Shown here one piece after another: positions 1 to 64,000 of a stretch of 64,000 bases of DNA (position 1 is its first letter; each line of letters opens with the position of its first letter). The notes below the pieces were generated by a model. It was not told the origin of the DNA. It was given only the letters and a program-made list of their open reading frames with translations, and ran no database searches. The translations under genes and the position numbers were made by a program. The stretch covers positions 69,468-133,467 of the forward strand of contig DF237145.1 of the NCBI GenBank assembly GCA_000708835.1. Reading direction: 5' to 3'. Source of the stretch: Klebsormidium nitens. Lineage: Eukaryota; Plantae; Klebsormidiophyceae.

Positions 1-274
1 AACGGGGCACGAGCTCGAAACTTCCTTCCGCGGTTCTCGCGCATGGCGGCCGCGCGAAAGCGGCACGGGGCAGTCACGGCAGTGAGCGGATCGAGGGACT
101 GAGCGAACGCCAGAGCTCGCTGCAGCTCCGCAATAACAGTTTTCCGAATGTAATTGCTTCTTTCAATTGAAGCGGAGTCATGCAAGAAAGAATGTTTCGA
201 AGGGATCAGGCTCCAGGATCAAGCTTCTGGCAGTGCGCTCGGGGAGGTGTCCCGGTCACTTTTTCGCCGCTCAC

Positions 275-3200
275 CTTCCCGTCCTGGCACCCGGTGGCCA
301 GCACCCCGGGCGCGACCATCGCCATGCAGCTGACGTCATCCGCGTGTCCGACGAACATCTTGTGGTTGGTGACGGTGTCCGTGTGCGAATCCTCCCACAC
401 GCACACCTGGAAAAAGTGGAGAAGCTTCCGCTTTTTCTTCTCTAAACCAATCCCCCTTTCTTGGTATGTTTGGTGCAGATCGCATTCTCAGCTCCTCAAA
501 ATGTGAAGTGCTATGGGCTGGTTACACTGTCCATGTGCGAATTCTCCCACACGCACACCTGGAAAAAGTGGAGAGGCTTCCGCTTTTTCTTCTCTAAACC
601 AATCCCCCTTTCTTGGTATATTTGGTGCAGATTGCATTCTCAGCTCCCCAAAATGTGAAGTGCTATGGGCTGGTTACACTGTCCATGTGCGAATCCTCCC
701 ACACGCACACCTGGAAAGAACGGATAAGCTTTTGCCGCTCGTTTTGGAATCGAAGCTCCGGTTTTACTGGATTTGATGGGCTTCGCGGTCTCAGGTCCTG
801 AAATTGTGAAGCGCTATATGCTGCTCACAGTGTCCATGTGCGAATCCTCCCATACGCACACCTGGAAAGGGTGGATAGGCTTTGCTTCTCGTGTGACAGT
901 CTGAACTCCCCTTTCTCCTCGATCTGGTGCAAATCCCATTTTCAGCTTCCTGATATTGTGAAGCGCTATATGCTGGTCACAGTGTCCATGTACGATCTTC
1001 CCATACGCACAACTGGAAAAGTGGTTAACCTTCGCTTTCGGTCCGAAATCGGATCTTCGTATCTTTTAAACCTGGCGCAGAATGCGCTCCCAGCTCCTGT
1101 CATAGTGAAGCGCGATGGGCTGGTTACACTCTCCAGGTTCGATCCTCCCACACGCACATCTGGACGAGCGAATAAGCCTTTGCTCCTCGTTCTACAATCT
1201 GATGTCCCTTCTTCTTTTCTGGGGTGCAGACTGCGTCTTCAGGTCCTGCAATAGCGAAGCGCTATGCGGCAAAAGCTCGGAGGCAACAGCGCGCGTCGTC
1301 CGTCCCCAGACCTTCCAAATCTGCTTTCAATACAGGGATCCGCCCAAAGGCGTAGCGCAATCAGAAATGTAAAGAAACGGGAGAATAAGGTAAAGGGCTC
1401 TGCGCTCTCGAAGCTTGAAGTCTGTCACGGCCTTAACGACTCGTCCGCAAACCTGTGACTTTTCGTCAAAATGTTTGTGCGCCTAAGACCGCGCTACTCT
1501 CAGCGATAATCGCTTCCATTACCAGCCGTAAGGTCACAGATCCTTTTCCAAAAGCCAAGGCTCAACAGCATAATCGTGACGCTTTTGACAGTCAGCTGAA
1601 AGTTTCAAACCCTTCTTTGGAGATTTTGCACTCACATGCGCGTTCCAGCCAGCTGCGGCGACGAAGCACGCCTTCGTCTCCACGACTGACGCCACGCACG
1701 TCACCTCCATGTCGCCAAATCCCTGCGAGTCAAACGAAGAGCGAGAAGTTTTGCTGTGAGAGGTTTCTCTACCGACGTGGTAATAGTATGCAAGGTTGCC
1801 CTAAGCAAGGATGAATGACAAATGGAAGGTTAGAAGGCTCAAGTCGTCTCGTTCTTCATTTCATGGGGAGTAACGAGTGCCACAGGCGTCGCTTGAGACT
1901 TGGCTAGGATTCAGCTTGTTTTCAACTTAAGTTGGGTCTTGAGTCGCACCATTCTTTGGTGTACTTGCCCGACTAATGTTTTCAAGCCCTCTTCATTTCC
2001 GCGAGTTGACTTTCCCCCCCTTTTCTCCGGGAAAAGCAGACACCGGCAAGATACAGTTGGGTAGACGATCCGCTTAGTGTTCGAACTGCAACCTCAGGCT
2101 ACTTAACGCGCCGCCTTGTCGATGTAGTTTGGGGTCCCTACGGCTCCATAGTCTCTTGCCCTCTGCCAATTGCTTGCTCCTTTATCACATTCAGAAGCTA
2201 CAACTCTTGCTGCTTAGACAGCAAGGCACCTAGGCAGAGAGGCCCGACAGGGAGTGCTTGACAGTTCCTTGGATGTTCGGAGGAGATACGATGATGTCTC
2301 ACCACAAACGTCTTGAGGCACGCCCCGTTGTTGAAGTTCCAAACGCGGACCGACCCGTCCTGGCCCCCCACAAGGAGCCGCCGCCCCGTGTGGTCGAAAA
2401 CAGCAGCGCTGATCTTGCTTGCCCTGACAGAAAGTTCAGAGCCTCGAGGTTAGACTGCTAGCTTCAAGAGGTGCCAAGGTGTTGGGGGTCAGTCTGGCGA
2501 AGTCCTTTGGTCAAATACTGATAGAGGGTTTGAATTTTTGAATTCCAGCATGTCGGCTGCGTGAGGTACTTAGGTGTGGTGAGTCGGTTCGGAGAAGTCC
2601 TTTGATCAAAGACAGCAGCGCTGATCTTGCTCGCCCTGACCTACAAAGGGTTTAAGATTTCGGATATCAGTTGACGAGTCTTGTGAGGGGCTTCAGGCAT
2701 CGGTAGTCAAATCTGTGAATGGCCGGAGCTGCGCTGATCTTGCTCGTTTTGATGGAGGGAACGATTTCGGCTCAGGAATCAGCGTCGATTGTGAAAGGGT
2801 TACTTTTCAACGGGTTCAAATCTTGAGGTTTCGGATGACCAGGTTTTTAAGGTGCTTCAGGCATTGGTAGTCAGTTCTTTAAATGGCCACAGCTTCACTG
2901 ACCTTGCTCGCCCTTGATAAAGGGAACAATCTTGGTTCAAGAATCAGCGTCGTTCGAAGATGTTTTCAAGACTTTTCACAGGGGTTTGGACTAGGTATGT
3001 GATGTCTGGATTAAGCGGCCCCAGCAAGCAAGAGATACAGTTAGAGATTTTTGAGCTGATCTTGACTTTTATTCGGGTTAAGTTGAGGTTATTCTGCTTC
3101 AGGCATACTACGACATGGCAATCTGCAATCTCTGGACCGAGGAGCGAGTCTATAGCTCGGCATTGCTTACAAGTCATCTGTCTGAGAAAACATGCTTGCA

Positions 3201-6200
3201 AATTTGGGTGGAAGGGAGTTTGGGTGAGGGGAGGCCCGCTCAGGAGAGTCCTGCGAAGTAGGCAGTGTCAGCTCCCGGCCAGCCTATGACCCTGCAAAAA
3301 TTCATGCGTACATAAGACGCGCGACCAGTGCTACCAGTCGTTTGTTTTTTCCTTGCTCATTAGTTTAAGGCAGCCAGATCGGACGCTCAAATTCGCTTAT
3401 ATCGCCGGCGGAATATGATCTCCTTGTGGGTCCCATAATTTAAAAATATCGACGGTCGAAGATTCCGATACCGCCGATTGGACCGTCGCTGCTTCTCGTG
3501 ATGCTTATGCGCGAGCGACGCTGCGGAGTTGGCGGGCCGGTCGCAGTAAGTAGCTGAGCGCTAGTTGGACTAAGCGCTTGCTTGTCCAACTGGGACTGGG
3601 TTTAAGGAAGGGAAACGTTATAAAAAGAATAATACAAAGCTTACTTGTTTAGCGGGTCACTGAAAGTAAATACGCGCTCCCCGTCGTCGACGTTCCACAC
3701 CGTGATCGCGCCTTCCGCCTCCAATACCACCAGCTGCAACATTGAAATTATGATCGTTATTGTGAGTTTTCGCAGCATTTTGCAAACTGCTTTCTTGGAT
3801 CATGTTGACTCCTGCTTGCAATCCAGCAGGGGCCATGTATTTCGTTGTGCTGGAATAGAACTTGGAGTATGAGCTCAGCGCATTCAAGCTGCCGCCAGAT
3901 GTTACTTCAAGTTGTGTAGACCGCTGTCATTCATTACACAGCAATTTGCGAACATGGGTGGAAGCACCTACTTGGCCCTTCTGCCACATCGACACTTCTT
4001 GGCTCTCCGACTTCCGCGGTGAGTCTCTAAAGAATAGTTCGTCAGCATCCGCAATTATGTCTTTTTTCCCTTCGCGGTGAGCCTTCAAAGATTACTTCGT
4101 CAGCATCCGCAATTTCTCACCTGTCTAAAGTTCGCGTTATACAGTGCGGTGCACACTTGGCTGGGCAGCACTTCCTTCGCTTTCTTCTGGTTCCACTGTT
4201 GAAGCGCGAGGCCACCCGCGACGAGCGCGCGGGTTTCGGGGTTTTGGAACAGCGCCGTGATGCTGGGCGTATTCACACCGGGCTCGGACAGCGTTTGGAT
4301 GCAGCGGTTGGTCCGGAAGTCCCACACCTTGACGACCTTGTCCGCGCCCAGGCTCAGGATCTGCGCCTCGCTCTCGTTCACGAACACGTCCTGAAAGATC
4401 CGGATCGAACAAGATACTTGATCAATAGATCGGAAACTACGTCCTGAAAGAGATGGGTTTAAAATAGATAGTGATGGGGAGGGGCTAGCGCACTGCCCCA
4501 AGTCAGAAAAGCAGAGGCACGCAAGTTAAGGGAGCGGATCAAGGAAGGAAGGGAACGACAGGCACTAAGAAAGTCGGAGGAGAATATCAGGCTGGCTCTT
4601 AGAAGCTGTATGCTGAAAGATTCCACGCATAACAGGGCCTTAGAGGGGGCGTCTGCCACGTTCGCTTGCATCGATGCAGAGAAAATGTGTATCCACTGCC
4701 TATCGCTGCAATCCTGGGCTACGTGTCTCTTGCGAGCGACTGCAAAGCTGACAGGTCGGGCTTTTGGTCGCCGTGTGGATCCTATTCCGGGGACGCCTCC
4801 TTCGGAAAGGACCGAATATTGAGAGGGACATAGGAAAAGCTAGCGATCTAGAGGAGGCGAAGGAGCCGTGAAGTTGAGCGGCATCGCCAAACACTATTTC
4901 AGAAGCTTTCCTTTTTTGATTCTGAAAGCTGCAAGACGATTCTAAAGAAAACCTGGCTGGTTATAAGCGGTACCGCTCAACGTATGGCGTATCAATTCGT
5001 ATGACATCTGCAGTGGAGGAGTCTATGTTGAGATGCATTGATAGGACGGCAACAAACAGGAAATTCAAGACTCTGAACCCGGAAACGTAAGGCTTTCCCG
5101 TGGAGCAGCTAGTAGGGGTCTCTTTCGCAGTCCGCCTCTTCTTTCTGCTTTTTCACATTAAGATGCAGAAGATCCAGTTGTTAGGCGCAGCAAACCAGAA
5201 CAAATCAACAGCATCGGATCTCTCGCATGTACTTTTCCAAAGTATCTCCTAGCCTGGAGAATGATGTACCATGACCGGCGCCGAATGTCCTTGCAGCGTC
5301 GCGAGCGGCCGCGCCGAGTAGGGGCTCCACAGCAGGATGTTGCGCTCCACCCCGCACGTGACGATGAAGTTGAAGCTCCTGCGTGACGTCAGCGAGCGTC
5401 ACCCTGACGACATCTTCTCTTTGACGAAGCACAGCATAGGCTGCGGTTCTGCGTGCTCGCTTCAGGAATGTTTTGTTCTCTAGGGAAGCGCAAAGTCGCT
5501 GATTTTTATAAGAAGGCCTGCGCATACGATCCTAACGGTCCCGATTCCAGGTCATTTGAACTTGTACTCATGGCTTGGCGTCTACTTTGCGATATTAATA
5601 GCGCGATATTTTGCGCTCGTTGAGAGGGTGGCAGAGATGCTAATTAACAACCAGAATGCATGCACGCGAGATGTTGATTCTCTGCTCATTCATCTTTTTC
5701 GCTTTAGCAAGAGGAAAACAGATTGTCCGAGAAGACGACAGTACTGACCTGCAGTAGTCGCAGGCGTAGACTCCCTTTTGGTGTTCTTTAGCCGCCCACT
5801 TGACCTCCCGCTTCTCGTAGTCCAGCATATTCAGGTACCTGCAAGTAAAGTTGCGGCTTTCGACTAAGCACAGGTCTACTGAATGAGTTTTCAGGGCCTC
5901 TGAATCAGCGCAATATACGTATATATGGGACGCACTGGAGGTCGCGCTCTCAGCGAAGCCCGCTCACGTGAACGGAGAAGAAGAATATACGGAGTGCCCA
6001 CTATCTAATTTCAAGATTTAGAACATTGTTTAGGCCCGCTCTTTGTTCTTGGTTGCTTGAGCCAAAAAGTGTCGTGCAGCGCTCACAAGCAAAAGCGAAA
6101 GTTCGACTACAAGCTCCGCGTATCCTTAATCTCGAATTTTACCTAGTCTCCGTGGCGCAACTCATAGGCTCGCCGGATAAGCTAGATACGAAAATGCGTA

Positions 6201-9200
6201 ACAGCAACTGCAGCAGATGTATATTACAGCAGAAGAACGGAAAGCACATGCGGAGACCCTATTATCACAGCCCCGCTCATCTCATTATAGCATGTTCGCA
6301 GACTCGCCGGAACCGCTTCACCCCAACTTCAAACCTCATCATCTAGCAAACGGCAAGGGGAAACAAGAAAGAGGGATAGATCTGCCCAGAGTATGACAAG
6401 AGAGTACAGAGGTAGAGCTTGTGACTAGCTCTCACCCATCCAATGAGCAACTCAAAAGACTCGCAGAGTGCGAGATGTACTTGAGCCGCGTCACCCAGTT
6501 CTTGTGCACCTTCCACGGCGCCGAAATCTTGATCCCCGGCAACGTGTGTTCCGCCACCACCGGGGGGGCCCCGCTGCCGGGCTTTCTGAGGGGGGGGAAA
6601 CGGGGGCACGAAATTAGCATGACGTCAGCATTGAGTACGCGGGGATCGGGGGACGTCCGAAGGTGCGGCGATCCGCCGACAGAACGGCGTAGATTGGGGA
6701 GAGACGTGACAGGCTGCTCCGGTTTCGAACGAAGGAAGACTCTCTAGCGACTTTTCTTCTTCGACAATTCTCGGGGTGTCAATCGAATGGTGTTTCTCAG
6801 CGCGCCGCCGGTCGTACACAAGTTGGAGACTGCTCCCCCTAGATTCGTTAATGTCTCGAGCCTGAGTTGCAGACGAGGTTTATTTTGAACTTCCACTTTT
6901 CTGTTCGCTTCACTCCTTCCTTTCTTGTTAGCACGTGCTCGAGTCGTGGCAGTTTGAGATTGAAAACATTCGCTTTGGCCGTCCGTTCCGGCAACCACTT
7001 GACGAAGAGCGAATGAGCGAGGACACACGCAGATACTTTCCCCTCACTTTTTTGTTTTTATTTTTTTTTTTGGTTCCTTGCTTATTTTCACCCCCCTTGT
7101 TCCTGTTACTTCTGAAGACATGACTATGTACTCACGTGCCCCACTCGTCCGCAAACTGCAGGTCGTACAGCGCGCCCTTGTCGTCTCCGTACAAGAGCCG
7201 CTCCCGTTCCCCGGGCACCCAGAGCGCGGTCATGGGCACCGTTTCTATGTTCTGGATCCGACCCACTTTGTCCAGGGTCGGCCGGGCTGTGCTGTAGAAC
7301 GACAGGCTGCAAAGAGAAAGAAGTCTTCGGTGTAACTTGAACGAGTCTGGTTCGCAAGGTCAGAAGCACCATTTCTAAGTTCTGGATCCGACCCGGTTTG
7401 TCTAGGGTCGTCCGGGCTGTGCTGTAGATTGACAGGCTGCGAAGAGAAAGAGGTCTCCAGTGTGACCTGAGCAAGTCATAATTCAGAGGGACGACAAATG
7501 CACCGTTTTTATGTTTAAAATTCCGCCCAGTGTGTTCAGTGTCGGCCGGGCTGTGCTGTAGAAAGACAGGCTGCAAAGAGAAAGGATTCGCCGGTCTGCC
7601 TTGAACGAAGGTGGATTCGCAAGGTCAAAGATACCGTTTCCACTTTCTAGATCCGGCCCAGTTTGTCCAAGTTTGGCCGGGCTGTGCTGTGAACAGGCTG
7701 CAAAAAGAAAGAAGTCGCCGCTCTGCCTTGAACGAGGCCTGAATCGCGATGTCAAAAGCACCGTTTCCACATTCGGGACACGGCCCAATTTGTCTAAATT
7801 TGAGCGGGCTCTGCTGTCGAATGATAGACTGTAGACAGAAAGAAGTCTCCGGTGTGACTTGAGCGAGTCGGAACTCCGAGAGCGATCTGGACACCAGTTT
7901 GACGTTCTGAAACTCCACCCCTTGAAATCAAGGTAGGTGGTTATGGTGTGGTTTCTGGATATCCAAAGGCTTGGAACCTTCGAGACTTCGGAAAAACAGA
8001 AACATTCCTGTGGTTCCTGGAAGTTCCACCGCGCAAAGGTCTTCACCTTGAGCTTCGTATTTCTAGCCACTGCATTTTTCGGTGTCGCATGGGAGTTACA
8101 GCTCCATAGATTCTATGCTTCTCCTTTACTCCAATTCAGGGAGGGGTACAACTTCAAAGCACAGCGAATCCGTGTAACCTCGTCACTTAGAAGCTCGGAC
8201 CAGATTTGACGTCCGCACCTTCTGTCCATACCCAACGTCACCAGCGTCCGCATACTCTCGGACACCTGCATGTCCGTGATCCACGCCGGACCATTGTTGA
8301 TCGTCCGGACGGGTTGCAGCGTGACGGGGCTCCACAGCTTGATCAGGCCGTCTTGTGACGCCGTGACGTACTGGTGAAAGCTGCTGATGTAGCCAATCTG
8401 CGGGCGACACGTGGAAAGTTCAAATTCTCAGTGAAAATTTTGCGAACTTCAATGCTTCGAGTTTCTCGACCCGTCCGGGAGACGGCTGGAGCTTCTTGAG
8501 GTCGATCGTGTAGAACACGCTGATGGGCTACGGTAGAATTTGCCCAAAGTCAGCACGTTTAGGCCCGGACAGACACGTGGACAAGTTCCTGAACGGGTTC
8601 TAACTGATCTTTCTTAGCGCCATTATTCTTCTGTCCTTCGTTAGTACAGTAGACCGGCAGAATCTTTCGAATTATCCTTGTTCCTGTTCACACTGACTTT
8701 TCTCTTCCGCTAGCGTCCAGAAAGTTTCAAATTGCGCAGCAAGCGGCGACCCACCTTCTGGATCAGAGGGGGCATGGTCGCCGCGAGCGCGAACCCCCCG
8801 CGCGCGAGAAAGCTGTGTCCCGAGTCCCCGCGCGCGTTCTCGTCGACTTCGGTGGGCTTATGAGCGGGCACTCGCTGCTTCACGTAAGTGTGGTCGCCCG
8901 CGGCCGCCTCGTCGCTCATGGCAAGCTGCAGAAAAGCAGTTCGGTTAGCGTCAGGTTTAAACAGGTTACTGCATTATTGATCCGCTTCGCTGTAACAGCT
9001 CCCTCCCTGGATTCGCTACGCGTTACGCTATCCGGTCCAATCTGACCCGTAAGAGAAACTCCTCAGATCAAGGGATGAGACACCGCCACATGTGCGCTTA
9101 GCGGCTTGACCCAGTACGCAGACCGCTAATCGACCCAGCCTGACCCCTAGAGGAAGATTCTCAGCCTTGATATGGAGAAGCCGCCACGTGGGCCATTCTA

Positions 9201-11500
9201 AGCCTAAGTTTAAGCCTAACGTACATAGTCTCGTCCTCGGCCGGCTCCTTGTGATGGTCGTTGCTACAGGGGGCAGCGTCCGAAAACAGACATGCACGTC
9301 GGTAAAGAGCATCTCAGTCACTTTCTTCTAATTTACGTCCGCTAAGAGGCCAGTAGGGCTTCGCCCGTATCTGTAGGCGCGAGTCTCAGAAGGAGCAGGC
9401 CTTCTCGTCTCGACTTAGCCGTTGTTTGAGAAACGTGCTTTCTCACCTGCTGCAGTAAAAGGTAGTCCGTGAACTCAACCCTGCGTGCAAAGACACCACT
9501 GATTAACGTTTCTTCGTCTCCTTACAGCAGCACGGCTCCTGTTCGTGCTGGCAGTTTGCTGTCGTACAGAACGGAACAAGCTGTCCTGAATCCGCAGTTT
9601 CAATCGGCTGGTGAGCAGATAATTCGCCAGGCACAGAAAGAGATTAGAGTTGACCAAGCTTTGGTTTGTGTTACCAAGGGAACGCAGTCTATGTCTGGTT
9701 CGATACCCTTCCACCAACCTTGGTTAAGAGCAAAAGCTTTCTGTGAAGGAAGAATCACGACGTATCGCACTCCTCATAGCAGATTGCTCCACGGAGCCCG
9801 TGCTGACAGCAAACCCATTCGTTAACCCAGCTAAGACCTGAATTGTTTGGAAAGTGGAGCTCACACCCCTGGACCGGCACCGTGGAGCACTTTGCTTTGG
9901 AGTACAACGGTTTTTTTCAGACCTGTCCGGGTTCACTGATATGGGTCCGAGCGCGGTGCACGGTATCCAGCTTCGACAAGGTGCACGGAATACAGAAGTC
10001 TGAAACGGTACCTACCGAGCTGAGCTTTATGACCCGATGGGTCCGGACCGGCTACATTCCAAACTGGAACCGCCTGTTTCCGCGCACTTCGAGCTTTCCG
10101 TCGTTCGGACAGGTTTGAGGGAACCCGCTGTATGGATCGTCAGCGTTCGAAAGCAAGGCCGGGGACTCACCAGTCGACGGACCCGTCGCTGTTGGCGTCG
10201 ATCTTCATGAACAGGTGCGTCAACTGTTGCTCACTGCAAAAAGAAGAAGCGATCAGACTTGCTAAACGGGGTGAGATCTTTCCAAGTGCTGGCACGTTTT
10301 GACAGCGAGATGCTTCAAAGGGAGGACAAACTTGGCAAGTATGACGCGGGTTTGAACGAATAACACTGCAAATGAAGAAACGAAGAAGACCTCGCGAACG
10401 GGGTGTGATATTTCCTGTGCCGGCATGTTTTGAGAGCAAATGTATTTGACACGAGAACAAACTTGTCGGTTTTGACGCGGGTTTGAGTCGCAGAAGGTGG
10501 AGGAGGAGAAACGTATGTCTCAGAGCATCGGCAAGAAATCAGTTGTCTACAATGACTAAGCCTGTGAAAGATTGTAAGTCTTTCAAATGCGTAGGCATGC
10601 GCCCTCCGCCAGAGATGCCGATTCCGTCGACTCTGCGTCAAGATTCCATCATACTCATACACGCGCTCAAAAGTGTACCCGTAAAGCCTAAGAGTCCGTC
10701 TTAAAGTCGGTTTGTCGGGGTTGAGCGTTGTAAGTGGGCTACGAAAGATCAGTCAGCATTCCTTCATTCGAGGAGTTCTTTTAGATAATCGAAGCTCACT
10801 CCATCCCCTGCGTCAGCAATCTTCCTTTCGAAGAGCTGTCCAAGATGAGACGCGAAAGCTTACTCCATCCCCTTGCCCAGGGCCTTGATGTTCTTAAACG
10901 CTCGGACGAACTCCTCTTCGTCCAGCTCTTCTGAACCGTCGATGTCTGCACTGAGGAACGCCTTGCGCAGCTCCATCAGCGCCGTCAGATTCATCTGGCT
11001 CTCGTGACTTGGGATCTAGCGACATTCAGTACCGGACGGTCAGCAAACGTTTGGCCAAGCATGCCAGATCTGCGACTCTTCGTCAAGGAATGTGAGTTCT
11101 TTCCTCGTTGTACTTTCTAGCAACAGGCGGGTTTGAAGCCACCTGGCCCAAGAACAAGTCCCCCACACAAGCATACGGACAAAAGATTCAGGAATCCTCC
11201 TCGAACATAGCATAAATTTGATATCCAAAGAACCTTCCTCCTGAATCCGTTCGTTGCTCAAAGGCCCGGAGACTCATGCTCACCTCGCCCGACTCGAAGT
11301 GAACGCCATTGTGAGAAGTGCGGCTCCGCCGGACTGACCGGTCCGTTTGGATAACCGAGGGAGCGTCGGAGGAGGCGGAGAGGCGGGAGAGGCGGCTTGA
11401 GGGGGGCCCGCTCGAACTCTTTTGCGATTGTTCGGATTCCCGCGGGAGGGAAAAACCAATCTGTGGAAAGAGGGACAATTTCAGGATCATCCAAATCAAC
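275..11500 (-). CDS. EF-hand pair + WD40-repeat protein, WDR49/CFAP337/WDR64-like (multi-exon; 3' end beyond window start; start codon not fixed)
   Basis: GT-AG exons join in frame. 11015-10864 and ~10234-10171 give MELRKAFLSADIDGSEELDEEEFVRAF...LTHLFMKIDANSDGSVDW|VEFTDYLL (two EF-hands). WD40 exons follow: ~8400-8220 YVTASQDGLIKLWSP; 7306-7134; ~6570-6432 HKNWVTRLKYISHSASLLSCSLDG; ~5840-5748; ~5388-5278 IVTCGVERNILLWSPY; ~4392-4122 ILSLGADKVVKVWDF; ~3735-3646; 2423-2302 RRLLVGGQDGSVRVWNFNNG; 406-275 GHADDVSCMAMVAPGVLATGCQDGK. Confidence 0.85.
372..1200 (-). repeat. Tandem array, ~152-bp unit x6, made of the 3' splice site plus the first ~35 nt of the WD40 exon 406-275
   Basis: The motif cacacgcacacctggaaa recurs at ~397, 549, 701, 852, 1003 and 1150, decaying with distance from the true exon. 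Confidence 0.9.
2400..3130 (-). repeat. Degenerate tandem echoes of the acceptor and start of WD40 exon 2423-2302
   Basis: cagcagcgctgatcttgct(t/c)gccctga at 2401 and 2613, with degenerate copies at ~2727 and ~2891. gcttcaggcat..gtagtc recurs at ~2690, ~2855 and ~3097. Confidence 0.75.
7240..7870 (-). repeat. Tandem array, ~130-bp unit x5, of the acceptor plus 5' part of WD40 exon 7306-7134
   Basis: gggctgtgctgtaga..gacaggctgcaaagagaaag recurs with acceptor AG positions at ~7307, 7437, 7571, 7698 and 7829. Confidence 0.88.
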
Positions 11501-11949
11501 TCGAACTCTTTAAGGAGTGGCCGGACAAGTTCAAGAAGTTTGACCACTTCGTCCAAAAAAGTTTGCGCGAACCGCCAAAGACACGGTGCAACGTCCCTAT
11601 TTTCAATCGAGTCTCTGGGTAAAGTGTTATCACCATGTGCATGGAGCTCACTGGTTTTGAGGGGTTTTTTTGTGGACGAGACACTCGCGCTCCTTTCAAA
11701 GCCTACAATCAATCTTCAGAGCTGGCCCCGCTACGACTGTGACAAGGATTTGCAGGATCTTTACCTTCGCTGTCAGAATCAAACTTCAAGGCTATACTCT
11801 GCCACTCTAATGTACCGCCACCGTTATTATTGCTATATCCTGCTTACTTTCCTTGAGAATTTTGAGACCAGAAACAACCATTTTTGAAGCAAGAGGGGCT
11901 ACTCATGAGATATGCTGGACTCTATTCGAAAACGTACTTATATCTTTGA

Positions 11950-13700
11950 TTTTGCAGAGGGCGTCAGATTAGTTTGCAATGTTCAAGCGCTCTCAAGAAT
12001 GCAGACACTTTGCCCAGAGAATCCTTGAACCCAATTCAAGCATTGAAATTTCTCTATTGTTCTGGATCTCTCCAAGGCGATGCTATATAAGCAGGCCCTA
12101 TGCAAGCTTGCCTCTCAAACACCCTCTCTTCAATGCACCACTTATTCCAATCGCTTGAGAAAGACAAGTTTGCTATCATTCTTACCCGGGCACCCTTCCT
12201 GGGTGAAATTGGTGGCGAGGTGGAGGACTGTGGTTCGTCCATTCTGACACCTCCGCTGAGCTTGCATGCCACTTGAGGTTGTTCAGCTCGGATCAACGCT
12301 TCAACAGCAGCTGGAGCGATCTATCAGTGGTTGATCAGAACACTGGCATTTTCATGGCTAGCAACAGCAGTCTCTAGCTGATGGCTCTTGGACCAGAATT
12401 GTGGAGCCGCTGTTCAGTCAAAGGACTTTGCCTATAACAACTGCAATCCAGGTCAATTGAACTGTATGCGCTCCATTTGTCCACTTTCACATGTTTGAGG
12501 CACAGCTTTCTAAACCCTTAGCAAGGCGACTTGCACCATCGCCTTCAACCTTCTACTGCACGGGTACTGCACATGTTTAAGTCGATGCCTGAACGGCTAC
12601 GACACCTCTTAAAACCTGGGCACCTGCAATGAAACCATGCCAATGCGGTCATCGAAAACATTTCAACGAGCTCATCAGCTTTTTGAATTCAATGGTGGTG
12701 CTTTGCTCCATGCCTGCACTGGCAGAAGCTTCTCCCACACAGTGGATATTACCATAAAGTTTAATACCTATAAGGTACGTTCCCTATAGGGAATTTGTTC
12801 AACCGTAGAGGAATATTGTACATGTGAGGCCCCGGGCAACACTAAAAACCTAGGGTACTGTGACCGACAGACCCTAATGTTACAGCTGTTTGCGTCAAAC
12901 TTGCTATCGGGTTCCATCCTCTCTGAGCCTGGTTCCTAATCTTGAGCCGTCCGATGCCTCCTTTTCCGTCGATCGAATGGTGCAAGATCAGGAACCATGC
13001 TCGGAGCATTTGAAACCCGATGGCAGGTTTGACGCAAAGAGCTGTACTGGGAAGTGCCCGGTTGTCACCCGGCTGCTTGCGAGACCCTAATGTCAGAGGG
13101 AGGGCCTGCTTGTTACCCGGTTGCTTGCGAGACCCTAATGTCCCAGGGTAGGCCCGGCTGCTTCTCGGGTACGCACCGCGCAGCGCGGGGTACGACCGCG
13201 CAATCATTAAACGTACAGTCCTCTTACGCAATACAGTACCTTATAGGTAGGTCACATTGCCTTATAGGTATTAAACTTTATATATATCACAGTGGCCCAG
13301 GATTGAACTGTTGAAAAGGAACCCCTAATTTTCAAAATCACTTTATGCTCAGTGGCCTTGCTGATGAATGGCAGCATCGAAGCCGTTCATCGACCGCACT
13401 TGACCCATCCGACGATTGATAAGGGGACTAGAACCGCGCGCGCACCTTCCACTTTTAAGATTCATGAGCTGGAAACACGATTTACAACTTGAATTCAAAC
13501 GTTGGGGAAGCACGGTCTGCAAGCAGAGCAGTCAAGGCCCAGGGGCAGCCAAACACTGAAACAGAGAGAGAAGGGCGGCTGCGTGAAGCTCTGGACAGAT
13601 GACGAAGCTGCTGCAACCAGCTCCACCCCTCAAAATCCCGAATTGTAGCCTCTCTGGTTTTCCTCAACTTTGCACGATGCGGATAGTGAGTGACATCAGA
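11950..13700 (-). mobile_element. Probable highly decayed retroelement (RT/RNase H-like) remnant
   Basis: Stop- and frameshift-riddled minus-strand fragments loosely resemble RT/RNase H motifs: NLKSG ~13455, MLPF ~13370, FDD ~12655 and (I/N)xxLEL ~12045. There is no intact ORF and the motif matches are weak. Confidence 0.3.
12746..13287. mobile_element. Non-autonomous DNA transposon (MITE-like), 542 bp, with subterminal 22-bp inverted repeats and an 8-bp target-site duplication
   Basis: ATAAAGTTTAATACCTATAAGG at 12754-12775 is the reverse complement of 13260-13281. The direct repeat CACAGTGG flanks the element at 12738-12745 and 13288-13295. Internal ~50-bp repeats cccggytgcttgcgagaccctaatgtc lie at ~13070 and ~13117. 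Confidence 0.75.
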
Positions 13701-14444
13701 GCAAAATCGGACTATAGCTTTGAGCAGCTGAGCTGATTAGGGTCGACAACGATGGGGGCAGCCGGAGAGCGGCGTGCATCCAGCTGGGGAGAGCAGGGGA
13801 GCTTGGTGGAACAGCTCAAAGAGATGACGGCTGAGAGCCACAAACGAACGTCTATAAATATGAAAGACACCCTGATCGGCACTAAGGGTGAGGACTTTGC
13901 AGTGCCGTAGAATAGGAACTGTCCAAAATGAAGCTGACTCGTAAAGTGACCTTCAAAGTTTTGATCAATGCAGCATGCACCAGAAGTCCCCTAAACCGCA
14001 GTGGGACCGTAGTTCTGATGGAAAAACAGGTGCTAATGTAACATATTTCAGTACACTAGTCCTGCATTGCTCTGTTGGTGTCCAGAACGTTGTTGGTGCC
14101 CTGCTTTAGAGCCTGGCCCCTCAGCTCACGGAGCAATCTTCAGTATGGTCTTCTAACATGCCACATGCTAGGATCTTGAGAGTAGGAGCTAAAAAAAGCT
14201 GCTCAATCCAAAAATCACATGCAGGGCATAAGATTAACAGCTTATACAGGGTCATCTAAGCACTTACATGCAATGCTGCCAGAGATCCTAGGCGTACACA
14301 AGTATTTGCCTATTCCTGCAACCACCACACTGGATCTTAGAGTGCCTGTTGCCCCCAGCGCAGGCTTGCACTCTCAAGAGTCTACTCTGATCGGTCCTCT
14401 TCTTGGTCAAGACGATGAATCTTGCCGGAGCATCAACTTGCAGG

Positions 14445-17400
14445 CTGCACAGCTCTGAAGGCCGCCCTAAAGCACAACGACGGTCTGACAGAGCTCGACT
14501 TGACAGGGTGCAATATCCTCAATGCTGAGGAAGTTGCTGAAGTGGTCCGTACAGTGCGCAACTTGAAACGGTGAGAACGAGGCAATTTGAGTTATCCGAT
14601 TCACATCAGGACCAGTCCGGCAATGGCAGCGTCTGTTTGTACAGCAGCTCTAGAAAGCTCAAACAGCTCTAGCGACTCTCGTTTGGCATTTCCAGAGCTA
14701 GGCCATGTAATGGCTGAACGAAAGCGTTCATCCACTAGGGGAATGATTTGACAGGTGAGAAGGATGCCAGATGGTGATGATGCAGTGTGTGAATGGTCAA
14801 TGCCACAGCTATGTCTAATGTCCAATCATAATGTTGGTGGCATCATACTTCAGACGATACCAGTCCTGGTCGAACCATTTAGCTTCGCAATCCTGCCAAT
14901 GATCGGAATATCCTGCAACTTGCTCGCTGAGAACATCCCTAGAAAGAGGCCTGACAGCCAAGTATCCTGAGCTCACTCTCATGCATAGAAACGGGACACC
15001 TATTTCACCTTTGAAGAAACATTTCATTCTTAAAAATTGCATGATTGCAGACTGAAACTAGAGTGGAACAGCCTGGGCCTGGCTCCTCATGGCCTAGCAG
15101 CGTTTGCTGGCGCTCTGGCCGCGGCCCCAAACCTAACAGAGGTGGACTTTAGAAGCAACCGGCTGGGGAGCAGCGGCATGGCGACACTGGCCCACGCACT
15201 CAGGGACAGCCGGTCACTCACGATTCTTGGTAAGCGGGTCTTGGGGTCTCTGAAGGCAGTCTCCCACTCTTTTGGCGCGTCGCTTGGGGACTTGCTCATC
15301 ACGAAGTTCAACTATGATCAACGAAGTTGTGAAACTCAGACGTGAGACATGCGAAGGTTGAAAGGCGGGTTGGTCCAGTAGGCTCGAACCAAAGGCTTCT
15401 CGCTACTTTCATTATACATGCGCTTTACCGCCGCTGCAGAAGGACACGTATCAACATTCCATTGCAATAGGCATATACGTTCCTCGCTTTCGTCAGTGTC
15501 AAACGCCAAACTGGTAACCAATTTTCTCGTTCCTTGAGAAGCAAGCAGACGTCCGACTTTCCTGTTGATTGCATCCTTGTCCTACACACATAGGAACGAT
15601 TGAATCGCAAAGTGAGACCAAAATTCAGTCGTGACATCACGGACAAAATATCCCTACGATAAGTAACCTGATACAGATCATCTCCGGCCACAGATCTCCG
15701 GTGGAACGAGCTCGGCGCCTCAGGCGGCGCTGCTGTCGTCACCCTGCTTCAGAGTAACCGCGTTCTCACTGACGTCAGGCTGACGGGGAACGGAGTCCCC
15801 CCGGAAACACTGCGCCAGGTCGAGAAGCTGCTGGACCGCAACAAAAGCGAGTTGCTGCGACGGGGGACACAGTCAAGCTTAGCTGAGCCCTCCAAAAAGG
15901 TAGGGTTATGGGCTCGTCGTCGAGGTGTAGAGCAAGGATCTTTGGATCCAGATAGCGGCAGATTTCACGAACATCTGAGAAGGATCCCGCTTTGATCCAT
16001 TGGCACTTCTCAATAAGGAGAAGGAGCAAGCCAGGGACTGGGTTTCCCGATGCCACTCAAAAAGGAGGACTACTCTTGTTTCCGTTCCTATCTACGCTCT
16101 CTGCTGCAGTCGCTTGCATACACGCCAAAAACAGCTCTGCGGATTTCAACTCAGCTTCCTATAGACGTTATCGAGATGGAGCACGAGCTCACCTTTGGGC
16201 ATCATGTTTGCAGGTTATTGACATGAAGGCCTTGGATGCGATGCACGCGGAGCGGATAGCGATCCTGAACCGAGAGCTATTGCAGCTCAAAGAAAAGATA
16301 GTAAGTCTTGACCTTCGCTTTCAAACCCTCTGCAAAGGAGCGGCCCTGGAGTGCGTTGCTCTATGTTCAAGGCCTCGCTCTGAAGATGGCAGTAGCCTCG
16401 CCTTTTGTTGCGCAAATCTTTCAGATAGTCGTTTCGACAACCCACTCTCTTCATTCTCATATCGAAAAGGGGTTTTGCGCATTCTTCCGCTTCCTGCTAT
16501 CCGCTGAAGTCAGTTCGAGTATGCTCTGTCTGGGCCCAAAGAGTAGCCAAACCTGCCTGTACAACCTCAACTATCCCCGTTCGCTTTTATCGAATGACAA
16601 ATGACACGTGTGCATTTCTGTCTACAGGCAACCTTGGCGGAGGAGAAAGACGATTTGGCCCGACGGAAAGCGACGTCCGACCAAACGGTGACTGACCTAG
16701 AAACTAGACTGGCGGGAGAAACCAGGTTGCGGCTTGCCGCTGAGGAGGCCCAAACCAGTTTGCGACTGGAAACCGAGAATCTTAAAAAGGTGGGCCTGCT
16801 TGTCACTCTCAAGAGGACGTTTCCTCTTTCTGGCCTTCTAATCTACGTCTTGACGGCCAGAAGAAGATGCAACGGACAAGAGTTGTAACCAGGTGCGTAC
16901 ACTGTGTCCAAGCGTCTTCTGTGATTCAGGCCCAGTGACTTGACTTTACATTCCTGTCGATCACCCGATATAAAAGCAGCCGATTGCGGGGACGGATTTC
17001 CACTGCAGAGTCGCTAGAATTCAAGGATTTAATCAAGCAGCAGCGTTGTAAGACAGCGTAAGCATTGCGTTTGCATCGGTGAGATGATGTTAGTTCTTGA
17101 GACTTGGTTACAAAGCAGATTGCGTTATATACACGCATCATTGTGCAGAATAAGAAAGCCACCATAAAGCTGAAAAGGGAACATTGACTAGAAGGGCTCC
17201 GTGCCGTCGCAGGACCATCGAGTTGCGCAAGAGGAAGCTCACAAGAGAGCGGAGCAGCGGCTCGCGAAAGAAACGGTAAGCAAGCTTGACGGACTTCGAA
17301 AGCTCCTTTTGTCACCTATTCAATGCGTCCATCAAATGCCATGTATCTGTCCTTTGGCCAGCATAAATCTAGGAGATTCATGCACACGGTTCGCCATCAT

Positions 17401-20400
17401 GCTACAGACACCAGCAACTGAACGCCGCTCCTCGTATCCAATCTCGAATAAGAAATCTAAGATAAGGAACAGGGTCAGTGGGTGCGGTTCCTCAGACTGA
17501 CTGTATTGGACTCAATCGCAACTTTCCCGCTTGACAAGGTAAGAGGACGCAGACTGTTACCAAGCTTCGACTTGAGAGATTAAATCAAAGACACGAGAGA
17601 TTGCTGATTGACTTTCTTATGCGCAGGGTTTCTTACACGCCGCCGAAGAACGTGCCAAGGACGCTGAGGACCGACTTGCGTCCACTATTAACGAGATCGA
17701 ATCGCTCCGGGGCTTGCTCGCCCGACAAAAAGACGACAATAAAGTTGCAGCCGCCCGGTTCCGGTCCGAAGAGGAGATTGCGCAGCACCAGATCCGGCGG
17801 CTAGAAGAAGCGCTGCAGGACGAGCGGAAGAACGGAAAGGATGACGTGGCGCGGCTGAAGGCGAAACACGTGGCGGAGATCGAGGCGGCGGAGAAGGAAG
17901 CGGGGGCGCTGCGGAAGGCAAAAGACGACGCTCTGAGAGTGAGTCTCTCAATGATCTATTACGGGTCTTCAAGGATGACCGTAATTGACAAGTCGCCCAC
18001 TCAGATCTTCAGACCGTGCACAACGTTAGGCGTCGGATCCTCTTCTTCAAGGAGGAGACGTTTTCTTCCAGAAACATCGAGCTGACTCCTATGACTGAAG
18101 ATCCCTGCAAGCAGAAAAGACGGGACCCTCGGTACTTGCGGTGAGCATTATTGTCGCTTGATCAGTAGCTAAGCAATTTGCGAAGGATGGAATGCATTAG
18201 TGAGTGTATGGATGCTTTCCCCCCTTCTTCCGCAGAATTTTCTCAAGGGACGAAGCTCCCCAAGTTAGCCGAATCGACAGAGCACCCGTCTTGGAAAAGC
18301 TTCCACTATCTTATGAGCACAAGTTCCCCGCTACTTCTAAGCGCTCTCTGCTCCCGAACTTATATCAAAAAGTTGAACTCGCCGTTTTGAATCAGTACGC
18401 GCTTCTTTCAAAGCAGGAGTCTGAACGGTGTCAATCCGCGCTCCGAGCGTCGTCAGTAGAAGCAGCGGAACGCGTTGAGAGGGCGGAAAGGAAGGTGCGA
18501 GAAGAGAAGGTGCGCTGTGTCACATTCCTCTTTCCAGTCTACGCTTATGTAGAGCTGCGTTTGCAAAACTCACGGGTGTGGCTGCTCAGGCAAAAGAAAA
18601 GTGACTCGCAGAGTAGATATCTGACCACTGATATGACAGACTCTTTAGACCAAACTTCGTTTGGTGTGAAATTCAGGCTGTACCTGGCGTTTTCTGACGT
18701 GAAATTTTTCTGTTTGTATCTCAATGCAATCGAGAGGGCGTACCATCAAAGTCACTTCTCCGAATATGCAGCAACAGCCAAACCTTTGCTATCTATGTCA
18801 AAGGATGTTTTAACAAATATCATCACTGGAAGCGGCACTTTTACTTTTTCTGCAGACTCCTTCGTCCCTTGAAACTTGTATTAGATTCCTCTCGACGGAC
18901 GGTCTCAGTCAGCTCAACCTCCTTCGCAAAACCTGTCATAAACTCCCGGTTTGGCTCAACCCAGGTCTGCTCAACCCCCTTCTCAAACCCTGTTTAAACC
19001 CCCATTTCGGATCCCCCCAGGACGCGGCCGTGAACGCGCTCCAGCGGCAGCTCGCGGCGCTCGACGCGCAAAAGGCGGCCGCGGCGGAGCAGAACGAGAT
19101 CCTACAAAAGGAACTGAAGAAAGCCAGCAAGGCGCTTCTGTCCAAGACCGAGGAGTGCGAGCGCGCGCTCGCGCGCGAAGAGGCGGAGCGGCAGGGCGGG
19201 GAGGCGCGGCGCGCGGAGGCCGACGCGCGTGCTGAGGCGGCGCTGGCAGAGGCGGTGAGAAGAAAATTTTGGTTCTTTCTCGCGTCGCCGAGCTTTGGAC
19301 GTCTCCCGGAAGAGAACTTCGTGTGACGTGGACATATGGTGGTTGCTGCGCGCTCGTCGCTCACTAATATGGGGCCGATTCTGGCGCACTTTTCAAGAGT
19401 CATTCCAAGGAGAGTTTTATTGCGTCCAGTTTTGAAGTTCACAGCTTCACTCAGCCGGCTACAAGAACCTTTCAATCTTAACAGGTTTGATCCAGTAAGG
19501 GCATATGTTCCCTTTCTCCAAGGTTGAAGAAACCGAAGAAACCCATACCCTAGGTGCTGCGTGCTTTGCGAGGCCATCTGTTCTCTGTTCTCGCGCTTCT
19601 CTATGGCGAGCCCTCACAACCAACAACATTACAGCGGAAACACCTTTGTGACGTACATTCGTGTCCTAAGGATGCAGTATCCGTCGCTGATCGAAAGAAA
19701 CAGGGACATCCACACCTCAAACTTGTCAGAAATCAGAGGTCCTGGCCATCTCAACTGCGGTGGTTTGTTAGCAAGAACGAGTTTGCGGGACTGCGGAAAA
19801 CCGACTGACCAACTTCTCAAGTCTTTTCTCTCGTTATCAACAGGCGCAAAACAAGCACAAATGGACCACCGCTGAGGAGCAAATGCGAGTGCTTCGAAGT
19901 GAGCTGGCAGAGTTGAAAGCGCAGAAGACGACCGCCGAGCAACAGATCAAGCAGGTGAATTCCTCTAGGAAGCTGCCTGTTCGCTAACCAACTGCTCGCG
20001 AAAAGGTCATGAAAAACCTCTGCCTATTTCCTTTGTTGGAGCGAGCAGTCTGGCTGGGTAGCTCTATTCAAAGGGTCTGCGCCCGGATCAGAATCTTAGT
20101 AATCTATTCGCTGGTACTCAGATTTGCGATGACTCGCTGGGGCTGCGTCCGGTCTCGATCAGCATCGCTGTTGAAAGGGGTGCCGGGTGTCCCGATTGAT
20201 TGCATTGGCATCAGGAGCCGGTCAGATTGGTGTAAAAAAGTCAGTGCGGTCCTTGCTTGATCATAATGAACAATGGCCGCAGACTGCGAACTAATGAACT
20301 TACCGCTTGATTCGGCCCGCTGTCAATCTTGCAGATTTCTTTCAGACTTGGACATGACGCCCTTAACCCAGGACTTTTGCCCATTTGCGATTTGAATGTG

Positions 20401-21121
20401 GCAGAAAGGCCTTTGTCAATGAGAATCCCGACAGAAACTTTGCTACGTTGCAGCAAGCAAGCGACCGGAGGCGGCACGAAGAAGAACTTGCCGACTCGAA
20501 GGCCGCATTCGAAGCCGCCCAACGAAGCATCAAAGAGGTGAGCACTAGTTTAATGCTGTCTCCCGTCCTTTCCGCACAGTCTTCCTCGAATCCGTAACCC
20601 GAGACATGAGGTTTACAGCAAGAGAATTTGAGGACCCAACTCCCAGGGAACAGGTGACTGTGGGAGAGTCGCCGCGACTAAAAGAAGTGAGTTATCCTCG
20701 TAGCAGAAGTACGCAATCCAAACTTGGATGGAAGGTCTTCTACGAAGTGCCATTGAAAGCGCACAAATTGTGTTTGTGCGAGTCGATCCCTCTTGAGCAG
20801 AATATGAATTTCTCACATTCAGCAACATTCTGTTCTTCCTAAAAGCACCGAAAACAGTCGAATGCTGCTGCGTTCAGCCTCCGTTGCAGCCCCAAAACGT
20901 CATTCGGACGAAGTTATACACCGGTTTTAACAGAGGATATCCGCCTTTCTCGTTCCGTGCAGCTTCAAGCGGAGATCGACCGGCGGAACGCAGAGGCGGA
21001 GCGCCGCCTCGCGGGCGCGGAGGCGGCTCTGTCTGATTGGTCGCGACAGCAATTTGCGGCGCTTAGAGCGGCCAATACCGGGTCTGGGTCTCAACCCACC
21101 AGAATGGCTATGCGTTCTTAG
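14445..21121 (+). CDS. LRRC45: LRRC45-like protein: RI-class leucine-rich repeats followed by a long coiled coil (5' exons not resolved)
   Basis: Spliced exons give ALKHNDGLTELDLTGCN...|LKLEWNSLGLAPHGLAAFAGALAAAPNLTEVDFRSNRLG...|DLRWNELGASGGAAVVTLLQSNRVLTDVRLTGNGVP, matching the LEWNSLG...DLRWN...LAGN pattern of animal LRRC45 as I recall it. E/A/K/R-rich coiled-coil exons follow (16213-16300, 16629-16789, 17213-17275, 17628-17938, ~18397-18509, 19021-19254, ~19845-19954, ~20420-20537), ending 20964-21121 at TAG. Confidence 0.75.
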
Positions 21122-21931
21122 TCTCCCCTTTCCATCAATCGTGTCTTCTTACTTAAAATATCATTTGGGTACAGCGGTCTAGCGCACTCTCCCTTCAGGA
21201 TGGGTTCGAATCTCTAGTGCGGCTGCTGTCCCGGTTTGCATGACCGACGTCCGGAGGACGGGACGACAGGAGCTCAGCAGACGGTCAATGAGTCAATGAC
21301 ACGCTGCAGACTCAAGCTTTGTGCGCTGGGTCATTCGATCTCCGGGTACAGCAGCAGATGCATCAGGTTGTACACAATGTTATAAATGATTGACGCCTAA
21401 TTGTCATTGTGACTCACGTACCACGACATTTTCAAGTTTCGCATGGCTATGTGATGCGTCATCTTTCACAATGTCCGGGATCACACCATACCATGTATGG
21501 CGTAGAGTGGTGACTGAGTTGATGGTGAGGGGACCCATTTGCTGACGGTAGCCTTTGCAATGTAGTGATCGAGTTCACTAGATCGATTGTCCTGGCACCT
21601 GACTGATCATAACATACGATGCGCGTGGGCGTGCAATCATGTACACCGTCGTACCGCTAACACGCGGGCCAGCTTCAGCGTTTCTTTGCTTGATAGAGTA
21701 TTCACGTCTGCTTCTTGCAGTCTAATTGAAGCAAAGAGAGATCACAAGTTGTACAGAGCGCTTACATATCAGCACCTCTGGATCCGACGTTCGTGTTCGT
21801 TTCTCAAAACTATTTCGTTCTGTCATTTTGTCCCAATTCAACACTATTGTGTTCAACATTACACTACAATGATCAGCCGCGCGAGCATCAATCATCTTGT
21901 TCTGCTTGCCTGCTCTTTGTACAGTCGATCC

Positions 21932-24910
21932 TCAGAACACTTTGCGTCGACTTGCTTGAAGTTTCCAAAACTTGCGGGTCTCATCAAGGTTGTCCAAGAG
22001 CGAATCTATCCCTGTGCATGGTGCCAACGCCGCTAGGAGCTTGAATAAGGGGATGGTCACTTTCTCGCACCAATAGAGCTGCATTCAATTAAGGTGGAGA
22101 TAGAGTAAGTGAAGGTCATCGATAACACTGGTTTGTATGTATGAGCAGCTTGGAGGGGAGTGATTTGACTGGTGAATTGCGGATCAGAAAGGGTTATAGT
22201 CTTCGGTTAACAAGATTTGCCTTTGGCAGGCACCGTATAACAGTTGCTTATGAATGTTTAGGCACCAGTACAAATGAACTCGCTTTTCTATTTTTGGGTT
22301 TGAGAGTATAAAAAGAGACAACCAAGCCGGAGAACTCCGCATCGAGATCGACATGAAAATCCTAGAAATTCGACACATCCAAGTCCATCCATATGAGTCG
22401 TAGTGCGTTACCTGCGATTGGTACAAATCCGCTTCGACAAGCTTCGCGCTGGGGGACTCTTTCATCCCCAAGGCCCGCTCAATGTCGATCTGCAGGGACA
22501 CAGATCTCGAACGGTAAATTCAGAGAAAATCTTGAGTCTCAAAGATTTTGAAAGGGTTTCGGACAAACATTCTGCTCGCAGCGGCAGTTTGAGATATTTG
22601 GAACCGCAATCGAATGAGGTCTCAACAAGCTGCGCCGTAGTCTCTCGATCGACTCGTTAAATCTCTTCAAGATCGGGCTTACCTGGTTCCGAAACTCGGC
22701 GTACAGGCGTGCAACCCAGAACTGCGCCGCCTGCGGTCCCCGGGCTTCGTTGCCGATGTCAGCGCCTGCACGGTGGGCAGAAAGTGACGTCAAACAAGAA
22801 AGAAGAAAAGATCCGTTCTGGTCTCACAATGGAATTCTGATTAGATGCTACCCCGTTCTATCCCTTGTTTTGATCTGTCAATTTTAATCCAGCGAGGAGG
22901 CTGCCAATCAACTTCTCTCAGACGTGCGTTAGGAGGCGAAGCAAAGATGGAGATAAGTCCGCCTCGAAGGATGCGCAGAGGTCTTCAGCGTCAACCACTT
23001 GGAAACGCTTTGATGATGCAGTAAAGCCTATTCCCCTCAGCGCCTGTACAAAGTTTGCAGCACGCTTTCAACGGAATCTGTGGGCAGGAGCCAGAAAATA
23101 TGCGTTGACAGTCTTAGGAAAAACGGAAAAGAAGATCACGCATGTGAAAGCTTACAATATCACGAGCAGGCTCGCTGAAGTTGCGGATTTTAACGATATC
23201 CTTTATCCATCACGCTCAAGCCCTAGGTTCTAAATCCCCTCAACCTCTGAACTTTCATACCTCTGGAATCTCAAACTCAGAAAGGAACCGGCAGAGGAAC
23301 CGTGAGTAAGCAAATGGATCCTACATTTCATGAGCAGGCTCGCCAAGAAGTTGCGGTTCGACCGGTCCCGCCAGTCGACGCCCATCTCCGCCCACCGGCG
23401 CCACTTTTGCAGAAGCGTCCCGTGCCGCGCCATGTCGGTCGCGCCGATGCCTGCCACGTCAGCGGGAATTCAGCATGACGTTATCAAAGATCACGCGCAA
23501 CGCGTGAACTTTACCTGGGGCCGGCTTTAAAGTCGCGTGGAGGTCGCGATCGAAATGTTACCATAAGCTGATGTTTGCGCAGGAGCAAGCGTGCGACCTC
23601 ATCTCGTGCAGCCCTGATTTGAGGGACTTTGGAGGATTATTCCGGAGAGCCATTTTTCACGGCGAAACTGCTTTGATATGAGCCGTGAGTTCTGCTTTCG
23701 AGATTGCGCAGAAAGAAGTAGTGCGCTATAGTAAGTGCGATACAAGTCCTGGCAAGCAACCGTCCCAGGTTTTCGACCAGATTAAGTACATTTACTTACC
23801 GCTTAGAATCAACACGTCCCTCCCAATCGAACGAGCCAATTGCTTTGGCTCTTCACTTTGAGTGCCTTGCGCCTTAGGGGAAGCACCTAGACTGGCGCAA
23901 TCGTCCAACTACGTCATCAAGCAAGGCGTCAAGAGGGAGCGCCGACTCACACTCCGCCACGGTGTCAAGCAGCCTCGCCCGGTCCGATTCGGACAGCTCG
24001 CTCAAGATGTCCGTTTCGGATGCGCTCAGCAGGGTTTCGAGGTTTTGAAAGTGGAGGCGCTCGTTGGTGCTCGTCGGGAAGCGCTTCGCGGCCGGCGCCT
24101 GAATCTCCTTCAGGAAGTCGTTGGTCAGGCCCACGTGGCCCAGGTCGTGACACAAGCCTGACGTCATGGAAGAAGTTAGAGCCGTGGCTTGGAACCGGGG
24201 GGGAGATTTGGCATAAGAAGGAAGGAAGAACATTAGCTTGAGACCTGGTACCACTTGTAAAAAGAAAAGTCGTGGTTCACTTGGGCCAAGTCCTGACACA
24301 GACCTGATCACCCGGATTGGCGGATTCTGAAGGTAACATAAACATAAGGCTTCCGAAATTCAAAGGCATTTATCCACCCACTTGCGATGGGCACTGCGTC
24401 GACCTTGAGCGGCACTTGTGCGCGCATCTGGATGTCGGCTCCAAAGCACGTCCCTACACTCCGAAAGCACGGACCGACTCACCCGCGAGCAACAGCAGAC
24501 CATCCCGAAGTTCTCAGCACTCTAGTTGTCGCCTTAAAACCCTGTGTCAGAAAGCATCCGGAAGCCCAAGCCTTACAAAGTTTTAGCGCGCTTACCCGCG
24601 ATCAGCACGGCCGCGACCTCGAGCGGCTCCAGTTTCGCGCGCACCTCCGGCCAGCCTAGAAACACGCACAGCATCTGGACCACGTTGTACACGTGGCACA
24701 TGTTGTGGTACGGCACGCGGTCGTCGTGCTGCGCGTCCACGTGGCGCGCGAAGCGCTCGAGCAGGCACGTGTCGATCTTCAGCGCGTCCAGCGCGCCCGC
24801 GGCGACCATCAGGCTGACGATGCCAGGGACGAGGTCGCCCCGGGTTAGTGACAGGGCGTCGACGAGGGGGAAACCGAGGGCGGGAGAATCGCCCGAGGCG
24901 CTGGAAATTG
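21932..24910 (-). CDS. Class I (HD-type) cyclic-nucleotide phosphodiesterase domain of the receptor AC-PDE
   Basis: PYHNMCH; AGLCHDLGHVGLTNDFL; TNERLH; CIGATDMARH; LLMK|CADIGNEARG...W...LYAEFRNQ; DLYQSQ (invariant Gln); LYWCEKVTIPLFKLL...NLDETRKFW. The metal-binding H/H/D/D set is present. Confidence 0.9.
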
Positions 24911-27900
24911 CTGCGGTGGCAAGGAAAAAGTTAAGAGAGAAGCTAAGAGAGAAGCGAAAGCCAACCTCCCAATCGAATTGCGGCGATGGACTCGAGTCTC
25001 GTCGAAACTTTCTACAACTCAATTCAAGCAGAACGGGCAAGTTGGACCGGTTGAGAAACTCCTTCTGCAAAGACTACTTACAAAACGAGTTTCAAGCTGG
25101 CACTGAGCTGAGGCAATCTCTTTCGATTCTTTCTGTCAGAAGAGAGCGAACTCCTTCTCTATTCATGCCTTTATCGTCTTTTTCCAGGCGTCTCAATGAT
25201 CGCAGTAGCTTGCTATCGAGGAGAGCCCATCAATGAATCTGGAAGTCCTCTCTTCTAACTTAAGCTTCTTTTGGTCTCCGCTTACCCGTTTCAGGCAGCG
25301 GAGGGGAACCCCCCAGCGTGTGCTTCGGCCCCGTGACGAGGTAAGAGATCATGATACCCTTGCCCTTGATGTGAATAGGCTCTCGCTCCTGGCAGGAAAA
25401 GTCTTCCGCGATCTCGTCCCGGGTCTCCTTGGAGATATTCACACAGCCCAGCACGCCGTTGGTCTCCATGCGGCTGGCAACGTGCGGTCATATCGTGTCA
25501 AGGAGAATTTCACAACCCTTTTCAGAGGACGCGTTAACGGATAATGAATGTGACAGAAGGGTTGCGGTTGCCCGAAAACAGTCCGAGTCTTGGAAAGAAG
25601 AAGTGTCAGGGCATTCCTGAAGCAGCAGACTTAACTGTTTAGCGACAAGCGGCGTGATAAACAGGCCCCATGTGCTTGACATTCAAAGAAGATTGAAAAG
25701 AAGCTTGCTGGGTATCGAGAGCGAGACTTCAGAATCATTCCGACTGCCGAAGCGTCCTTCAGCGTCAATTTCCCCCTCCTAACACAGACATCATATCAAC
25801 AGACCAGGGGGCAAGGGAGTGCTTCGGAGGATGTATTGACTGTGTCGCCCCAAATATCGTAGATGAACTTCCGTGTTCCTGCAGAACATGTAAGGAAAAC
25901 CCTCAGCCCTGCTTGCCAATCGATGAGTCCTTGGAGACGATGTAAACATAAATGCCCGCAATATTGTACTATTCGGACCGAAGACTTTAGAAAGTGGGCG
26001 ACCATGATTGGCGCTTATTCGCCAGGTGCCGGCGTGCAGAAAAGGCACGAGTTCAAGAGAACCAGACCAGCAAAACTCAGCATTCATGCTGGCACGCCGA
26101 GAAAGCCTAAAGTCTCGACAAACATCACCCAATCCAATTCCGGAAGTTCCTTTTCCGCCCCGCCCCATGCTTAAACAACGCACGGGCTTGAGATAAGTGT
26201 CCATCCCGAGTGGTTGCTACACACAAGCAGACTCGTTCATGGTAAATGCTAGGGTGTCTCTCCACCTGTAAGTTCAACAACCACCGGCCCAGTTTTCAAA
26301 ACATGGCGCGCGTCGATGCTGAAGCCAAAGATAAGGGCAAAAGCACGCACTTCTATCACCGTCGCAACCAATCTGATAAGAGCAGAAAGGAAGCACAAGT
26401 TTCCATGACCGAACCCAAATATCACAAGCAACCCCGGACCCGTATATCCACACCAAAGCGCGCGTCATGCTGGACCCCAACATGAAGCAAATCTTTTTTA
26501 CTGTCATCAACGCAAATAACGAGAAAGAAGAAGAGGGTTGTACGTAACCCAACCCGATTATCACCTGTAACCCCTGCCACGACCGGCCCCGTATTTACAC
26601 CGAATCGCGCGTCGATGCTGGACCCCAGCATGAGGTTGATCTGCTTAATGGAGAACGCCAAGTCGAGCGCCATTTGCACCGTCGCGTGCGCGTGGTCTAA
26701 GCGCTCGCGCGGAAGCCCGCACGCGGCCATGTAGCCGTCCCTGTGCAGAGGAGTCTAGTGTTTAGGCTTTTAGGGTTTTAGGGAGATGGACCGTCGCTTG
26801 CGCGTGGTCTAAGCGCTTGCGCGGAAGCCCGCACGCGGCCATGTAGTCGTTCCTGCGCAACACGGTCCGTTTTGCGCGGCGCCTCCGTTTTACGTGGTCG
26901 TTTCCTTTGCGCCGTGTCACAATGAGCGTCTTGATGTGGTGTTACCGTCATATAACATGCGGGCGATCGAAGAAAGGCGGTGTCCTAGGATCACTAAATA
27001 GGCGTGCCCCGTAAACGAAATCTCCTTAATACTAACGCGTTTTAGCGATCCTTCTGAGCTTTGCCTACCGTGAGAAACGCTCTTCTTTCCTTCGACCCCT
27101 TGTCTTTGTCAGCTTCTTGATCCTTCTCAGAACATGCTTTCCTACTCCTTTCTGCTCTTGCTTCCCGCTACTTCTGTTCTTTCACGTTCATTACATCTGG
27201 ATCAATTACCGCTTAAACGATCTGCAGTCCCAGAAGATCTTGATTGACCATGTCTTTCATACGTTGAGAAAGGTCGAGTTGTTGAAAAGTCATCTCGACG
27301 GACTTACCCAATGGTCTTGATTTTCTGCACACGAACAAACGAAGGTAGCGTCAGGAGCCAAATCAGCAGTGACAAGGTGAGGTTTGCAATTCCGCTGATT
27401 GAGATCAAAACCGATACAGCTCGCTGTGACCTATCAGCAACCATTCTTGAATTACCCAGCAATTTACTTTTGTGCTCCCTTGTTAGTCTCAGTTCGGCAA
27501 TGCTGGGAACCCGTTTCAAACAGAAATGAACACCGTTCTATAAGGACCACGAGGAGACTACGGCTCACAAAACTGATGAGCTGTCAATCGCTCGGGACAA
27601 ACCTAATATTCTTACCTCTCCGCCGTGCCGCCCCACGATGCTATCGAACACAGCATGCTGCAAAGGGGCGAGAGGAAATCAGCTCCTTATGCGACGGGCA
27701 CGAGGAGACCGGAAACAGAACCTGAATCATTTGCAGGAGGAGAGCAACAATGTCGAAAGAAACATATGAACGCGCAGAAAGATGGAGACGAAGGGCTGCT
27801 AAAGCTCGCACTCGTCATGTGCATTTCATTTTACTTGCTTTGACAGAACCGGACAGAAGGTATTGCACAGACCAACCAGGGTCCTCACTCCAGACCGCAG

Positions 27901-30900
27901 TTCAAAACGCCCGCCTCAACTCACCCACTTTCAACCAAAGCCAAAAAAAGAAACCGACGCTTCTCGAAAACACCAGTTTGCGACTCACGATCATGGAGAG
28001 CTTCCCGACGAGTTCTTCCGGGCCCATGGTCGCAGACCACCGGGTGAAGTTCTTGATGTCCACAAAGAGGATGCTCGCCCGGTGGAAGCTTTCCGCGATT
28101 GACGGCGCGCTCCACGGGTGCCGCGACTCGCGCAGGCTGGAGAAGACGTCCGTCGCGCTCGGGCCGCGCGTCTGCAGCTGCTCGATGACCTTCGCGGGTA
28201 AGATGTTCAGAAGCAGGTCCTGAAAAACAAAAAGGGTCTGGACCTTTGAGGTCTAGAGTCTATCCCCTTGCTCATTCGTTGTTCCATTGTGAAAGTAGCT
28301 AGTTGCTGGGTGCACGGTGCTGTCATAGAGGGACGGGTGCAGTCGCGCTCGAGCAGGCGTCTGAAGCAGCTTGAGCTTTCGCAGGGCAAACGTTGAGGCG
28401 GGCGTCAAAATACCAACATTTCGTAGTTCGAGGGTCTCCCCTGCCCTCTTCATCACTCATGAAAAGCTATAGCAAGCTTCCACTCAAGACTTCGTCTCCG
28501 GCCGCCTCTCCACATGTGACGTCACGCTCACGTCGGCCTTGCGCTTGCCCTCTGCCAGCTGGCGGTTTGTCTCCTCCATGGACTTGGCGTGCGCCCACCC
28601 CTGCAGGTAGTACCGCACCGCGTACCAGCACGCCGCGGCCGCGCTGCCGCCCACCAGCAGCGCAACTAGAGCGAGGACGTCCTTCCGCTCGTGCCTGCAG
28701 CCAAAAAGTAAGATTCCTTGAGTTCTACGTCGTTATTGGCAGCACGCCGCGGCCACGCTGCCGCCCACCAGCGGCGTAACTAGAGCGAAGACGCAAAACG
28801 AAAGAACAGCTCGAAGACGCAGGTGGACGGCAGTTGCAGCGTTGCACAGCCCCTTTCTAAACGGTAAAGTCGATTGCTCCTCGTCTAGACTAGACTGATT
28901 CGCAAGCTTGAGGAAAATGCTACTTCTCACTAGAAAAGAACACTCTCGATTTAAACGGTCACGCCACTTCTCACAAAGGGGACCGTCCTCTCTCGCATCA
29001 GACGGTCAAGCTACTTCCCGCCACTGGAGGGAGGATCTTGAATTAACGCTAACGCTACTTCTCACCAAGGAGGAAAACTGTCGGATCGGACGGTACCGCT
29101 GTCTTTTACCAAGGGCATATAATCTTGTTTCAGACGGTCACGCTACTTCGCGTCAAAGGGAACGCACTTCTTATCAAGGGGGAAAGATATCGAATCGGAC
29201 GGTAACGCTGTTACTCACCATGGGGGGATGATCTCAAATCGGACGGTCAGCGGCTCAAAATACTTGTGATGGACGTCCGCCCCCACGATCTCAACGGACG
29301 CACGTCCACACTGATCAAAGGAGAGAGAGAGGCGAGACGGGTCGGCCCTGCAAATTGAAAGGACCGTTCTTTTAGAGTAAAAGCAGGGGAAATGGCGGAA
29401 ACAAATTCGCAGAGAAGATATCATTCGCTGAAAACTAGGAGGCCGCTAGGTTGATGTTGCACGATGGTTGCACGAGCATCTTGATGTGGCCTTTTTGTGG
29501 CTCTGTGTTTCTGGTCAGCTTTGCTTGGAGCTAGGTAGAAACAAGAAGGGCTCCAAAAGCTGATTTCTCCAGAAAGCACAGCATCGCGAACGACTCCTTA
29601 CGGCGTTGAAACTCGGATCGTCAGCTGAGCACCTGCAAAGAGCGATACAAGGCTGACCAAAAGAGAAGGCTACCTAAAAGAGAGGTCTAGCATAGAACGC
29701 GCATGCGAAAACAGCTCATCTTTGCCTCCTCAACGAGGGGACTTTTCCTGTAATAGTGGTCAAAAAGTTTAAGGAAATGAGAAAACCTCACAGCAAGCTG
29801 GAAGGGTTTCTAAGGTTGCGCATTGTCACCTCGGGAAAGGTGCCCAGGACTTTTCTTCCCGGTCTCCCGGAACCAGAATCCGGTAGGCGTAAGCGGGATT
29901 GCAACCGGGCAGTTCGTGGTCCACCGGGCGGATGTCTAGTTCTACGAGCTGGAGCCTTCGAACTCTCTGGAGAAAGCGTACCCCGGCACTTTTTCAGGCA
30001 GCAGAAACTCTCCAGCGGAATGGACGGGTACACTGAACGTGAATGTCTGTCGAAGCGTTGAGTCTTGTAGACTACCTCACTGAGAGGAGGTCGCTTCTTC
30101 AAACCCTTCCAGAGAAGGCCGTCAGCGCAGGGGAAACCTCTTTTGAGTGCTTTCCTCGGTACCACAAACATGAATTTCGATGGGTTAAAGTGCTGGACAG
30201 ATGCATCAAGTGGAGGTCGCCTCTTCACTTCTGTTTCGTCGGGAATGTCTCGGCACTCCGTGCGCGTATAGCGGAACGGGCGCAAGCACAAACTCGAGCC
30301 CTGGCAGAGTTTCTGACCGTTGCGTGACGTCAGCAGAGCTTGGACGTCTCACCAGGTCCCCTGCTGGGCTGACTCCGTCTTGGCCCGAGGGCTTGAAACG
30401 GATGCGGCGGCGCGGAAGAGACCAAGAACTGTCGCGGGGGAAGCGAACGGCCACTTCAGTTCCCGAAACTTTCAAAGATGCAGACTCGCACGATTCGGCA
30501 CCAGAAATTTCAAAATTATGCCGAAACGACACCGAGAGCCGTTTGCGGTGCAGGATATTCGCAAAAGCGCAGGGTTAAGCTCAGAGATCTTCCGCCAAAA
30601 ACTCCATCTCCCGCTCGCAGTAGTGCCGAGTCCCTCGATGCGGAAGAGATGCCGAGTCACATAACGGACGGCTTTCCAGATGTCCTCATGCGGGCACCTC
30701 TAATTCAACGGACGCTTTCCATCTCTGTAAAATGGGGTGTCTTTCTGTTTTACGTACAACGAAGCGTCCCACAAAGCCGGTAGAGGTGAATGTCTTTGTC
30801 TGAACATCCCTATCGGAACGCTCTCACCTGAGGAACGTAAGGCCCCCTGGGCGCCCCAGCACCACTGTCCCGTCGCCCAAATGACCGACCGAGTGGACCA

Positions 30901-33900
30901 CCCGGTTGGATAGGTTCTCCCACCGGTCGTGCTGCTTGAGCGTGTTCACCCAAACCCGGCCGTCGTACGCCCCGGCGCCCTCGCCGTTGCAGCCCGCCCA
31001 GATGATCCCCCGTGAGTTGACGCCCTGGGAAAAAGGGGTGTCAATAATGTTAAGAGACGACTTTTTCCACTGGTCGTGCTGCTTGAGCCTATTCACCCAA
31101 ACCCGCCCGTCAAACGCCCCGGCCCTTTCGCCGTTGCAGCCCGCGCAGGTAACGCCTCGGGAGTTGACGCCCTGGAAAATGGGGGTGTGAGTAATAGATC
31201 AAGAAACAATCTTTGTCCCACCGGTCGTGCTGCTTGAGCGTAATCACCCACACCCGGCCGTCAAACATCCCGGCGCCTTCGCCGTTGCAGCCCGCCCAGA
31301 TAACGCCTTGCGGATTGACACCATGGGAGTGAAGGGGCGCGAAAAAGTGATACGACGACGGCTTTGATGCAATCGCGCTTAGTAAGATCATCAAAGTTGG
31401 TCGCCAATGATTCTAAAGTCGCATTCTTAGCCGGCCTAGGTGATGCTTCGAAGATTGAATACCTGAAAGAAGGGCGCATCCACCTTCGATACATTCGAGC
31501 AAGTAGGCTCCTACGTTCGTGCTCTGAGACCGAAGCATCTTTTTAAACCACTTTCAACAAAGGCACGACTTCGTCGAGCACGGATCATTCGCCAATCATA
31601 CAATTTCACCGCACCAGCCGTTGAAATCAACCGACTTTCCATGGTAGTAAAGCCCCATTTTTCGCTCGGTTCAAATCCAGTCGCCTTACCAGTGACCGGA
31701 CGTCGTTCCCCGGGAGGCCGTCCGCAGGCGTAAACGTCCGAACCACTGCGCCGCCGTCGATGACCGCGACGCCCATTTGGGTGCCCGCCCACAGCCGTCC
31801 GATGTCGTCGTTCACCAGCGCGTGCACGTCCGGGTCAGGCTACAGCGGATTCGGAGGCTTCCAAATTCAGACGCGTTGAAGGCTTGTACGGACGTTTGTG
31901 AAGAGTGTTCTGGACTCCTTTCAGAGGTGTGTACTGGACGCTCTTTCTGATCATTGTGCCGGACGCCTTTCAACGTGAATAAGGGACTCTCAGAACGGGC
32001 ACCGGGTGGTTTGCACCGTGTAGGAGACGTAAAGTTGTTGACGGGAGGAACTGAGACTGAGATCTAGGATGTTTGACGCCGGTGACAGATCTTCACGGTT
32101 TCGTTATCAAACGCCTTCCTTTGCGAAGACATTCCCTCCTCGTTGGTGATGAGCAGACACGACTTGAAGTGGTGATGAGCTTGAGTTGGGGAGGTAGCAG
32201 GTCATCGAGGCTTTTTGGGCGATGTGGCTTTTTGGGCGGTGTGACATGAAGGCTTTTCAGCCGCCTTCCCGATGTGGCGCGGAAGTCTGGATTCGCCTTC
32301 AAGGCAATCAATGCATCCAAGGAGCGCAGTCCCCTTGTTTGCTTTCGGTTCGTTTTCTATTTGCCGAGAGGGAGAAGCTCCTCCAGTATCTGAGAACATG
32401 CCGATGTCACCTCGCGGCGCAATCTGCTGACGTCTGAATACGCAGCACTCACCAGCCCGTCTGCGACGGTGATATTCCGGACGGCCGTCGTACCGTCCGG
32501 CTGCGGACGGAGCTGGGAGATTCCGCTGTCCGTGCCCACCCAAATGCAGCCGGCGCGCTTGTCTAAGTAAGAGAACAGATGCCAGACGTCAACTCAACGT
32601 CGTTGCTTCTCCTTGACCAAAGCAGTGCTCACCAATCACAATCTCCGCGCTGCTAGCCTACTGAGCATCACACGACACTTGCACTGAATCTGAAGCTGAC
32701 GGACTAATTCCAAACCAAGGCGCTATCAGGTAACTCTATGCTTCCTGAATCACTGCCCACCGCAAAACCTGGTGTCACGAGGAATATTTTTGATCTGTGC
32801 CTTCAATCTAGGGTTCCTGACATGGATCCCAAAGTTCCGTGCGTTTTTCGTACGGGACGGTGGAGCGATGTTCAGAAGCGGGTTTGAGGAAACCCAAGGA
32901 GGATTTTAAGAAATTCTGTAAGTTCACCTTCATGCACAGCCTGCACGATGTTGTTGACCAGCCCCTGTTCCGTCGTGAACCGCGTCGCGGCGCGGCCGTC
33001 CCAGGCGACTACACCGGTCTTGGTGCCGAACCTTAACAAGTAACACACGGAAGCTTTAGTCCTGGGCTGGTTGGATCTTCCCTCTGCGCGCTACCTGCTT
33101 CCCTAATAGTCCCGAGAAGCTTGAAAACACAAATTAGATGTGGTCGCTTGCTGAAAACGAGTCTACGTGGTTTTTTGAATTCCGGTCCAGCTAAAATGCA
33201 CGAAAACCCTCCTGAGAATTCTGTCTTTATCGAGGCCGCTTTCCGAAGAGGAGACTGTTGGAAAGGCGGCCGACAACTGGATTCGAAAAGGAGCGCTCGA
33301 ATTGCGCGCACAAGGGAGAAAGCCCTCACCATACGACGCCGTTCGATGCCGCACAGATGCTCCGGACGGCGTGCCCCCTGATGGCGTCCGAATCTAGAGC
33401 GAGGAACTTCCCGTCCTTCACGGAATAGTGGGCGGCCCCTTGGTCGGTTCCAACCCAGACGGTGCCCTGGAAAAGTTGCGTTTCATGAGTATCTGAGATC
33501 GAGATTCCTTATAGAGCGGATTATGTCTCCAGCCTGCCAAAGAGCAGATTGGTTGGAAATGAAAAAATTGCCTCAGAATTCATTGACAAGCAGTACTTTA
33601 GTGGCTTGTCAGTCAAGACAAGCAAGAAACAGACTGGTTCATGCCCCATTTGAACGTCCTACGCGCACTATTAACGTCAGACCTTCGAAAAGGAAAGCGG
33701 AACCGTCATACGCTCAGCTCGATATTCATAAAAGCAAGACGGCAAAAGGGGAACTCTCAATGGATCAGCACGTATGCACATGAGGCGACTCGCCGGTCCT
33801 ATAAAAGCAATTACCAGGGCTCTTGACATCAAATTTTTAAGATGTGGGCAACCCAATCCACTTACACACTTATATGCTCAGATTGTTGTCCCGAAATGGC

Positions 33901-36900
33901 AGACCGCTGAACAGATTAGCCCACATATTTACCTGAGGTGACTCGGTGATACAGTACACAACCTCTCGGGCACTTAACACAAGATTTTGAAAGGTCTTGT
34001 CCATCTAGGTAGTCAACCAACACCATTATCTGCTCAATAGGCTGTGCATAGATTGCCCAAAACGCCGATGAATCAGCCCACAGACATACCTGAGGTGACT
34101 CGGTGATACAATAAACCAGTCTCCCGGGCACTTCCTGGCCCATACGAAGTACCCGGGAGATCGCCCCGTCCGGACGCACGACGACGACGCCGAACGTCCG
34201 GGCGGCCAACCACGTGGCGTCGTTTCTGCTGTCCACGTGGACCAACGCGGGGAAAGAACTGTCCGCGAGCCGGAGCGTCCAACTTTCGTACGGGTTCCAT
34301 GAGAAGAAGCCGCACTCAGTGATCGCAGTGCCTGACAAAAGATGAAAGTGGGTTATGGGCTGGTTTGCGTTAACCAGAGGTGCTTGAGCGGCAATCTCCA
34401 GTGCCCCAACCAATCTCAAGAGAAACGTTTGGTCAACCGCGAAGGTGGACAAACCTGGTTTTCGAGTTGCATACGTTCCTCTGCGGATTATATGGGTACA
34501 ATCGATCTGAGCGACTTCGCTTGAGAGTGCTGATAAGCGTAACCTTGGGACGTGCCAACAGTGCGCAGCTCGTGCATCGCGTAACCAAAGGTGGCATACC
34601 AATTCCAGACCACGAATCCATTCACAAGAGCTCGTGGAAGCTCGCTGTTCATGGGGGATCGAGGCAGCCGTTTGATTGAACATGGAAAAAAACGGATCTA
34701 TTAGAAGGATGCGGTCGCACTTATGCAGCAGGTGGAACATCGGAAAACTCGCGGCATCAAAGTGATCAAAGTGTCAAACTTGCACCCGTTTGCCCTGCGA
34801 TCGGCTTAGGTCAGCCGAGCTAGACATCAACGCTCTTACCGAAGAAGAGCCGTCCTGTAGAGCTGCCCACGATGCTGCTGACCTCTCGCAGCGCTTCCGG
34901 CGACTCCTTGAGCCGGACGAAGCCCAGATCGTCGCCGGCAAAGAATGACACGCCTGCGGACAAGAAGTTACGTGCAAGCATGAGCACAGTGGTGTTCTAC
35001 TTCAGATTGTTGGGCCATTGGCGGAGATTGACGTGACGTCACACTGGCAGTCTGGAACGACAATTGAAGCGGAGAATACTGAGACACATTCTTCAGAGTG
35101 CGGATGCGCGCCACCCGTAGAAGTATCAGGAGTGACAAGCTGAAGAATCAGAAACTGTAGAGGCGAGGTCAATTACCAGAGTATGCCTGAAGGGCACGAC
35201 GGCGACGCCCAATCTTTCTATCCTTGCAGTGTCACGATTAGTCTGTTAACTTCCAGAATTGCCGCAGGCGTCTGCTGGTTGATCGACTTGCGACGAGGGG
35301 ACTGCCGCGAACGTATACACTCGATTCAAACGGAGATGCCAAACCCCACGCGAACGGGTCCGGGTCCTTGATACTCACCTGACTCGCTGCCGGCCCACAG
35401 GACCCCGTCCCTGTGCCGCGTCAGTGTGAAAACCCGCTCGCTCCTCCGCTTCCCCATGTCAAACCACTGCACCTTGCCACGTGGCAAGGCGTCCGCCCCG
35501 ATGTCAATACGCCCCACGCCACAACTCGTGGCGAGCCAGAGTGTGGTTTCGCCGGTGTGAAAATCTTCTACGGTGTCGAAGTCCAGAACCTCGACGTCGG
35601 ACATGCCTTGAGACGCGCCCAACTGACGTATGCTGCCGTCAGCGGCAATCCTGCGCCACGTGGCGTTGGCTCATCATCAGTCCTTGATGACGTGAAGTCA
35701 AGGCAGAGCTATCAATCCTCTCAACAAGTTCGTTAGCAGTTTTCAACTCCCCAGAACGATGTCAAAAGAAAAACGTACGGACTCTGGGGAATCCTCCTGA
35801 CACCATGCCTTGAACTGGTATATCGCCACTGGAAAAAGCTTTCTATTGGACTCCTTCAAGTCAAACACATTGAACGGTAGTTGGGAATAAAACGATCGGA
35901 GAGCCGACTTTGCGCCTGTCTTGTCAAATATTCCTCGGACGTGAGAAAACTCCTCGTTGGGGGGCCAAGCCGCAAAACAGTGTCTTAGCCGGAGTGGGCT
36001 GCCCTTTCGATGGAGATCGCGCTCGAAACGAGATGAAGAGCTTTCTGTAGCAGATTCCTAGCGCGCACTAGATTGCGCTTCGAAATGACAGGGAAAACGG
36101 AAAAGCGCTCACCAAGAGAAGCCGCTCCTGTGCCCCACCCACGTGTTGCCCGCCGTGTCCGCTTTGATCGCCGTACACGTGGACGGTCGTAAGCCGTCCG
36201 ATGAGGAGAAGGTCCGCCACGTGCCCAGCAGTGGGTTGTGACACGCAACCCCCTTCTGCAAGGGTCAAACGAGTCAATGAAATTTGTCTTCATTTCGAGT
36301 CGAATTTCTTCGGAGCACACGGTACAGAATAGCGTGTGCTTCTCGAAGGCCTTATCTGAGGATTTTCCACAGCCACCTACTCAAGACGTGGAGCGAAACA
36401 CAAAATCTGCATATTCAATAACTCAGGGTGCTTCAGAACCGTCGGCTGTTATGCCAGATGCTCGGCAAAAGCGTACCGCAACCTCTGAAAACAAAGAATA
36501 TTCAAAGGCACCTCAAATCAGCAGGTCGCGGATCTGCTTTGCGTTCATGTCAGTACGGTGGAGGGGACAAGGAAGACTCGAAAGCCCTAGAAAAGCTTAC
36601 TTACCTCAGTGGCGAACCAGACCGTTCCGTCCGTCGGACGTACCGACACTGCCTCGACGTTGCTGGACGGAAGACCGTCGTTGACTGTGAAGTGCTGCAC
36701 AGGCGATGGCGACAGGGCTTGTAACATAGTGAAAACGCGAGAAGATGTGCGGACGTTGATGATGACAATGCTTACTAAGAGCGCGTCGGCGGGCCGTTGA
36801 AGACACACAACTTCGGCGACAAGAGCAGTCACGACACACATTGGGCGGCCGAGGCAGGTTTGAAGACGGGATATAACCGTTGATCCCCCCAGGGGTCTGG

Positions 36901-39229
36901 TGCACAAAAGTATCTGAAAGCTTAGCCTACGCCATCTTTCAAACGCGCGTTCCTGGGAATGACAAAAATCGGGCCTAAGAAGGGCGTCAGAAACCGCGCC
37001 CTTCCCCGGCGGTCCCTGTGCAGTACTTCCTGCTTTGGTGTCGCCAATGAATTGCTCACGTGGTGGCCTCATTCGGCGACTAAGACCACGACAAGAGGGC
37101 CATCTGGTCGCCGCGCCGTTGCGTATCCCGGGACGTTCGGTTAGGAGTGGAGAGTCTAGAGAGACCTACCTGGAAGATTGGCGACATTCGGCTGCCGTCT
37201 GCGTTCTTTGCGAAGAGCAAGCTCTTGGAAACCTTGACGGCGCCGAGATCCGTTGCGAGCCAGAGAGCGTCCGGGTCACGTGGGCTGCAGGAAGGTCTCA
37301 TTAAGCACGTCAGCCATCCATGCAGATTTATCTGCACGATTTAGATGAGTGTTTAATAAGGTGCCTGAATGACAAAGAGATGGCGTAGCACAACGGATGG
37401 TTTCTGCAGCATTTCCTCAGGATTGAGGCGGGACGAACCTGTGAGAGGCGGAATTAATGTGAAGCTTCTGATTTAAGAAGGCTTCAGTATAAGAGGAGAC
37501 AGCTTAGACAACCGCACAGCTTGTTTGAGTAGCAGACGCATTGGAGCGCCAAGGGTATTAATCGTCGCCATCTCTCTTGCTTTGCTGTTTGGAGTGCTCC
37601 ATCCGCAGCCCAAATTCTTTTCTATGTAGGCTCTATCCATACTCGGGACTATTTCATCGTCGTTCCCTTTTCCCCCGTTCCACGCGTTCCAAGTCGTTTC
37701 TCAGTTCCGCTGATCCTCGTTACGTCCTCATATGATCGAATGAAGAGTTTTGGGCGCCCGACGCTATGCTTTTAAGAAGAGAAGGCGAGACGGCCGCTAG
37801 CAGTCACGGCCCCTGAGAACCTTTTGTAGGTTTGCTTCTCATTCCGTCTCTAGTTGCGTGTCCGTTCAGGCTCCCGCAGAATGACGGAACAAGTAGGACG
37901 GATCACGAAGACCGGAAAATAGCGGGCGATCCAGCTGCTCACCTGAGCTGGAGATCGTTCACGCGACTGAAAGCGGGGAGGAACGCCTCGCTGGAGCTTC
38001 CGTCGAAGACGGCCAGCCCTCCGTCTCGACTGCACAGATTCGACGGGCACGGGAACGTCTGGTAAATTACCAGGAGTGATTGCAAGCCAGGACTCCGAGA
38101 GTGCTTGATCTGGCAGGACAGGTATGAACTAGATGATCCACAAAGCCATATTCCTTTGAAGAATTTTTGTCCCCTAGCTTTTGAAACTCAATATAGCCAT
38201 CGAGAGACACTGTTCTGCACCTGTGATTGGCGTGGATAGATATCGAGGACCACGTTCCACAAGTCGCCCACAAGGAAAGGTTTGAGTTGACTGACGATCA
38301 TTCCATAGAATGAGTACAGACAGTTGTTGCCGGTGAGTGCTGGATCATCCCTAAAAGGTGGGTATGTACAACTTGCTGCCGGAAAGTCTGCGTGTTGTTA
38401 AGGAAGAGGACACCGACGAAGCGGGTAGTTCAACTCACCTGCCAACCCAGAGCCGTTCCTGGCCGTCGATTCGCAGCACGTTCACCCGGTTGTGCGGTAA
38501 CCCCTGCGCTGTGCCAACGTCACTCCACTCCCCGACCCGCCAAGAGCACTCGGGGGTGTCGTTTTCCCCGAGCAACATCCTAACTAGATCGGCCCCCCCG
38601 AGAGCAAGTCGGGAATGCAGAGACGTGAGGCCGGGGTGGGCGATGGAGGCCTTCGTTCGACGTCCCTTGGAAGGAAGCGGACATGGGTTAAGCTGGGCTA
38701 GAATGGGTTAAGGTGGGAGTGGGGGTTTGACAGCGGGACAACGGTTGATTGGTGAGAGATTCTGGTATAAAGAAAAGGCTCCCATCAAAAAGGCAATTTT
38801 GCAGCATGCGATTCAATGCTTTTCCCTCGCAAGTACGTCTTTGATCATTCGCAGGTTTGCACCAATTCAATCCTGGTGCCATAAGCTGCTAGCACAGGGT
38901 AAAGATTTGTGGGAGCCGAGTCAAGGAGACTGCGTTAGCGTGATTTTGGACCAAAGTCACTAATGGGTTCACGACCTGGTGAGGACCTCGTTCCGAAAAG
39001 CTAGTCAAGGGTCCGACCAAACGGTCATTCAGAAGTCCCTGAAATCCTCAAGCCTTGCTACGTCATCACTTTCAGCAGCGTATTCACCTCCAAACATGCG
39101 CGTCTCAGAAGCAGAAGGAGCATTTGAAGAACTCACTTCCCAGGCTGCTGCCGACACTGTTGGCTCTATCGCCGTCGCATGGGCGACGCGCGGTGCTATC
39201 AATCCCGCAGCCGCCAATGCGGCGGCCAT
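21932..39229 (-). CDS. Single-pass receptor adenylyl cyclase-phosphodiesterase: signal peptide, Reg_prop-type beta-propeller repeats, Y_Y_Y-like domain, TM, class III cyclase, class I PDE
   Basis: About 30 exons, most joined in frame by manual splicing; one or two sensor-region junctions are unresolved. The first exon MAAALAAAGLIAPRVAHA (39229-39137) ends at a GAA|gtgagt donor. The last exon 22078-21932 ends at TGA. Domain evidence is in the four sub-features below. Confidence 0.85.
25286..28219 (-). CDS. Class III adenylyl cyclase catalytic domain of the receptor AC-PDE
   Basis: DLLLNILP...ASILFVDIKNFT (metal Asp 1); HAVFDSIVGRHGGE|KIKTIG|DGYMAACGLP (ATP-specifying Lys, metal Asp 2); ARFGVNTGPVVAGVTG|TRKFIYDIWGDTVN|VASRMETNG (ATP-specifying Asp, catalytic Asn and Arg); IHIKGKG. 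Confidence 0.92.
25482..25834 (-). other. Putative U12-type (minor spliceosome) intron with variant termini (AC...AC), inside the cyclase NxxSR motif
   Basis: Minus strand reads GTC AAT|ACATCCTCC...TTCTCCTTGAC-ACGATATGACCGCAC|GTT GCC AGC CGC ATG. The 5' end matches RTATCCTT at 6 of 8 positions. The branch site TCCTTGAC has its A 16 nt from a CAC 3' end. I found no GT-AG solution that restores VNVASRME. Confidence 0.65.
26260..26860 (-). repeat. Echo copies of both ends of cyclase exon 26740-26565
   Basis: An acceptor-side copy lies at 26800-26855, offset 112 bp. Donor-side degenerate copies lie at ~26430-26490 and ~26262-26325. Confidence 0.8.
26761..26783 (+). repeat. Short telomere-like tract (TTTAGGC TTTTAGGG TTTTAGGG) at a duplication junction
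   Basis: Directly visible, but only ~2.5 units. Confidence 0.4.
28532..29950 (-). CDS. Y_Y_Y-like domain, transmembrane helix and signalling helix of the receptor AC-PDE
   Basis: Exons give ELDIRPVDHELPGCNPAYAYRIL and VEIVGADVHHKYFEPLTVRFEIIPPW|W, matching the I-x-PPW end typical of Y_Y_Y domains. The TM segment VLALVALLVGGSAAAACWYAV (28694-28532) is followed by SMEETNRQLAEGKRKAD. Confidence 0.65.
28620..29240 (-). repeat. Echo of the TM exon 5' part (28740-28795) and a ~45-bp unit x6-7 array derived from the Y_Y_Y exon donor region (28940-29240)
   Basis: cagcacgccgcggcc(g/a)cgctgccgcccaccagc occurs twice. gacggt.acgcta/ctgt.acttctcaccaagggg-type units recur up to the true donor at 29218. 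Confidence 0.7.
30340..38665 (-). CDS. Extracellular beta-propeller repeats of the bacterial two-component-regulator (Reg_prop) type; part of the receptor AC-PDE
   Basis: At least 11 blades of the GL-x-x-N-x-V...D-x-x-G-x-LW-x-GT type, including GLPHNRVNVLRIDGQERLWVGS, GLPSSNVEAVSVRPTDGTVWFATE, GLRPSTCTAIKADTAGNTWVGH, VFTLTRHRDGVLWAGSESG, GTVWVGTDQG, GCIWVGTDSG, GLPDPDVHALVNDDIGRLWAGTQMG and GLPGNDVRSLGVNSRGIIWAG. Confidence 0.85.
30920..31330 (-). repeat. Three copies (offsets 147 and 151 bp) of the acceptor plus first ~105 nt of propeller exon 31024-30838
   Basis: GGCGTCAAC...GGCTGCAACGGCGA...CTCAAGCAGCACGACC starts at 31024, 31171 and 31322. Confidence 0.9.
33930..34130 (-). repeat. Duplicated exon end plus donor (ITESPQ|gt) in the receptor AC-PDE gene
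   Basis: acctgaggtgactcggtgataca occurs at ~33930 and ~34088. Confidence 0.8.
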
Positions 39230-42147
39230 AAAAATGGAAGAGAGGATTCGTCCTGCCCAAATTTGAATCAGGGTCAAAGTCGAAGCTCCTGCCGAAGTGC
39301 CCCGTTGACTATCAACCGACCCGGAAAACGAGCCCGGTTTGCCGCCATGCAGTCCTAAAGAGGGGAGTGAGAACTTTGGGAAGCTTGACAGATTGCCCCT
39401 GACGTCGCTGGTAGTGGTGCTTGTGAGAGCGACAAGTCTAGTGCAGAGGACACGAAGAAGTGAAGCGGGCGACGACTTGATGGCCGCTTGAGGCAAGAAT
39501 GGATCACTGGACCTCTCATTTCCAATTCGGAAGGAGCAAGTACAAGAAGAACTATAACCAGCACTGCCAGCTTGCTGTGATAGAGGGGTAATAGTGTGAG
39601 TGGATAGCATCCCGTTATCACCCAAAAGGCAACGGATATAGTTTTGTTGTCCGTAGAAGTATTTCTCTTCTCCGGTATCCACGTGAATGCTCCCCCCATA
39701 TAAGATGCCCATTCCCCCGCGACGCGCCCATTCTGCTGGTCTTTGCCGCCGCTTGCGCATCTGATCTTGCAGGGGCACGCCAATGAAGTTTCGCCCTGAT
39801 TTGAGCCCTCCCCTTCGGCTCCAAAAGCTCCTCCCCTCAGCACAACATGTCCGGGTGCTGTCAATTCTTCTGCAAAGATTGGTCTTTGTTCCCCCCGGGC
39901 CAACCGGCCTCCATAACGGGGGGCCCAAACCCCTCCCTGTGATGCCCCCCCCGGAGCTGCACTCGCGGCAGACACCGCTTCTTATAGAGGCGGAGCACGC
40001 AACAATGCCGGCCGGCCATAAAGCAAGAACAAGAATCTGGGAGTAGGCCATAGACTATCTGTGGTGATGTAAGTAGCCGGCCCAACCCCCCTCCTCCAAC
40101 TTGGACACATTGGAAGGTGCTCCCCTATGATGCACTCTTGAAGGGCAGGTGTTGCTTGTAGGGTCTTCACCCTCTGCATGGAAAAGCGGGGCGGGACTCA
40201 AATCAGAAGCCAAAAAGATAAAGGCCAAGAACTCCTGATTTCCATTATTACCTGGTGTACCTGAAGTACGTAAGCATAGCAACATAAAGCAACAATTTTC
40301 GAAGAGCTACGCCTGCAGTGAACATCATTTTGCCCAATCTGGAGTGGGCAATGAGCACATTGGAGAAACATTCTGCTCGTCAAGCCAGAGGGGCAAAATT
40401 GGTCCATAACTTGTTGTCAGCTTTGTCCTTTTGGGCTGGTGAAAAGGTGGTATGCTTCTGTGTGAAAACAGGATGTAGTAATCTACTACCTGCACCTCAC
40501 CCCGTCATCCTTTTCTCAAGGGGCGTCTGGGGCTGAGCTGTTTTCCATTTAGCAGCATTTATTTCCAGCTTGACACCGGACATTTTGCAAGGCTGTCTCC
40601 GCTGCTTTCATTGAATCGCCTATTTGAAACACCAGGTTACTATTTCAGCTGCCAGCCGGCATAAGAATTCTTGAGCTCTAGTTTTACATGCAACTGTCAT
40701 CGAACAGGATGCCATTGAGTGCTGATTGCTTTAGACCTACTTACCTGAGGCAGGAGGCCCGGTGATCCCTCCAAAGAAGCAGAACTTCTGTGTCCCAGGT
40801 TATGAACAGATTTGGCTGGGCAGTTTAGTTCAGGGGCTTGGAGTGTTCAGTGCAATGCAAGCGGGAGAACCTTCTGAAGTTGGGAAAGAGGTACGTTTTC
40901 CATCTGCCATTGCCTTTGGTGCTAAGCAAAGTGCAAGCTGGAAAGATCTACAAGTCTGAATCAGGCGCCAACCAATCAAATACACCTACCGTAGTAGCTA
41001 CATCTTTAATCTGCAGCAGCTAAGTATCTGTCCAACACAGCCCTGTAAACCTGCAATGATGAGAGCTTGCCAGTTGATAAGTTGGCCAGTCGCTCGCTCA
41101 GAGCAGACTGCAGCGCGGCGGGCGGCCGCCCGCCGGGCGCCCGCACAGGTACTTCAAATCCTCTCCGTACAATCTGCGGTTGACCGATGCCGTCAAATGA
41201 TGCATGCGGCACAGAACCTACCGGTATGAAGGGCTTCCACCTCAGCATCCCGCAGATTTGACCGATGTTTTCGGACTCACACGTATATAAGGGCAGTGGT
41301 GCTAGCAAAAATGCTGTTGGATAAGTTAAAGCAAATCCGCTGCAAATTGCAATCCACCTAATACAACTGAAATCACAGCAACCGTTTGCTGCTGGAACGG
41401 TATACTCATTCCATATTCCACGACACCTACATAAGCGGTGGGCGGTAGGCTGACCCGGGGTGGGTGTGTGCTGTTGAGTAACCGAGCGCCGTACAGCAGT
41501 TGAACAGAGACAGGATCTTGGCCGTTGGACTTCATCGGACGGTGCTGAAAGCCATGCTCAGAAGGAGTCTTGAAGGATTAAGCAATTAGCAGATTCAGCA
41601 CAGTTACTCGTTCTATGCTCCCGAGTCCCGGTCACTGGACAGTTCCGAAATGACCGGGCGGCCGGAAGGAGCTAAGCAAGGAGTTAAAGGAGTACGGAGA
41701 AAAGTTGTGATTGGCCGCGCGACTCCTTTGCATCTTCTCAAAACCAACTTGGCTCTCTTCTCAAGCCAGCTCTGATGAGAAAGTCATCCAATTCGAGCGC
41801 TTCCTGTTGGCTGAGTTGGTCCTTTTTAGGCAAGCAACTTGCACATCGAAAGTGCTCCCAAAGCGCTTCCTGAAAAATGGTGAATGCAGCAAGCGGATCA
41901 ATCGTTTTCTTTTCTTCTTTGGTGCTCATCATGTAATCAGCTGTAACAACCAGTCTCAGACTATGATCGAGCAGAGAGACGAGGTTTGAGAATGTCGCAA
42001 AAAGGACAAGTTCGAAGCTCCGGTTTGCTGGGGTTTTACTTTACATCATAGCGCCATCGCTTACAGCAATTGGGGTGAAGTTCCGGGGTGCAGTCTTAGC
42101 TGGTGGTCCTTTGGGTGGCCATCACTGCTTAGCGGCATGCACCTCAA

Positions 42148-45100
42148 ATGTCAGGATCTACTAGTCCTGATGCATGGCAGACTTTCTGTCAATTGACTTG
42201 GGGACGCACATCGCGATCAGTCACCATGGCAATTGCACAGTTGGTACCAAGAGGGTCCTTGGCTTGCCGCCAAGACTTGCTGGCGTCACATTACATTGCA
42301 AGCAGAGAAATACACTGGAGATCATCCAACTTCACCAGAAGATCTCAGCCACTGTCGGAAACAGGGCAATGCGCGCCTTTGATTGCAAGAAGAACGCAGC
42401 TTGCAACGTTCTCAGCAAAGGGGGCATCATGGAAGATTGGCACATCAAAAGCCACAGCTCAAACCGAAACCCAAGTCGTCTGCCCAGGTCCAGATACTGA
42501 TGAATTGGGGACATATACACGGGTCTTGGCAAAACGCCAGCTTTACCGGCAGAGAGGACGTCGCTCAAAATGCCCAGCCAAGCGTCGACCAGCGCCCACC
42601 TGGGCTGCGGAAGGTGGCACCGCGCAAGTGACCTCAGCGGGACCCGGTGCTGATGTCATCCGAGGTGAGCATCTAAACCCTCCTGTTAAGGTGACTCTCC
42701 AATCAAAGTGTATTCCTTTGTCAGCTTAGACTGGCCATGCCTTGTTTTTCTTTAGCCTTGGAAAGTAAGGTTCTTTCATCCTAAACTTCTTGAGATGTGC
42801 GGAAAGTTCTCAGGAAGGTGTCAGGCGCATCTCTCGATGAATAGGTTGAAGTAGCGACGTTTTGCGTTCTCGCCGTGCATTCAAGCAGGCTATATTGGCC
42901 ATACTCCTCCCTTTGGTCTTCCCGCCTGGCAGTTCACAGTTCAGCCACCTTCGCATTGCAGGCCGCACCTAGTTCTTTCAACAGTCCATAAGTGATGAAC
43001 AGTCTTAACTGACGCAAAAGCCCATACTGGCCTGGATCCAGTACCAGTATCTGCAACCCAGGGCCACCACCTAGCCCTGCGACTCAGTCAAGCAACTCTG
43101 CTTGTTGCCAAACCTTTCAGCAAGACTCTTTCGAATGCTATTACAGAGGCGGATGCATCTTATTTCTTGATTTGTAGCAAACATTCGCTGCTTAGATGCC
43201 CTGATCGGTTGCTGCAGGTCCATGCACGCACATTGCAAAAGGAACTTTCCTTTCTGAGAACCAACGGAAGGAGGTCGCTGAAGTGTTTGCACATCATGGG
43301 GGCAAGTTGATTCGTTCGGGACAGCTTCTCCAAGCGCTAGCGGCGATCGGAGAACGCTGGTCGAAGCAAGAGGTAAAGGAATGGATCTGTTGCTTGTGAC
43401 GAAGGTTGTCAGAGTTCATGAAGCACCCTCCGACTGGAGAAAATCCTTCTGTTGGCCATCTTCAAAAGTCAGCCGCTCCAACTCCAACCACGCCAACTAT
43501 GGAGATCCTTGCAGGGCAATGAGCGCTCAAGATTCCAAGAACAGGCCTGTGTGGGCACATCTGTTGAAAAGGTTCGAAAGGCAAAGAGTCGGAGGATACC
43601 TGTCAAAGATACAAGACAGCAATGCCGAGTGGGAGGGTTGATTTGCTCACTTCGTTCCGTGAAGCAGCTCGATTTCCAGCCCTTTTGACTAACGGCGGTT
43701 CAGATGTTGGAGAATTGGTGATACTCGACGCAACCAATTTTACCATCAGAAAGTGTGCTTTGAATCGGGTTGTGATCTAGTTCCATTGATTCGACCCTCT
43801 GCCAACGCGTGTCAATAGTTAACTCGATCCGATGCCTGATCGCTCTGTTAAGCCAATGGAAAAGTTTGTTCGTCCGAAGCAAGTCTTTGCTTCAACGTCC
43901 AGGTTTATCTGTCTTGCTTCATCCTTCCCCCGTGCCCTCCATCGAAGGTCTGCCTTTGCTGCGGCTTTCAGACTGTTCTTAAGCTGGAACCGCTACTTGT
44001 CCAAATTCCCATTTCGCTTTCCACACGGGCAAGTTTCTCAGTTACTGATATCAGTCACAGTCCCCTAAAACATACTTCCACGCTCTAAACTGGAAAAACC
44101 TCGTCTTCTCGCTGCCTTATCCAATCCTGCGACCGTTTCGCAGGCCGAAAAAGCGCTGCACGAAGCAGGGGGATCCCTCGACAGCGTCGATGCCCTGGAC
44201 CGTCTGCTACATGACGTCAGCGCCGCGGCGACAGCTGTCCAAATGTGCCTTCCCGGAAACGAGGAGAGTACCAGGGTACTCCGCCCGCTTATGTCCCGGC
44301 GGGTTTATAAGCGGGGGGAAACGCTGGTCAACCAGGGTAAGGCTCGTTCGAAACGCTCTAAGCTTTGTCGCGGAGTTGCTGAGGAGTCCAGCAAACCGGA
44401 GACTCTGGTCCGACTAGAACGGATTTGCGGCAGCAAAAGCACACTCAAAACCTTTTGAAGCCCTGTCTGCACAGCCGGAGAGTTGTTTGCATATGATGCG
44501 AGAGAGCAAGCGACCGACTTGGACCGCTTAAGCAGCCGTCTCGTCACAAAGGCTCGAATATGTTCTGCAAGAAAACCAAGGACCAACTGCGTTTTCAAGA
44601 CAGAAGTCGGAAGCCTCTTCTGTAGCTCCAACTCGATTCACTTCTGAACGCCAATCCGTCGCCCCCTTTCGCAGGCGAGATCGGAACGGAGTTCTTCGCC
44701 CTCGCGGCGGGCTCCGTGTCCGTAATCAAGGACGGCCAACGGATCGGGGGGATGCGCGCCCCGGACTACTTTGGCGAGCTCGCGCTTCACACGCAGGCGC
44801 CCCGGGCCGTCACCATACAAGTAACGCTCAAGCTCTTGCCCAGCTTTGCGTTACATTCGGATTTCTCTTTGGTACTGCCGCTGAGGGCTTCCGGCGAGCT
44901 CGCGCTCCACATCCAGCCAGTCCGGGCCGTCACCATACAGGAAACGCACAAGACCTACGCCAAGCTGGGCATTATGTTCAGAGTTCCCTTTCAGCACTGC
45001 CGCCGAAATTTGCCGAAGAGCTTACGCTCCGCACAGAAACGCTCCATTCATGTAATGTACGGACTGCGCTAAGAGCTTGGCCTTACGCTTACGTTCGTTG

Positions 45101-47290
45101 CGCGAGTTCTTCTTTATTCACAGGCGCCCCGGGCCTTCACGAGACGACTAAAATACGAGGTAGCCAACGGGCCTGGCGTTACATTTAGCTTTTCTTCCCA
45201 ATCCACCAATTGAACATGAACTCGCGCCTAGGAGAAAGACATGCGCCAACAATACTGAAGAGTCAAGTGGACGTTTTGAGTTCGCTTAATGGGGCCCGAA
45301 CGGCGCCTACCCTTGTCATATGCCTGTAATGCTTTTTGGCTTTGATTCCGCGCGCTTCCGGCAGGCCGCCGATGACGTCACAGTGTACGTCTTGCGGGAA
45401 GCCGACTACGCGAAGCACATCAAGGAGCAGAACGCGGACAAGCGCGCGAAGTACGGCGCGTTTCTGGCGTCCGTGCCCCTTTTGAGTGAGCCACGTGTCT
45501 TAGGCCTGGCGATAGCATATGATGTGCTGCAGCTTATGAATGCTCCGAACCGCCACGAGGTCTGTCCTCAGTGAATGCAATTTCGAGAGGAGTATGGAGA
45601 AATTTGTGATACTCTGTTCTTTTCTGGACGAACACACAGTTAAAAATTGACAGCGGCTGTCTCGAAAACGCTCTGCGATTGAAGGCGAAACATAGATTCC
45701 ACATGAAGCAGCGCTATTGAACCTTCAGTCCCGTCTTTAGTAGCCTAACAGGGAACCTTACAATCTGCTCAAGCTGTTACGCGTACGGGAGCACCAATTT
45801 GTAAGACCCTGAATCCCGAGCTTTAGTAGCCCAACCCTAAATCAGACGAATCAGAAGCCACATTTTTCTGGCCTGCCAGAGGACATGGAACCGTACGACC
45901 GACTGAAGCTGTGCGACGCGTTGAAGGAGCAGCAGTTCCAAGACAACGAGCTCATCATTCAGGAAGGAGAGGACGGCGCGCGCATGTACATAGTTACCGA
46001 GGTAAACCCACTCTTAACCAAGGGTTAACCGCCTGCATTAAAGTACGTCGTTAGGAAGGACAGGAAGGGGCGCGTACCGTGGTACGTCTGTACACGACAT
46101 ATTTACGAAAATGAACCCATCTTAACCAAGGGTTAACCGCGTGCTGCTCACAAATCTGCAGGAAACCAGGAACCTTTCCGTTTGCAGACGTGTTAAAAAC
46201 GGAGTCTGAGGACGGTTTTTCACGTCAGCACGTTTGTCTTTGCAGGGGGAGGTCGTCATCGTGAAGTCATTTGACAGCAAGCAGCCGGTGCAAGTGGCGG
46301 TCATCAAACCAGGTGGGTCTCATCGCCGTTTTCTCTGACGTGGCTCCGTCTCTTCCGCGTGCTCTCGTAAATAGCACACACACGTTCAGGGAGCAGCCTT
46401 TCTCCTAAGATCTGCCTTAAGAAAGTAGGGCAGTTTAGAAAAACGTTTGAATCTCTGGGAGTCACCCGACGAGTTTTTCTCGAGGCGCTCGACTGTGCCA
46501 AGCCAGAAAGCTCAACTTCGAAGCCCGCAGTGTTTGCTTAAAAGCCATCTAAAATCCTGATTTACCGCCCACGTTAGGGGAAGTCCGCTGTATCAAGATT
46601 GGAAAAGGGTCATCTTCCATTTTGAGAGCGAGCGGCGAGCTCCGGAGCCGCCAGACCGTCTGCTTTGAAACCCCATTCGGAATTCTGAACCCCTGACTTA
46701 CGACACAATTCGCTTATGGAATCTCGTTGGATAGCGCTTCATCGTGAAGAGCGAACAGCCAGCTGATGAGCTTCTTCTGTAGATGCATTGAAAGAATCGA
46801 AGCTCGCGACCATGATCTCCGCTCAACCCTCTGAAACGACCTTGTTCCCAAATTCCTTGGGCAGGGGGTTTCTTTGGAGAGGCAGTCCATCGTGCGCGGC
46901 GAGCTCCTGAGTTGCTGAACTATCATCGCCCCTTCTGTGAGCTTTTGCCATCGAACCTCGTTTTAGTACGTCTCTTGCGCAGGCGGCTTCTTTGGGGAGC
47001 GTTCCATCGTGAAAAGCGAGCGGCGCGCCGCGAGCGCGCTCTGCCACGGCCCCGTCCAGTGCGTGTCACTGGACCGGCTCTCGTTCCTGCGGATGCTGCA
47101 AAGTCAGGCGACGTCCGGTATCATCCAGAATTCCGTCAAGGGATACCGGACTGCGGCGGACGCTAACCAGGCGAGCGAACGCCCGTCATCTTCCCGTCCG
47201 AAATCTCAAATCTCAAATCTGCTCGAGATCATGTCCTTTCCCACACCAGTTGGGTCTCCGAAAGACAGCGTCTTTAGGAAGCTGCCCTAG
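42148..47290 (+). CDS. Tandem cyclic-nucleotide-binding (PKA-regulatory-subunit-like) protein with an N-terminal transit-peptide-like segment and degenerate EF-hand-like lobe; no kinase domain
   Basis: In-frame exons: 42148/42226-42664 (S/R/A/T-rich leader); 43218-43372 QRKEVAEVFAHHGGKLIRSGQLLQALAAIGERWSKQE; 44143-44335 ...YKRGETLVNQG; 44676-44820 FGELALHTQAPRAVTIQ (CNB-A cassette); 45364-45484; 45880-46000 LKLCDAL...LIIQEGEDGARMYIVTE; 46246-46312; 46984-47170/47290 FFGERSIVKSERRAASA (CNB-B cassette). Confidence 0.8.
44780..45145 (+). repeat. Donor-side echoes of the CNB-A phosphate-binding-cassette exon end
   Basis: ggcgagctcgcgct...ccgggccgtcaccataca occurs at ~44773 and ~44894, with a partial copy at ~45120. 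Confidence 0.75.
46010..47040 (+). repeat. Intronic echoes around CNB-B exons
   Basis: cttaaccaagggttaaccgc (near-palindromic) at ~46011 and ~46121. Degenerate copies of tccatcgtgaaaagcgagcggcg lie at ~46616, 46738 and 46886, before the true copy at ~47002. Confidence 0.65.
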
Positions 47291-47619
47291 ATTAAGCGGG
47301 CGGCGTCGGCTTGAAAACTTTGCGCAATCGTACAGAGTTTCTCTTCTCTGGATGTATCCAACCCCTGTTTGGAACAGCACTTAACACCTTTCTGTGGACA
47401 GGCCAGCTTGAGACTCTCTCTGAACACTCCTTTTTCGAATTCTGAAAACTTAGGCTCGTTCGGGCGGCATCCTTCGCACATCTCGCTCAAAGAAGAGGAC
47501 CCAGTTTGTTTTCTTCTATACGGATCTGGAGGTCCTGCTCTGGCGACTTCCAAAGCAGCGGACACGCTTGTATGTCGCCCTTGTATGTCGCCATTTCTGA
47601 GCGTTCTTGACGCTTGCAG

Positions 47620-50600
47620 GTGTATACTCTGGGCGCTTTGGTCTCGCTCCAGCTCCTGGACGCGGCCGCGTATGAGGACGAGGCATACGCTATGGAGGTC
47701 GTCGAGGGGCACGTGCCGACCGATCTGGACGGCGTCCTGTACAGAAACGTACGTTCGAGATATCCGCACCTCAAATCATCCAGTTTGTCGGAGAGAGCGA
47801 ATTCAAAACTAGGGAAAGATCTGTCTACCTACGGAAAGATCTGTCTACCGATCGCTTCAGCGAAATGATCTCGACACTCTCCGTAGTAGCGCCGGCCGAA
47901 CCCTGCTCAACAACCGCGCCTCTTGATAAGAGCTGCGAATCCGACTTAGGCGTCTGGCTCTCCGAGGTATTGAAGCTTATCTTCTGCGTTCGTTCTCTGT
48001 CACGCTCGACAAGAATAAGATATGGAATATGTCAAGGTAAATTAACATGTTGGTTGAGGGCCTTGTGAGGACCAGACCAGAATTCTTTAACCTTTTCGCT
48101 GCAGGGCCCCGCCTCCTTGAAAGGAGTGGGCGGTTGGCCCCTGAACAACCCGGTAGACGGGGACGGCTGTATCGCCGCGTTTTCCTTCTCCCGAGGTAAA
48201 GTGTACCTGCGGAAACGGGTCGTGCGCACGTCCGCATTCGAGCGGGAGAAGGCGACCGGGAAGTCGAGCTCCAGGGGGGCATTTGGCACTGTGAAAGACG
48301 GGGGGTATTTGGCAAATCTGCTGGACCTGCGTGTGAAGAACGCCGCCAACGTGAGTTATATCAAGTGAAGCGTCGTCACAAGTCTGCGCGGATGAAGGTA
48401 GACCATCTCTTCTTTCTTCTGGACGCGCATGGAAGGTAAACGTTATGATGAAAACAAGTAGGGTGCAAAAATGTTAACTTTCTACCGGGGCGCGCAGGCA
48501 AAGTAGAGGGGTTACTCCGTTCTTGAGCAGTCTACGAAAGCTAGCGTGGACGGAAATGGTAGAATCGACCTAGCAAAAGAAACCTTCGTTCCTTTCGAAA
48601 GCAAAGTCTGCCGGAACTCCACTTCAAACCGTGGAGTTAGAGGAGAACAAACGTAAGCTCTCAAGCTACACAAGTTGACATCTCTAATCTTTCACTTGCA
48701 GACCAACGTAGTGTTCTGGGGCGGTCGGCTGCTCGCGCTCTGGGAGGCGGGGTTACCACACGAGTTAGACCCCGAAACCCTCGAAACCCGGGGAGTAACC
48801 GACCTTAACGGCGCGCTAACCAGTGTGATGTACCCCGTGTTGAGATGGGTGGACCCGCCGTTCCAGCCCGCGTTTGCGGCGCACCCACGGATCGATCCGG
48901 TGAAGAAAAGGTGGGAACTCCGTCCCTGTGTTTGCAAGTTTGTTTTGACGTTCCTCGGTCAAGGAAAAACCCTGCCAAATTTTTCACATTCTTGCCTTGG
49001 GGACCGTTCATGAGCTGGCAGGTGTCTCTTTTGGCTTCGCTTCGCGGATCGTTCGGTGCCCGGATGAGTGCGTTCTCTCCACCTTTTGACTGCGAAAACG
49101 AATCAGTTGATTCGCTACATTTATTATTACATCGGAATCTAGACAAGTTTTTGTATTCTCTAGCCTCCGATTCATCTTTGCTTAAGCTTCCAGCAGACGG
49201 GGATAAGCTGCAAGCGGATCGAGACCTTCAATGAAAATTTCTAACAGCATTTTGAAAAAACATCTCAATCGAATAAAACAGAGAGTCATCAATCTATAAG
49301 CGCTTTAGGTCAACCATATCTATTTTGTGCCTTCTGAACTGTTTACGGCTGTATCGCTCAAATTGTGACGTATCGGCCCCACAGGTTCGTCAGCTTTGGC
49401 GCAACCACCTTCCCTCACGCTTTGCACGACCGAATGCGCGTGACGTGCTATGAGTGGGACGCCGACTGGCGGCTGGTGTTCACGCGCTCCGTGTGGGCCC
49501 CATTCACACTGCTGCACGACTTCTGCATCACGCCCAACTACTACGTTTTCCTGTACACCCCCGGGAAGATGGACCTGCCGAAGTGAGTGGCGCAAGTGTG
49601 GGTTCCGTACAGTGGGTTTGAAAACGCTGGAATACTAGAGGCGTTCAGGCTTTGAGGATCAGAGGGATTTAGCGTCAGGCGTGAGAGGCGTGGAGAGGAA
49701 GAAGCCGAAATGAGGGCTGATTTTTGGGAGAAGAAGTATACGATCCGGATGATCTCCTCTGGTCAGGAAGCGTTTCCGCGGTCAAGGAGTCTTTCCATTC
49801 TCCTCTTTGACCAGTCGCTTTGCTCATACCCCTAGGCTTTCCGAAGACTCGTGAAATCATTCTCAGCGCACTCTTATTCGGCGCCCTCTTCAAACTCGGC
49901 GCCCTTACTGCACGTCAACCTCCTTAGATCTTTCAGTCTTATCACAGATTCATACTCGACCCGAAAGCTGGCATTGCGGGCGCGGTCAAATTTAGCAACA
50001 CGGCGGGGGGGGAGATCATGCTGGTCTCGCGGCATCACCCGACGGCGCCCCCCCAAACGTTCAAAACGGCGCCGCTTTCCGCGCTGCACCACGCGAACGC
50101 GTTCGAGGACGGGCTGGGGAACGTGGTGCTGGACACGCTCAAATACATGGTGAGCTCTCGAGCGTTGACGTCACTTCGGACGAAACAGAGGTCTTGGGTG
50201 AGATTTACCGAGATGACGTCACTTCTGACTTCACACAGGTCGTGGTAAGGTCTCCAGGAATAAATCACTTCTGAAGTCACACAGGTCGTCTTGCGCGGGC
50301 AAAAAGTGTACGAGGCACAAGCTGGAGGGGTAGCTCCTTGCATTCGAACCATGCAGTTTGTTTCGATCAGAGTATCTGACCTTGGTGAGTCGAGGTATGC
50401 CCCGCTTTCCTGACGTCACAAAATGCCGTACGAAACGCTGAAGCCGAACCGTTCAATGGCGCGCGCGGCGGATCTCTATGCATCATTCTTGCAAAGCAGC
50501 CAGCGCCCCCAATTCAAACCTGTTCTCGTACGATCTTTTGTCAACCGATTCGGCTTCTCATGACGTCACGGTGACGTGGGCAGGATTTCCTCCCCTCGCA

Positions 50601-51921
50601 GAGGATCCCGATGCAGTACTTGCGGACTACGTCGGCCGACTCCGCCGCTTATCCCCCTCTTGAGTTTCTGCCGGCGTCGAATGTGGTCCGGTTGCGGCTA
50701 GACCTAAATACCAAGCAGACGACGATCGAAACGCTCGACAAGCGGAACGGCGAGTTTGCCGCGATCCACCCGGAGCGGGTTGGCTACAGTGCTCGGTTCA
50801 TTTACACCGCGTCATGTCAGGTAAGCGCCTCTTCATTTTGCCTAAGGACATCGGATGCAAACCCCCGGTTGACGGTTCGGGTTTTGATTGGCTTGCGGCA
50901 GAATTGCCGGCTGAACGGTTTTCAGGCTTTCAGAGCTTGCAACAAAGCTCTCAAGGAACCCAAAAAAACCTAAGACTGATCTTTAGAGCAGCTTAGTGCG
51001 GGCCTTGAAAGGACAGCAGGCGTGCGAATGTATTAGCTTCTTGCCCATCGTACGGGTGGAAAAGTTGTAATTGGGTTACCGCTCCCAGGCTTTGAACCGT
51101 ACTTTCTATGCAACTTGCTGAAGCTGGTTCAGCTTCTTCCAACCTGCTGCCCACGTCACGGAGACGTCACGGAGACGTCACGGAGCTTTACGGGTCTCTT
51201 GCATCGTTTCCCAAAGTGCTCATTCTAGTTGTCCGCCCACAGGTTCCGGAAGGGGGCGCGCTTTTCGACGCGCTCAGAAAGGTCGACACCAGCGGGAAGA
51301 CCCCCCCGCAAATCTGGGGGGAGTCGCCGACCGTGTATGTGGGGGAGCCCGTCTTCGTGCCACGTGGCGGGCAAAGAGTGGGCGCGCCGTTTGAAGAAGA
51401 TGCGGGCTGGGTGCTCATTCTACTATACGATACTAGATCGTTGACGACGGACCTTGCTGTGTTTGACGCCAAGGTAAGGCAGTCCGTTAATTTGAGCGCC
51501 TTTGATGGAATTATACGCCGATGCTACCAATCTCGTAGTTGCGTTGCGTTTCGCAAGTCAAATGGTTCCCTCCCTTTACCTGACGTCCAACTTGTTTTAT
51601 GTTTTTCAGTGCTTCACTGCTGCGCTTCCAAAGCGGAAATGGAGAAAAAGTTTCTTGGAAAGTACGTCGACCAATTTTGCCGTCTACCTTTGATAACGTA
51701 GTGAGCGAATTCTGATGAGCAGGGCCAGTAACCGGCCTACAATATGATTTCGGCGTTTTGAAGTTTTGTAAAAACGGCAGCTGGCTGATCCGACTTTGCA
51801 GGACATAACGAAAGGACCCGTCGCCCGGTTGAGGTGCCGCCACAACATGGCGTACGGTCTGCACGGCACGTGGGCCGCCCGGGAAGACTTGAACCGGGGT
51901 AGAGGTGCCTTTTCCGGGTGA
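47620..51921 (+). CDS. Carotenoid cleavage dioxygenase (RPE65 family), cyanobacterial ACO-like; no own start exon or transit peptide found
   Basis: Exons 47620-47748 (VEGHVPTDLDGVLYRN), 48105-48351 (GPA...NPVDGDG...KNAAN), 48702-48910 (TNVVFWGGRLLALWEAGLPHELDPETLET...FAAHP), 49385-49581 (LLHDF), ~49949-50148 (LHHANAFE), ~50586-50820, 51243-51473 (GEPVFVP...EDAGW) and 51801-51921 (YGLHG...TGA). All four iron-ligating His residues are present. Confidence 0.9.
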
Positions 51922-53350
51922 CTGGAGTCTCGCCCGGCGGAATGACCCAACCACTCCATCTGTAATGCTACGACCCGCAATGATCAGCTACAATACGTAC
52001 CAGATTGAGCTGGGTTCAGAGCCGACCACAATAGAATCCGGAAACTATCAGGATGAATTTGTTTGATCGACTTCTTCTGCTTGATTAGATGCGCTGAGCT
52101 TCGAAGGGTGTGCTTTGCTTTTCCAATTGTGCTACAGTAGATTCGGCGGCTGCCGAAGCCTACGGCTAGGCTAACCTTAGGTTTGCAGCTTGGAGGCAAA
52201 TAATTAGGAGCTGATAAAGTGTCTTCCTTATAGCGCTTGATGAACCTAGAGCACTTGATTGACTGTGGCACCTCATTGTGACTGCAAGGGGACACGTCGC
52301 GTAACTTAGAGTTGTGTTCCACGTAAAGAGAGCTTACTGCTTGAATTTGCTCGCTAGTGGCGGCTTGAATTCAGCAGCTTAGCGCATTTGCTCTTACGTT
52401 GATAAGACATAGAAGGTTTGGATAAGTTGCTGATCGGGCAGAAAAATTCTCAGTCATGTATAATAAAAACGGTTGACGGACACCGGACGTTCCACTTTGG
52501 TATGGCCGCCGAACACTTGTGATGCTGTTAGTTATGGTTTGCCTGCTTCTTACTTTCGTGCAAATCGCTCCGACGATCACGTGGATCCCCATTTGCAGAA
52601 TATTATGCGATCCGATCCGCACTGGCAAAGGATTAGCTCTAGACAACACCGTAGTGCCATTCAGTGCTGTCAGACACACAAGGCTCTTGGCCTATCCTCA
52701 TGATGATGAGGAAGTGGAACTAGGAACATTCTATCTGCCAGGGTCTGCACATGTCACTTTCATCTAATGACAGGGGATATGGAACCTGTCCTTTCCGGGA
52801 TTGGCTGCGCGTTTCTATGCATATACTCTTACTTATATTGACCTGGACCACATTGATGGGCTACGTAAGGAAGATTGAGTAACTCAAATCGAATTTGCTC
52901 TGAAGATCCTCAATTGTGCACTGCGTGTGATGCAACTGCGCAATGATTGTCATCACATCGGCCTGAAGAAGCTCACGAAGACGTGCCATTGAGCTGAACA
53001 CTTCACGTAGTCATAGTCGTGGCTGCCATACCATGCGTGCCGTGCAGAATGCTCTATATCCTGACTCTCAGCTGCAGTGCATGCAAGATAAGCGCAGTGA
53101 TCAAATTGCTAGCGTCTGCCATCATCTCAGAATGTGCTAACGCGTGATCTTTCTTAGTCTCATACGACCTACTCGGGTGCAATACACCTTCATTTTCTAT
53201 CAGGCTTAGCACATCAAATATCAACGTTCAAGTGAGCTTGCCTGCAACGATTTCCCCTATCCTCAGTGCGTGCGACTACGTGATCAGAACATCTCCAGTT
53301 GGCCTATCCCTATGCTATAAGCAAGATGTGAAGCTTCCCTCGTCTGATAT

Positions 53351-56300
53351 CTAGAAAACAGAGGCAAATGTGCCAGCTGCGGCTAAAACAACCATGGTTA
53401 CAACAGCAGGGAAGGTGTGGCTAGCGCCGGCCTTCTTCGGGGGGGGAGGAGGGGTCAGGACGGAGGGTGGGGGCGGGGGAGAGCGAGGGGTGCTGGGCAT
53501 TGGGGGAGGGCTCTTTCCGAAGGTGCTGTTACCCGAGAACGGGTTGTCGTCTGGGGTGTCAGAGTCGGGGCACGAATCTAGGTTCTCGCAGCTGAATGAG
53601 TTGCCATCGTACCTGCGTCCGGGAAGGGGGCGCTTTTTAACACTCGGATCTAACCACATCGGTTCAGAGCCTAGCATGCATCAAGAAGTCAATTGGACAG
53701 GGGTGCGGAATCTGACAAACAGAGGAAGTCTGCTTGGCTTTTTGCAGTAATTGACGATGGTGCAGGCACTCACCAGAAGAAGAAGTCATCCGCATGCTCA
53801 ACGGCGTGATCGATCAAACAGCTCGAGATGTTGCCTGCAGGAAGGAGGAAATAGTTGCAGAAAAGCTACTTTCGAGGCAGTCTGTATTTAGCACCTTCGG
53901 ATCTTCTCAAGGACACGCTGGAAACAATAGAACATTGAAAACTCTCGCCGATACTCGCCTGCTCATGAACGGGACAACGAGCGTATAATAATTCAAGATT
54001 CTGTCTACCCTTCAGGTCCCCACCTGCCTCGATGGGGTTTTGAAGTAGCTAGAAAGCTGGTCTCGGCTGACAAGAATCCTTTTCAAGATCCAATGAGAAA
54101 ACGAGTTACGTACCAGCAAGCTGATTGTTGGAGATGTCGAGCGCGATCAGGGTGTCCAGGAGATTGCACAGGGCAGCGGGCACAGCCCCAGTGAATTTGT
54201 TGTAACCCAAGCCGCTGAAAGAGAATAGTAGACTGCTTAGTCACAAAAGCGATGGCAAGATGGCGGTGGAGCTTGCGGTCGATTGAAAAATATAAGCTGC
54301 GCACATCGCGTGGCAGCCTGCAAGAAATTCGGCACCAGACGTTGAAAACTTGCAAAAGCCTTGAGAACCAGCCTAGCGCAAAGATAGTGCCTCAAGCCGC
54401 AAACCACTCTTTTGATCAGATTGCAGGCATAACCATCGTTTTTATCCCTGAGTGTTTTACTCCCGAAGAGCATGATGTTTTTAGATGGTGCAAGGAGGTC
54501 GGATTACTGACAGCAGTTGGATGGAAGTCCAGTTGCCAAGCGCGTCGGGCAGCGTCCCCGTCAGCTCGTTGTTCTCGAGGTTGAGGAAGGTCAGTTCGAG
54601 GGTGGTCAGGCACAAAGGGAAGGGACCCGTGAACGCGTTGTCGGAGAAGTCTCTGCACCAAGGTTGATTCAACTCTTTCACTCATCCAAGTTTGGACGTG
54701 CGAGAAGTTGGTTTATGTGTCTCATTCGACGGAATTTGCGCAAGGTACTCCAGTGCTCAATCATTGGGCTGCTGAATGCTTCCGACGGCGACAGGTGGCG
54801 TCCCTGCACCTGACGTATCTTTTCTGTCGGGGCTCATCTCCATGATTTTTCGCTACAAGTTTTGTAAACTCGGGTCTCAGAGATGAGTCCCATGCCTCTG
54901 CTTACGATCCCTCTCTTTCAAGATTCACCGAAGCCATAGGTTCGCGCACGCTGCGCTGAAACGAAAGTGAAGTCCGCAAGGGAAGTCTAAGACTCTGGAG
55001 ACAGTAAGGCAGAAGTTGTCAAGGAAGAGCTTTGTACGAGTGAATGATATACTTACAGCTGCGCCAGCGTCGTTGAGCCGTTGCAATTTGTGGGTAGCGG
55101 CCCCTCTAGCTTGTTGGTGTGCACGGTCCTGCAATGAATGGTTGACATGAGGTCAGGTTTTTACATCGTACATTTTCCTTTCTTGATTCTTAGATGCTGT
55201 GTCTGTTCAGTTACAGTGGCGGACATGCCTTGCACCTTGAAAATCACGTCTTACCCTTTCCCTCGACGACTGATAAGGCCTAGAACTCACATCTTGTGGG
55301 CGTCTTTGGTTCGAACCATCCAACATAGTGTCCCGTTCTGATCATTCCAATCACAAGAGTTCTAGCAGGGTTGTATGTCCTTGTCGTTCTAGGCAGGTAC
55401 TCAAGAATGCTGGTCAACTCACACAGACTTCAGTGCAGGTGCTTGGAAGATTGCCAGGGGAAGAGAGCCGGTGAAACCATTCTCGGAGAGGTATAGGTCC
55501 TCGAGGCTCGTCATGTTCTTGATCCACTCCGGGATAGGGCCGGAGAAGTCGTTCACTTGCACAAACCTGCAGCAGTTGCGGAAGAAGTTTGCTGAGAGCC
55601 CTGGTCTCTTTGATAAGGCAAGCAGATCAAAAGAAGCGACCTCAAGATTGAGATTGGGTTTGCTGTATCCAAGTGTTATCACGGACTTTTACAATCAAAG
55701 ATAAAATGAGGAGAAGCGGAGGCATCCTAATGGTGGTTCAACTTTTTGAAAGCAATAGCGGTAATCCTAATCACCCACGTAAGATTAGATGTGTTAGATT
55801 CAAAAGCTTCAGCCAATTCGTCATACTGCTGCGTCATTGCATTGCGAAGTATTCCGGCCTGATCAGATTAGCCGCCGCTGCTCTGATCTCTTTTCCGAAT
55901 ATTGGATTACAGAACTTTGTTGGGTTCCAGTGCTTAGCATATAAAGATAGGTTGCTTACATCTGTTCGAGTTTCTTGAGCTTGGCGAGGGAGTCGGGCAG
56001 CGCGCCGGTGAATCTGTTGCCGGAGATGTCGAAGAACTCCAGATTGGATAGCTGGCCGAGTTGGGCCGGGAGCACTCCACCGAGCTTGTTGTTGGACAGG
56101 TCCAGATACTGGAGCGTGGTGAGGTTTCCCAATGTTGCGGGAATGCCGATCGGGTTGGTCGTGTTCAGGTTGCCGAACTCGTCGGTCGCTCCCAAGGAGT
56201 TGCCGTTCAGGTCGAGGCGGACGATGTTGGTGAACTTGCTGAAGTCGGGAATGGCGCCGTAAAGCAGGTTGTTCTGCATTTGACTGGGAAAGGAGAGCAA

Positions 56301-59300
56301 ATGTTACTCCCAATTCATCTCTTCGGGATGCTTGCAATGCCACCGTGATTGAAAGGGGTTTCACAGCAAATTGATGCAGGTGACTTGCAGTAGCCAAAGT
56401 CCGCAACGCTAGCGAAACAATGCAGGGTTGCGCGGCCTTACAGTGCAGCAAGTCTCATTCTTGAAGCCGATGAATGGAATCTGAAGGCTCCCTTCAAGCT
56501 GTGGATGTCTGTAGTAGCTACCCATGACTTACTTGGAAATGCAGCGAATCTTTTCCACAAAGCTTTGTTATCCTGGGAAGGAGATCGGCCGTTCGAAGGT
56601 GAGCAGAGGTGAAGTCAAACAGGAGCACATGAGGGCACTTGGAAAAAGCGAACGTTCGTGCGAACTCACAGCTTGTTCATCTTGGGACCCAGGTTCGCGA
56701 TGGACTGGGGGATGGGGCCGCTCAGCTGGTTCAGTTGAAGCTCGCTGCAGAGAGAGAGATTGATGAAGTTCGGTCAGAAGTGGGTTCCGGCCTCGACAGG
56801 CTCGCAGAGGCATTCTCTCACAGAGCTCATGAACTGACTCGTTCAAGGTGCGCTTCACTCAGAAACGAGTGGGTACGTTGAGGAGTCTGCAGTACAAGGA
56901 ATATATACTCGTGTGAAGCAAACCAAGGGCAGCTTCCTCAGTCAGGTTGCTCACAGGACCTCGATCGGCAGAGATTGTGATATACAAGAGTGGCACTTGG
57001 GTCATAAGCGCCATTCGCTCCTCCTCGCTTGATCGCACTGCAGGGTCTGAGGAAATACGAAAACCACCAGGCCAAGTAAGAAGCGTGGATTGCTAGGAAT
57101 GATGACTCACATGTCAGTGAGCGCGGCCATGTTGCCAATTTCGGGGGGAATGGCGCCGGTCAGCCGGTTGGTCTGGACCCAGCTGCGTCAGACAAGGCAG
57201 GCACGGTGATTCAGGAAAACAATAACGTGAAGAGGCGACTCGTTGATTCCACAGACTGCTGTGCCACGAAGCTGATCCAACTGGTGGCAGAACAGGAAAG
57301 GATCAAAGGGAAGTGTCCAGAGACCCAGAAAAGCCTCTTCGATTCTTGATAGAACAATCCACAAATCGTACAAATCGTTCAGAGTCTCGTGTGGAACGGG
57401 TGTTCCGCTACTCACAAGATGGAGAGCTTAGGCATGGTCGTAATCTCGACGGGGATGGATCCACTTAGAGCGTTGTTGTTGAGGTTCAGCGTGTTCAGGT
57501 TCTTCAGATTTGCCAGCTCGACAGGAATGTTTCCCTGAAGCTCGTTGTCCCAGATCTTCCTGCGCTCGCAACGTAGAAAGATCACCGTCAGCCTACGGAA
57601 AATAACGAACCAAAGAGGAACATGCAACACCTGGCTGAAGGTAAACGTGGCTTCAATGAGGAGATAACGTGGCGAGTGCTTCTCGGGAAAAGCATTGCTG
57701 TATTCATAATGCTTTGGGACATGCAGGCGGGAACCTCACAAAGTCTGCAGATTTGTTAGGCTCCCGAGCTGAGGCGGGATGTTGCCACTCCAGTCGTTGG
57801 TCGAAAGGTCCCTGAATATAAAGAGAGAAGGGATTCTTGTCAGCATCTTCAAAAGGTAGATTCATTGCACCTTAAACCCTTCCCAGAAATTATACGCTTT
57901 CACACAGGCATCACCAATTGGCAAGCTGAAATGAAAGAGCTCCGAAGAATCCAATGCAGGATCATTTGCATTTTTGGAGGATTAGTAGTTTTGCTGAGAA
58001 ACTTACAGCTGCACCAGGCTAGACTTCAAAGCAGCAAGCTTGGGATTGATGCACCAGGTCTCCCCTCCATGGCCGGGGTACGCGATGAGGTCAGCCGACG
58101 TGGGAGTCGCACAGGTCGTCAAGCCGTTCCCATTCAGGTCACTGTCTCCCAGCTTGTTGTTGTCCAACAACCTGCAACCAAGCAGTAGACTCGCTTTTAG
58201 GAGCGAAACAAGCACTTACTTTTATCATCCCTTTACATACGTATTTTTCCAAACGTTCTAGTACATATCCTGCAAGCGGAAGAAGACGATTGGAATGCGT
58301 AAAGAGCAGAGGCTGGGACTTACAGACTCTGAAGCTTCGGGATCTGCGTGATGGAGTCTGGCACTCCTCCGTAGAGCTTGCAGAAGGACATGGACCTGCA
58401 ACGCCGTTCGAGCCGTCAGCTATGGAAGTATGTGTTTGCCAGTGTCTTGATCCCCTTTTTGCATTTTCCAATGCAAAAGCCCAACTGATAAGATGTCAAT
58501 AAGACGTATCAAAGACGATGGATACGTGTCTAGCCTTGCTGATATCCAAGAAGCTTCAACCTTAAAACAGACAACGGGAATTTGAGCCCACTCACAAGTC
58601 GGTCAGAGCGGTGAAAGTGCCGTCCAACCAGGAAGGTATCGTTGAGGCGAGAGGGTTGTTGTTCAAGGTCCTGCAGATGGTTCACGACGGTCATTGATTA
58701 GGCAGTACAACTCCATGTCCTGCATTCTGTTCTCAAATCGATCCGCTTTGAAGTTTCGTGCCACTTTGCACGTCAGAAAGGAGTATTTATCCCATGCATG
58801 CAAGGAAAATGAGAAGCTCGAAGCCGTCAGCGGAGACTAGAATCAAGAACGGGGGGGCTTACAGGACTTTGAGCTTCTTCAGAGCCTTCAGCTCTTGAGC
58901 GACGCCACTGAACTGGTTGTTGGCCACGTTAAGCTCCGTCAGAGTGGCTGACAAGGAAGCCAAAGACTTCGGCACAGTGCCGCTGAAAGCATTGATGTCC
59001 AAAGCCCTGCAAAGAAGACCAACGACATGTAAACAGCCGGGCAGCTAAGTGAAAGAAAACAGGCTTCTATGTGGTGCAGTCCTGCAAGAAACTCTGAAGC
59101 TAAGATACTCTGTTATGCTGTTGATGTCGTTTCACACCCATCCTCAAACGAAAGGCCATATTGTCGATCACAGGACGTCCTCAGGAATGATATCGCTACC
59201 CATGCTAAGACTGTGAAGAAAAAAAGACATTGCTAAGTCCGAAGGCTTACAGGCTCTGCAGCTTGACGAGGCCGCTGAAGTCGTAGCTGGTCAGGTCTCC

Positions 59301-60881
59301 ACCGAACTTGTTATTGCTGAGTCCCCTGAAAGATCACCGAGTCTCATGTCAGCACTCATCGCTTGAATCGTATTGCCACCTTGCCAGCAGACTTGCTGCT
59401 AGGCAGCTGCATGTAAATCCTTCCGCTCATCAAGGTAAGAAAAAGTTGCTTGCTGTGCTATTTCTTGAATTTGCTTCTGTTTTAACATGCAACGGTTCGC
59501 AATATCTGTACCATATGTTCACTGAGCAGCTTATCAACCATGCAGTTCTGATGCAGTTTCCGCGTTGGCTACTGGCCATACCAATACACTTTCAAGGATC
59601 ACCTCTTCATGAGTATAGATCTGAAAGTCCTGAAGAAGCAGGTATTGCAGCAGAGAATGCTTACAGCGTCACGAGATTTGTCAGAGAGGCTACAGCAGCT
59701 GGCAATGTAGCCGAAATACCACGCCCGTTCAGGTTCCTGCAAGGAAGAGAGCACAGTGTAAGAGCAACGGTGAAATATGCGCACTGAAGCTCTGTCCTCA
59801 AAGGTGTCGCAATCACCGCAGCCATATCAGAATGAAATATCATCTGGAAGCAGACATGCAAGACAGGCCATGCATCACGGTCTTTTAAGCATATCTAAGA
59901 TAGTGATACTTACAGACTTGTGACGACCTTGTAGTTGCTCATGAGTTGGCTGTCCTTTGCCACAGGCAACGAAAGGGTGGCTGCGCACACTAAATATTGC
60001 CATTGATTGTTGCACGGGTCGCCAATCCCCCAGGTGGCAAATGCTCCATTGTCATTGTTTCCAATGGCCTGCTTTATGCTCATGAGAGCAGATACTGCAA
60101 TCCGAAAAGGCCAGAGATGCAGTCAATCATGGTGAGAGCAAGTCCTTTTTTCAAACAACCTGGTCCATTCCTCTCTTGACTCTGATCTTAATACTCCAGA
60201 TGCATATTTGCTAAACGATGGAAGCGATTGCAAAAACATCCTGCGGCTGTTGGCTTTGCTTGCCAGTGAAACTTTGTCCTATCGATGGCCTTTCTGCTGA
60301 AGTTACTACTGATCAAGGCCTCTTCCTTCACAGATCCAGATGCTAGATTCAAAAGTTGAGTTATGTATATCTGTTGAAGAGTCAAAAGTAAACAGGACGT
60401 ACGCTACTTCAAGGGCCTTTCCAGAACTGACAAGCTGTCTTTCCATTGCAGTATTGCAGTTGGCTCGCTTGTTAGGATTTTCCTACGTGCTGAAAAGACA
60501 TTGTGAGCCTTTATAGAATCAGATCTAGGGTCAGGTGCACCTAACACGTTCCCTCCATCTGCACACCTTGGATAAGCTCACCTAGACCTGAACCCTTTGA
60601 ACGAATTTTTCATAAATCTGAGATGAGATGCAGAAAGGATTCCACAAAACCCACGAGGTTGATCATTCCACTGTGATCAATGGGGTCTCTAAGTCTAAGC
60701 ACGATGTGACCTTCTTCAGTGCATCTATGGAGAGCACGAAGAACTTTTCGTACAAGTGCATGCATACAATTCATTTCAAAGCCTCCTCACCATCATCGGG
60801 GTACGTTAGAACCTGCGCATGTGCTGCCCCAAACAACGCCACAATGCCAAGCAGCATGAGAACGCTGCTTGTTTGCGCCAT
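53351..60881 (-). CDS. Secreted plant-type LRR receptor-like protein: signal peptide, LRRNT, ~22 LRRs with an island, Pro-rich stalk, C-terminal hydrophobic (GPI-like) tail
   Basis: MAQTSSVLMLLGIVALFGAAHAQ; VSALMSIKQAIG...W...DPC...W...C (LRRNT); repeated LxLxxNxLsGxIPxxLgxLxxL exons, mostly ~72 or 144 nt with phase-2 introns; last exon WYDGNSFSC...SPPPMPSTPRSPPPPPSVLTPPPPPKKAGASHTFPAVVTMVVLAAAGTFASVF followed by stop. Confidence 0.88.
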
Positions 60882-61928
60882 CTTCGCCTCTTGGCGAACG
60901 TCCTAAGATGTATGCAATGCTATTTGCAACGTCGATTCAGCAAGTGACCAAGCGCAATGCCGTCCTCTCCAAGAAGATAGACGCCTCCGGTGAAGCTGTC
61001 ACCTGGCGACCGTGGAAAATGCTGGCAATGCTGCTGCAAATTCTACTCAATTTGGCTGCGCTTCTGCCCAAGCTGGCTGCTGCTTGCTGCTGTACGAAAC
61101 CAGACTGAAGGCTTCACAAAATGGTGAATGCTAGAGTGGCTCTAAGAGAACTTGATTCAATCCCAAGCTGCCAAGCATTTCTTACGTGATTGCCGATGTC
61201 ATGATCCAATCTGCAGTTTGTTCGACTCAATCACTGATCCGCAATGCATATGGATGAGCGGTCAACGTTTTAAACGTTGGATGAACGCGTCTGGTCCTTT
61301 CACCGCCGTTCCAAAGTCAAGTCAAGTCGAATTGCCTAGTACAGGAGTAGTACAGCTACCCTAGTACAGGAGTCTGAAGCAAGATACAGCAGAGCAAGGT
61401 ACTGAAAATATGCACTGTGACCATTTTTTGTGAAGCTGGAGCCTCGCATCCTGTGCCGACGGTACATAACACTGTATCTAGGTATACTTACGTAGGTACC
61501 CGGTACTGCGGGGGGCTTTGTATCTAGGTACTTGAAAGGAAGCGTACACGAGGGCGTCAAGTTTACAACCGTCTTCTAATTCAAGGAAGAGCGCGATACA
61601 AAACTGAGTCCCGAGAAATGTGCCGCGCTACATGCGGGATCTGCCAGATTCCAGGAATGATCGCCGACGCCAAACAGCCATCGGACGGCTTTAGTAAGGC
61701 TATAAAGGGTGCTCTGAAGCATCCTACGGCTGCAGAAAAGTAGGGTAAGACTACATGCCTGGTATTCTTGCAGTCGTGGACCCACACAAGCATAAACTCG
61801 GAGCTGCTCGCCTTTCCTGCAATGTATCCTAGGTACCTATTCCATTGTGCATGGTTTGCAGCTTCTGCAACGCAGAGAGGAACGGTGGTTGCTGAAAAAT
61901 CGGCTGACAAGCATTGAAAGGCGTCACC

Positions 61929-63932
61929 ATGGCGTTGTCTCTCAGCTCGCCGCCCTCCGCAAGCTCCCCTCTGCTGGGTTCTCTTCAATCTGTCCGCAAT
62001 TCTAACGCATGCCCAAACGAAACATGCACTCATCTGAGGAGAGCTTGCTTTTCGCGGCGAATGGTGTCCCAGCAACCACTCACCGCACTCCCAAGCTTCC
62101 TCACTGGTAGCACCAATCGGACTTTTGCGGCCAATCCTCGGAAGCTGAGGAGGCATGCATTAACTTCTAGTTGGCGCAAGCATGCGAACCCGGGTGCTTT
62201 GTCTGTGAGAGCTTCTATTGCAGACGCGCCGCCAGACAAGAAAGACAGAGCAAAGCCTGCGCAAGTCAGGTCGCCGCTGTTAGATGCTGACGTTCCGGAG
62301 TACGTCAAAGAAGCAGGTGAGCGTTGGATTGATGCAAGGAAATGGGTTTGCATCAGAACTCTGCTGCGGGGTGGTGTGGGTAGCTGCATTAGTGACATCT
62401 TTGCTCTCACCTTCAGAACTTAAAATGAGCCTTGTCCATTGAAATCTCAAGTTTTGTTCGGGAGTTGTGGTTTTGCAATCAGTCATGCTGCATCAAGGGA
62501 AGGATTGAGCAACTACTCAAGAACATTGCTTCTTCATTGTGATCCACTCTAGAGAGAGTCAGGCTCAAACCATAAACCCTTGGGATGAACCCCGTTCCAG
62601 CTTGCAATCATTGCTACTTTACGTCTCCAGTTTTCGGGAAAACTCGGAGAAAGCAGCTCCGGAAGAGATCGGAGAAAGCAGCTCTGGGAGAGCCTTGTTG
62701 AGATCACATGTTCCCATATACGTGTGTGTTCCTTACAGAGTCATTCTTGGAGAAATACCATGTTCAGAAGTACTAGATTCTCTCTTGCAGTGTCCTTGTT
62801 GGAGGATGTCAGGTTCAGAGATGTGAATATCCTCTTGCAGTGCGGACTCAGCCTTGGAAGGGAGTCCTCGAACCCAGCACAGAGCGCAGTTTCACTGTGG
62901 ACTCTAGCCATGTGAAGGGGAGAATACCGGATGATCTCCGGGGGACATACTACAGATTGGGTCCGGGGAACACGCGCATGGGGGAGAGGAAACAGGGGCA
63001 CTGGTTCGATGGAGATGGGATGGTGAGCTCGCGCAATGCTTAAGACATTTGAACAGCGAGGTGGTGTAATGCCTGGAAAGGCTACCTGGGAAAGTCTACC
63101 TTTCCAGACTTTACGTCAAGTGTGGTTGGGATGACTGTAACAAAAGGCTCAGGGGCACTGATAGTGACGAGGACGGAGTGTCAGGAAAGTGATCATTGCT
63201 GGAAGCGCCACCCTCGAGAATGCGTAACTTAGCAAAATGGAGCACTGGAAGACTGGCTTCTGATTTTCAGCGTCACATTCTCGACACGACAGAAACAGCA
63301 CGAGGGGAATTGCCGTTGCCAGTGATACTGGAACAGCAGTCACTGTGACTTCCGTACGCTGAAATTCCTTGTTGAACCAATGGGTCTTACTCTTAACAAT
63401 TGTCGAGCAACGGATGCAGTTACTTGGCAGCCCAGTAGACTAGGTTGTGTGTCATCAAACTTCAAAGGCTGAGCCCCTTTGGGTCGTTCCTTGCAAAAAC
63501 GCGTGTTAATTCTTGACCGTTTGTCGTTGCCCCAAACCTCATACTAAAGTCAGAAACGTCGACGGCAGTTCCACTCTTCCTCAGATCCGACCGGTTTCGT
63601 TAGCATCTCTTCCACACTTCTGACTGGATCCAAGCGTAGGCAACAAACAGCCACAAGATATGCATAGCGTATCCACCATCAGCACTGTCCGCGAATGGCA
63701 TACATTCCCGAAAAATCCCCGAAATCCCCGTTTCCCCTGTTCAGATTTACGCCTTCAGTTTGGACGGCTTTAACGAGAGCGTCACGTTCCGATCGCGTTG
63801 GATCGACACCCCGCGCATTCGGCAGCGCCTGGCCGCCCCAGAAAACAAGGTCGCCGGGAAGGGCGTTTGGACGCCCGCGGACGGCGGGCCCTTCGCAAAC
63901 GTCGGAAGTATGGAGAACCCCAGCAACACGGC
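61929..63932 (+). CDS. Second carotenoid cleavage dioxygenase (RPE65 family) with a plastid-transit-peptide-like N-terminus; continues past the window end
   Basis: Exon 61929-62316 is Ser/Arg/Ala-rich (MALSLSSPPSASS...LSVRA). Exon 62841-63022 reads VKGRIPDDLRGTYYRLGPG...GHWFDGDGM. Exon 63745-63932 reads IYAFSLDG...FRSRWIDT...NPSNT. Confidence 0.88.
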
Positions 63933-64000
63933 GTGAGTATGATTTTAGGCCGTGGTTATATTTTGGATCGAGCTGAAGATTGAAAATGATAAGCCGGGAT

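Follow-up and report, generated by a model that had tools for sequence, protein, structure and literature searches.

To our knowledge, eukaryotic proteins that both make and break one cyclic nucleotide are rare, and CAPE (COMBINED AC with PDE) is the only one to have been characterised biochemically. CAPE occurs in Marchantia polymorpha and in further streptophytes that have motile sperm, and is thought to control cAMP tightly; for early-diverging green algae, the papers on CAPE describe no cyclases other than PDE-less ones (PMC5159850, PMC8115329, PMC11032487). The protein consists of an N-terminal phosphodiesterase (PDE), about four transmembrane (TM) segments in the middle of the chain and a C-terminal adenylyl cyclase (AC) (PMC5159850, PMC8115329), and both AC and cAMP-PDE activities have been demonstrated for MpCAPE (PMC5159850). 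Diatoms contain a GC/PDE protein, exemplified by Sro991_g228730 of Seminavis robusta, in which a short cytosolic N-terminus and two TM segments accompany an extracellular stretch, followed by the membrane and then by cytosolic cyclase and PDE domains. It has been proposed to act as a ligand (pheromone) receptor with tight messenger control and is predicted to work on GTP and cGMP (PMC4726125, PMC8027222), most guanine-binding residues being kept (PMC4726125). Because of these predicted diatom proteins, receptor-like fusions of a cyclase followed by a PDE are already part of the literature (PMC4726125, PMC8027222).

The window analysed here, a stretch of DNA of 64,000 nucleotides, contains a minus-strand gene that was rebuilt from 39229 to 21932. 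Its 30 exons, all on that strand, join into an uninterrupted protein of 1,415 residues (1,415 codons, no stop) with the order hydrophobic N-terminus, 14 Reg_prop-type blades, Y_Y_Y-like segment, one TM helix, class III AC and class I PDE. An initial annotation had placed propeller, TM helix, cyclase and PDE in one frame over this interval, and the Pfam and PDB matches of the exons, together with the spliced frame, bear it out. Exons 1–18 of the model are based on conservation and splice-site logic and exons 19–30 on RNA contigs; Pfam and PDB profile searches were run on single exons or exon profiles. The favoured reading, to which we assign a probability of roughly 0.7, is a single gene with one main mRNA, which encodes one membrane protein of roughly 1,415 residues that combines sensor, TM helix, AC and PDE and gives a local, short cAMP signal. 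The cyclase would act as a homodimer that converts ATP to cAMP, and a ligand on the dimeric ectodomain would move the TM and transducer helices and thereby alter cAMP synthesis. Judging from the domain order, the tethered PDE would degrade the product near its source, keeping the signal local and brief, and poor removal of a minor intron probably limits the amount of full-length enzyme.

Much of the model can be compared with a diverged relative from a metagenome (JGI contig Ga0590114_0000905), which has 30 of the 30 exons at the same intron positions and phases, 25 of them equal in length; its reading frame is open over 1,416 codons, and its dS from the window gene is about 1. Exon 1 (39137..39229) provides the candidate start ATG at 39229 and the hydrophobic N-terminus MAAALAAAGLIAPRVAHA, and its GTGAGT donor has an identical position in the relative. 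The start codon is uncertain because the ATG at 39229 reads GTG there. An ATG further upstream, at 40051, was considered as the start and dropped, since beyond about 39274 upstream there is zero conservation with the relative. The initial annotation had called this N-terminus a signal peptide; the hydrophobic character stands, and the segment could equally be a signal anchor. A plant-type LRR exon lies near the gene.

Fourteen propeller blades are distributed over exons 2 to 14, 12 found by a search for W-x-G-T-like motifs and two by eye in the translation. Exon 2 (38439..38665) belongs to the ectodomain and ends in the first blade motif, LWVG; it has AG/GT ends, the same length as its counterpart in the relative, 83% identity to it and a Reg_prop match of 15.9 bits. 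Single blades are encoded by exon 3 (37943..38029; 89% identity to the relative) and exon 8 (34840..34953; 86%), and two blades by exon 9 (34090..34331; 88%), all three equal to the relative in length and phase. Exons 4 (37170..37284), 5 (36605..36694) and 6 (36113..36255) likewise encode one blade each and are conserved, with AG/GT ends in both species. Two further blades lie in exon 7 (35379..35650), which is conserved and has a Reg_prop match of 17.8 bits; this part of the ectodomain is expressed, every sampled word being present in 19 RNA-labelled runs. One blade each follows in exon 10 (33330..33466; 80% identity, with a piece of Reg_prop), exon 11 (32928..33031; 91%), exon 12 (32453..32562; 75%) and exon 13 (31690..31839; 88%, Reg_prop 20.2 bits), and the last two blades are in exon 14 (30828..31024; 95%). 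Exon 14 has a tandem 147-nt copy with an alternative acceptor at 31171, the use of which would add 49 in-frame residues; the relative has a single copy. The single-exon Reg_prop matches in Pfam reach 12–20 bits each, all below threshold. A profile of nine ectodomain exons searched against the PDB matches 4A2L (E 6.5e-24), 3V9F (3.6e-20) and 3OTT (8e-9), with nothing else below E 0.1.

Between propellers and membrane lies a segment of about 115 residues (NPAYAYRI...W), spread over three exons. It starts in exon 15 (30353..30428), a short stretch conserved between the two species, with AG/GT ends and phases of 2 in and 0 out in each, continues through exon 16 (29830..29966), which carries NPAYAYRI and is 67% identical to the relative, and closes with the end of the ectodomain (..FEIIPPW) in exon 17 (29219..29347; 78%), the latter two equal to the relative in length. 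Assignment of this segment as Y_Y_Y-like is based on the AYAYRI motif and on position, as the separate exons lack an HMM match: exons 16 and 17 searched singly gave no match in Pfam, and exon 16 gave none in the PDB. Of the beta-propeller/Y_Y_Y ectodomain originally proposed, then, the propellers are borne out by the PDB match and the Y_Y_Y part stands on motif and position. By sequence, the ectodomain is a pair of seven-bladed Reg_prop propellers with a Y_Y_Y-like segment, and it is predicted to lie outside the cell. Exon 18 (28532..28694; 76% identity to the relative) encodes the single TM helix (28610-28678) and, after it, a charged helix that ends in KRKAD. The helix, residues 814-836, includes the only stretch of 19 residues whose Kyte-Doolittle mean reaches 1.8 or more, which agrees with the one membrane pass first described. 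A hydrophobic stretch at residues 1123-1143 was rejected as a TM segment; it forms the first helix of the PDE, and its counterpart in the relative is charged. The signalling helix that had been noted after the membrane corresponds to the charged helix and a transducer-like motif, DLLLNILPAKVIEQL, in the next exon.

Bacteroides hybrid two-component systems use such sensors to bind oligosaccharides. Their structures (PDB 4A2L/4A2M, 3V9F, 3OTT) share with the window protein the Reg_prop propellers, 14 blades and the TM helix, and have a Y_Y_Y domain where the window protein has its Y_Y_Y-like segment. Their output, however, is a histidine kinase with a receiver and a DNA-binding domain, in place of cyclase and PDE, and they are bacterial and intronless, whereas in the window gene nearly each blade is its own exon. 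Some GGDEF-EAL c-di-GMP cyclase/phosphodiesterases also have Reg_prop/Y_Y_Y sensors (e.g. PMC6637768, PMC11372557). Like the window protein, GGDEF-EAL proteins place a sensor, a membrane segment, and the synthase and hydrolase of one messenger in a single chain, but their catalytic folds and messenger are unrelated (PMC6637768, PMC11372557). The arrangement of one TM helix, transducer and class III domain, the latter predicted to be homodimeric in the window protein, is shared with single-pass receptor cyclases (animal membrane guanylyl cyclases, trypanosome receptor ACs) and with homodimeric class IIIa cyclases such as Rv1625c/Cya; none of these has a PDE, and their ectodomain folds differ from that of the window protein.

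The cyclase domain spans residues 863-1085 and is encoded by six exons. Exon 19 (27989..28219) contains the transducer-like motif and then the start of the cyclase with the first metal Asp (FVDIKNF); it covers positions 4-40 of the Guanylate_cyc profile and is 99% identical to the relative, and contigs from four RNA runs with loose ends at 27657 join its end to exon 20. That exon (27616..27657; 42 nt) is 100% identical to the relative and fits the contig depth arithmetic. Exon 21 (27308..27324) is a micro-exon of 17 nt with AG/GT ends in both species; it encodes KIKTIG with the adenine-specifying Lys, and the contig depth in its bin matches 17-18 nt of exon. The core of the cyclase, with the second metal Asp (GDGYM), is in exon 22 (26565..26740; Guanylate_cyc 48.7 bits), which is joined to exon 23 in RNA (26565/25878) and whose best PDB matches are the C1 domains of AC5 and AC8 and mycobacterial class IIIa cyclases such as Rv1625c/Cya. 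Exon 23 (25835..25878) supplies YDIWGDTVN, with the adenine-specifying Asp and the catalytic Asn, and exon 24 (25286..25481; 33.7 bits, profile positions 132-182 of 183) supplies VASRME with the catalytic Arg, the cyclase end and the linker; both have RNA joints on either side. The Guanylate_cyc profile (PF00211; curated cut-off 21.9 bits) is thus covered by four colinear pieces, at positions 4-40, 59-120, 115-134 and 132-182 of 183.

The spliced protein reads FVDIKNF, KIKTIGDGYM and YDIWGDTVNVASRME, and the class III elements FVDIKNF, IGDGYM, KIKTIG, YDIWG and NVASR, which supply the two metal Asp, the substrate-specifying pair and the transition-state Asn and Arg, are all present and identical in the relative. 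Catalytic residues were assigned by comparison with structure-function work on mammalian AC C1/C2 and PDE4. Every cyclase residue named in the initial annotation was recovered, with the qualification that KIKTIG falls on the micro-exon and that an intron with AC..AC ends splits the N-x-x-S-R motif. Judged from these motifs, the domain is a class IIIa cyclase with all six putative catalytic residues on one chain. Since the Lys/Asp pair is the mark of ATP-using cyclases, ATP is the predicted substrate.

The intron within the N-x-x-S-R motif (25482..25834) is probably of U12 type. Introns of this type are recognised by the 5' site /RTATCCTY, by termini that are AT-AC or GT-AG, and by a branch motif TCCTTRAY situated 10-20 nt upstream of the 3' end. 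In the window gene, the 5' site reads /ACATCCTCC, with the branch motif TCCTTGAC placed 16 nt upstream of the 3' end; in the relative, a 5' site /ATATCCTCC, a branch TTCCTTGAC and a 3' AC (AT..AC ends) make up all three U12 features. The window intron is non-standard in its termini because of the C at +2, its branch motif and 3' AC being as in the relative. The joint 25835/25481 is unambiguous and falls exactly at these sites in three runs. Depths of the retained and spliced forms are 212 versus 160, 83 versus 33 and 15.8 versus 12.3, and in run X20 the intron is seen only in retained form. As the retained form is equally deep or deeper, much of the steady-state RNA may encode a truncated protein, which may be neither an active cyclase nor an active PDE. 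The intron offers a clean natural case in which the canonical +2 base has been lost and a probable minor intron is nevertheless still spliced.

A soluble linker of about 40 residues leads from the cyclase to the PDE (about residues 1131-1415). Exon 25 (24596..24910) encodes the N-terminal helices of the PDE and YHNMCH and covers PDEase_I positions 1-39, and exon 26 (23951..24157) encodes CHDLGH and NERLH, with a PDEase_I match of 51.7 bits and PDE10A as the best PDB match (E 7e-8 over 68 residues). ATDMARH is in exon 27 (23325..23450; positions 110-156) and CADIGN in exon 28 (22683..22765; positions 156-184). Exon 29 (22412..22489; 77% identity to the relative) ends with the invariant Gln (..YQSQ); exons 25 to 29 all have RNA joints. 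The joint 22412/22078, present in four runs, connects exon 29 to exon 30 (21932..22078), which encodes the PDE end (LYWCEKVTIPLF) and the stop TGA at 21932-21934. The PDEase_I profile (PF00233; curated cut-off 24.8 bits) is matched by colinear pieces at 1-39, 26-109, 110-156 and 156-184 of 238. YHNMCH, CHDLGH, ATDMARH, CADIGN and QSQLYW occur in both species and cover the class I signature of H-N-x-x-H, H-D-x-x-H, a metal Asp in A-T-D-M and an invariant Gln that binds substrate; the YHN..H, HD, D and invariant Gln originally read from the frame are all in place.

Whether cyclase and PDE belong to one product is decided largely at the intron between them (24911..25285), which has GT..AG ends and phase 1. 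The RNA evidence comes from RNA-derived contigs of four runs from different studies. Of the 11 introns between exons 19 and 30, all are consistent with these contigs: eight are seen as joints, and those flanking exons 20 and 21, three in number, are deduced from loose ends and depth arithmetic. RNA uses exactly the donor 25286 and acceptor 24910 first proposed: this joint of exon 24 to exon 25 is found in all four runs, at depths of 390, 75, 16 and 54, and a single contig of 1,034 nt covers exons 24 to 27. If the region instead held two neighbouring genes, a receptor cyclase ending at a TAA and a separate PDE gene, the fusion would be a minor read-through product. Such a view could appeal to the unspliced frame, which stops at TAA 25260-25262, eight codons past 25286, to an unspliced contig at a depth of 3.7 in X1 (the only run listing one), and to X20, in which exon 24 and the exons of the PDE exceed exon 22 in depth about 20-fold. 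In X1, however, the spliced joint has about 100 times the depth of the unspliced contig and is the dominant form, and introns reach 1-6% of the depth of exons. The pattern in X20 fits a 3'-biased library, as this run also contains only 0.17 of the exon 7 words. Exon 25 moreover begins at an acceptor, and any in-frame ATG comes no earlier than halfway through the first helix; in addition, the relative keeps a phase-1, in-frame intron here despite an intron of 1.4 kb and a different linker. We consider two genes highly improbable. A single polypeptide with the order sensor, TM, AC and PDE is supported by the RNA joint, the in-frame phase-1 intron of the relative and purifying selection acting on AC and PDE alike.

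Comparison with the relative also bears on what the two catalytic domains do. The cyclase has a dN/dS of 0.026, the propellers 0.087, the PDE 0.21 and the linker 0.35, and the two species retain every catalytic motif of cyclase and PDE. Constraint on the PDE is weaker, its non-synonymous evolution being about eight times that of the cyclase. This rate, the fact that the substrate choice of a PDE cannot be read from motifs, and the diatom counterparts predicted to work on cGMP (PMC4726125) could indicate that one catalytic domain stands outside cAMP turnover, with the PDE acting on cGMP (cross-talk) or serving as a nucleotide-binding regulatory module. Yet all metal and catalytic residues of the PDE are conserved in both species, a dN/dS of 0.21 still reflects purifying selection, and the CAPE precedent combines AC with cAMP-PDE activity (PMC5159850), all of which makes such a role quite unlikely. 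Somewhat better placed, but still unlikely, is a reciprocal switch of the GGDEF-EAL kind, in which the state of the sensor would set net synthesis or net hydrolysis and the PDE would not be a constant brake. By analogy, the domain logic would be that of the bifunctional c-di-GMP enzymes, and the linker between AC and PDE is short; as AC and PDE domains are normally dimeric, conformational coupling would be plausible. Neither between nor after the two catalytic domains, however, is there a GAF, PAS or cNMP-binding regulatory domain, and the linker is the least conserved cytosolic part (54% identity to the relative), which argues against a precise coupling element. The reading of a PDE that bounds a receptor-driven cAMP signal is preferred over both.

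Set against the described fusions, the window protein has the reverse of the CAPE order, with AC (863-1085) before PDE, as the initial annotation had recognised and as descriptions of CAPE confirm (PMC5159850, PMC8115329). The roughly four TM segments of CAPE lie between its domains, whereas the only strong TM segment here (814-836) precedes both, and CAPE has no large ectodomain in place of the propellers. By description (PMC8027222), the diatom GC/PDE has the same succession of extracellular part, membrane, cyclase and PDE. It differs in its guanine-type residues, as opposed to the adenylyl-type Lys/Asp pair of the window protein (PMC4726125). It also belongs to another lineage and has few introns, and no propeller ectodomain has been reported for it. 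The earlier view that the architecture had not been described must accordingly be narrowed: the order is shared with diatom proteins (PMC4726125, PMC8027222), cyclase-PDE fusions being known in liverworts and diatoms, and the novelty lies in the lineage, in a cyclase of the ATP type and in a propeller ectodomain of bacterial type. A tentative extension, which we hold at somewhat less than even odds, combines these features into a third independent cyclase-PDE fusion, with a double propeller that would sense glycans and an amount of enzyme that would be gated by removal of the AC..AC intron. As part of this tentative reading, a bacterial-type ectodomain would, in an alga of the green lineage, directly drive a bifunctional cAMP synthase/hydrolase. 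If the host is a streptophyte alga, the fusion bears on the CAPE story, in which early green algae have only PDE-less cyclases. With a known sensor fold, a single TM helix and the enzymes in a row, the path from extracellular signal to bounded cAMP signal becomes open to study, and the protein is a possible source of parts for engineered receptors.

PDE exon 25, searched against 1.84 billion representative proteins, gave 11 matches, three of them exon-sized fragments (99, 70 and 66% identity) and the others ordinary PDEs; within the PDE, exon 25 shows the lowest conservation. No full-length AC-PDE protein is among the 11, and the matches whose source was traced come from lineages other than diatoms. 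Because no protein of CAPE length is among them either, there is no sign of close kinship with CAPE. In the ESM Atlas, look-ups with exon 25 and with exon 19 yielded nothing beyond generic clusters of PDE and cyclase fragments, and a metagenome scan with PDE exon patterns gave no match. The same type of scan with cyclase exon 22 recovered 14 intronless cyclases of 33-47% identity, probably bacterial, none with a PDE or propeller match. Gene predictors often miss features such as a micro-exon of 17 nt or an intron with AC..AC ends, and a fusion of this kind might for that reason be lacking in annotations.

The main product of the 30-exon gene on the minus strand (39229 to 21932) is a cyclase-phosphodiesterase fusion. 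The final exon of the adenylyl cyclase (AC), exon 24, ends at 25286 in CCTGAAACGG, followed by GTAAGC, and the initial exon of the phosphodiesterase (PDE), exon 25, starts at 24910 on the same strand, with CAG and a pyrimidine-rich tract just ahead of it. The 375-nt GT..AG intron that joins them is in phase 1, so that the frame ..PPLPET-A-ISSASGD.. continues directly into the PDE; without splicing, the cyclase frame meets a TAA at 25260-25262. The spliced joint 25286/24910 is present in all four RNA-labelled sequencing runs (contig depths 390, 75, 16 and 54), and the unspliced junction is spanned by only one listed contig, of depth 3.7, in run X1. A single 1,034-nt contig in run X20 covers exon 24 together with PDE exons 25, 26 and 27, and another in run X10 links exons 24 and 25. 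The first in-frame ATG of exon 25 does not occur before the middle of the first helix. Together, the recurrent joint, the rarity of the unspliced form and the absence of an early PDE start codon speak strongly against separate AC and PDE genes with transcripts ending between 25286 and 24910, and bear out the claim of the initial annotation that both enzymes belong to one polypeptide.

The window has a G+C content of ~52% and is eukaryotic DNA rich in introns. Between 39229 and 21932, stop-free pieces of the minus strand match the profiles Reg_prop (in Reg_prop-like form), Guanylate_cyc and PDEase_I, in that order. Exon borders in the cyclase and PDE were placed by eye on the sequence and then compared with Logan contigs from the four runs, which derive from different studies and carry two organism labels. 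From exon 19 to exon 30, listed RNA joints coincide exactly with the predicted sites at 8 of 11 introns. The other three flank exons 20 (42 nt) and 21 (17 nt), where the depth share of the same contig fits 42 nt and 17-18 nt of exon, and in all four runs a loose contig end at 27657 carries the sequence of the end of exon 19. Micro-exon 21 (27308-27324, minus strand) codes for KIKTIG, which contains the adenine-specifying lysine, and its AG/GT ends are kept in a diverged orthologue, hereafter the relative. Gene predictors often miss features such as this micro-exon and the AC..AC intron described below.

The relative was reached through a search of a protein library with PDE exon 25, which matched three exon-sized fragments; one of these, at 70% identity, maps to a 116-kb JGI metagenome contig (Ga0590114_0000905), on which three overlapping loci (L005, L004 and L001) together span the complete orthologue. 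Conserved blocks are colinear between window and relative, each block pair has a single clearly best in-frame GT..AG solution, and a short conserved block revealed an additional 76-nt exon. When projected onto the relative, 29 of 30 exons fall directly between AG acceptor and GT donor, with one GC donor and the AT..AC minor intron besides; exon 25, 6 nt shorter in the relative, was assigned its position by eye. Phases are identical throughout, 25 exons are of equal length, and the phase of the fusion intron is unchanged despite lengths of 375 and 1,400 nt. The 30 exons encode 1,415 codons with no stops in the window, and the relative's frame is open over 1,416 codons. Exons 1-18 are based on this comparison, and exon 7 is present in its entirety in 19 RNA-labelled runs, X10 among them; for the ectodomain, this evidence is consistent with a single transcript, short of proving one. 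At the 5' end of the gene, the candidate start codon of the window, ATG at 39229, is GTG in the relative, with no conservation upstream of ~39274, and a stop-free frame of 341 codons (39032-40054, minus strand) enters exon 1 from upstream.

With dS of ~1 between the two species, purifying selection maintains both enzymes. The ratio dN/dS is lowest in the cyclase (0.026, at 96% identity) and rises through the propellers (0.087, 81%), the TM and helix (0.15, 76%), the PDE (0.21, 75%) and the AC-PDE linker (0.35, 54%) to the Y_Y_Y-like segment (0.40, 66%). Two metagenome scans added no member to the family beyond these two species. On L003, a metagenome contig of 7 kb belonging to the same sample series, positions 3750-4617 carry PDE exon 25 as a frameshifted copy with part of the preceding intron, at 76% DNA identity to the relative; the contig contains neither cyclase nor further PDE exons, and the copy looks like a duplicated pseudo-fragment.

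The Reg_prop-like, TM, cyclase and PDE domains reported in the initial annotation are confirmed, in frame and in that order. A profile built from nine ectodomain exons of about one blade each matches exclusively ectodomains of Bacteroides hybrid two-component sensors in the PDB (4A2L, E 6.5e-24; 3V9F, 3.6e-20; 3OTT, 8e-9). Fourteen blades, 12 found by motif search and two by eye in the translation, thus make up two seven-bladed propellers. The ~115 residues preceding the membrane form a Y_Y_Y-like segment with NPAYAYRI..W, for which searches of the separate exons gave no Y_Y_Y HMM match. One strong transmembrane segment (residues 814-836) is followed by a helix terminating in DLLLNILPAKVIEQL, which looks similar to the transducer element known from membrane cyclases. 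The cyclase is nearest to class IIIa enzymes, namely AC5/AC8 C1 domains, mycobacterial cyclases and rhodopsin-guanylyl cyclase. It has both Asp that bind metal, the Asn/Arg pair and a Lys/Asp pair of the kind usual in enzymes that use ATP. The PDE, whose HD exon has PDE10A as its nearest match, carries YHNMCH, CHDLGH, NERLH, ATDMARH, CADIGN and the invariant Gln. The catalytic residues of both predicted enzymes are all intact.

In CAPE (COMBINED AC with PDE), the domain order is reversed and ~4 transmembrane segments lie between PDE and AC (PMC5159850, PMC8115329); the window protein has neither defining feature. From Klebsormidium, Mesostigma and chlorophytes, papers on CAPE report only PDE-less cyclases. 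In diatom GC/PDE proteins, cyclase and PDE follow, in this order, after an extracellular stretch and a membrane span, a combination stated by their authors to be known from diatoms only (PMC4726125, PMC8027222). Because these proteins share its layout, the general sensor-membrane-cyclase-PDE architecture is already described. The initial interpretation is partly supported, as to an AC-PDE fusion unlike CAPE and not as to an undescribed architecture; the new elements are an ectodomain made of propellers, a cyclase of the ATP type and the lineage. No paper was found connecting Reg_prop sensors with eukaryotic cyclases.

A minor-type AC..AC intron (25482-25834, minus strand) separates exon 23 (..GDTVN) from exon 24 (VASRME..), inside the N-x-x-S-R motif of the cyclase. 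Its 5' end reads ACATCCTCC, and TCCTTGAC lies 16 nt upstream of its 3' end; the intron of the relative at the same site is a canonical minor intron, ATATCCTCC ... TTCCTTGAC ... AC, with AT..AC ends. Splicing at exactly these ends is unambiguous in three runs, with retained versus spliced depths of 212 versus 160, 83 versus 33 and 15.8 versus 12.3, and X20 has the retained form only. Upon retention, the frame would stop a few codons in, with loss of the catalytic Arg and the entire PDE. In X20, the oldest run (2012, organism label B), exon 24 and the PDE exons reach a depth of 54 versus ~2 for exon 22 (25286-26740), and the main contig stops at 25670, within this intron, a pattern that could reflect 3' bias or a transcript initiating there.

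The protein would be a receptor of type I (or signal-anchored) that acts as a dimer. On the model of the Bacteroides sensors, a ligand, possibly an oligosaccharide, would bind the paired ectodomains and move their membrane-proximal ends, a movement that might be relayed via the transmembrane and transducer helices to alter cyclase activity, with the tethered PDE restricting the spread and lifetime of cAMP. Alternatively, and in no order of preference, the protein may act as a reciprocal switch, the PDE may be directed at cGMP, or regulation may proceed via retention of the minor intron.

Neighbouring introns contain partial copies of exon ends (30915-31359, 26787-26859, 26263-26336, 28740-28793 and 33915-33959), each with a splice acceptor or donor. 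One set is a 3 x 147-nt tandem of the exon 14 start, its middle copy in frame with the real exon; in the relative, the exon 19 start occurs in five copies (L001, 3813-5046). Head to head with the receptor gene lies a putative plus-strand gene (44626-47287 and 48657-51698) with two cNMP_binding pieces (E ~1e-5 each) and, after them, RPE65 carotenoid-oxygenase pieces; judged from these profile matches, a candidate cAMP reader possibly adjoins the predicted maker and breaker of cAMP. Plant-type LRR exons on the minus strand (55959-56303 and 57415-57735; LRR_1, LRR_4 and LRR_8 matches) are consistent with a green-lineage genome.

What the first reader, a model, noticed from the sequence alone, without database searches (positions are those of the whole stretch)
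47160..47750. Possible in-frame fusion of the tandem cNMP-binding protein to a carotenoid oxygenase through a GC-AG intron
Seen: the CCD's first recognisable exon (acceptor ttgcag|GTG at 47620) has no in-frame ATG or targeting peptide upstream, and the CNB gene's nominal stop lies only ~330 bp earlier. At 47170 the CNB frame reads AAC CAG|GCGAGC, a GC version of the GTGAGC donor common in this window. Splicing 47171-47619 joins both genes in phase 0 with no stop. The sequence after 47170 is low-complexity (aaatctcaaatctcaaatct) and looks intronic. The CNB gene begins with an S/R/A/T-rich, acid-poor leader resembling a plastid transit peptide, which a CCD would need. Inference: a plastid enzyme TP-EF-like-CNB-CNB-CCD whose apocarotenoid output is gated by cAMP. 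I know of no described CCD with such a regulatory module.
Basis: inference. Interest (0 to 1): 0.85.

Follow-up and report, generated by a model that had tools for sequence, protein, structure and literature searches.

The report
Cyclic-nucleotide sensor fused to carotenoid-cleaving enzyme
In this alga (Klebsormidium, according to earlier scan notes) a double cyclic-AMP/GMP-binding module and a complete carotenoid-cutting enzyme are spliced into one mRNA and one 1020-residue protein. The join is kept in two related algae, which suggests that a second messenger directly controls production of a carotenoid-derived molecule such as retinal, though that control is untested.

Summary
RNA-derived contigs from four studies join 47170 to 47620 through a GC..AG intron. 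The spliced form has the same depth as the flanking exons (65-188). The unspliced form was seen in one run only, at depth 4.3.

I rebuilt a 16-exon, 1020-aa open reading frame (42148-51921, + strand). It reads: S/T-rich, acid-poor leader; helical region; two PKA-R/PKG-like cNMP-binding domains; a 25-residue linker; then a complete ACO-type carotenoid cleavage oxygenase. All four iron-binding His and three second-shell Glu are present.

Two related genomes keep the arrangement. A metagenome contig (L001) has the same 16 exons and an open 1008-aa frame. A Logan contig (L002) has the exon 8 tail to exon 16. Both use a normal GT donor, so the GC here is a derived T-to-C change. At dS about 1, dN/dS is about 0.1 for both sensor domains, the linker and the enzyme.

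No other fused relative turned up in the protein libraries. No paper in the held library describes the fusion.

Plastid targeting and cNMP gating remain inference, and Pfam does not support the "EF-like" label. The scan had already noted this fusion (s1-299315, s1-277636).

The parts
42148..42664 (+). Exon 1 (inferred): start codon and a 172-residue S/T/A/R-rich, acid-poor leader, possibly an organelle-targeting peptide
   Evidence: First ATG after an in-frame stop 5 codons upstream. Donor gtgagc. L001 has an equivalent first exon (ATG to ...ADVITG|gt, same phase) with the same composition. Not covered by the RNA lay.
43218..43372 (+).
   Evidence: Same length and AG/GT sites in L001. No Pfam family.
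44144..44336 (+). Exon 3 (inferred): end of the helical region and start of CNB-A
   Evidence: Same length and splice sites in L001. tblastn identity 65%.
44675..44820 (+). Exon 4: CNB-A beta core with the phosphate-binding cassette FGELALHTQAPRAVT (Glu323, Arg332)
   Evidence: Pfam cNMP_binding. PDB phmmer hits PKG and PKA-R at E 4.8e-11. The loose end of RNA contigs before 45365 matches 44792-44820.
45365..45485 (+). Exon 5: CNB-A C-terminal helices
   Evidence: RNA joint 45485^45880.
45880..46001 (+). Exon 6: start of CNB-B
   Evidence: RNA joints 45485^45880 and 46001^46246. Pfam cNMP_binding N-terminal part.
46246..46312 (+). Exon 7: CNB-B beta strands
   Evidence: RNA joints on both sides.
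46983..47170 (+). Exon 8: CNB-B phosphate-binding cassette FGERSIVKSERRAAS (Glu446, Arg455), the C-terminal helices, and the first part of the linker. It ends ...ADANQ.
   Evidence: Pfam cNMP_binding. Aligns to PKA RI-alpha CNB-B residues 321-372 of 379. RNA contigs carry it joined to exon 9.
47171..47619 (+). Intron 8, the fusion intron: GC donor (cag|GCGAGC), AG acceptor (ttgcag|GTG), 449 nt. It holds the read-through stop TAG (47288-47290) and an in-frame TGA (47608-47610).
   Evidence: Joint seen in 4 of 4 runs at exon depth. An unspliced contig (47173-47633) appears only in X1, at depth 4.3. DNA similarity to L001 ends exactly at 47170 and resumes exactly at 47620. It is the only GC donor among the 15 introns.
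47620..47748 (+). Exon 9: conserved linker (VYTLGALVSLQLLDAAA...) and the N-terminal start of the CCD domain (...GHVPTDLDGVLYRN). The in-frame ATG at 47692 is Met528.
   Evidence: RNA joints on both sides. Pfam RPE65 profile positions 6-32. 84-86% identical in L001 and L002. Linker dN/dS 0.09.
48105..48350 (+). Exon 10: CCD
   Evidence: RPE65 E 1.4e-10. Best PDB match is Synechocystis ACO residues 57-135. RNA joints on both sides.
48702..48910 (+). Exon 11: CCD, with Glu643 and iron ligand His689
   Evidence: RPE65. RNA joints. Conserved columns.
49385..49582 (+). Exon 12: CCD, with iron ligand His742
   Evidence: RPE65. RNA joints..
49948..50149 (+). Exon 13: CCD, with iron ligand His811
   Evidence: RNA joint 49582^49948. 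The loose end behind 50149 matches 50602-50630..
50602..50820 (+). Exon 14: CCD, with Glu882
   Evidence: Its start is fixed by the RNA loose end. Its end is inferred and conserved in L001 and L002.
51243..51473 (+). Exon 15 (inferred): CCD, with Glu939
   Evidence: RPE65 E 4.7e-12. Best PDB match is ACO residues 396-462. Same length and splice sites in L001 and L002.
51802..51921 (+). Exon 16 (inferred): CCD C-terminus with iron ligand His1002 and the stop codon TGA at 51919-51921
   Evidence: Frame closes at TGA. Conserved in L001 and L002. His column conserved.

Best explanation
Shown: 42148-51921 (+ strand) is one 16-exon gene. Intron 8 (47171-47619) is a genuine, efficiently spliced GC-AG intron. 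It joins the last exon of a tandem cyclic-nucleotide-binding module in frame to the first exon of a carotenoid cleavage oxygenase. The product is a 1020-aa protein with these segments:
- leader, residues 1 to about 175
- helical region, about 180-262
- CNB-A, about 263-375
- CNB-B, about 376-496
- linker, 497-525
- CCD of the cyanobacterial ACO type, 526-1020

Both CNB domains keep the cassette Glu and Arg that hold the ribose-phosphate. The CCD keeps its four iron-binding His and three second-shell Glu. Two related genomes have the same fusion, and it is under purifying selection throughout, the linker included.

Inferred: the architecture resembles PKG or EPAC, with a tandem CNB placed N-terminal to a catalytic domain in the same chain. 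The most likely mechanism is therefore cis regulation. Binding of cAMP (or cGMP) moves the C-terminal helix of CNB-B, which lies only about 25 conserved residues from the CCD. That movement would relieve, or impose, a block on the enzyme's substrate tunnel or its membrane-binding face. Production of an apocarotenoid would then follow the second messenger. Retinal is the obvious candidate product, because the nearest characterised enzyme makes it and this alga has retinal-using rhodopsins.

My confidence is about 0.95 for one gene and one fused ORF, and about 0.5 for cNMP control of catalysis. The figure below applies to the whole statement.
For: RNA evidence: joint 47170^47620 with GC..AG ends in 4 of 4 runs from 4 studies, at depth 65-188. 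The unspliced form appears only in X1 at depth 4.3, like other introns (6-9). Single contigs link exons 7, 8, 9 and 10.

Open reading frame: 3063 nt with no stop.

Comparative evidence:
- L001 has all 16 exons. Exons 2-15 have identical lengths and AG/GT sites, the exon 8 donor is GT, and the ORF is an open 1008 aa.
- L002 has the exon 8 tail ...YRTAADANQ|gtgagg, then exons 9-16 in frame.
- DNA similarity stops at 47170 and resumes at 47620.
- Selection at dS 1.06: dN/dS is 0.10 for CNB-A, 0.11 for CNB-B, 0.09 for the linker (90% aa identity, the best-kept segment) and 0.11 for the CCD.

Domain identity:
- Pfam cNMP_binding and RPE65 on the exons.
- Exon 8 aligns to PKA RI-alpha CNB-B residues 321-372, with the FGE...RAA cassette aligned.
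- Exon 4 aligns to PKG and PKA-R cassettes.
- The CCD exons match Synechocystis ACO best. The CCD is 37-39% identical over about 490 aa to cyanobacterial proteins named 8'-apo-beta-carotenal 15,15'-oxygenase.
- His689, 742, 811 and 1002 and Glu643, 882 and 939 are conserved here and in L001.

Context: K. nitens has retinal-binding channelrhodopsins (PMC7902849 and PMC12177036). That this window is K. nitens rests on earlier scan notes only.
Against: - No experiment or structure here shows nucleotide binding, nucleotide preference or any coupling to catalysis.
- Logan contigs cannot show transcript starts or ends. A minor CCD-only mRNA starting inside exon 9 and translated from Met528 (conserved in L001 and L002) is therefore not excluded.
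- The CCD departs from otherwise 93-98% conserved residues at several positions: N561 for His, D768 for Gly, S808 for Phe, A884 for Pro, A998 for Pro. Its substrate, or even its activity, may differ from ACO.
- If the leader really sends the protein into the plastid, a plastid cNMP pool is required, and that is not established.
- The CNB-B cassette is atypical (GERSI in place of GE[LI]AL, and no Pro before the Arg).
Confidence: 0.6

Rival explanations
1. The fusion protein is real, but the CNB tandem does not gate catalysis. It could serve for dimerisation, anchoring or localisation, as PKA-R subunits do through partner proteins. It could bind another ligand. Or the CCD part could act as a carotenoid or apocarotenoid binding or sensing domain and not as an enzyme.
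For: Several positions that are nearly invariant in ACO-type enzymes are changed in the CCD. The CNB-B cassette is atypical. The helical region before CNB-A evolves faster (dN/dS 0.44) and has no recognisable family. Nothing here tests coupling.
Against: All metal ligands and second-shell Glu are kept, and both cassette Glu/Arg pairs are kept in both species. The short linker between the CNB-B C-helix and the CCD is the most conserved segment of the protein. That is what one expects of a mechanical coupling and not of a passive tether.
Confidence: 0.27
2. The locus yields two products. Besides the fused mRNA, a CCD-only protein is made from an internal promoter or internal initiation at Met528 (ATG 47692), and possibly a CNB-only protein from intron-8 retention (stop at 47288). 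The fusion would then be only one isoform.
For: The in-frame ATG at 47692 is conserved as Met in L001 and L002. A retained-intron contig exists in X1. Contigs cannot reveal transcript starts.
Against: The retained form has about 2% of the spliced depth, no more than other introns of the gene. The 24 codons before Met528 are 90% conserved with dN/dS 0.09, so they are translated. They have no ATG and are closed upstream by TGA 47608-47610. The read-through tail after 47170 is not conserved, and in L001 it would stop after 5 codons.
Confidence: 0.08
3. Two separate neighbouring genes, with the junction an occasional read-through ('conjoined gene') or assembly artefact.
For: The genes are only 330 bp apart, GC donors are rare, and de Bruijn contigs can chain neighbouring transcripts.
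Against: The joint is a precise GC..AG excision in 4 independent studies, at the same depth as the flanking exons. The exon 9 frame is closed upstream. The junction, its phase and the exon lengths are conserved in two other genomes, which use a canonical GT donor.
Confidence: 0.03

Closest known systems
Synechocystis apocarotenoid-15,15'-oxygenase (ACO/Diox1, PDB 2BIW) and cyanobacterial or glaucophyte ACO-like carotenoid oxygenases
   Same: It is the best solved-structure match for the CCD exons. The CCD is 37-39% identical over about 490 residues to cyanobacterial homologues. The four His and three Glu of the iron centre are conserved. The CCD covers essentially the whole single-domain enzyme.
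   Different: ACO and all 268 relatives I fetched are stand-alone enzymes, or carry only a leader. None shows similarity to residues 1-503 of this protein. Several residues that are nearly invariant in those enzymes are changed here. Substrate and product are unknown.
PKA regulatory subunit RI-alpha (tandem CNB-A/CNB-B)
   Same: It has two consecutive CNB domains. Exon 8 aligns to the CNB-B cassette and C-terminal helices (residues 321-372 of 379), with the FGE...RAA motif aligned. Ala follows the cassette Arg, as in cAMP-selective domains (my knowledge of PKA versus PKG cassettes, a weak indicator).
   Different: Pfam detects no RIIa dimerisation/docking domain, and no kinase partner is implied. 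Here the CNB-B C-helix runs on into an enzyme, whereas in RI-alpha the protein ends there.
cGMP-dependent protein kinase (PKG) and EPAC: CNB domains in cis with a catalytic domain
   Same: The domain order is the same: CNB module N-terminal to the catalytic domain in one chain. Plasmodium PKG gives the best PDB hit for the CNB-A core. The proposed autoinhibition-relief logic is borrowed from these proteins (established knowledge of PKG and EPAC).
   Different: The output domain is a non-haem-iron carotenoid oxygenase, not a kinase or a GEF. No pseudosubstrate or known inhibitory interface can be pointed to.
GC-AG introns (minor class of U2-type introns)
   Same: The donor is GC in a strong exon context (CAG|GCGAGC, where this gene commonly has GTGAGC). 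The acceptor is AG. The intron is efficiently spliced.
   Different: Nothing unusual. The orthologous donors in L001 and L002 are GT, so this is a recent T-to-C change without visible effect on splicing.

Membership tests
Carotenoid cleavage oxygenase / RPE65 family (PF03055) | Sequence match to the family profile along the whole domain | tested here: met
   Exons 9-15 hit PF03055 at profile positions 6-32, 40-108, 108-156, 174-224 and 378-444. BLASTP of residues 504-1020 against cyanobacterial members gives E about 1e-107 over about 490 aa.
Carotenoid cleavage oxygenase / RPE65 family (PF03055) | Four iron-coordinating histidines | tested here: met
   His689, His742, His811 and His1002 fall in columns that are 95-98% His in 165 aligned sequences. 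The same holds in L001.
Carotenoid cleavage oxygenase / RPE65 family (PF03055) | Three second-shell glutamates | tested here: met
   Glu643, Glu882 and Glu939 are conserved here and in L001. Those columns are 90-96% Glu.
Carotenoid cleavage oxygenase / RPE65 family (PF03055) | Oxidative cleavage of a carotenoid or apocarotenoid double bond | not testable with these tools
   Needs an enzyme assay.
ACO subfamily (apocarotenoid-15,15'-oxygenase, retinal-forming) | Closest relatives are ACO-type enzymes, and specificity for apocarotenals with cleavage at 15,15' | tested here: inconclusive
   ACO is the best PDB hit (57 bits against 33 or less for other CCDs). The named cyanobacterial homologues are the nearest full-length relatives. 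But identity is only 37-39% and several conserved residues differ. Specificity was not tested.
Cyclic nucleotide-binding domain (PF00027) | Profile match to the beta-barrel and cassette, twice | tested here: met
   The domains are split by introns, so each exon scores just under the 27.5-bit Pfam cut-off (25.4, 24.6, 23.5, 15.9 bits). Together the exons cover profile positions 2-25 and 50-88 (CNB-B) and 13-66 (CNB-A). PDB phmmer gives E 4.8e-11 and 2.3e-07 to PKG and PKA-R CNB domains.
Cyclic nucleotide-binding domain (PF00027) | Phosphate-binding cassette with the invariant Gly-Glu and Arg | tested here: met
   CNB-A has G322-E323...R332 and CNB-B has G445-E446...R455. Both align to the cassettes of PKA and PKG and are kept in L001 (translation).
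Cyclic nucleotide-binding domain (PF00027) | Actual binding of cAMP or cGMP | not testable with these tools
   Needs a binding assay.
PKA regulatory subunit | N-terminal RIIa dimerisation/docking domain and a kinase-inhibitor site before CNB-A | tested here: not met
   No Pfam family was found in exons 1-3 at E up to 5, other than two chance-level hits. I did not look for an inhibitor site. The protein is therefore PKA-R-like in its CNB tandem only.
Chloroplast transit peptide-bearing protein | N-terminal presequence recognised by the plastid import machinery | tested here: inconclusive
   The composition fits in both species (S+T 0.20-0.25, D+E 0.01-0.05 in the first 100 residues). No predictor or localisation data were available, and the start codon has no RNA support here.
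GC-AG intron | GC donor and AG acceptor, removed from mature RNA | tested here: met

The most novel reading that the evidence does not exclude
This would be the first carotenoid cleavage oxygenase with a built-in second-messenger switch. cAMP or cGMP binding to the tandem CNB module would turn on (or off) cleavage of a carotenoid or apocarotenoid, possibly making retinal for the alga's rhodopsins or a signalling apocarotenoid. Cyclic-nucleotide signalling would then directly set chromophore or hormone-like metabolite supply. The module could also be reused as a cNMP-controlled retinal source.
Probability: 0.45. Interest if true: 0.8.

Novelty: new variant of a known kind. Interest (0 to 1): 0.64.

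Why it matters
As far as I know, and as far as the held literature shows, carotenoid cleavage oxygenases are single-domain enzymes regulated mainly through expression and substrate access. They make retinal, abscisic-acid and strigolactone precursors and many signalling apocarotenoids.

A CCD wired in cis to a PKA/PKG-type cyclic-nucleotide sensor would be a new regulatory principle for this enzyme family. It would also be a new output for cyclic-nucleotide signalling in the green lineage, where cNMP targets are still poorly defined.

The case is directly testable with a simple assay: recombinant protein, apocarotenal substrate, with and without cAMP or cGMP.

The interest is limited in two ways. 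The fusion appears confined to a narrow group of Klebsormidium-like algae, and its function is so far only inferred.

Tried and rejected
- A scan of metagenome contigs with exon 10 found nothing, so I did not spend a second scan.
- I could not retrieve the public annotation's own protein model for this locus. The spliced protein has no reference, and length limits block exon-sized queries from finding a 1020-aa entry.
- A mixed alignment of a Cyanophora-type CCD (P0004) with the window's exons (A2) was meant as a carrier query. MAFFT scattered the fragments, so I abandoned it.
- For the same reason (no reference for a spliced sequence) I ran no structure prediction, fold search or atlas search. 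No targeting predictor is available.
- tblastx of the window's flanks (30000-42147 and 51922-60000) against L001 was blank. The adjacency to the upstream adenylyl cyclase-phosphodiesterase gene is therefore not visibly conserved, and I do not use it as functional evidence.
- The representative search with exon 10 and the two fragment searches found only the two relatives. A search with P0004 listed only plain PF03055 proteins among its best 120. Fused proteins with a more distant CCD, or annotated only as long eukaryotic models, could have been missed.
- I rejected 'separate genes plus read-through' and 'assembly artefact'; the reasons are under the rival explanations.
- I rejected the 'EF-hand' label.

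Full report
**1. Observation**

- The cNMP-binding (CNB) frame reads ...GCT AAC CAG|GCGAGC at 47170/47171.
- If read through, it runs to TAG at 47288-47290.
- The acceptor ttgcag|GTG sits at 47619/47620.
- An AAATCTC repeat lies at 47201-47222.
- Removing 47171-47619 keeps the frame open in phase 0.

One detail is inexact. An in-frame ATG does exist in the first CCD exon, at 47692 (Met528). It lies 24 codons after the acceptor. The frame is closed just upstream of the acceptor by TGA 47608-47610.

**2. RNA evidence**

The look-up of sequencing runs listed 20 runs from 8 studies that hold the stretch. I laid four runs from four studies on 45000-50500. Their contigs skip GT..AG introns, so they derive from RNA.
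- All four runs contain a contig with the joint 47167->47617 ('skips 449', 4 ambiguous letters). That is 47170^47620 with GC..AG ends (context).
- The depth of that contig is 188, 65, 92 and 80 in the four runs.
- The same contig also carries 46312^46983, 47748^48105 and exon 10. Exon 8 (CNB) and exons 9-10 (CCD) are therefore physically joined.
- The unspliced sequence 47173-47633 appears only in run X1, at depth 4.3. That is comparable to the retained pieces of other introns (6.7-8.7).
- Caveat: contigs cannot show transcript starts or ends.

**3. Gene model**

I used the observed joints, the two loose ends (44820->45365 and 50149->50602) and splice signals. These give 16 exons between 42148 and 51921 and a 3063-nt ORF of 1020 codons. 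Fourteen introns are GT-AG; only intron 8 is GC-AG. Exons 1-4 and 15-16 are inferred, not seen in RNA.

| Segment | Residues | Evidence |
|---|---|---|
| Leader | 1 to ~175 | composition, |
| Helical region, no Pfam family | ~180-262 | |
| CNB-A, cassette FGELALHTQAPRAVT | ~263-375 | |
| CNB-B, cassette FGERSIVKSERRAAS | ~376-496 | |
| Linker | 497-525 | |
| CCD | 526-1020 | |

- Exon 8 aligns to PKA RI-alpha CNB-B residues 321-372 of 379. That is almost the end of that protein.
- Exon 10 aligns to Synechocystis ACO from residue 57. Exon 9 therefore corresponds to the N-terminal ~50 residues of a stand-alone ACO.
- The exon 8/9 boundary is thus the domain junction.

**4. State of the two modules**

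In an alignment of 165 CCD sequences, the window protein and L001 keep the four iron ligands (His689, 742, 811, 1002) and the three second-shell Glu (643, 882, 939).

Several positions that are 93-98% conserved elsewhere are changed: N561, D768, S791, S808, A884, C993 and A998. It is a divergent ACO-type enzyme.

Over about 490 residues it is 37-39% identical to cyanobacterial proteins named 8'-apo-beta-carotenal 15,15'-oxygenase.

Both CNB cassettes keep the Gly-Glu and the Arg that bind the nucleotide.

**5. Related genomes**

The exon 10 search of 1.84 billion representatives gave one close fragment, P0006 (86% identity). Everything else was 53% identical or less, and stand-alone. The five hits with long N-terminal extensions that I scanned (P0004, P0016, P0100, P0133, P0082) carry RPE65 only.

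*L001.* P0006 led to a 99-kb JGI metagenome contig.
- tblastn finds the whole protein there, collinear.
- Exon-by-exon alignment gives identical lengths for exons 2-15 and AG/GT at every homologous boundary.
- The rebuilt ORF is 1008 aa with no stop.
- The exon 8 donor is cag|gttggt.
- Nucleotide similarity ends exactly at 47170 and resumes exactly at 47620. The read-through frame in L001 would stop after 5 codons.

*Selection between the window and L001.* At dS 1.06:

| Segment | dN/dS |
|---|---|
| CNB-A | 0.10 |
| CNB-B | 0.11 |
| Linker (90% aa identity) | 0.09 |
| CCD | 0.11 |
| Helical region | 0.44 |

*L002.* A second fragment, P0269, led to a Logan genomic contig. It begins in the exon 8 tail (...YRTAADANQ|gtgagg), has a ~665-nt intron, and then has exons 9-16 in frame to the stop.

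The fusion is therefore shared by three diverged genomes. The GC donor is a derived change in the window's lineage.

*Rarity.* Searches with exon 8 and exon 10 in 5.8 billion clusters returned only these relatives. None of the 268 CCD proteins I fetched resembles residues 1-503. As far as these tools see, the fusion is confined to a narrow group.

**6. Leader**

Exon 1 has an L001 counterpart of similar length that ends in the same motif and phase (ADVIRG| against ADVITG|). Both are rich in Ser and Thr and poor in acidic residues. D+E is 0.01-0.05 in the first 100 residues, against 0.11-0.12 in the rest. This fits an organellar presequence but proves nothing. I had no predictor.

**7. Mechanism (inference)**

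The domain order copies PKG and EPAC, with a CNB module in cis and upstream of a catalytic domain. The CNB-B C-terminal helix is the element that moves on nucleotide binding in those proteins (established knowledge). Here it is tied to the CCD by a short linker that is the most conserved part of the protein.

I therefore favour cNMP-dependent relief, or imposition, of autoinhibition of the CCD. Ala after the cassette Arg in both domains hints at cAMP more than cGMP, but that is weak.

Retinal is a plausible product. The nearest characterised enzyme makes it, and K. nitens has retinal-binding channelrhodopsins (PMC7902849, PMC12177036). The organism name itself comes only from earlier AI notes; I did not verify it.

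**8. Neighbourhood**

It is tempting to link the two genes. However, L001 shows no similarity to the window's flanks, so I treat the adjacency as unproven.

**9. Literature**

- Three term sets found no paper: 'carotenoid cleavage' + 'cyclic nucleotide-binding domain' + 'fusion'; 'carotenoid oxygenase' + 'cNMP'; and Klebsormidium + cAMP + 'cyclic nucleotide-binding' gave only an unrelated transporter review.
- Papers on streptophyte CCDs that include K. nitens do not mention cyclic nucleotides.
- The library lacks most subscription journals.
- The scan itself had already noted and followed up this fusion (s1-299315, s1-277636). Those are not independent evidence.

**10. Verdict**

The fusion is real, expressed as the dominant form, conserved and under selection. 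The functional reading (plastid location, cAMP gating, product) is reasonable but untested. It is a new domain architecture built from two well-known families, so I class it as a new variant of a known kind.

Noticed in passing
window 44893-44940 (intron 4) and 46860-46915 (intron 7); L001:7720-7794; L002: about 160-195: Introns hold decayed copies of the neighbouring exon edge together with its splice site. Intron 4 has a copy of the exon 4 3' end (GELALHIQPVRAVTIQ). Intron 7 has a copy of the exon 8 acceptor and 5' end. The relatives have equivalents. This matches the 'exon-edge copy arrays' noted elsewhere in this genome (s1-267523).
   Followed up: partly
window 48351-48397: There is a minor alternative donor 47 nt downstream of the exon 10 donor (joint 48397^48702). 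It appears in three of four runs at about 12-27% of the main junction depth and shifts the frame by +2, so it is presumably an unproductive isoform.
   Followed up: no
window 47567-47592, 47201-47222, 47813-47849, 51155-51185: Short tandem duplications lie inside introns 8, 9 and 14: CTTGTATGTCGCC x2, AAATCTC x3, GGAAAGATCTGTCTACC x2 and GTCACGGAGAC repeats.
   Followed up: no
window 44212, 45373, 50166, 50214, 50411, 50561: The palindrome TGACGTCA occurs six times within this one gene, partly in exons. This echoes another scan note on its excess in this genome (s1-290874).
   Followed up: no
window 21932-39229 relative to 42148: A receptor adenylyl cyclase-phosphodiesterase gene (earlier scan note) lies about 3 kb upstream of the CNB-CCD gene. 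So a maker and breaker of cAMP sits beside a putative cAMP-controlled enzyme. L001 shows no similarity to these flanks, so conservation of the adjacency is not supported.
   Followed up: partly
L001:18073-19599: A reverse-transcriptase (RVT_1, weak) ORF of 508 aa lies downstream of the orthologous gene in the metagenome contig. It is probably a retroelement.
   Followed up: no
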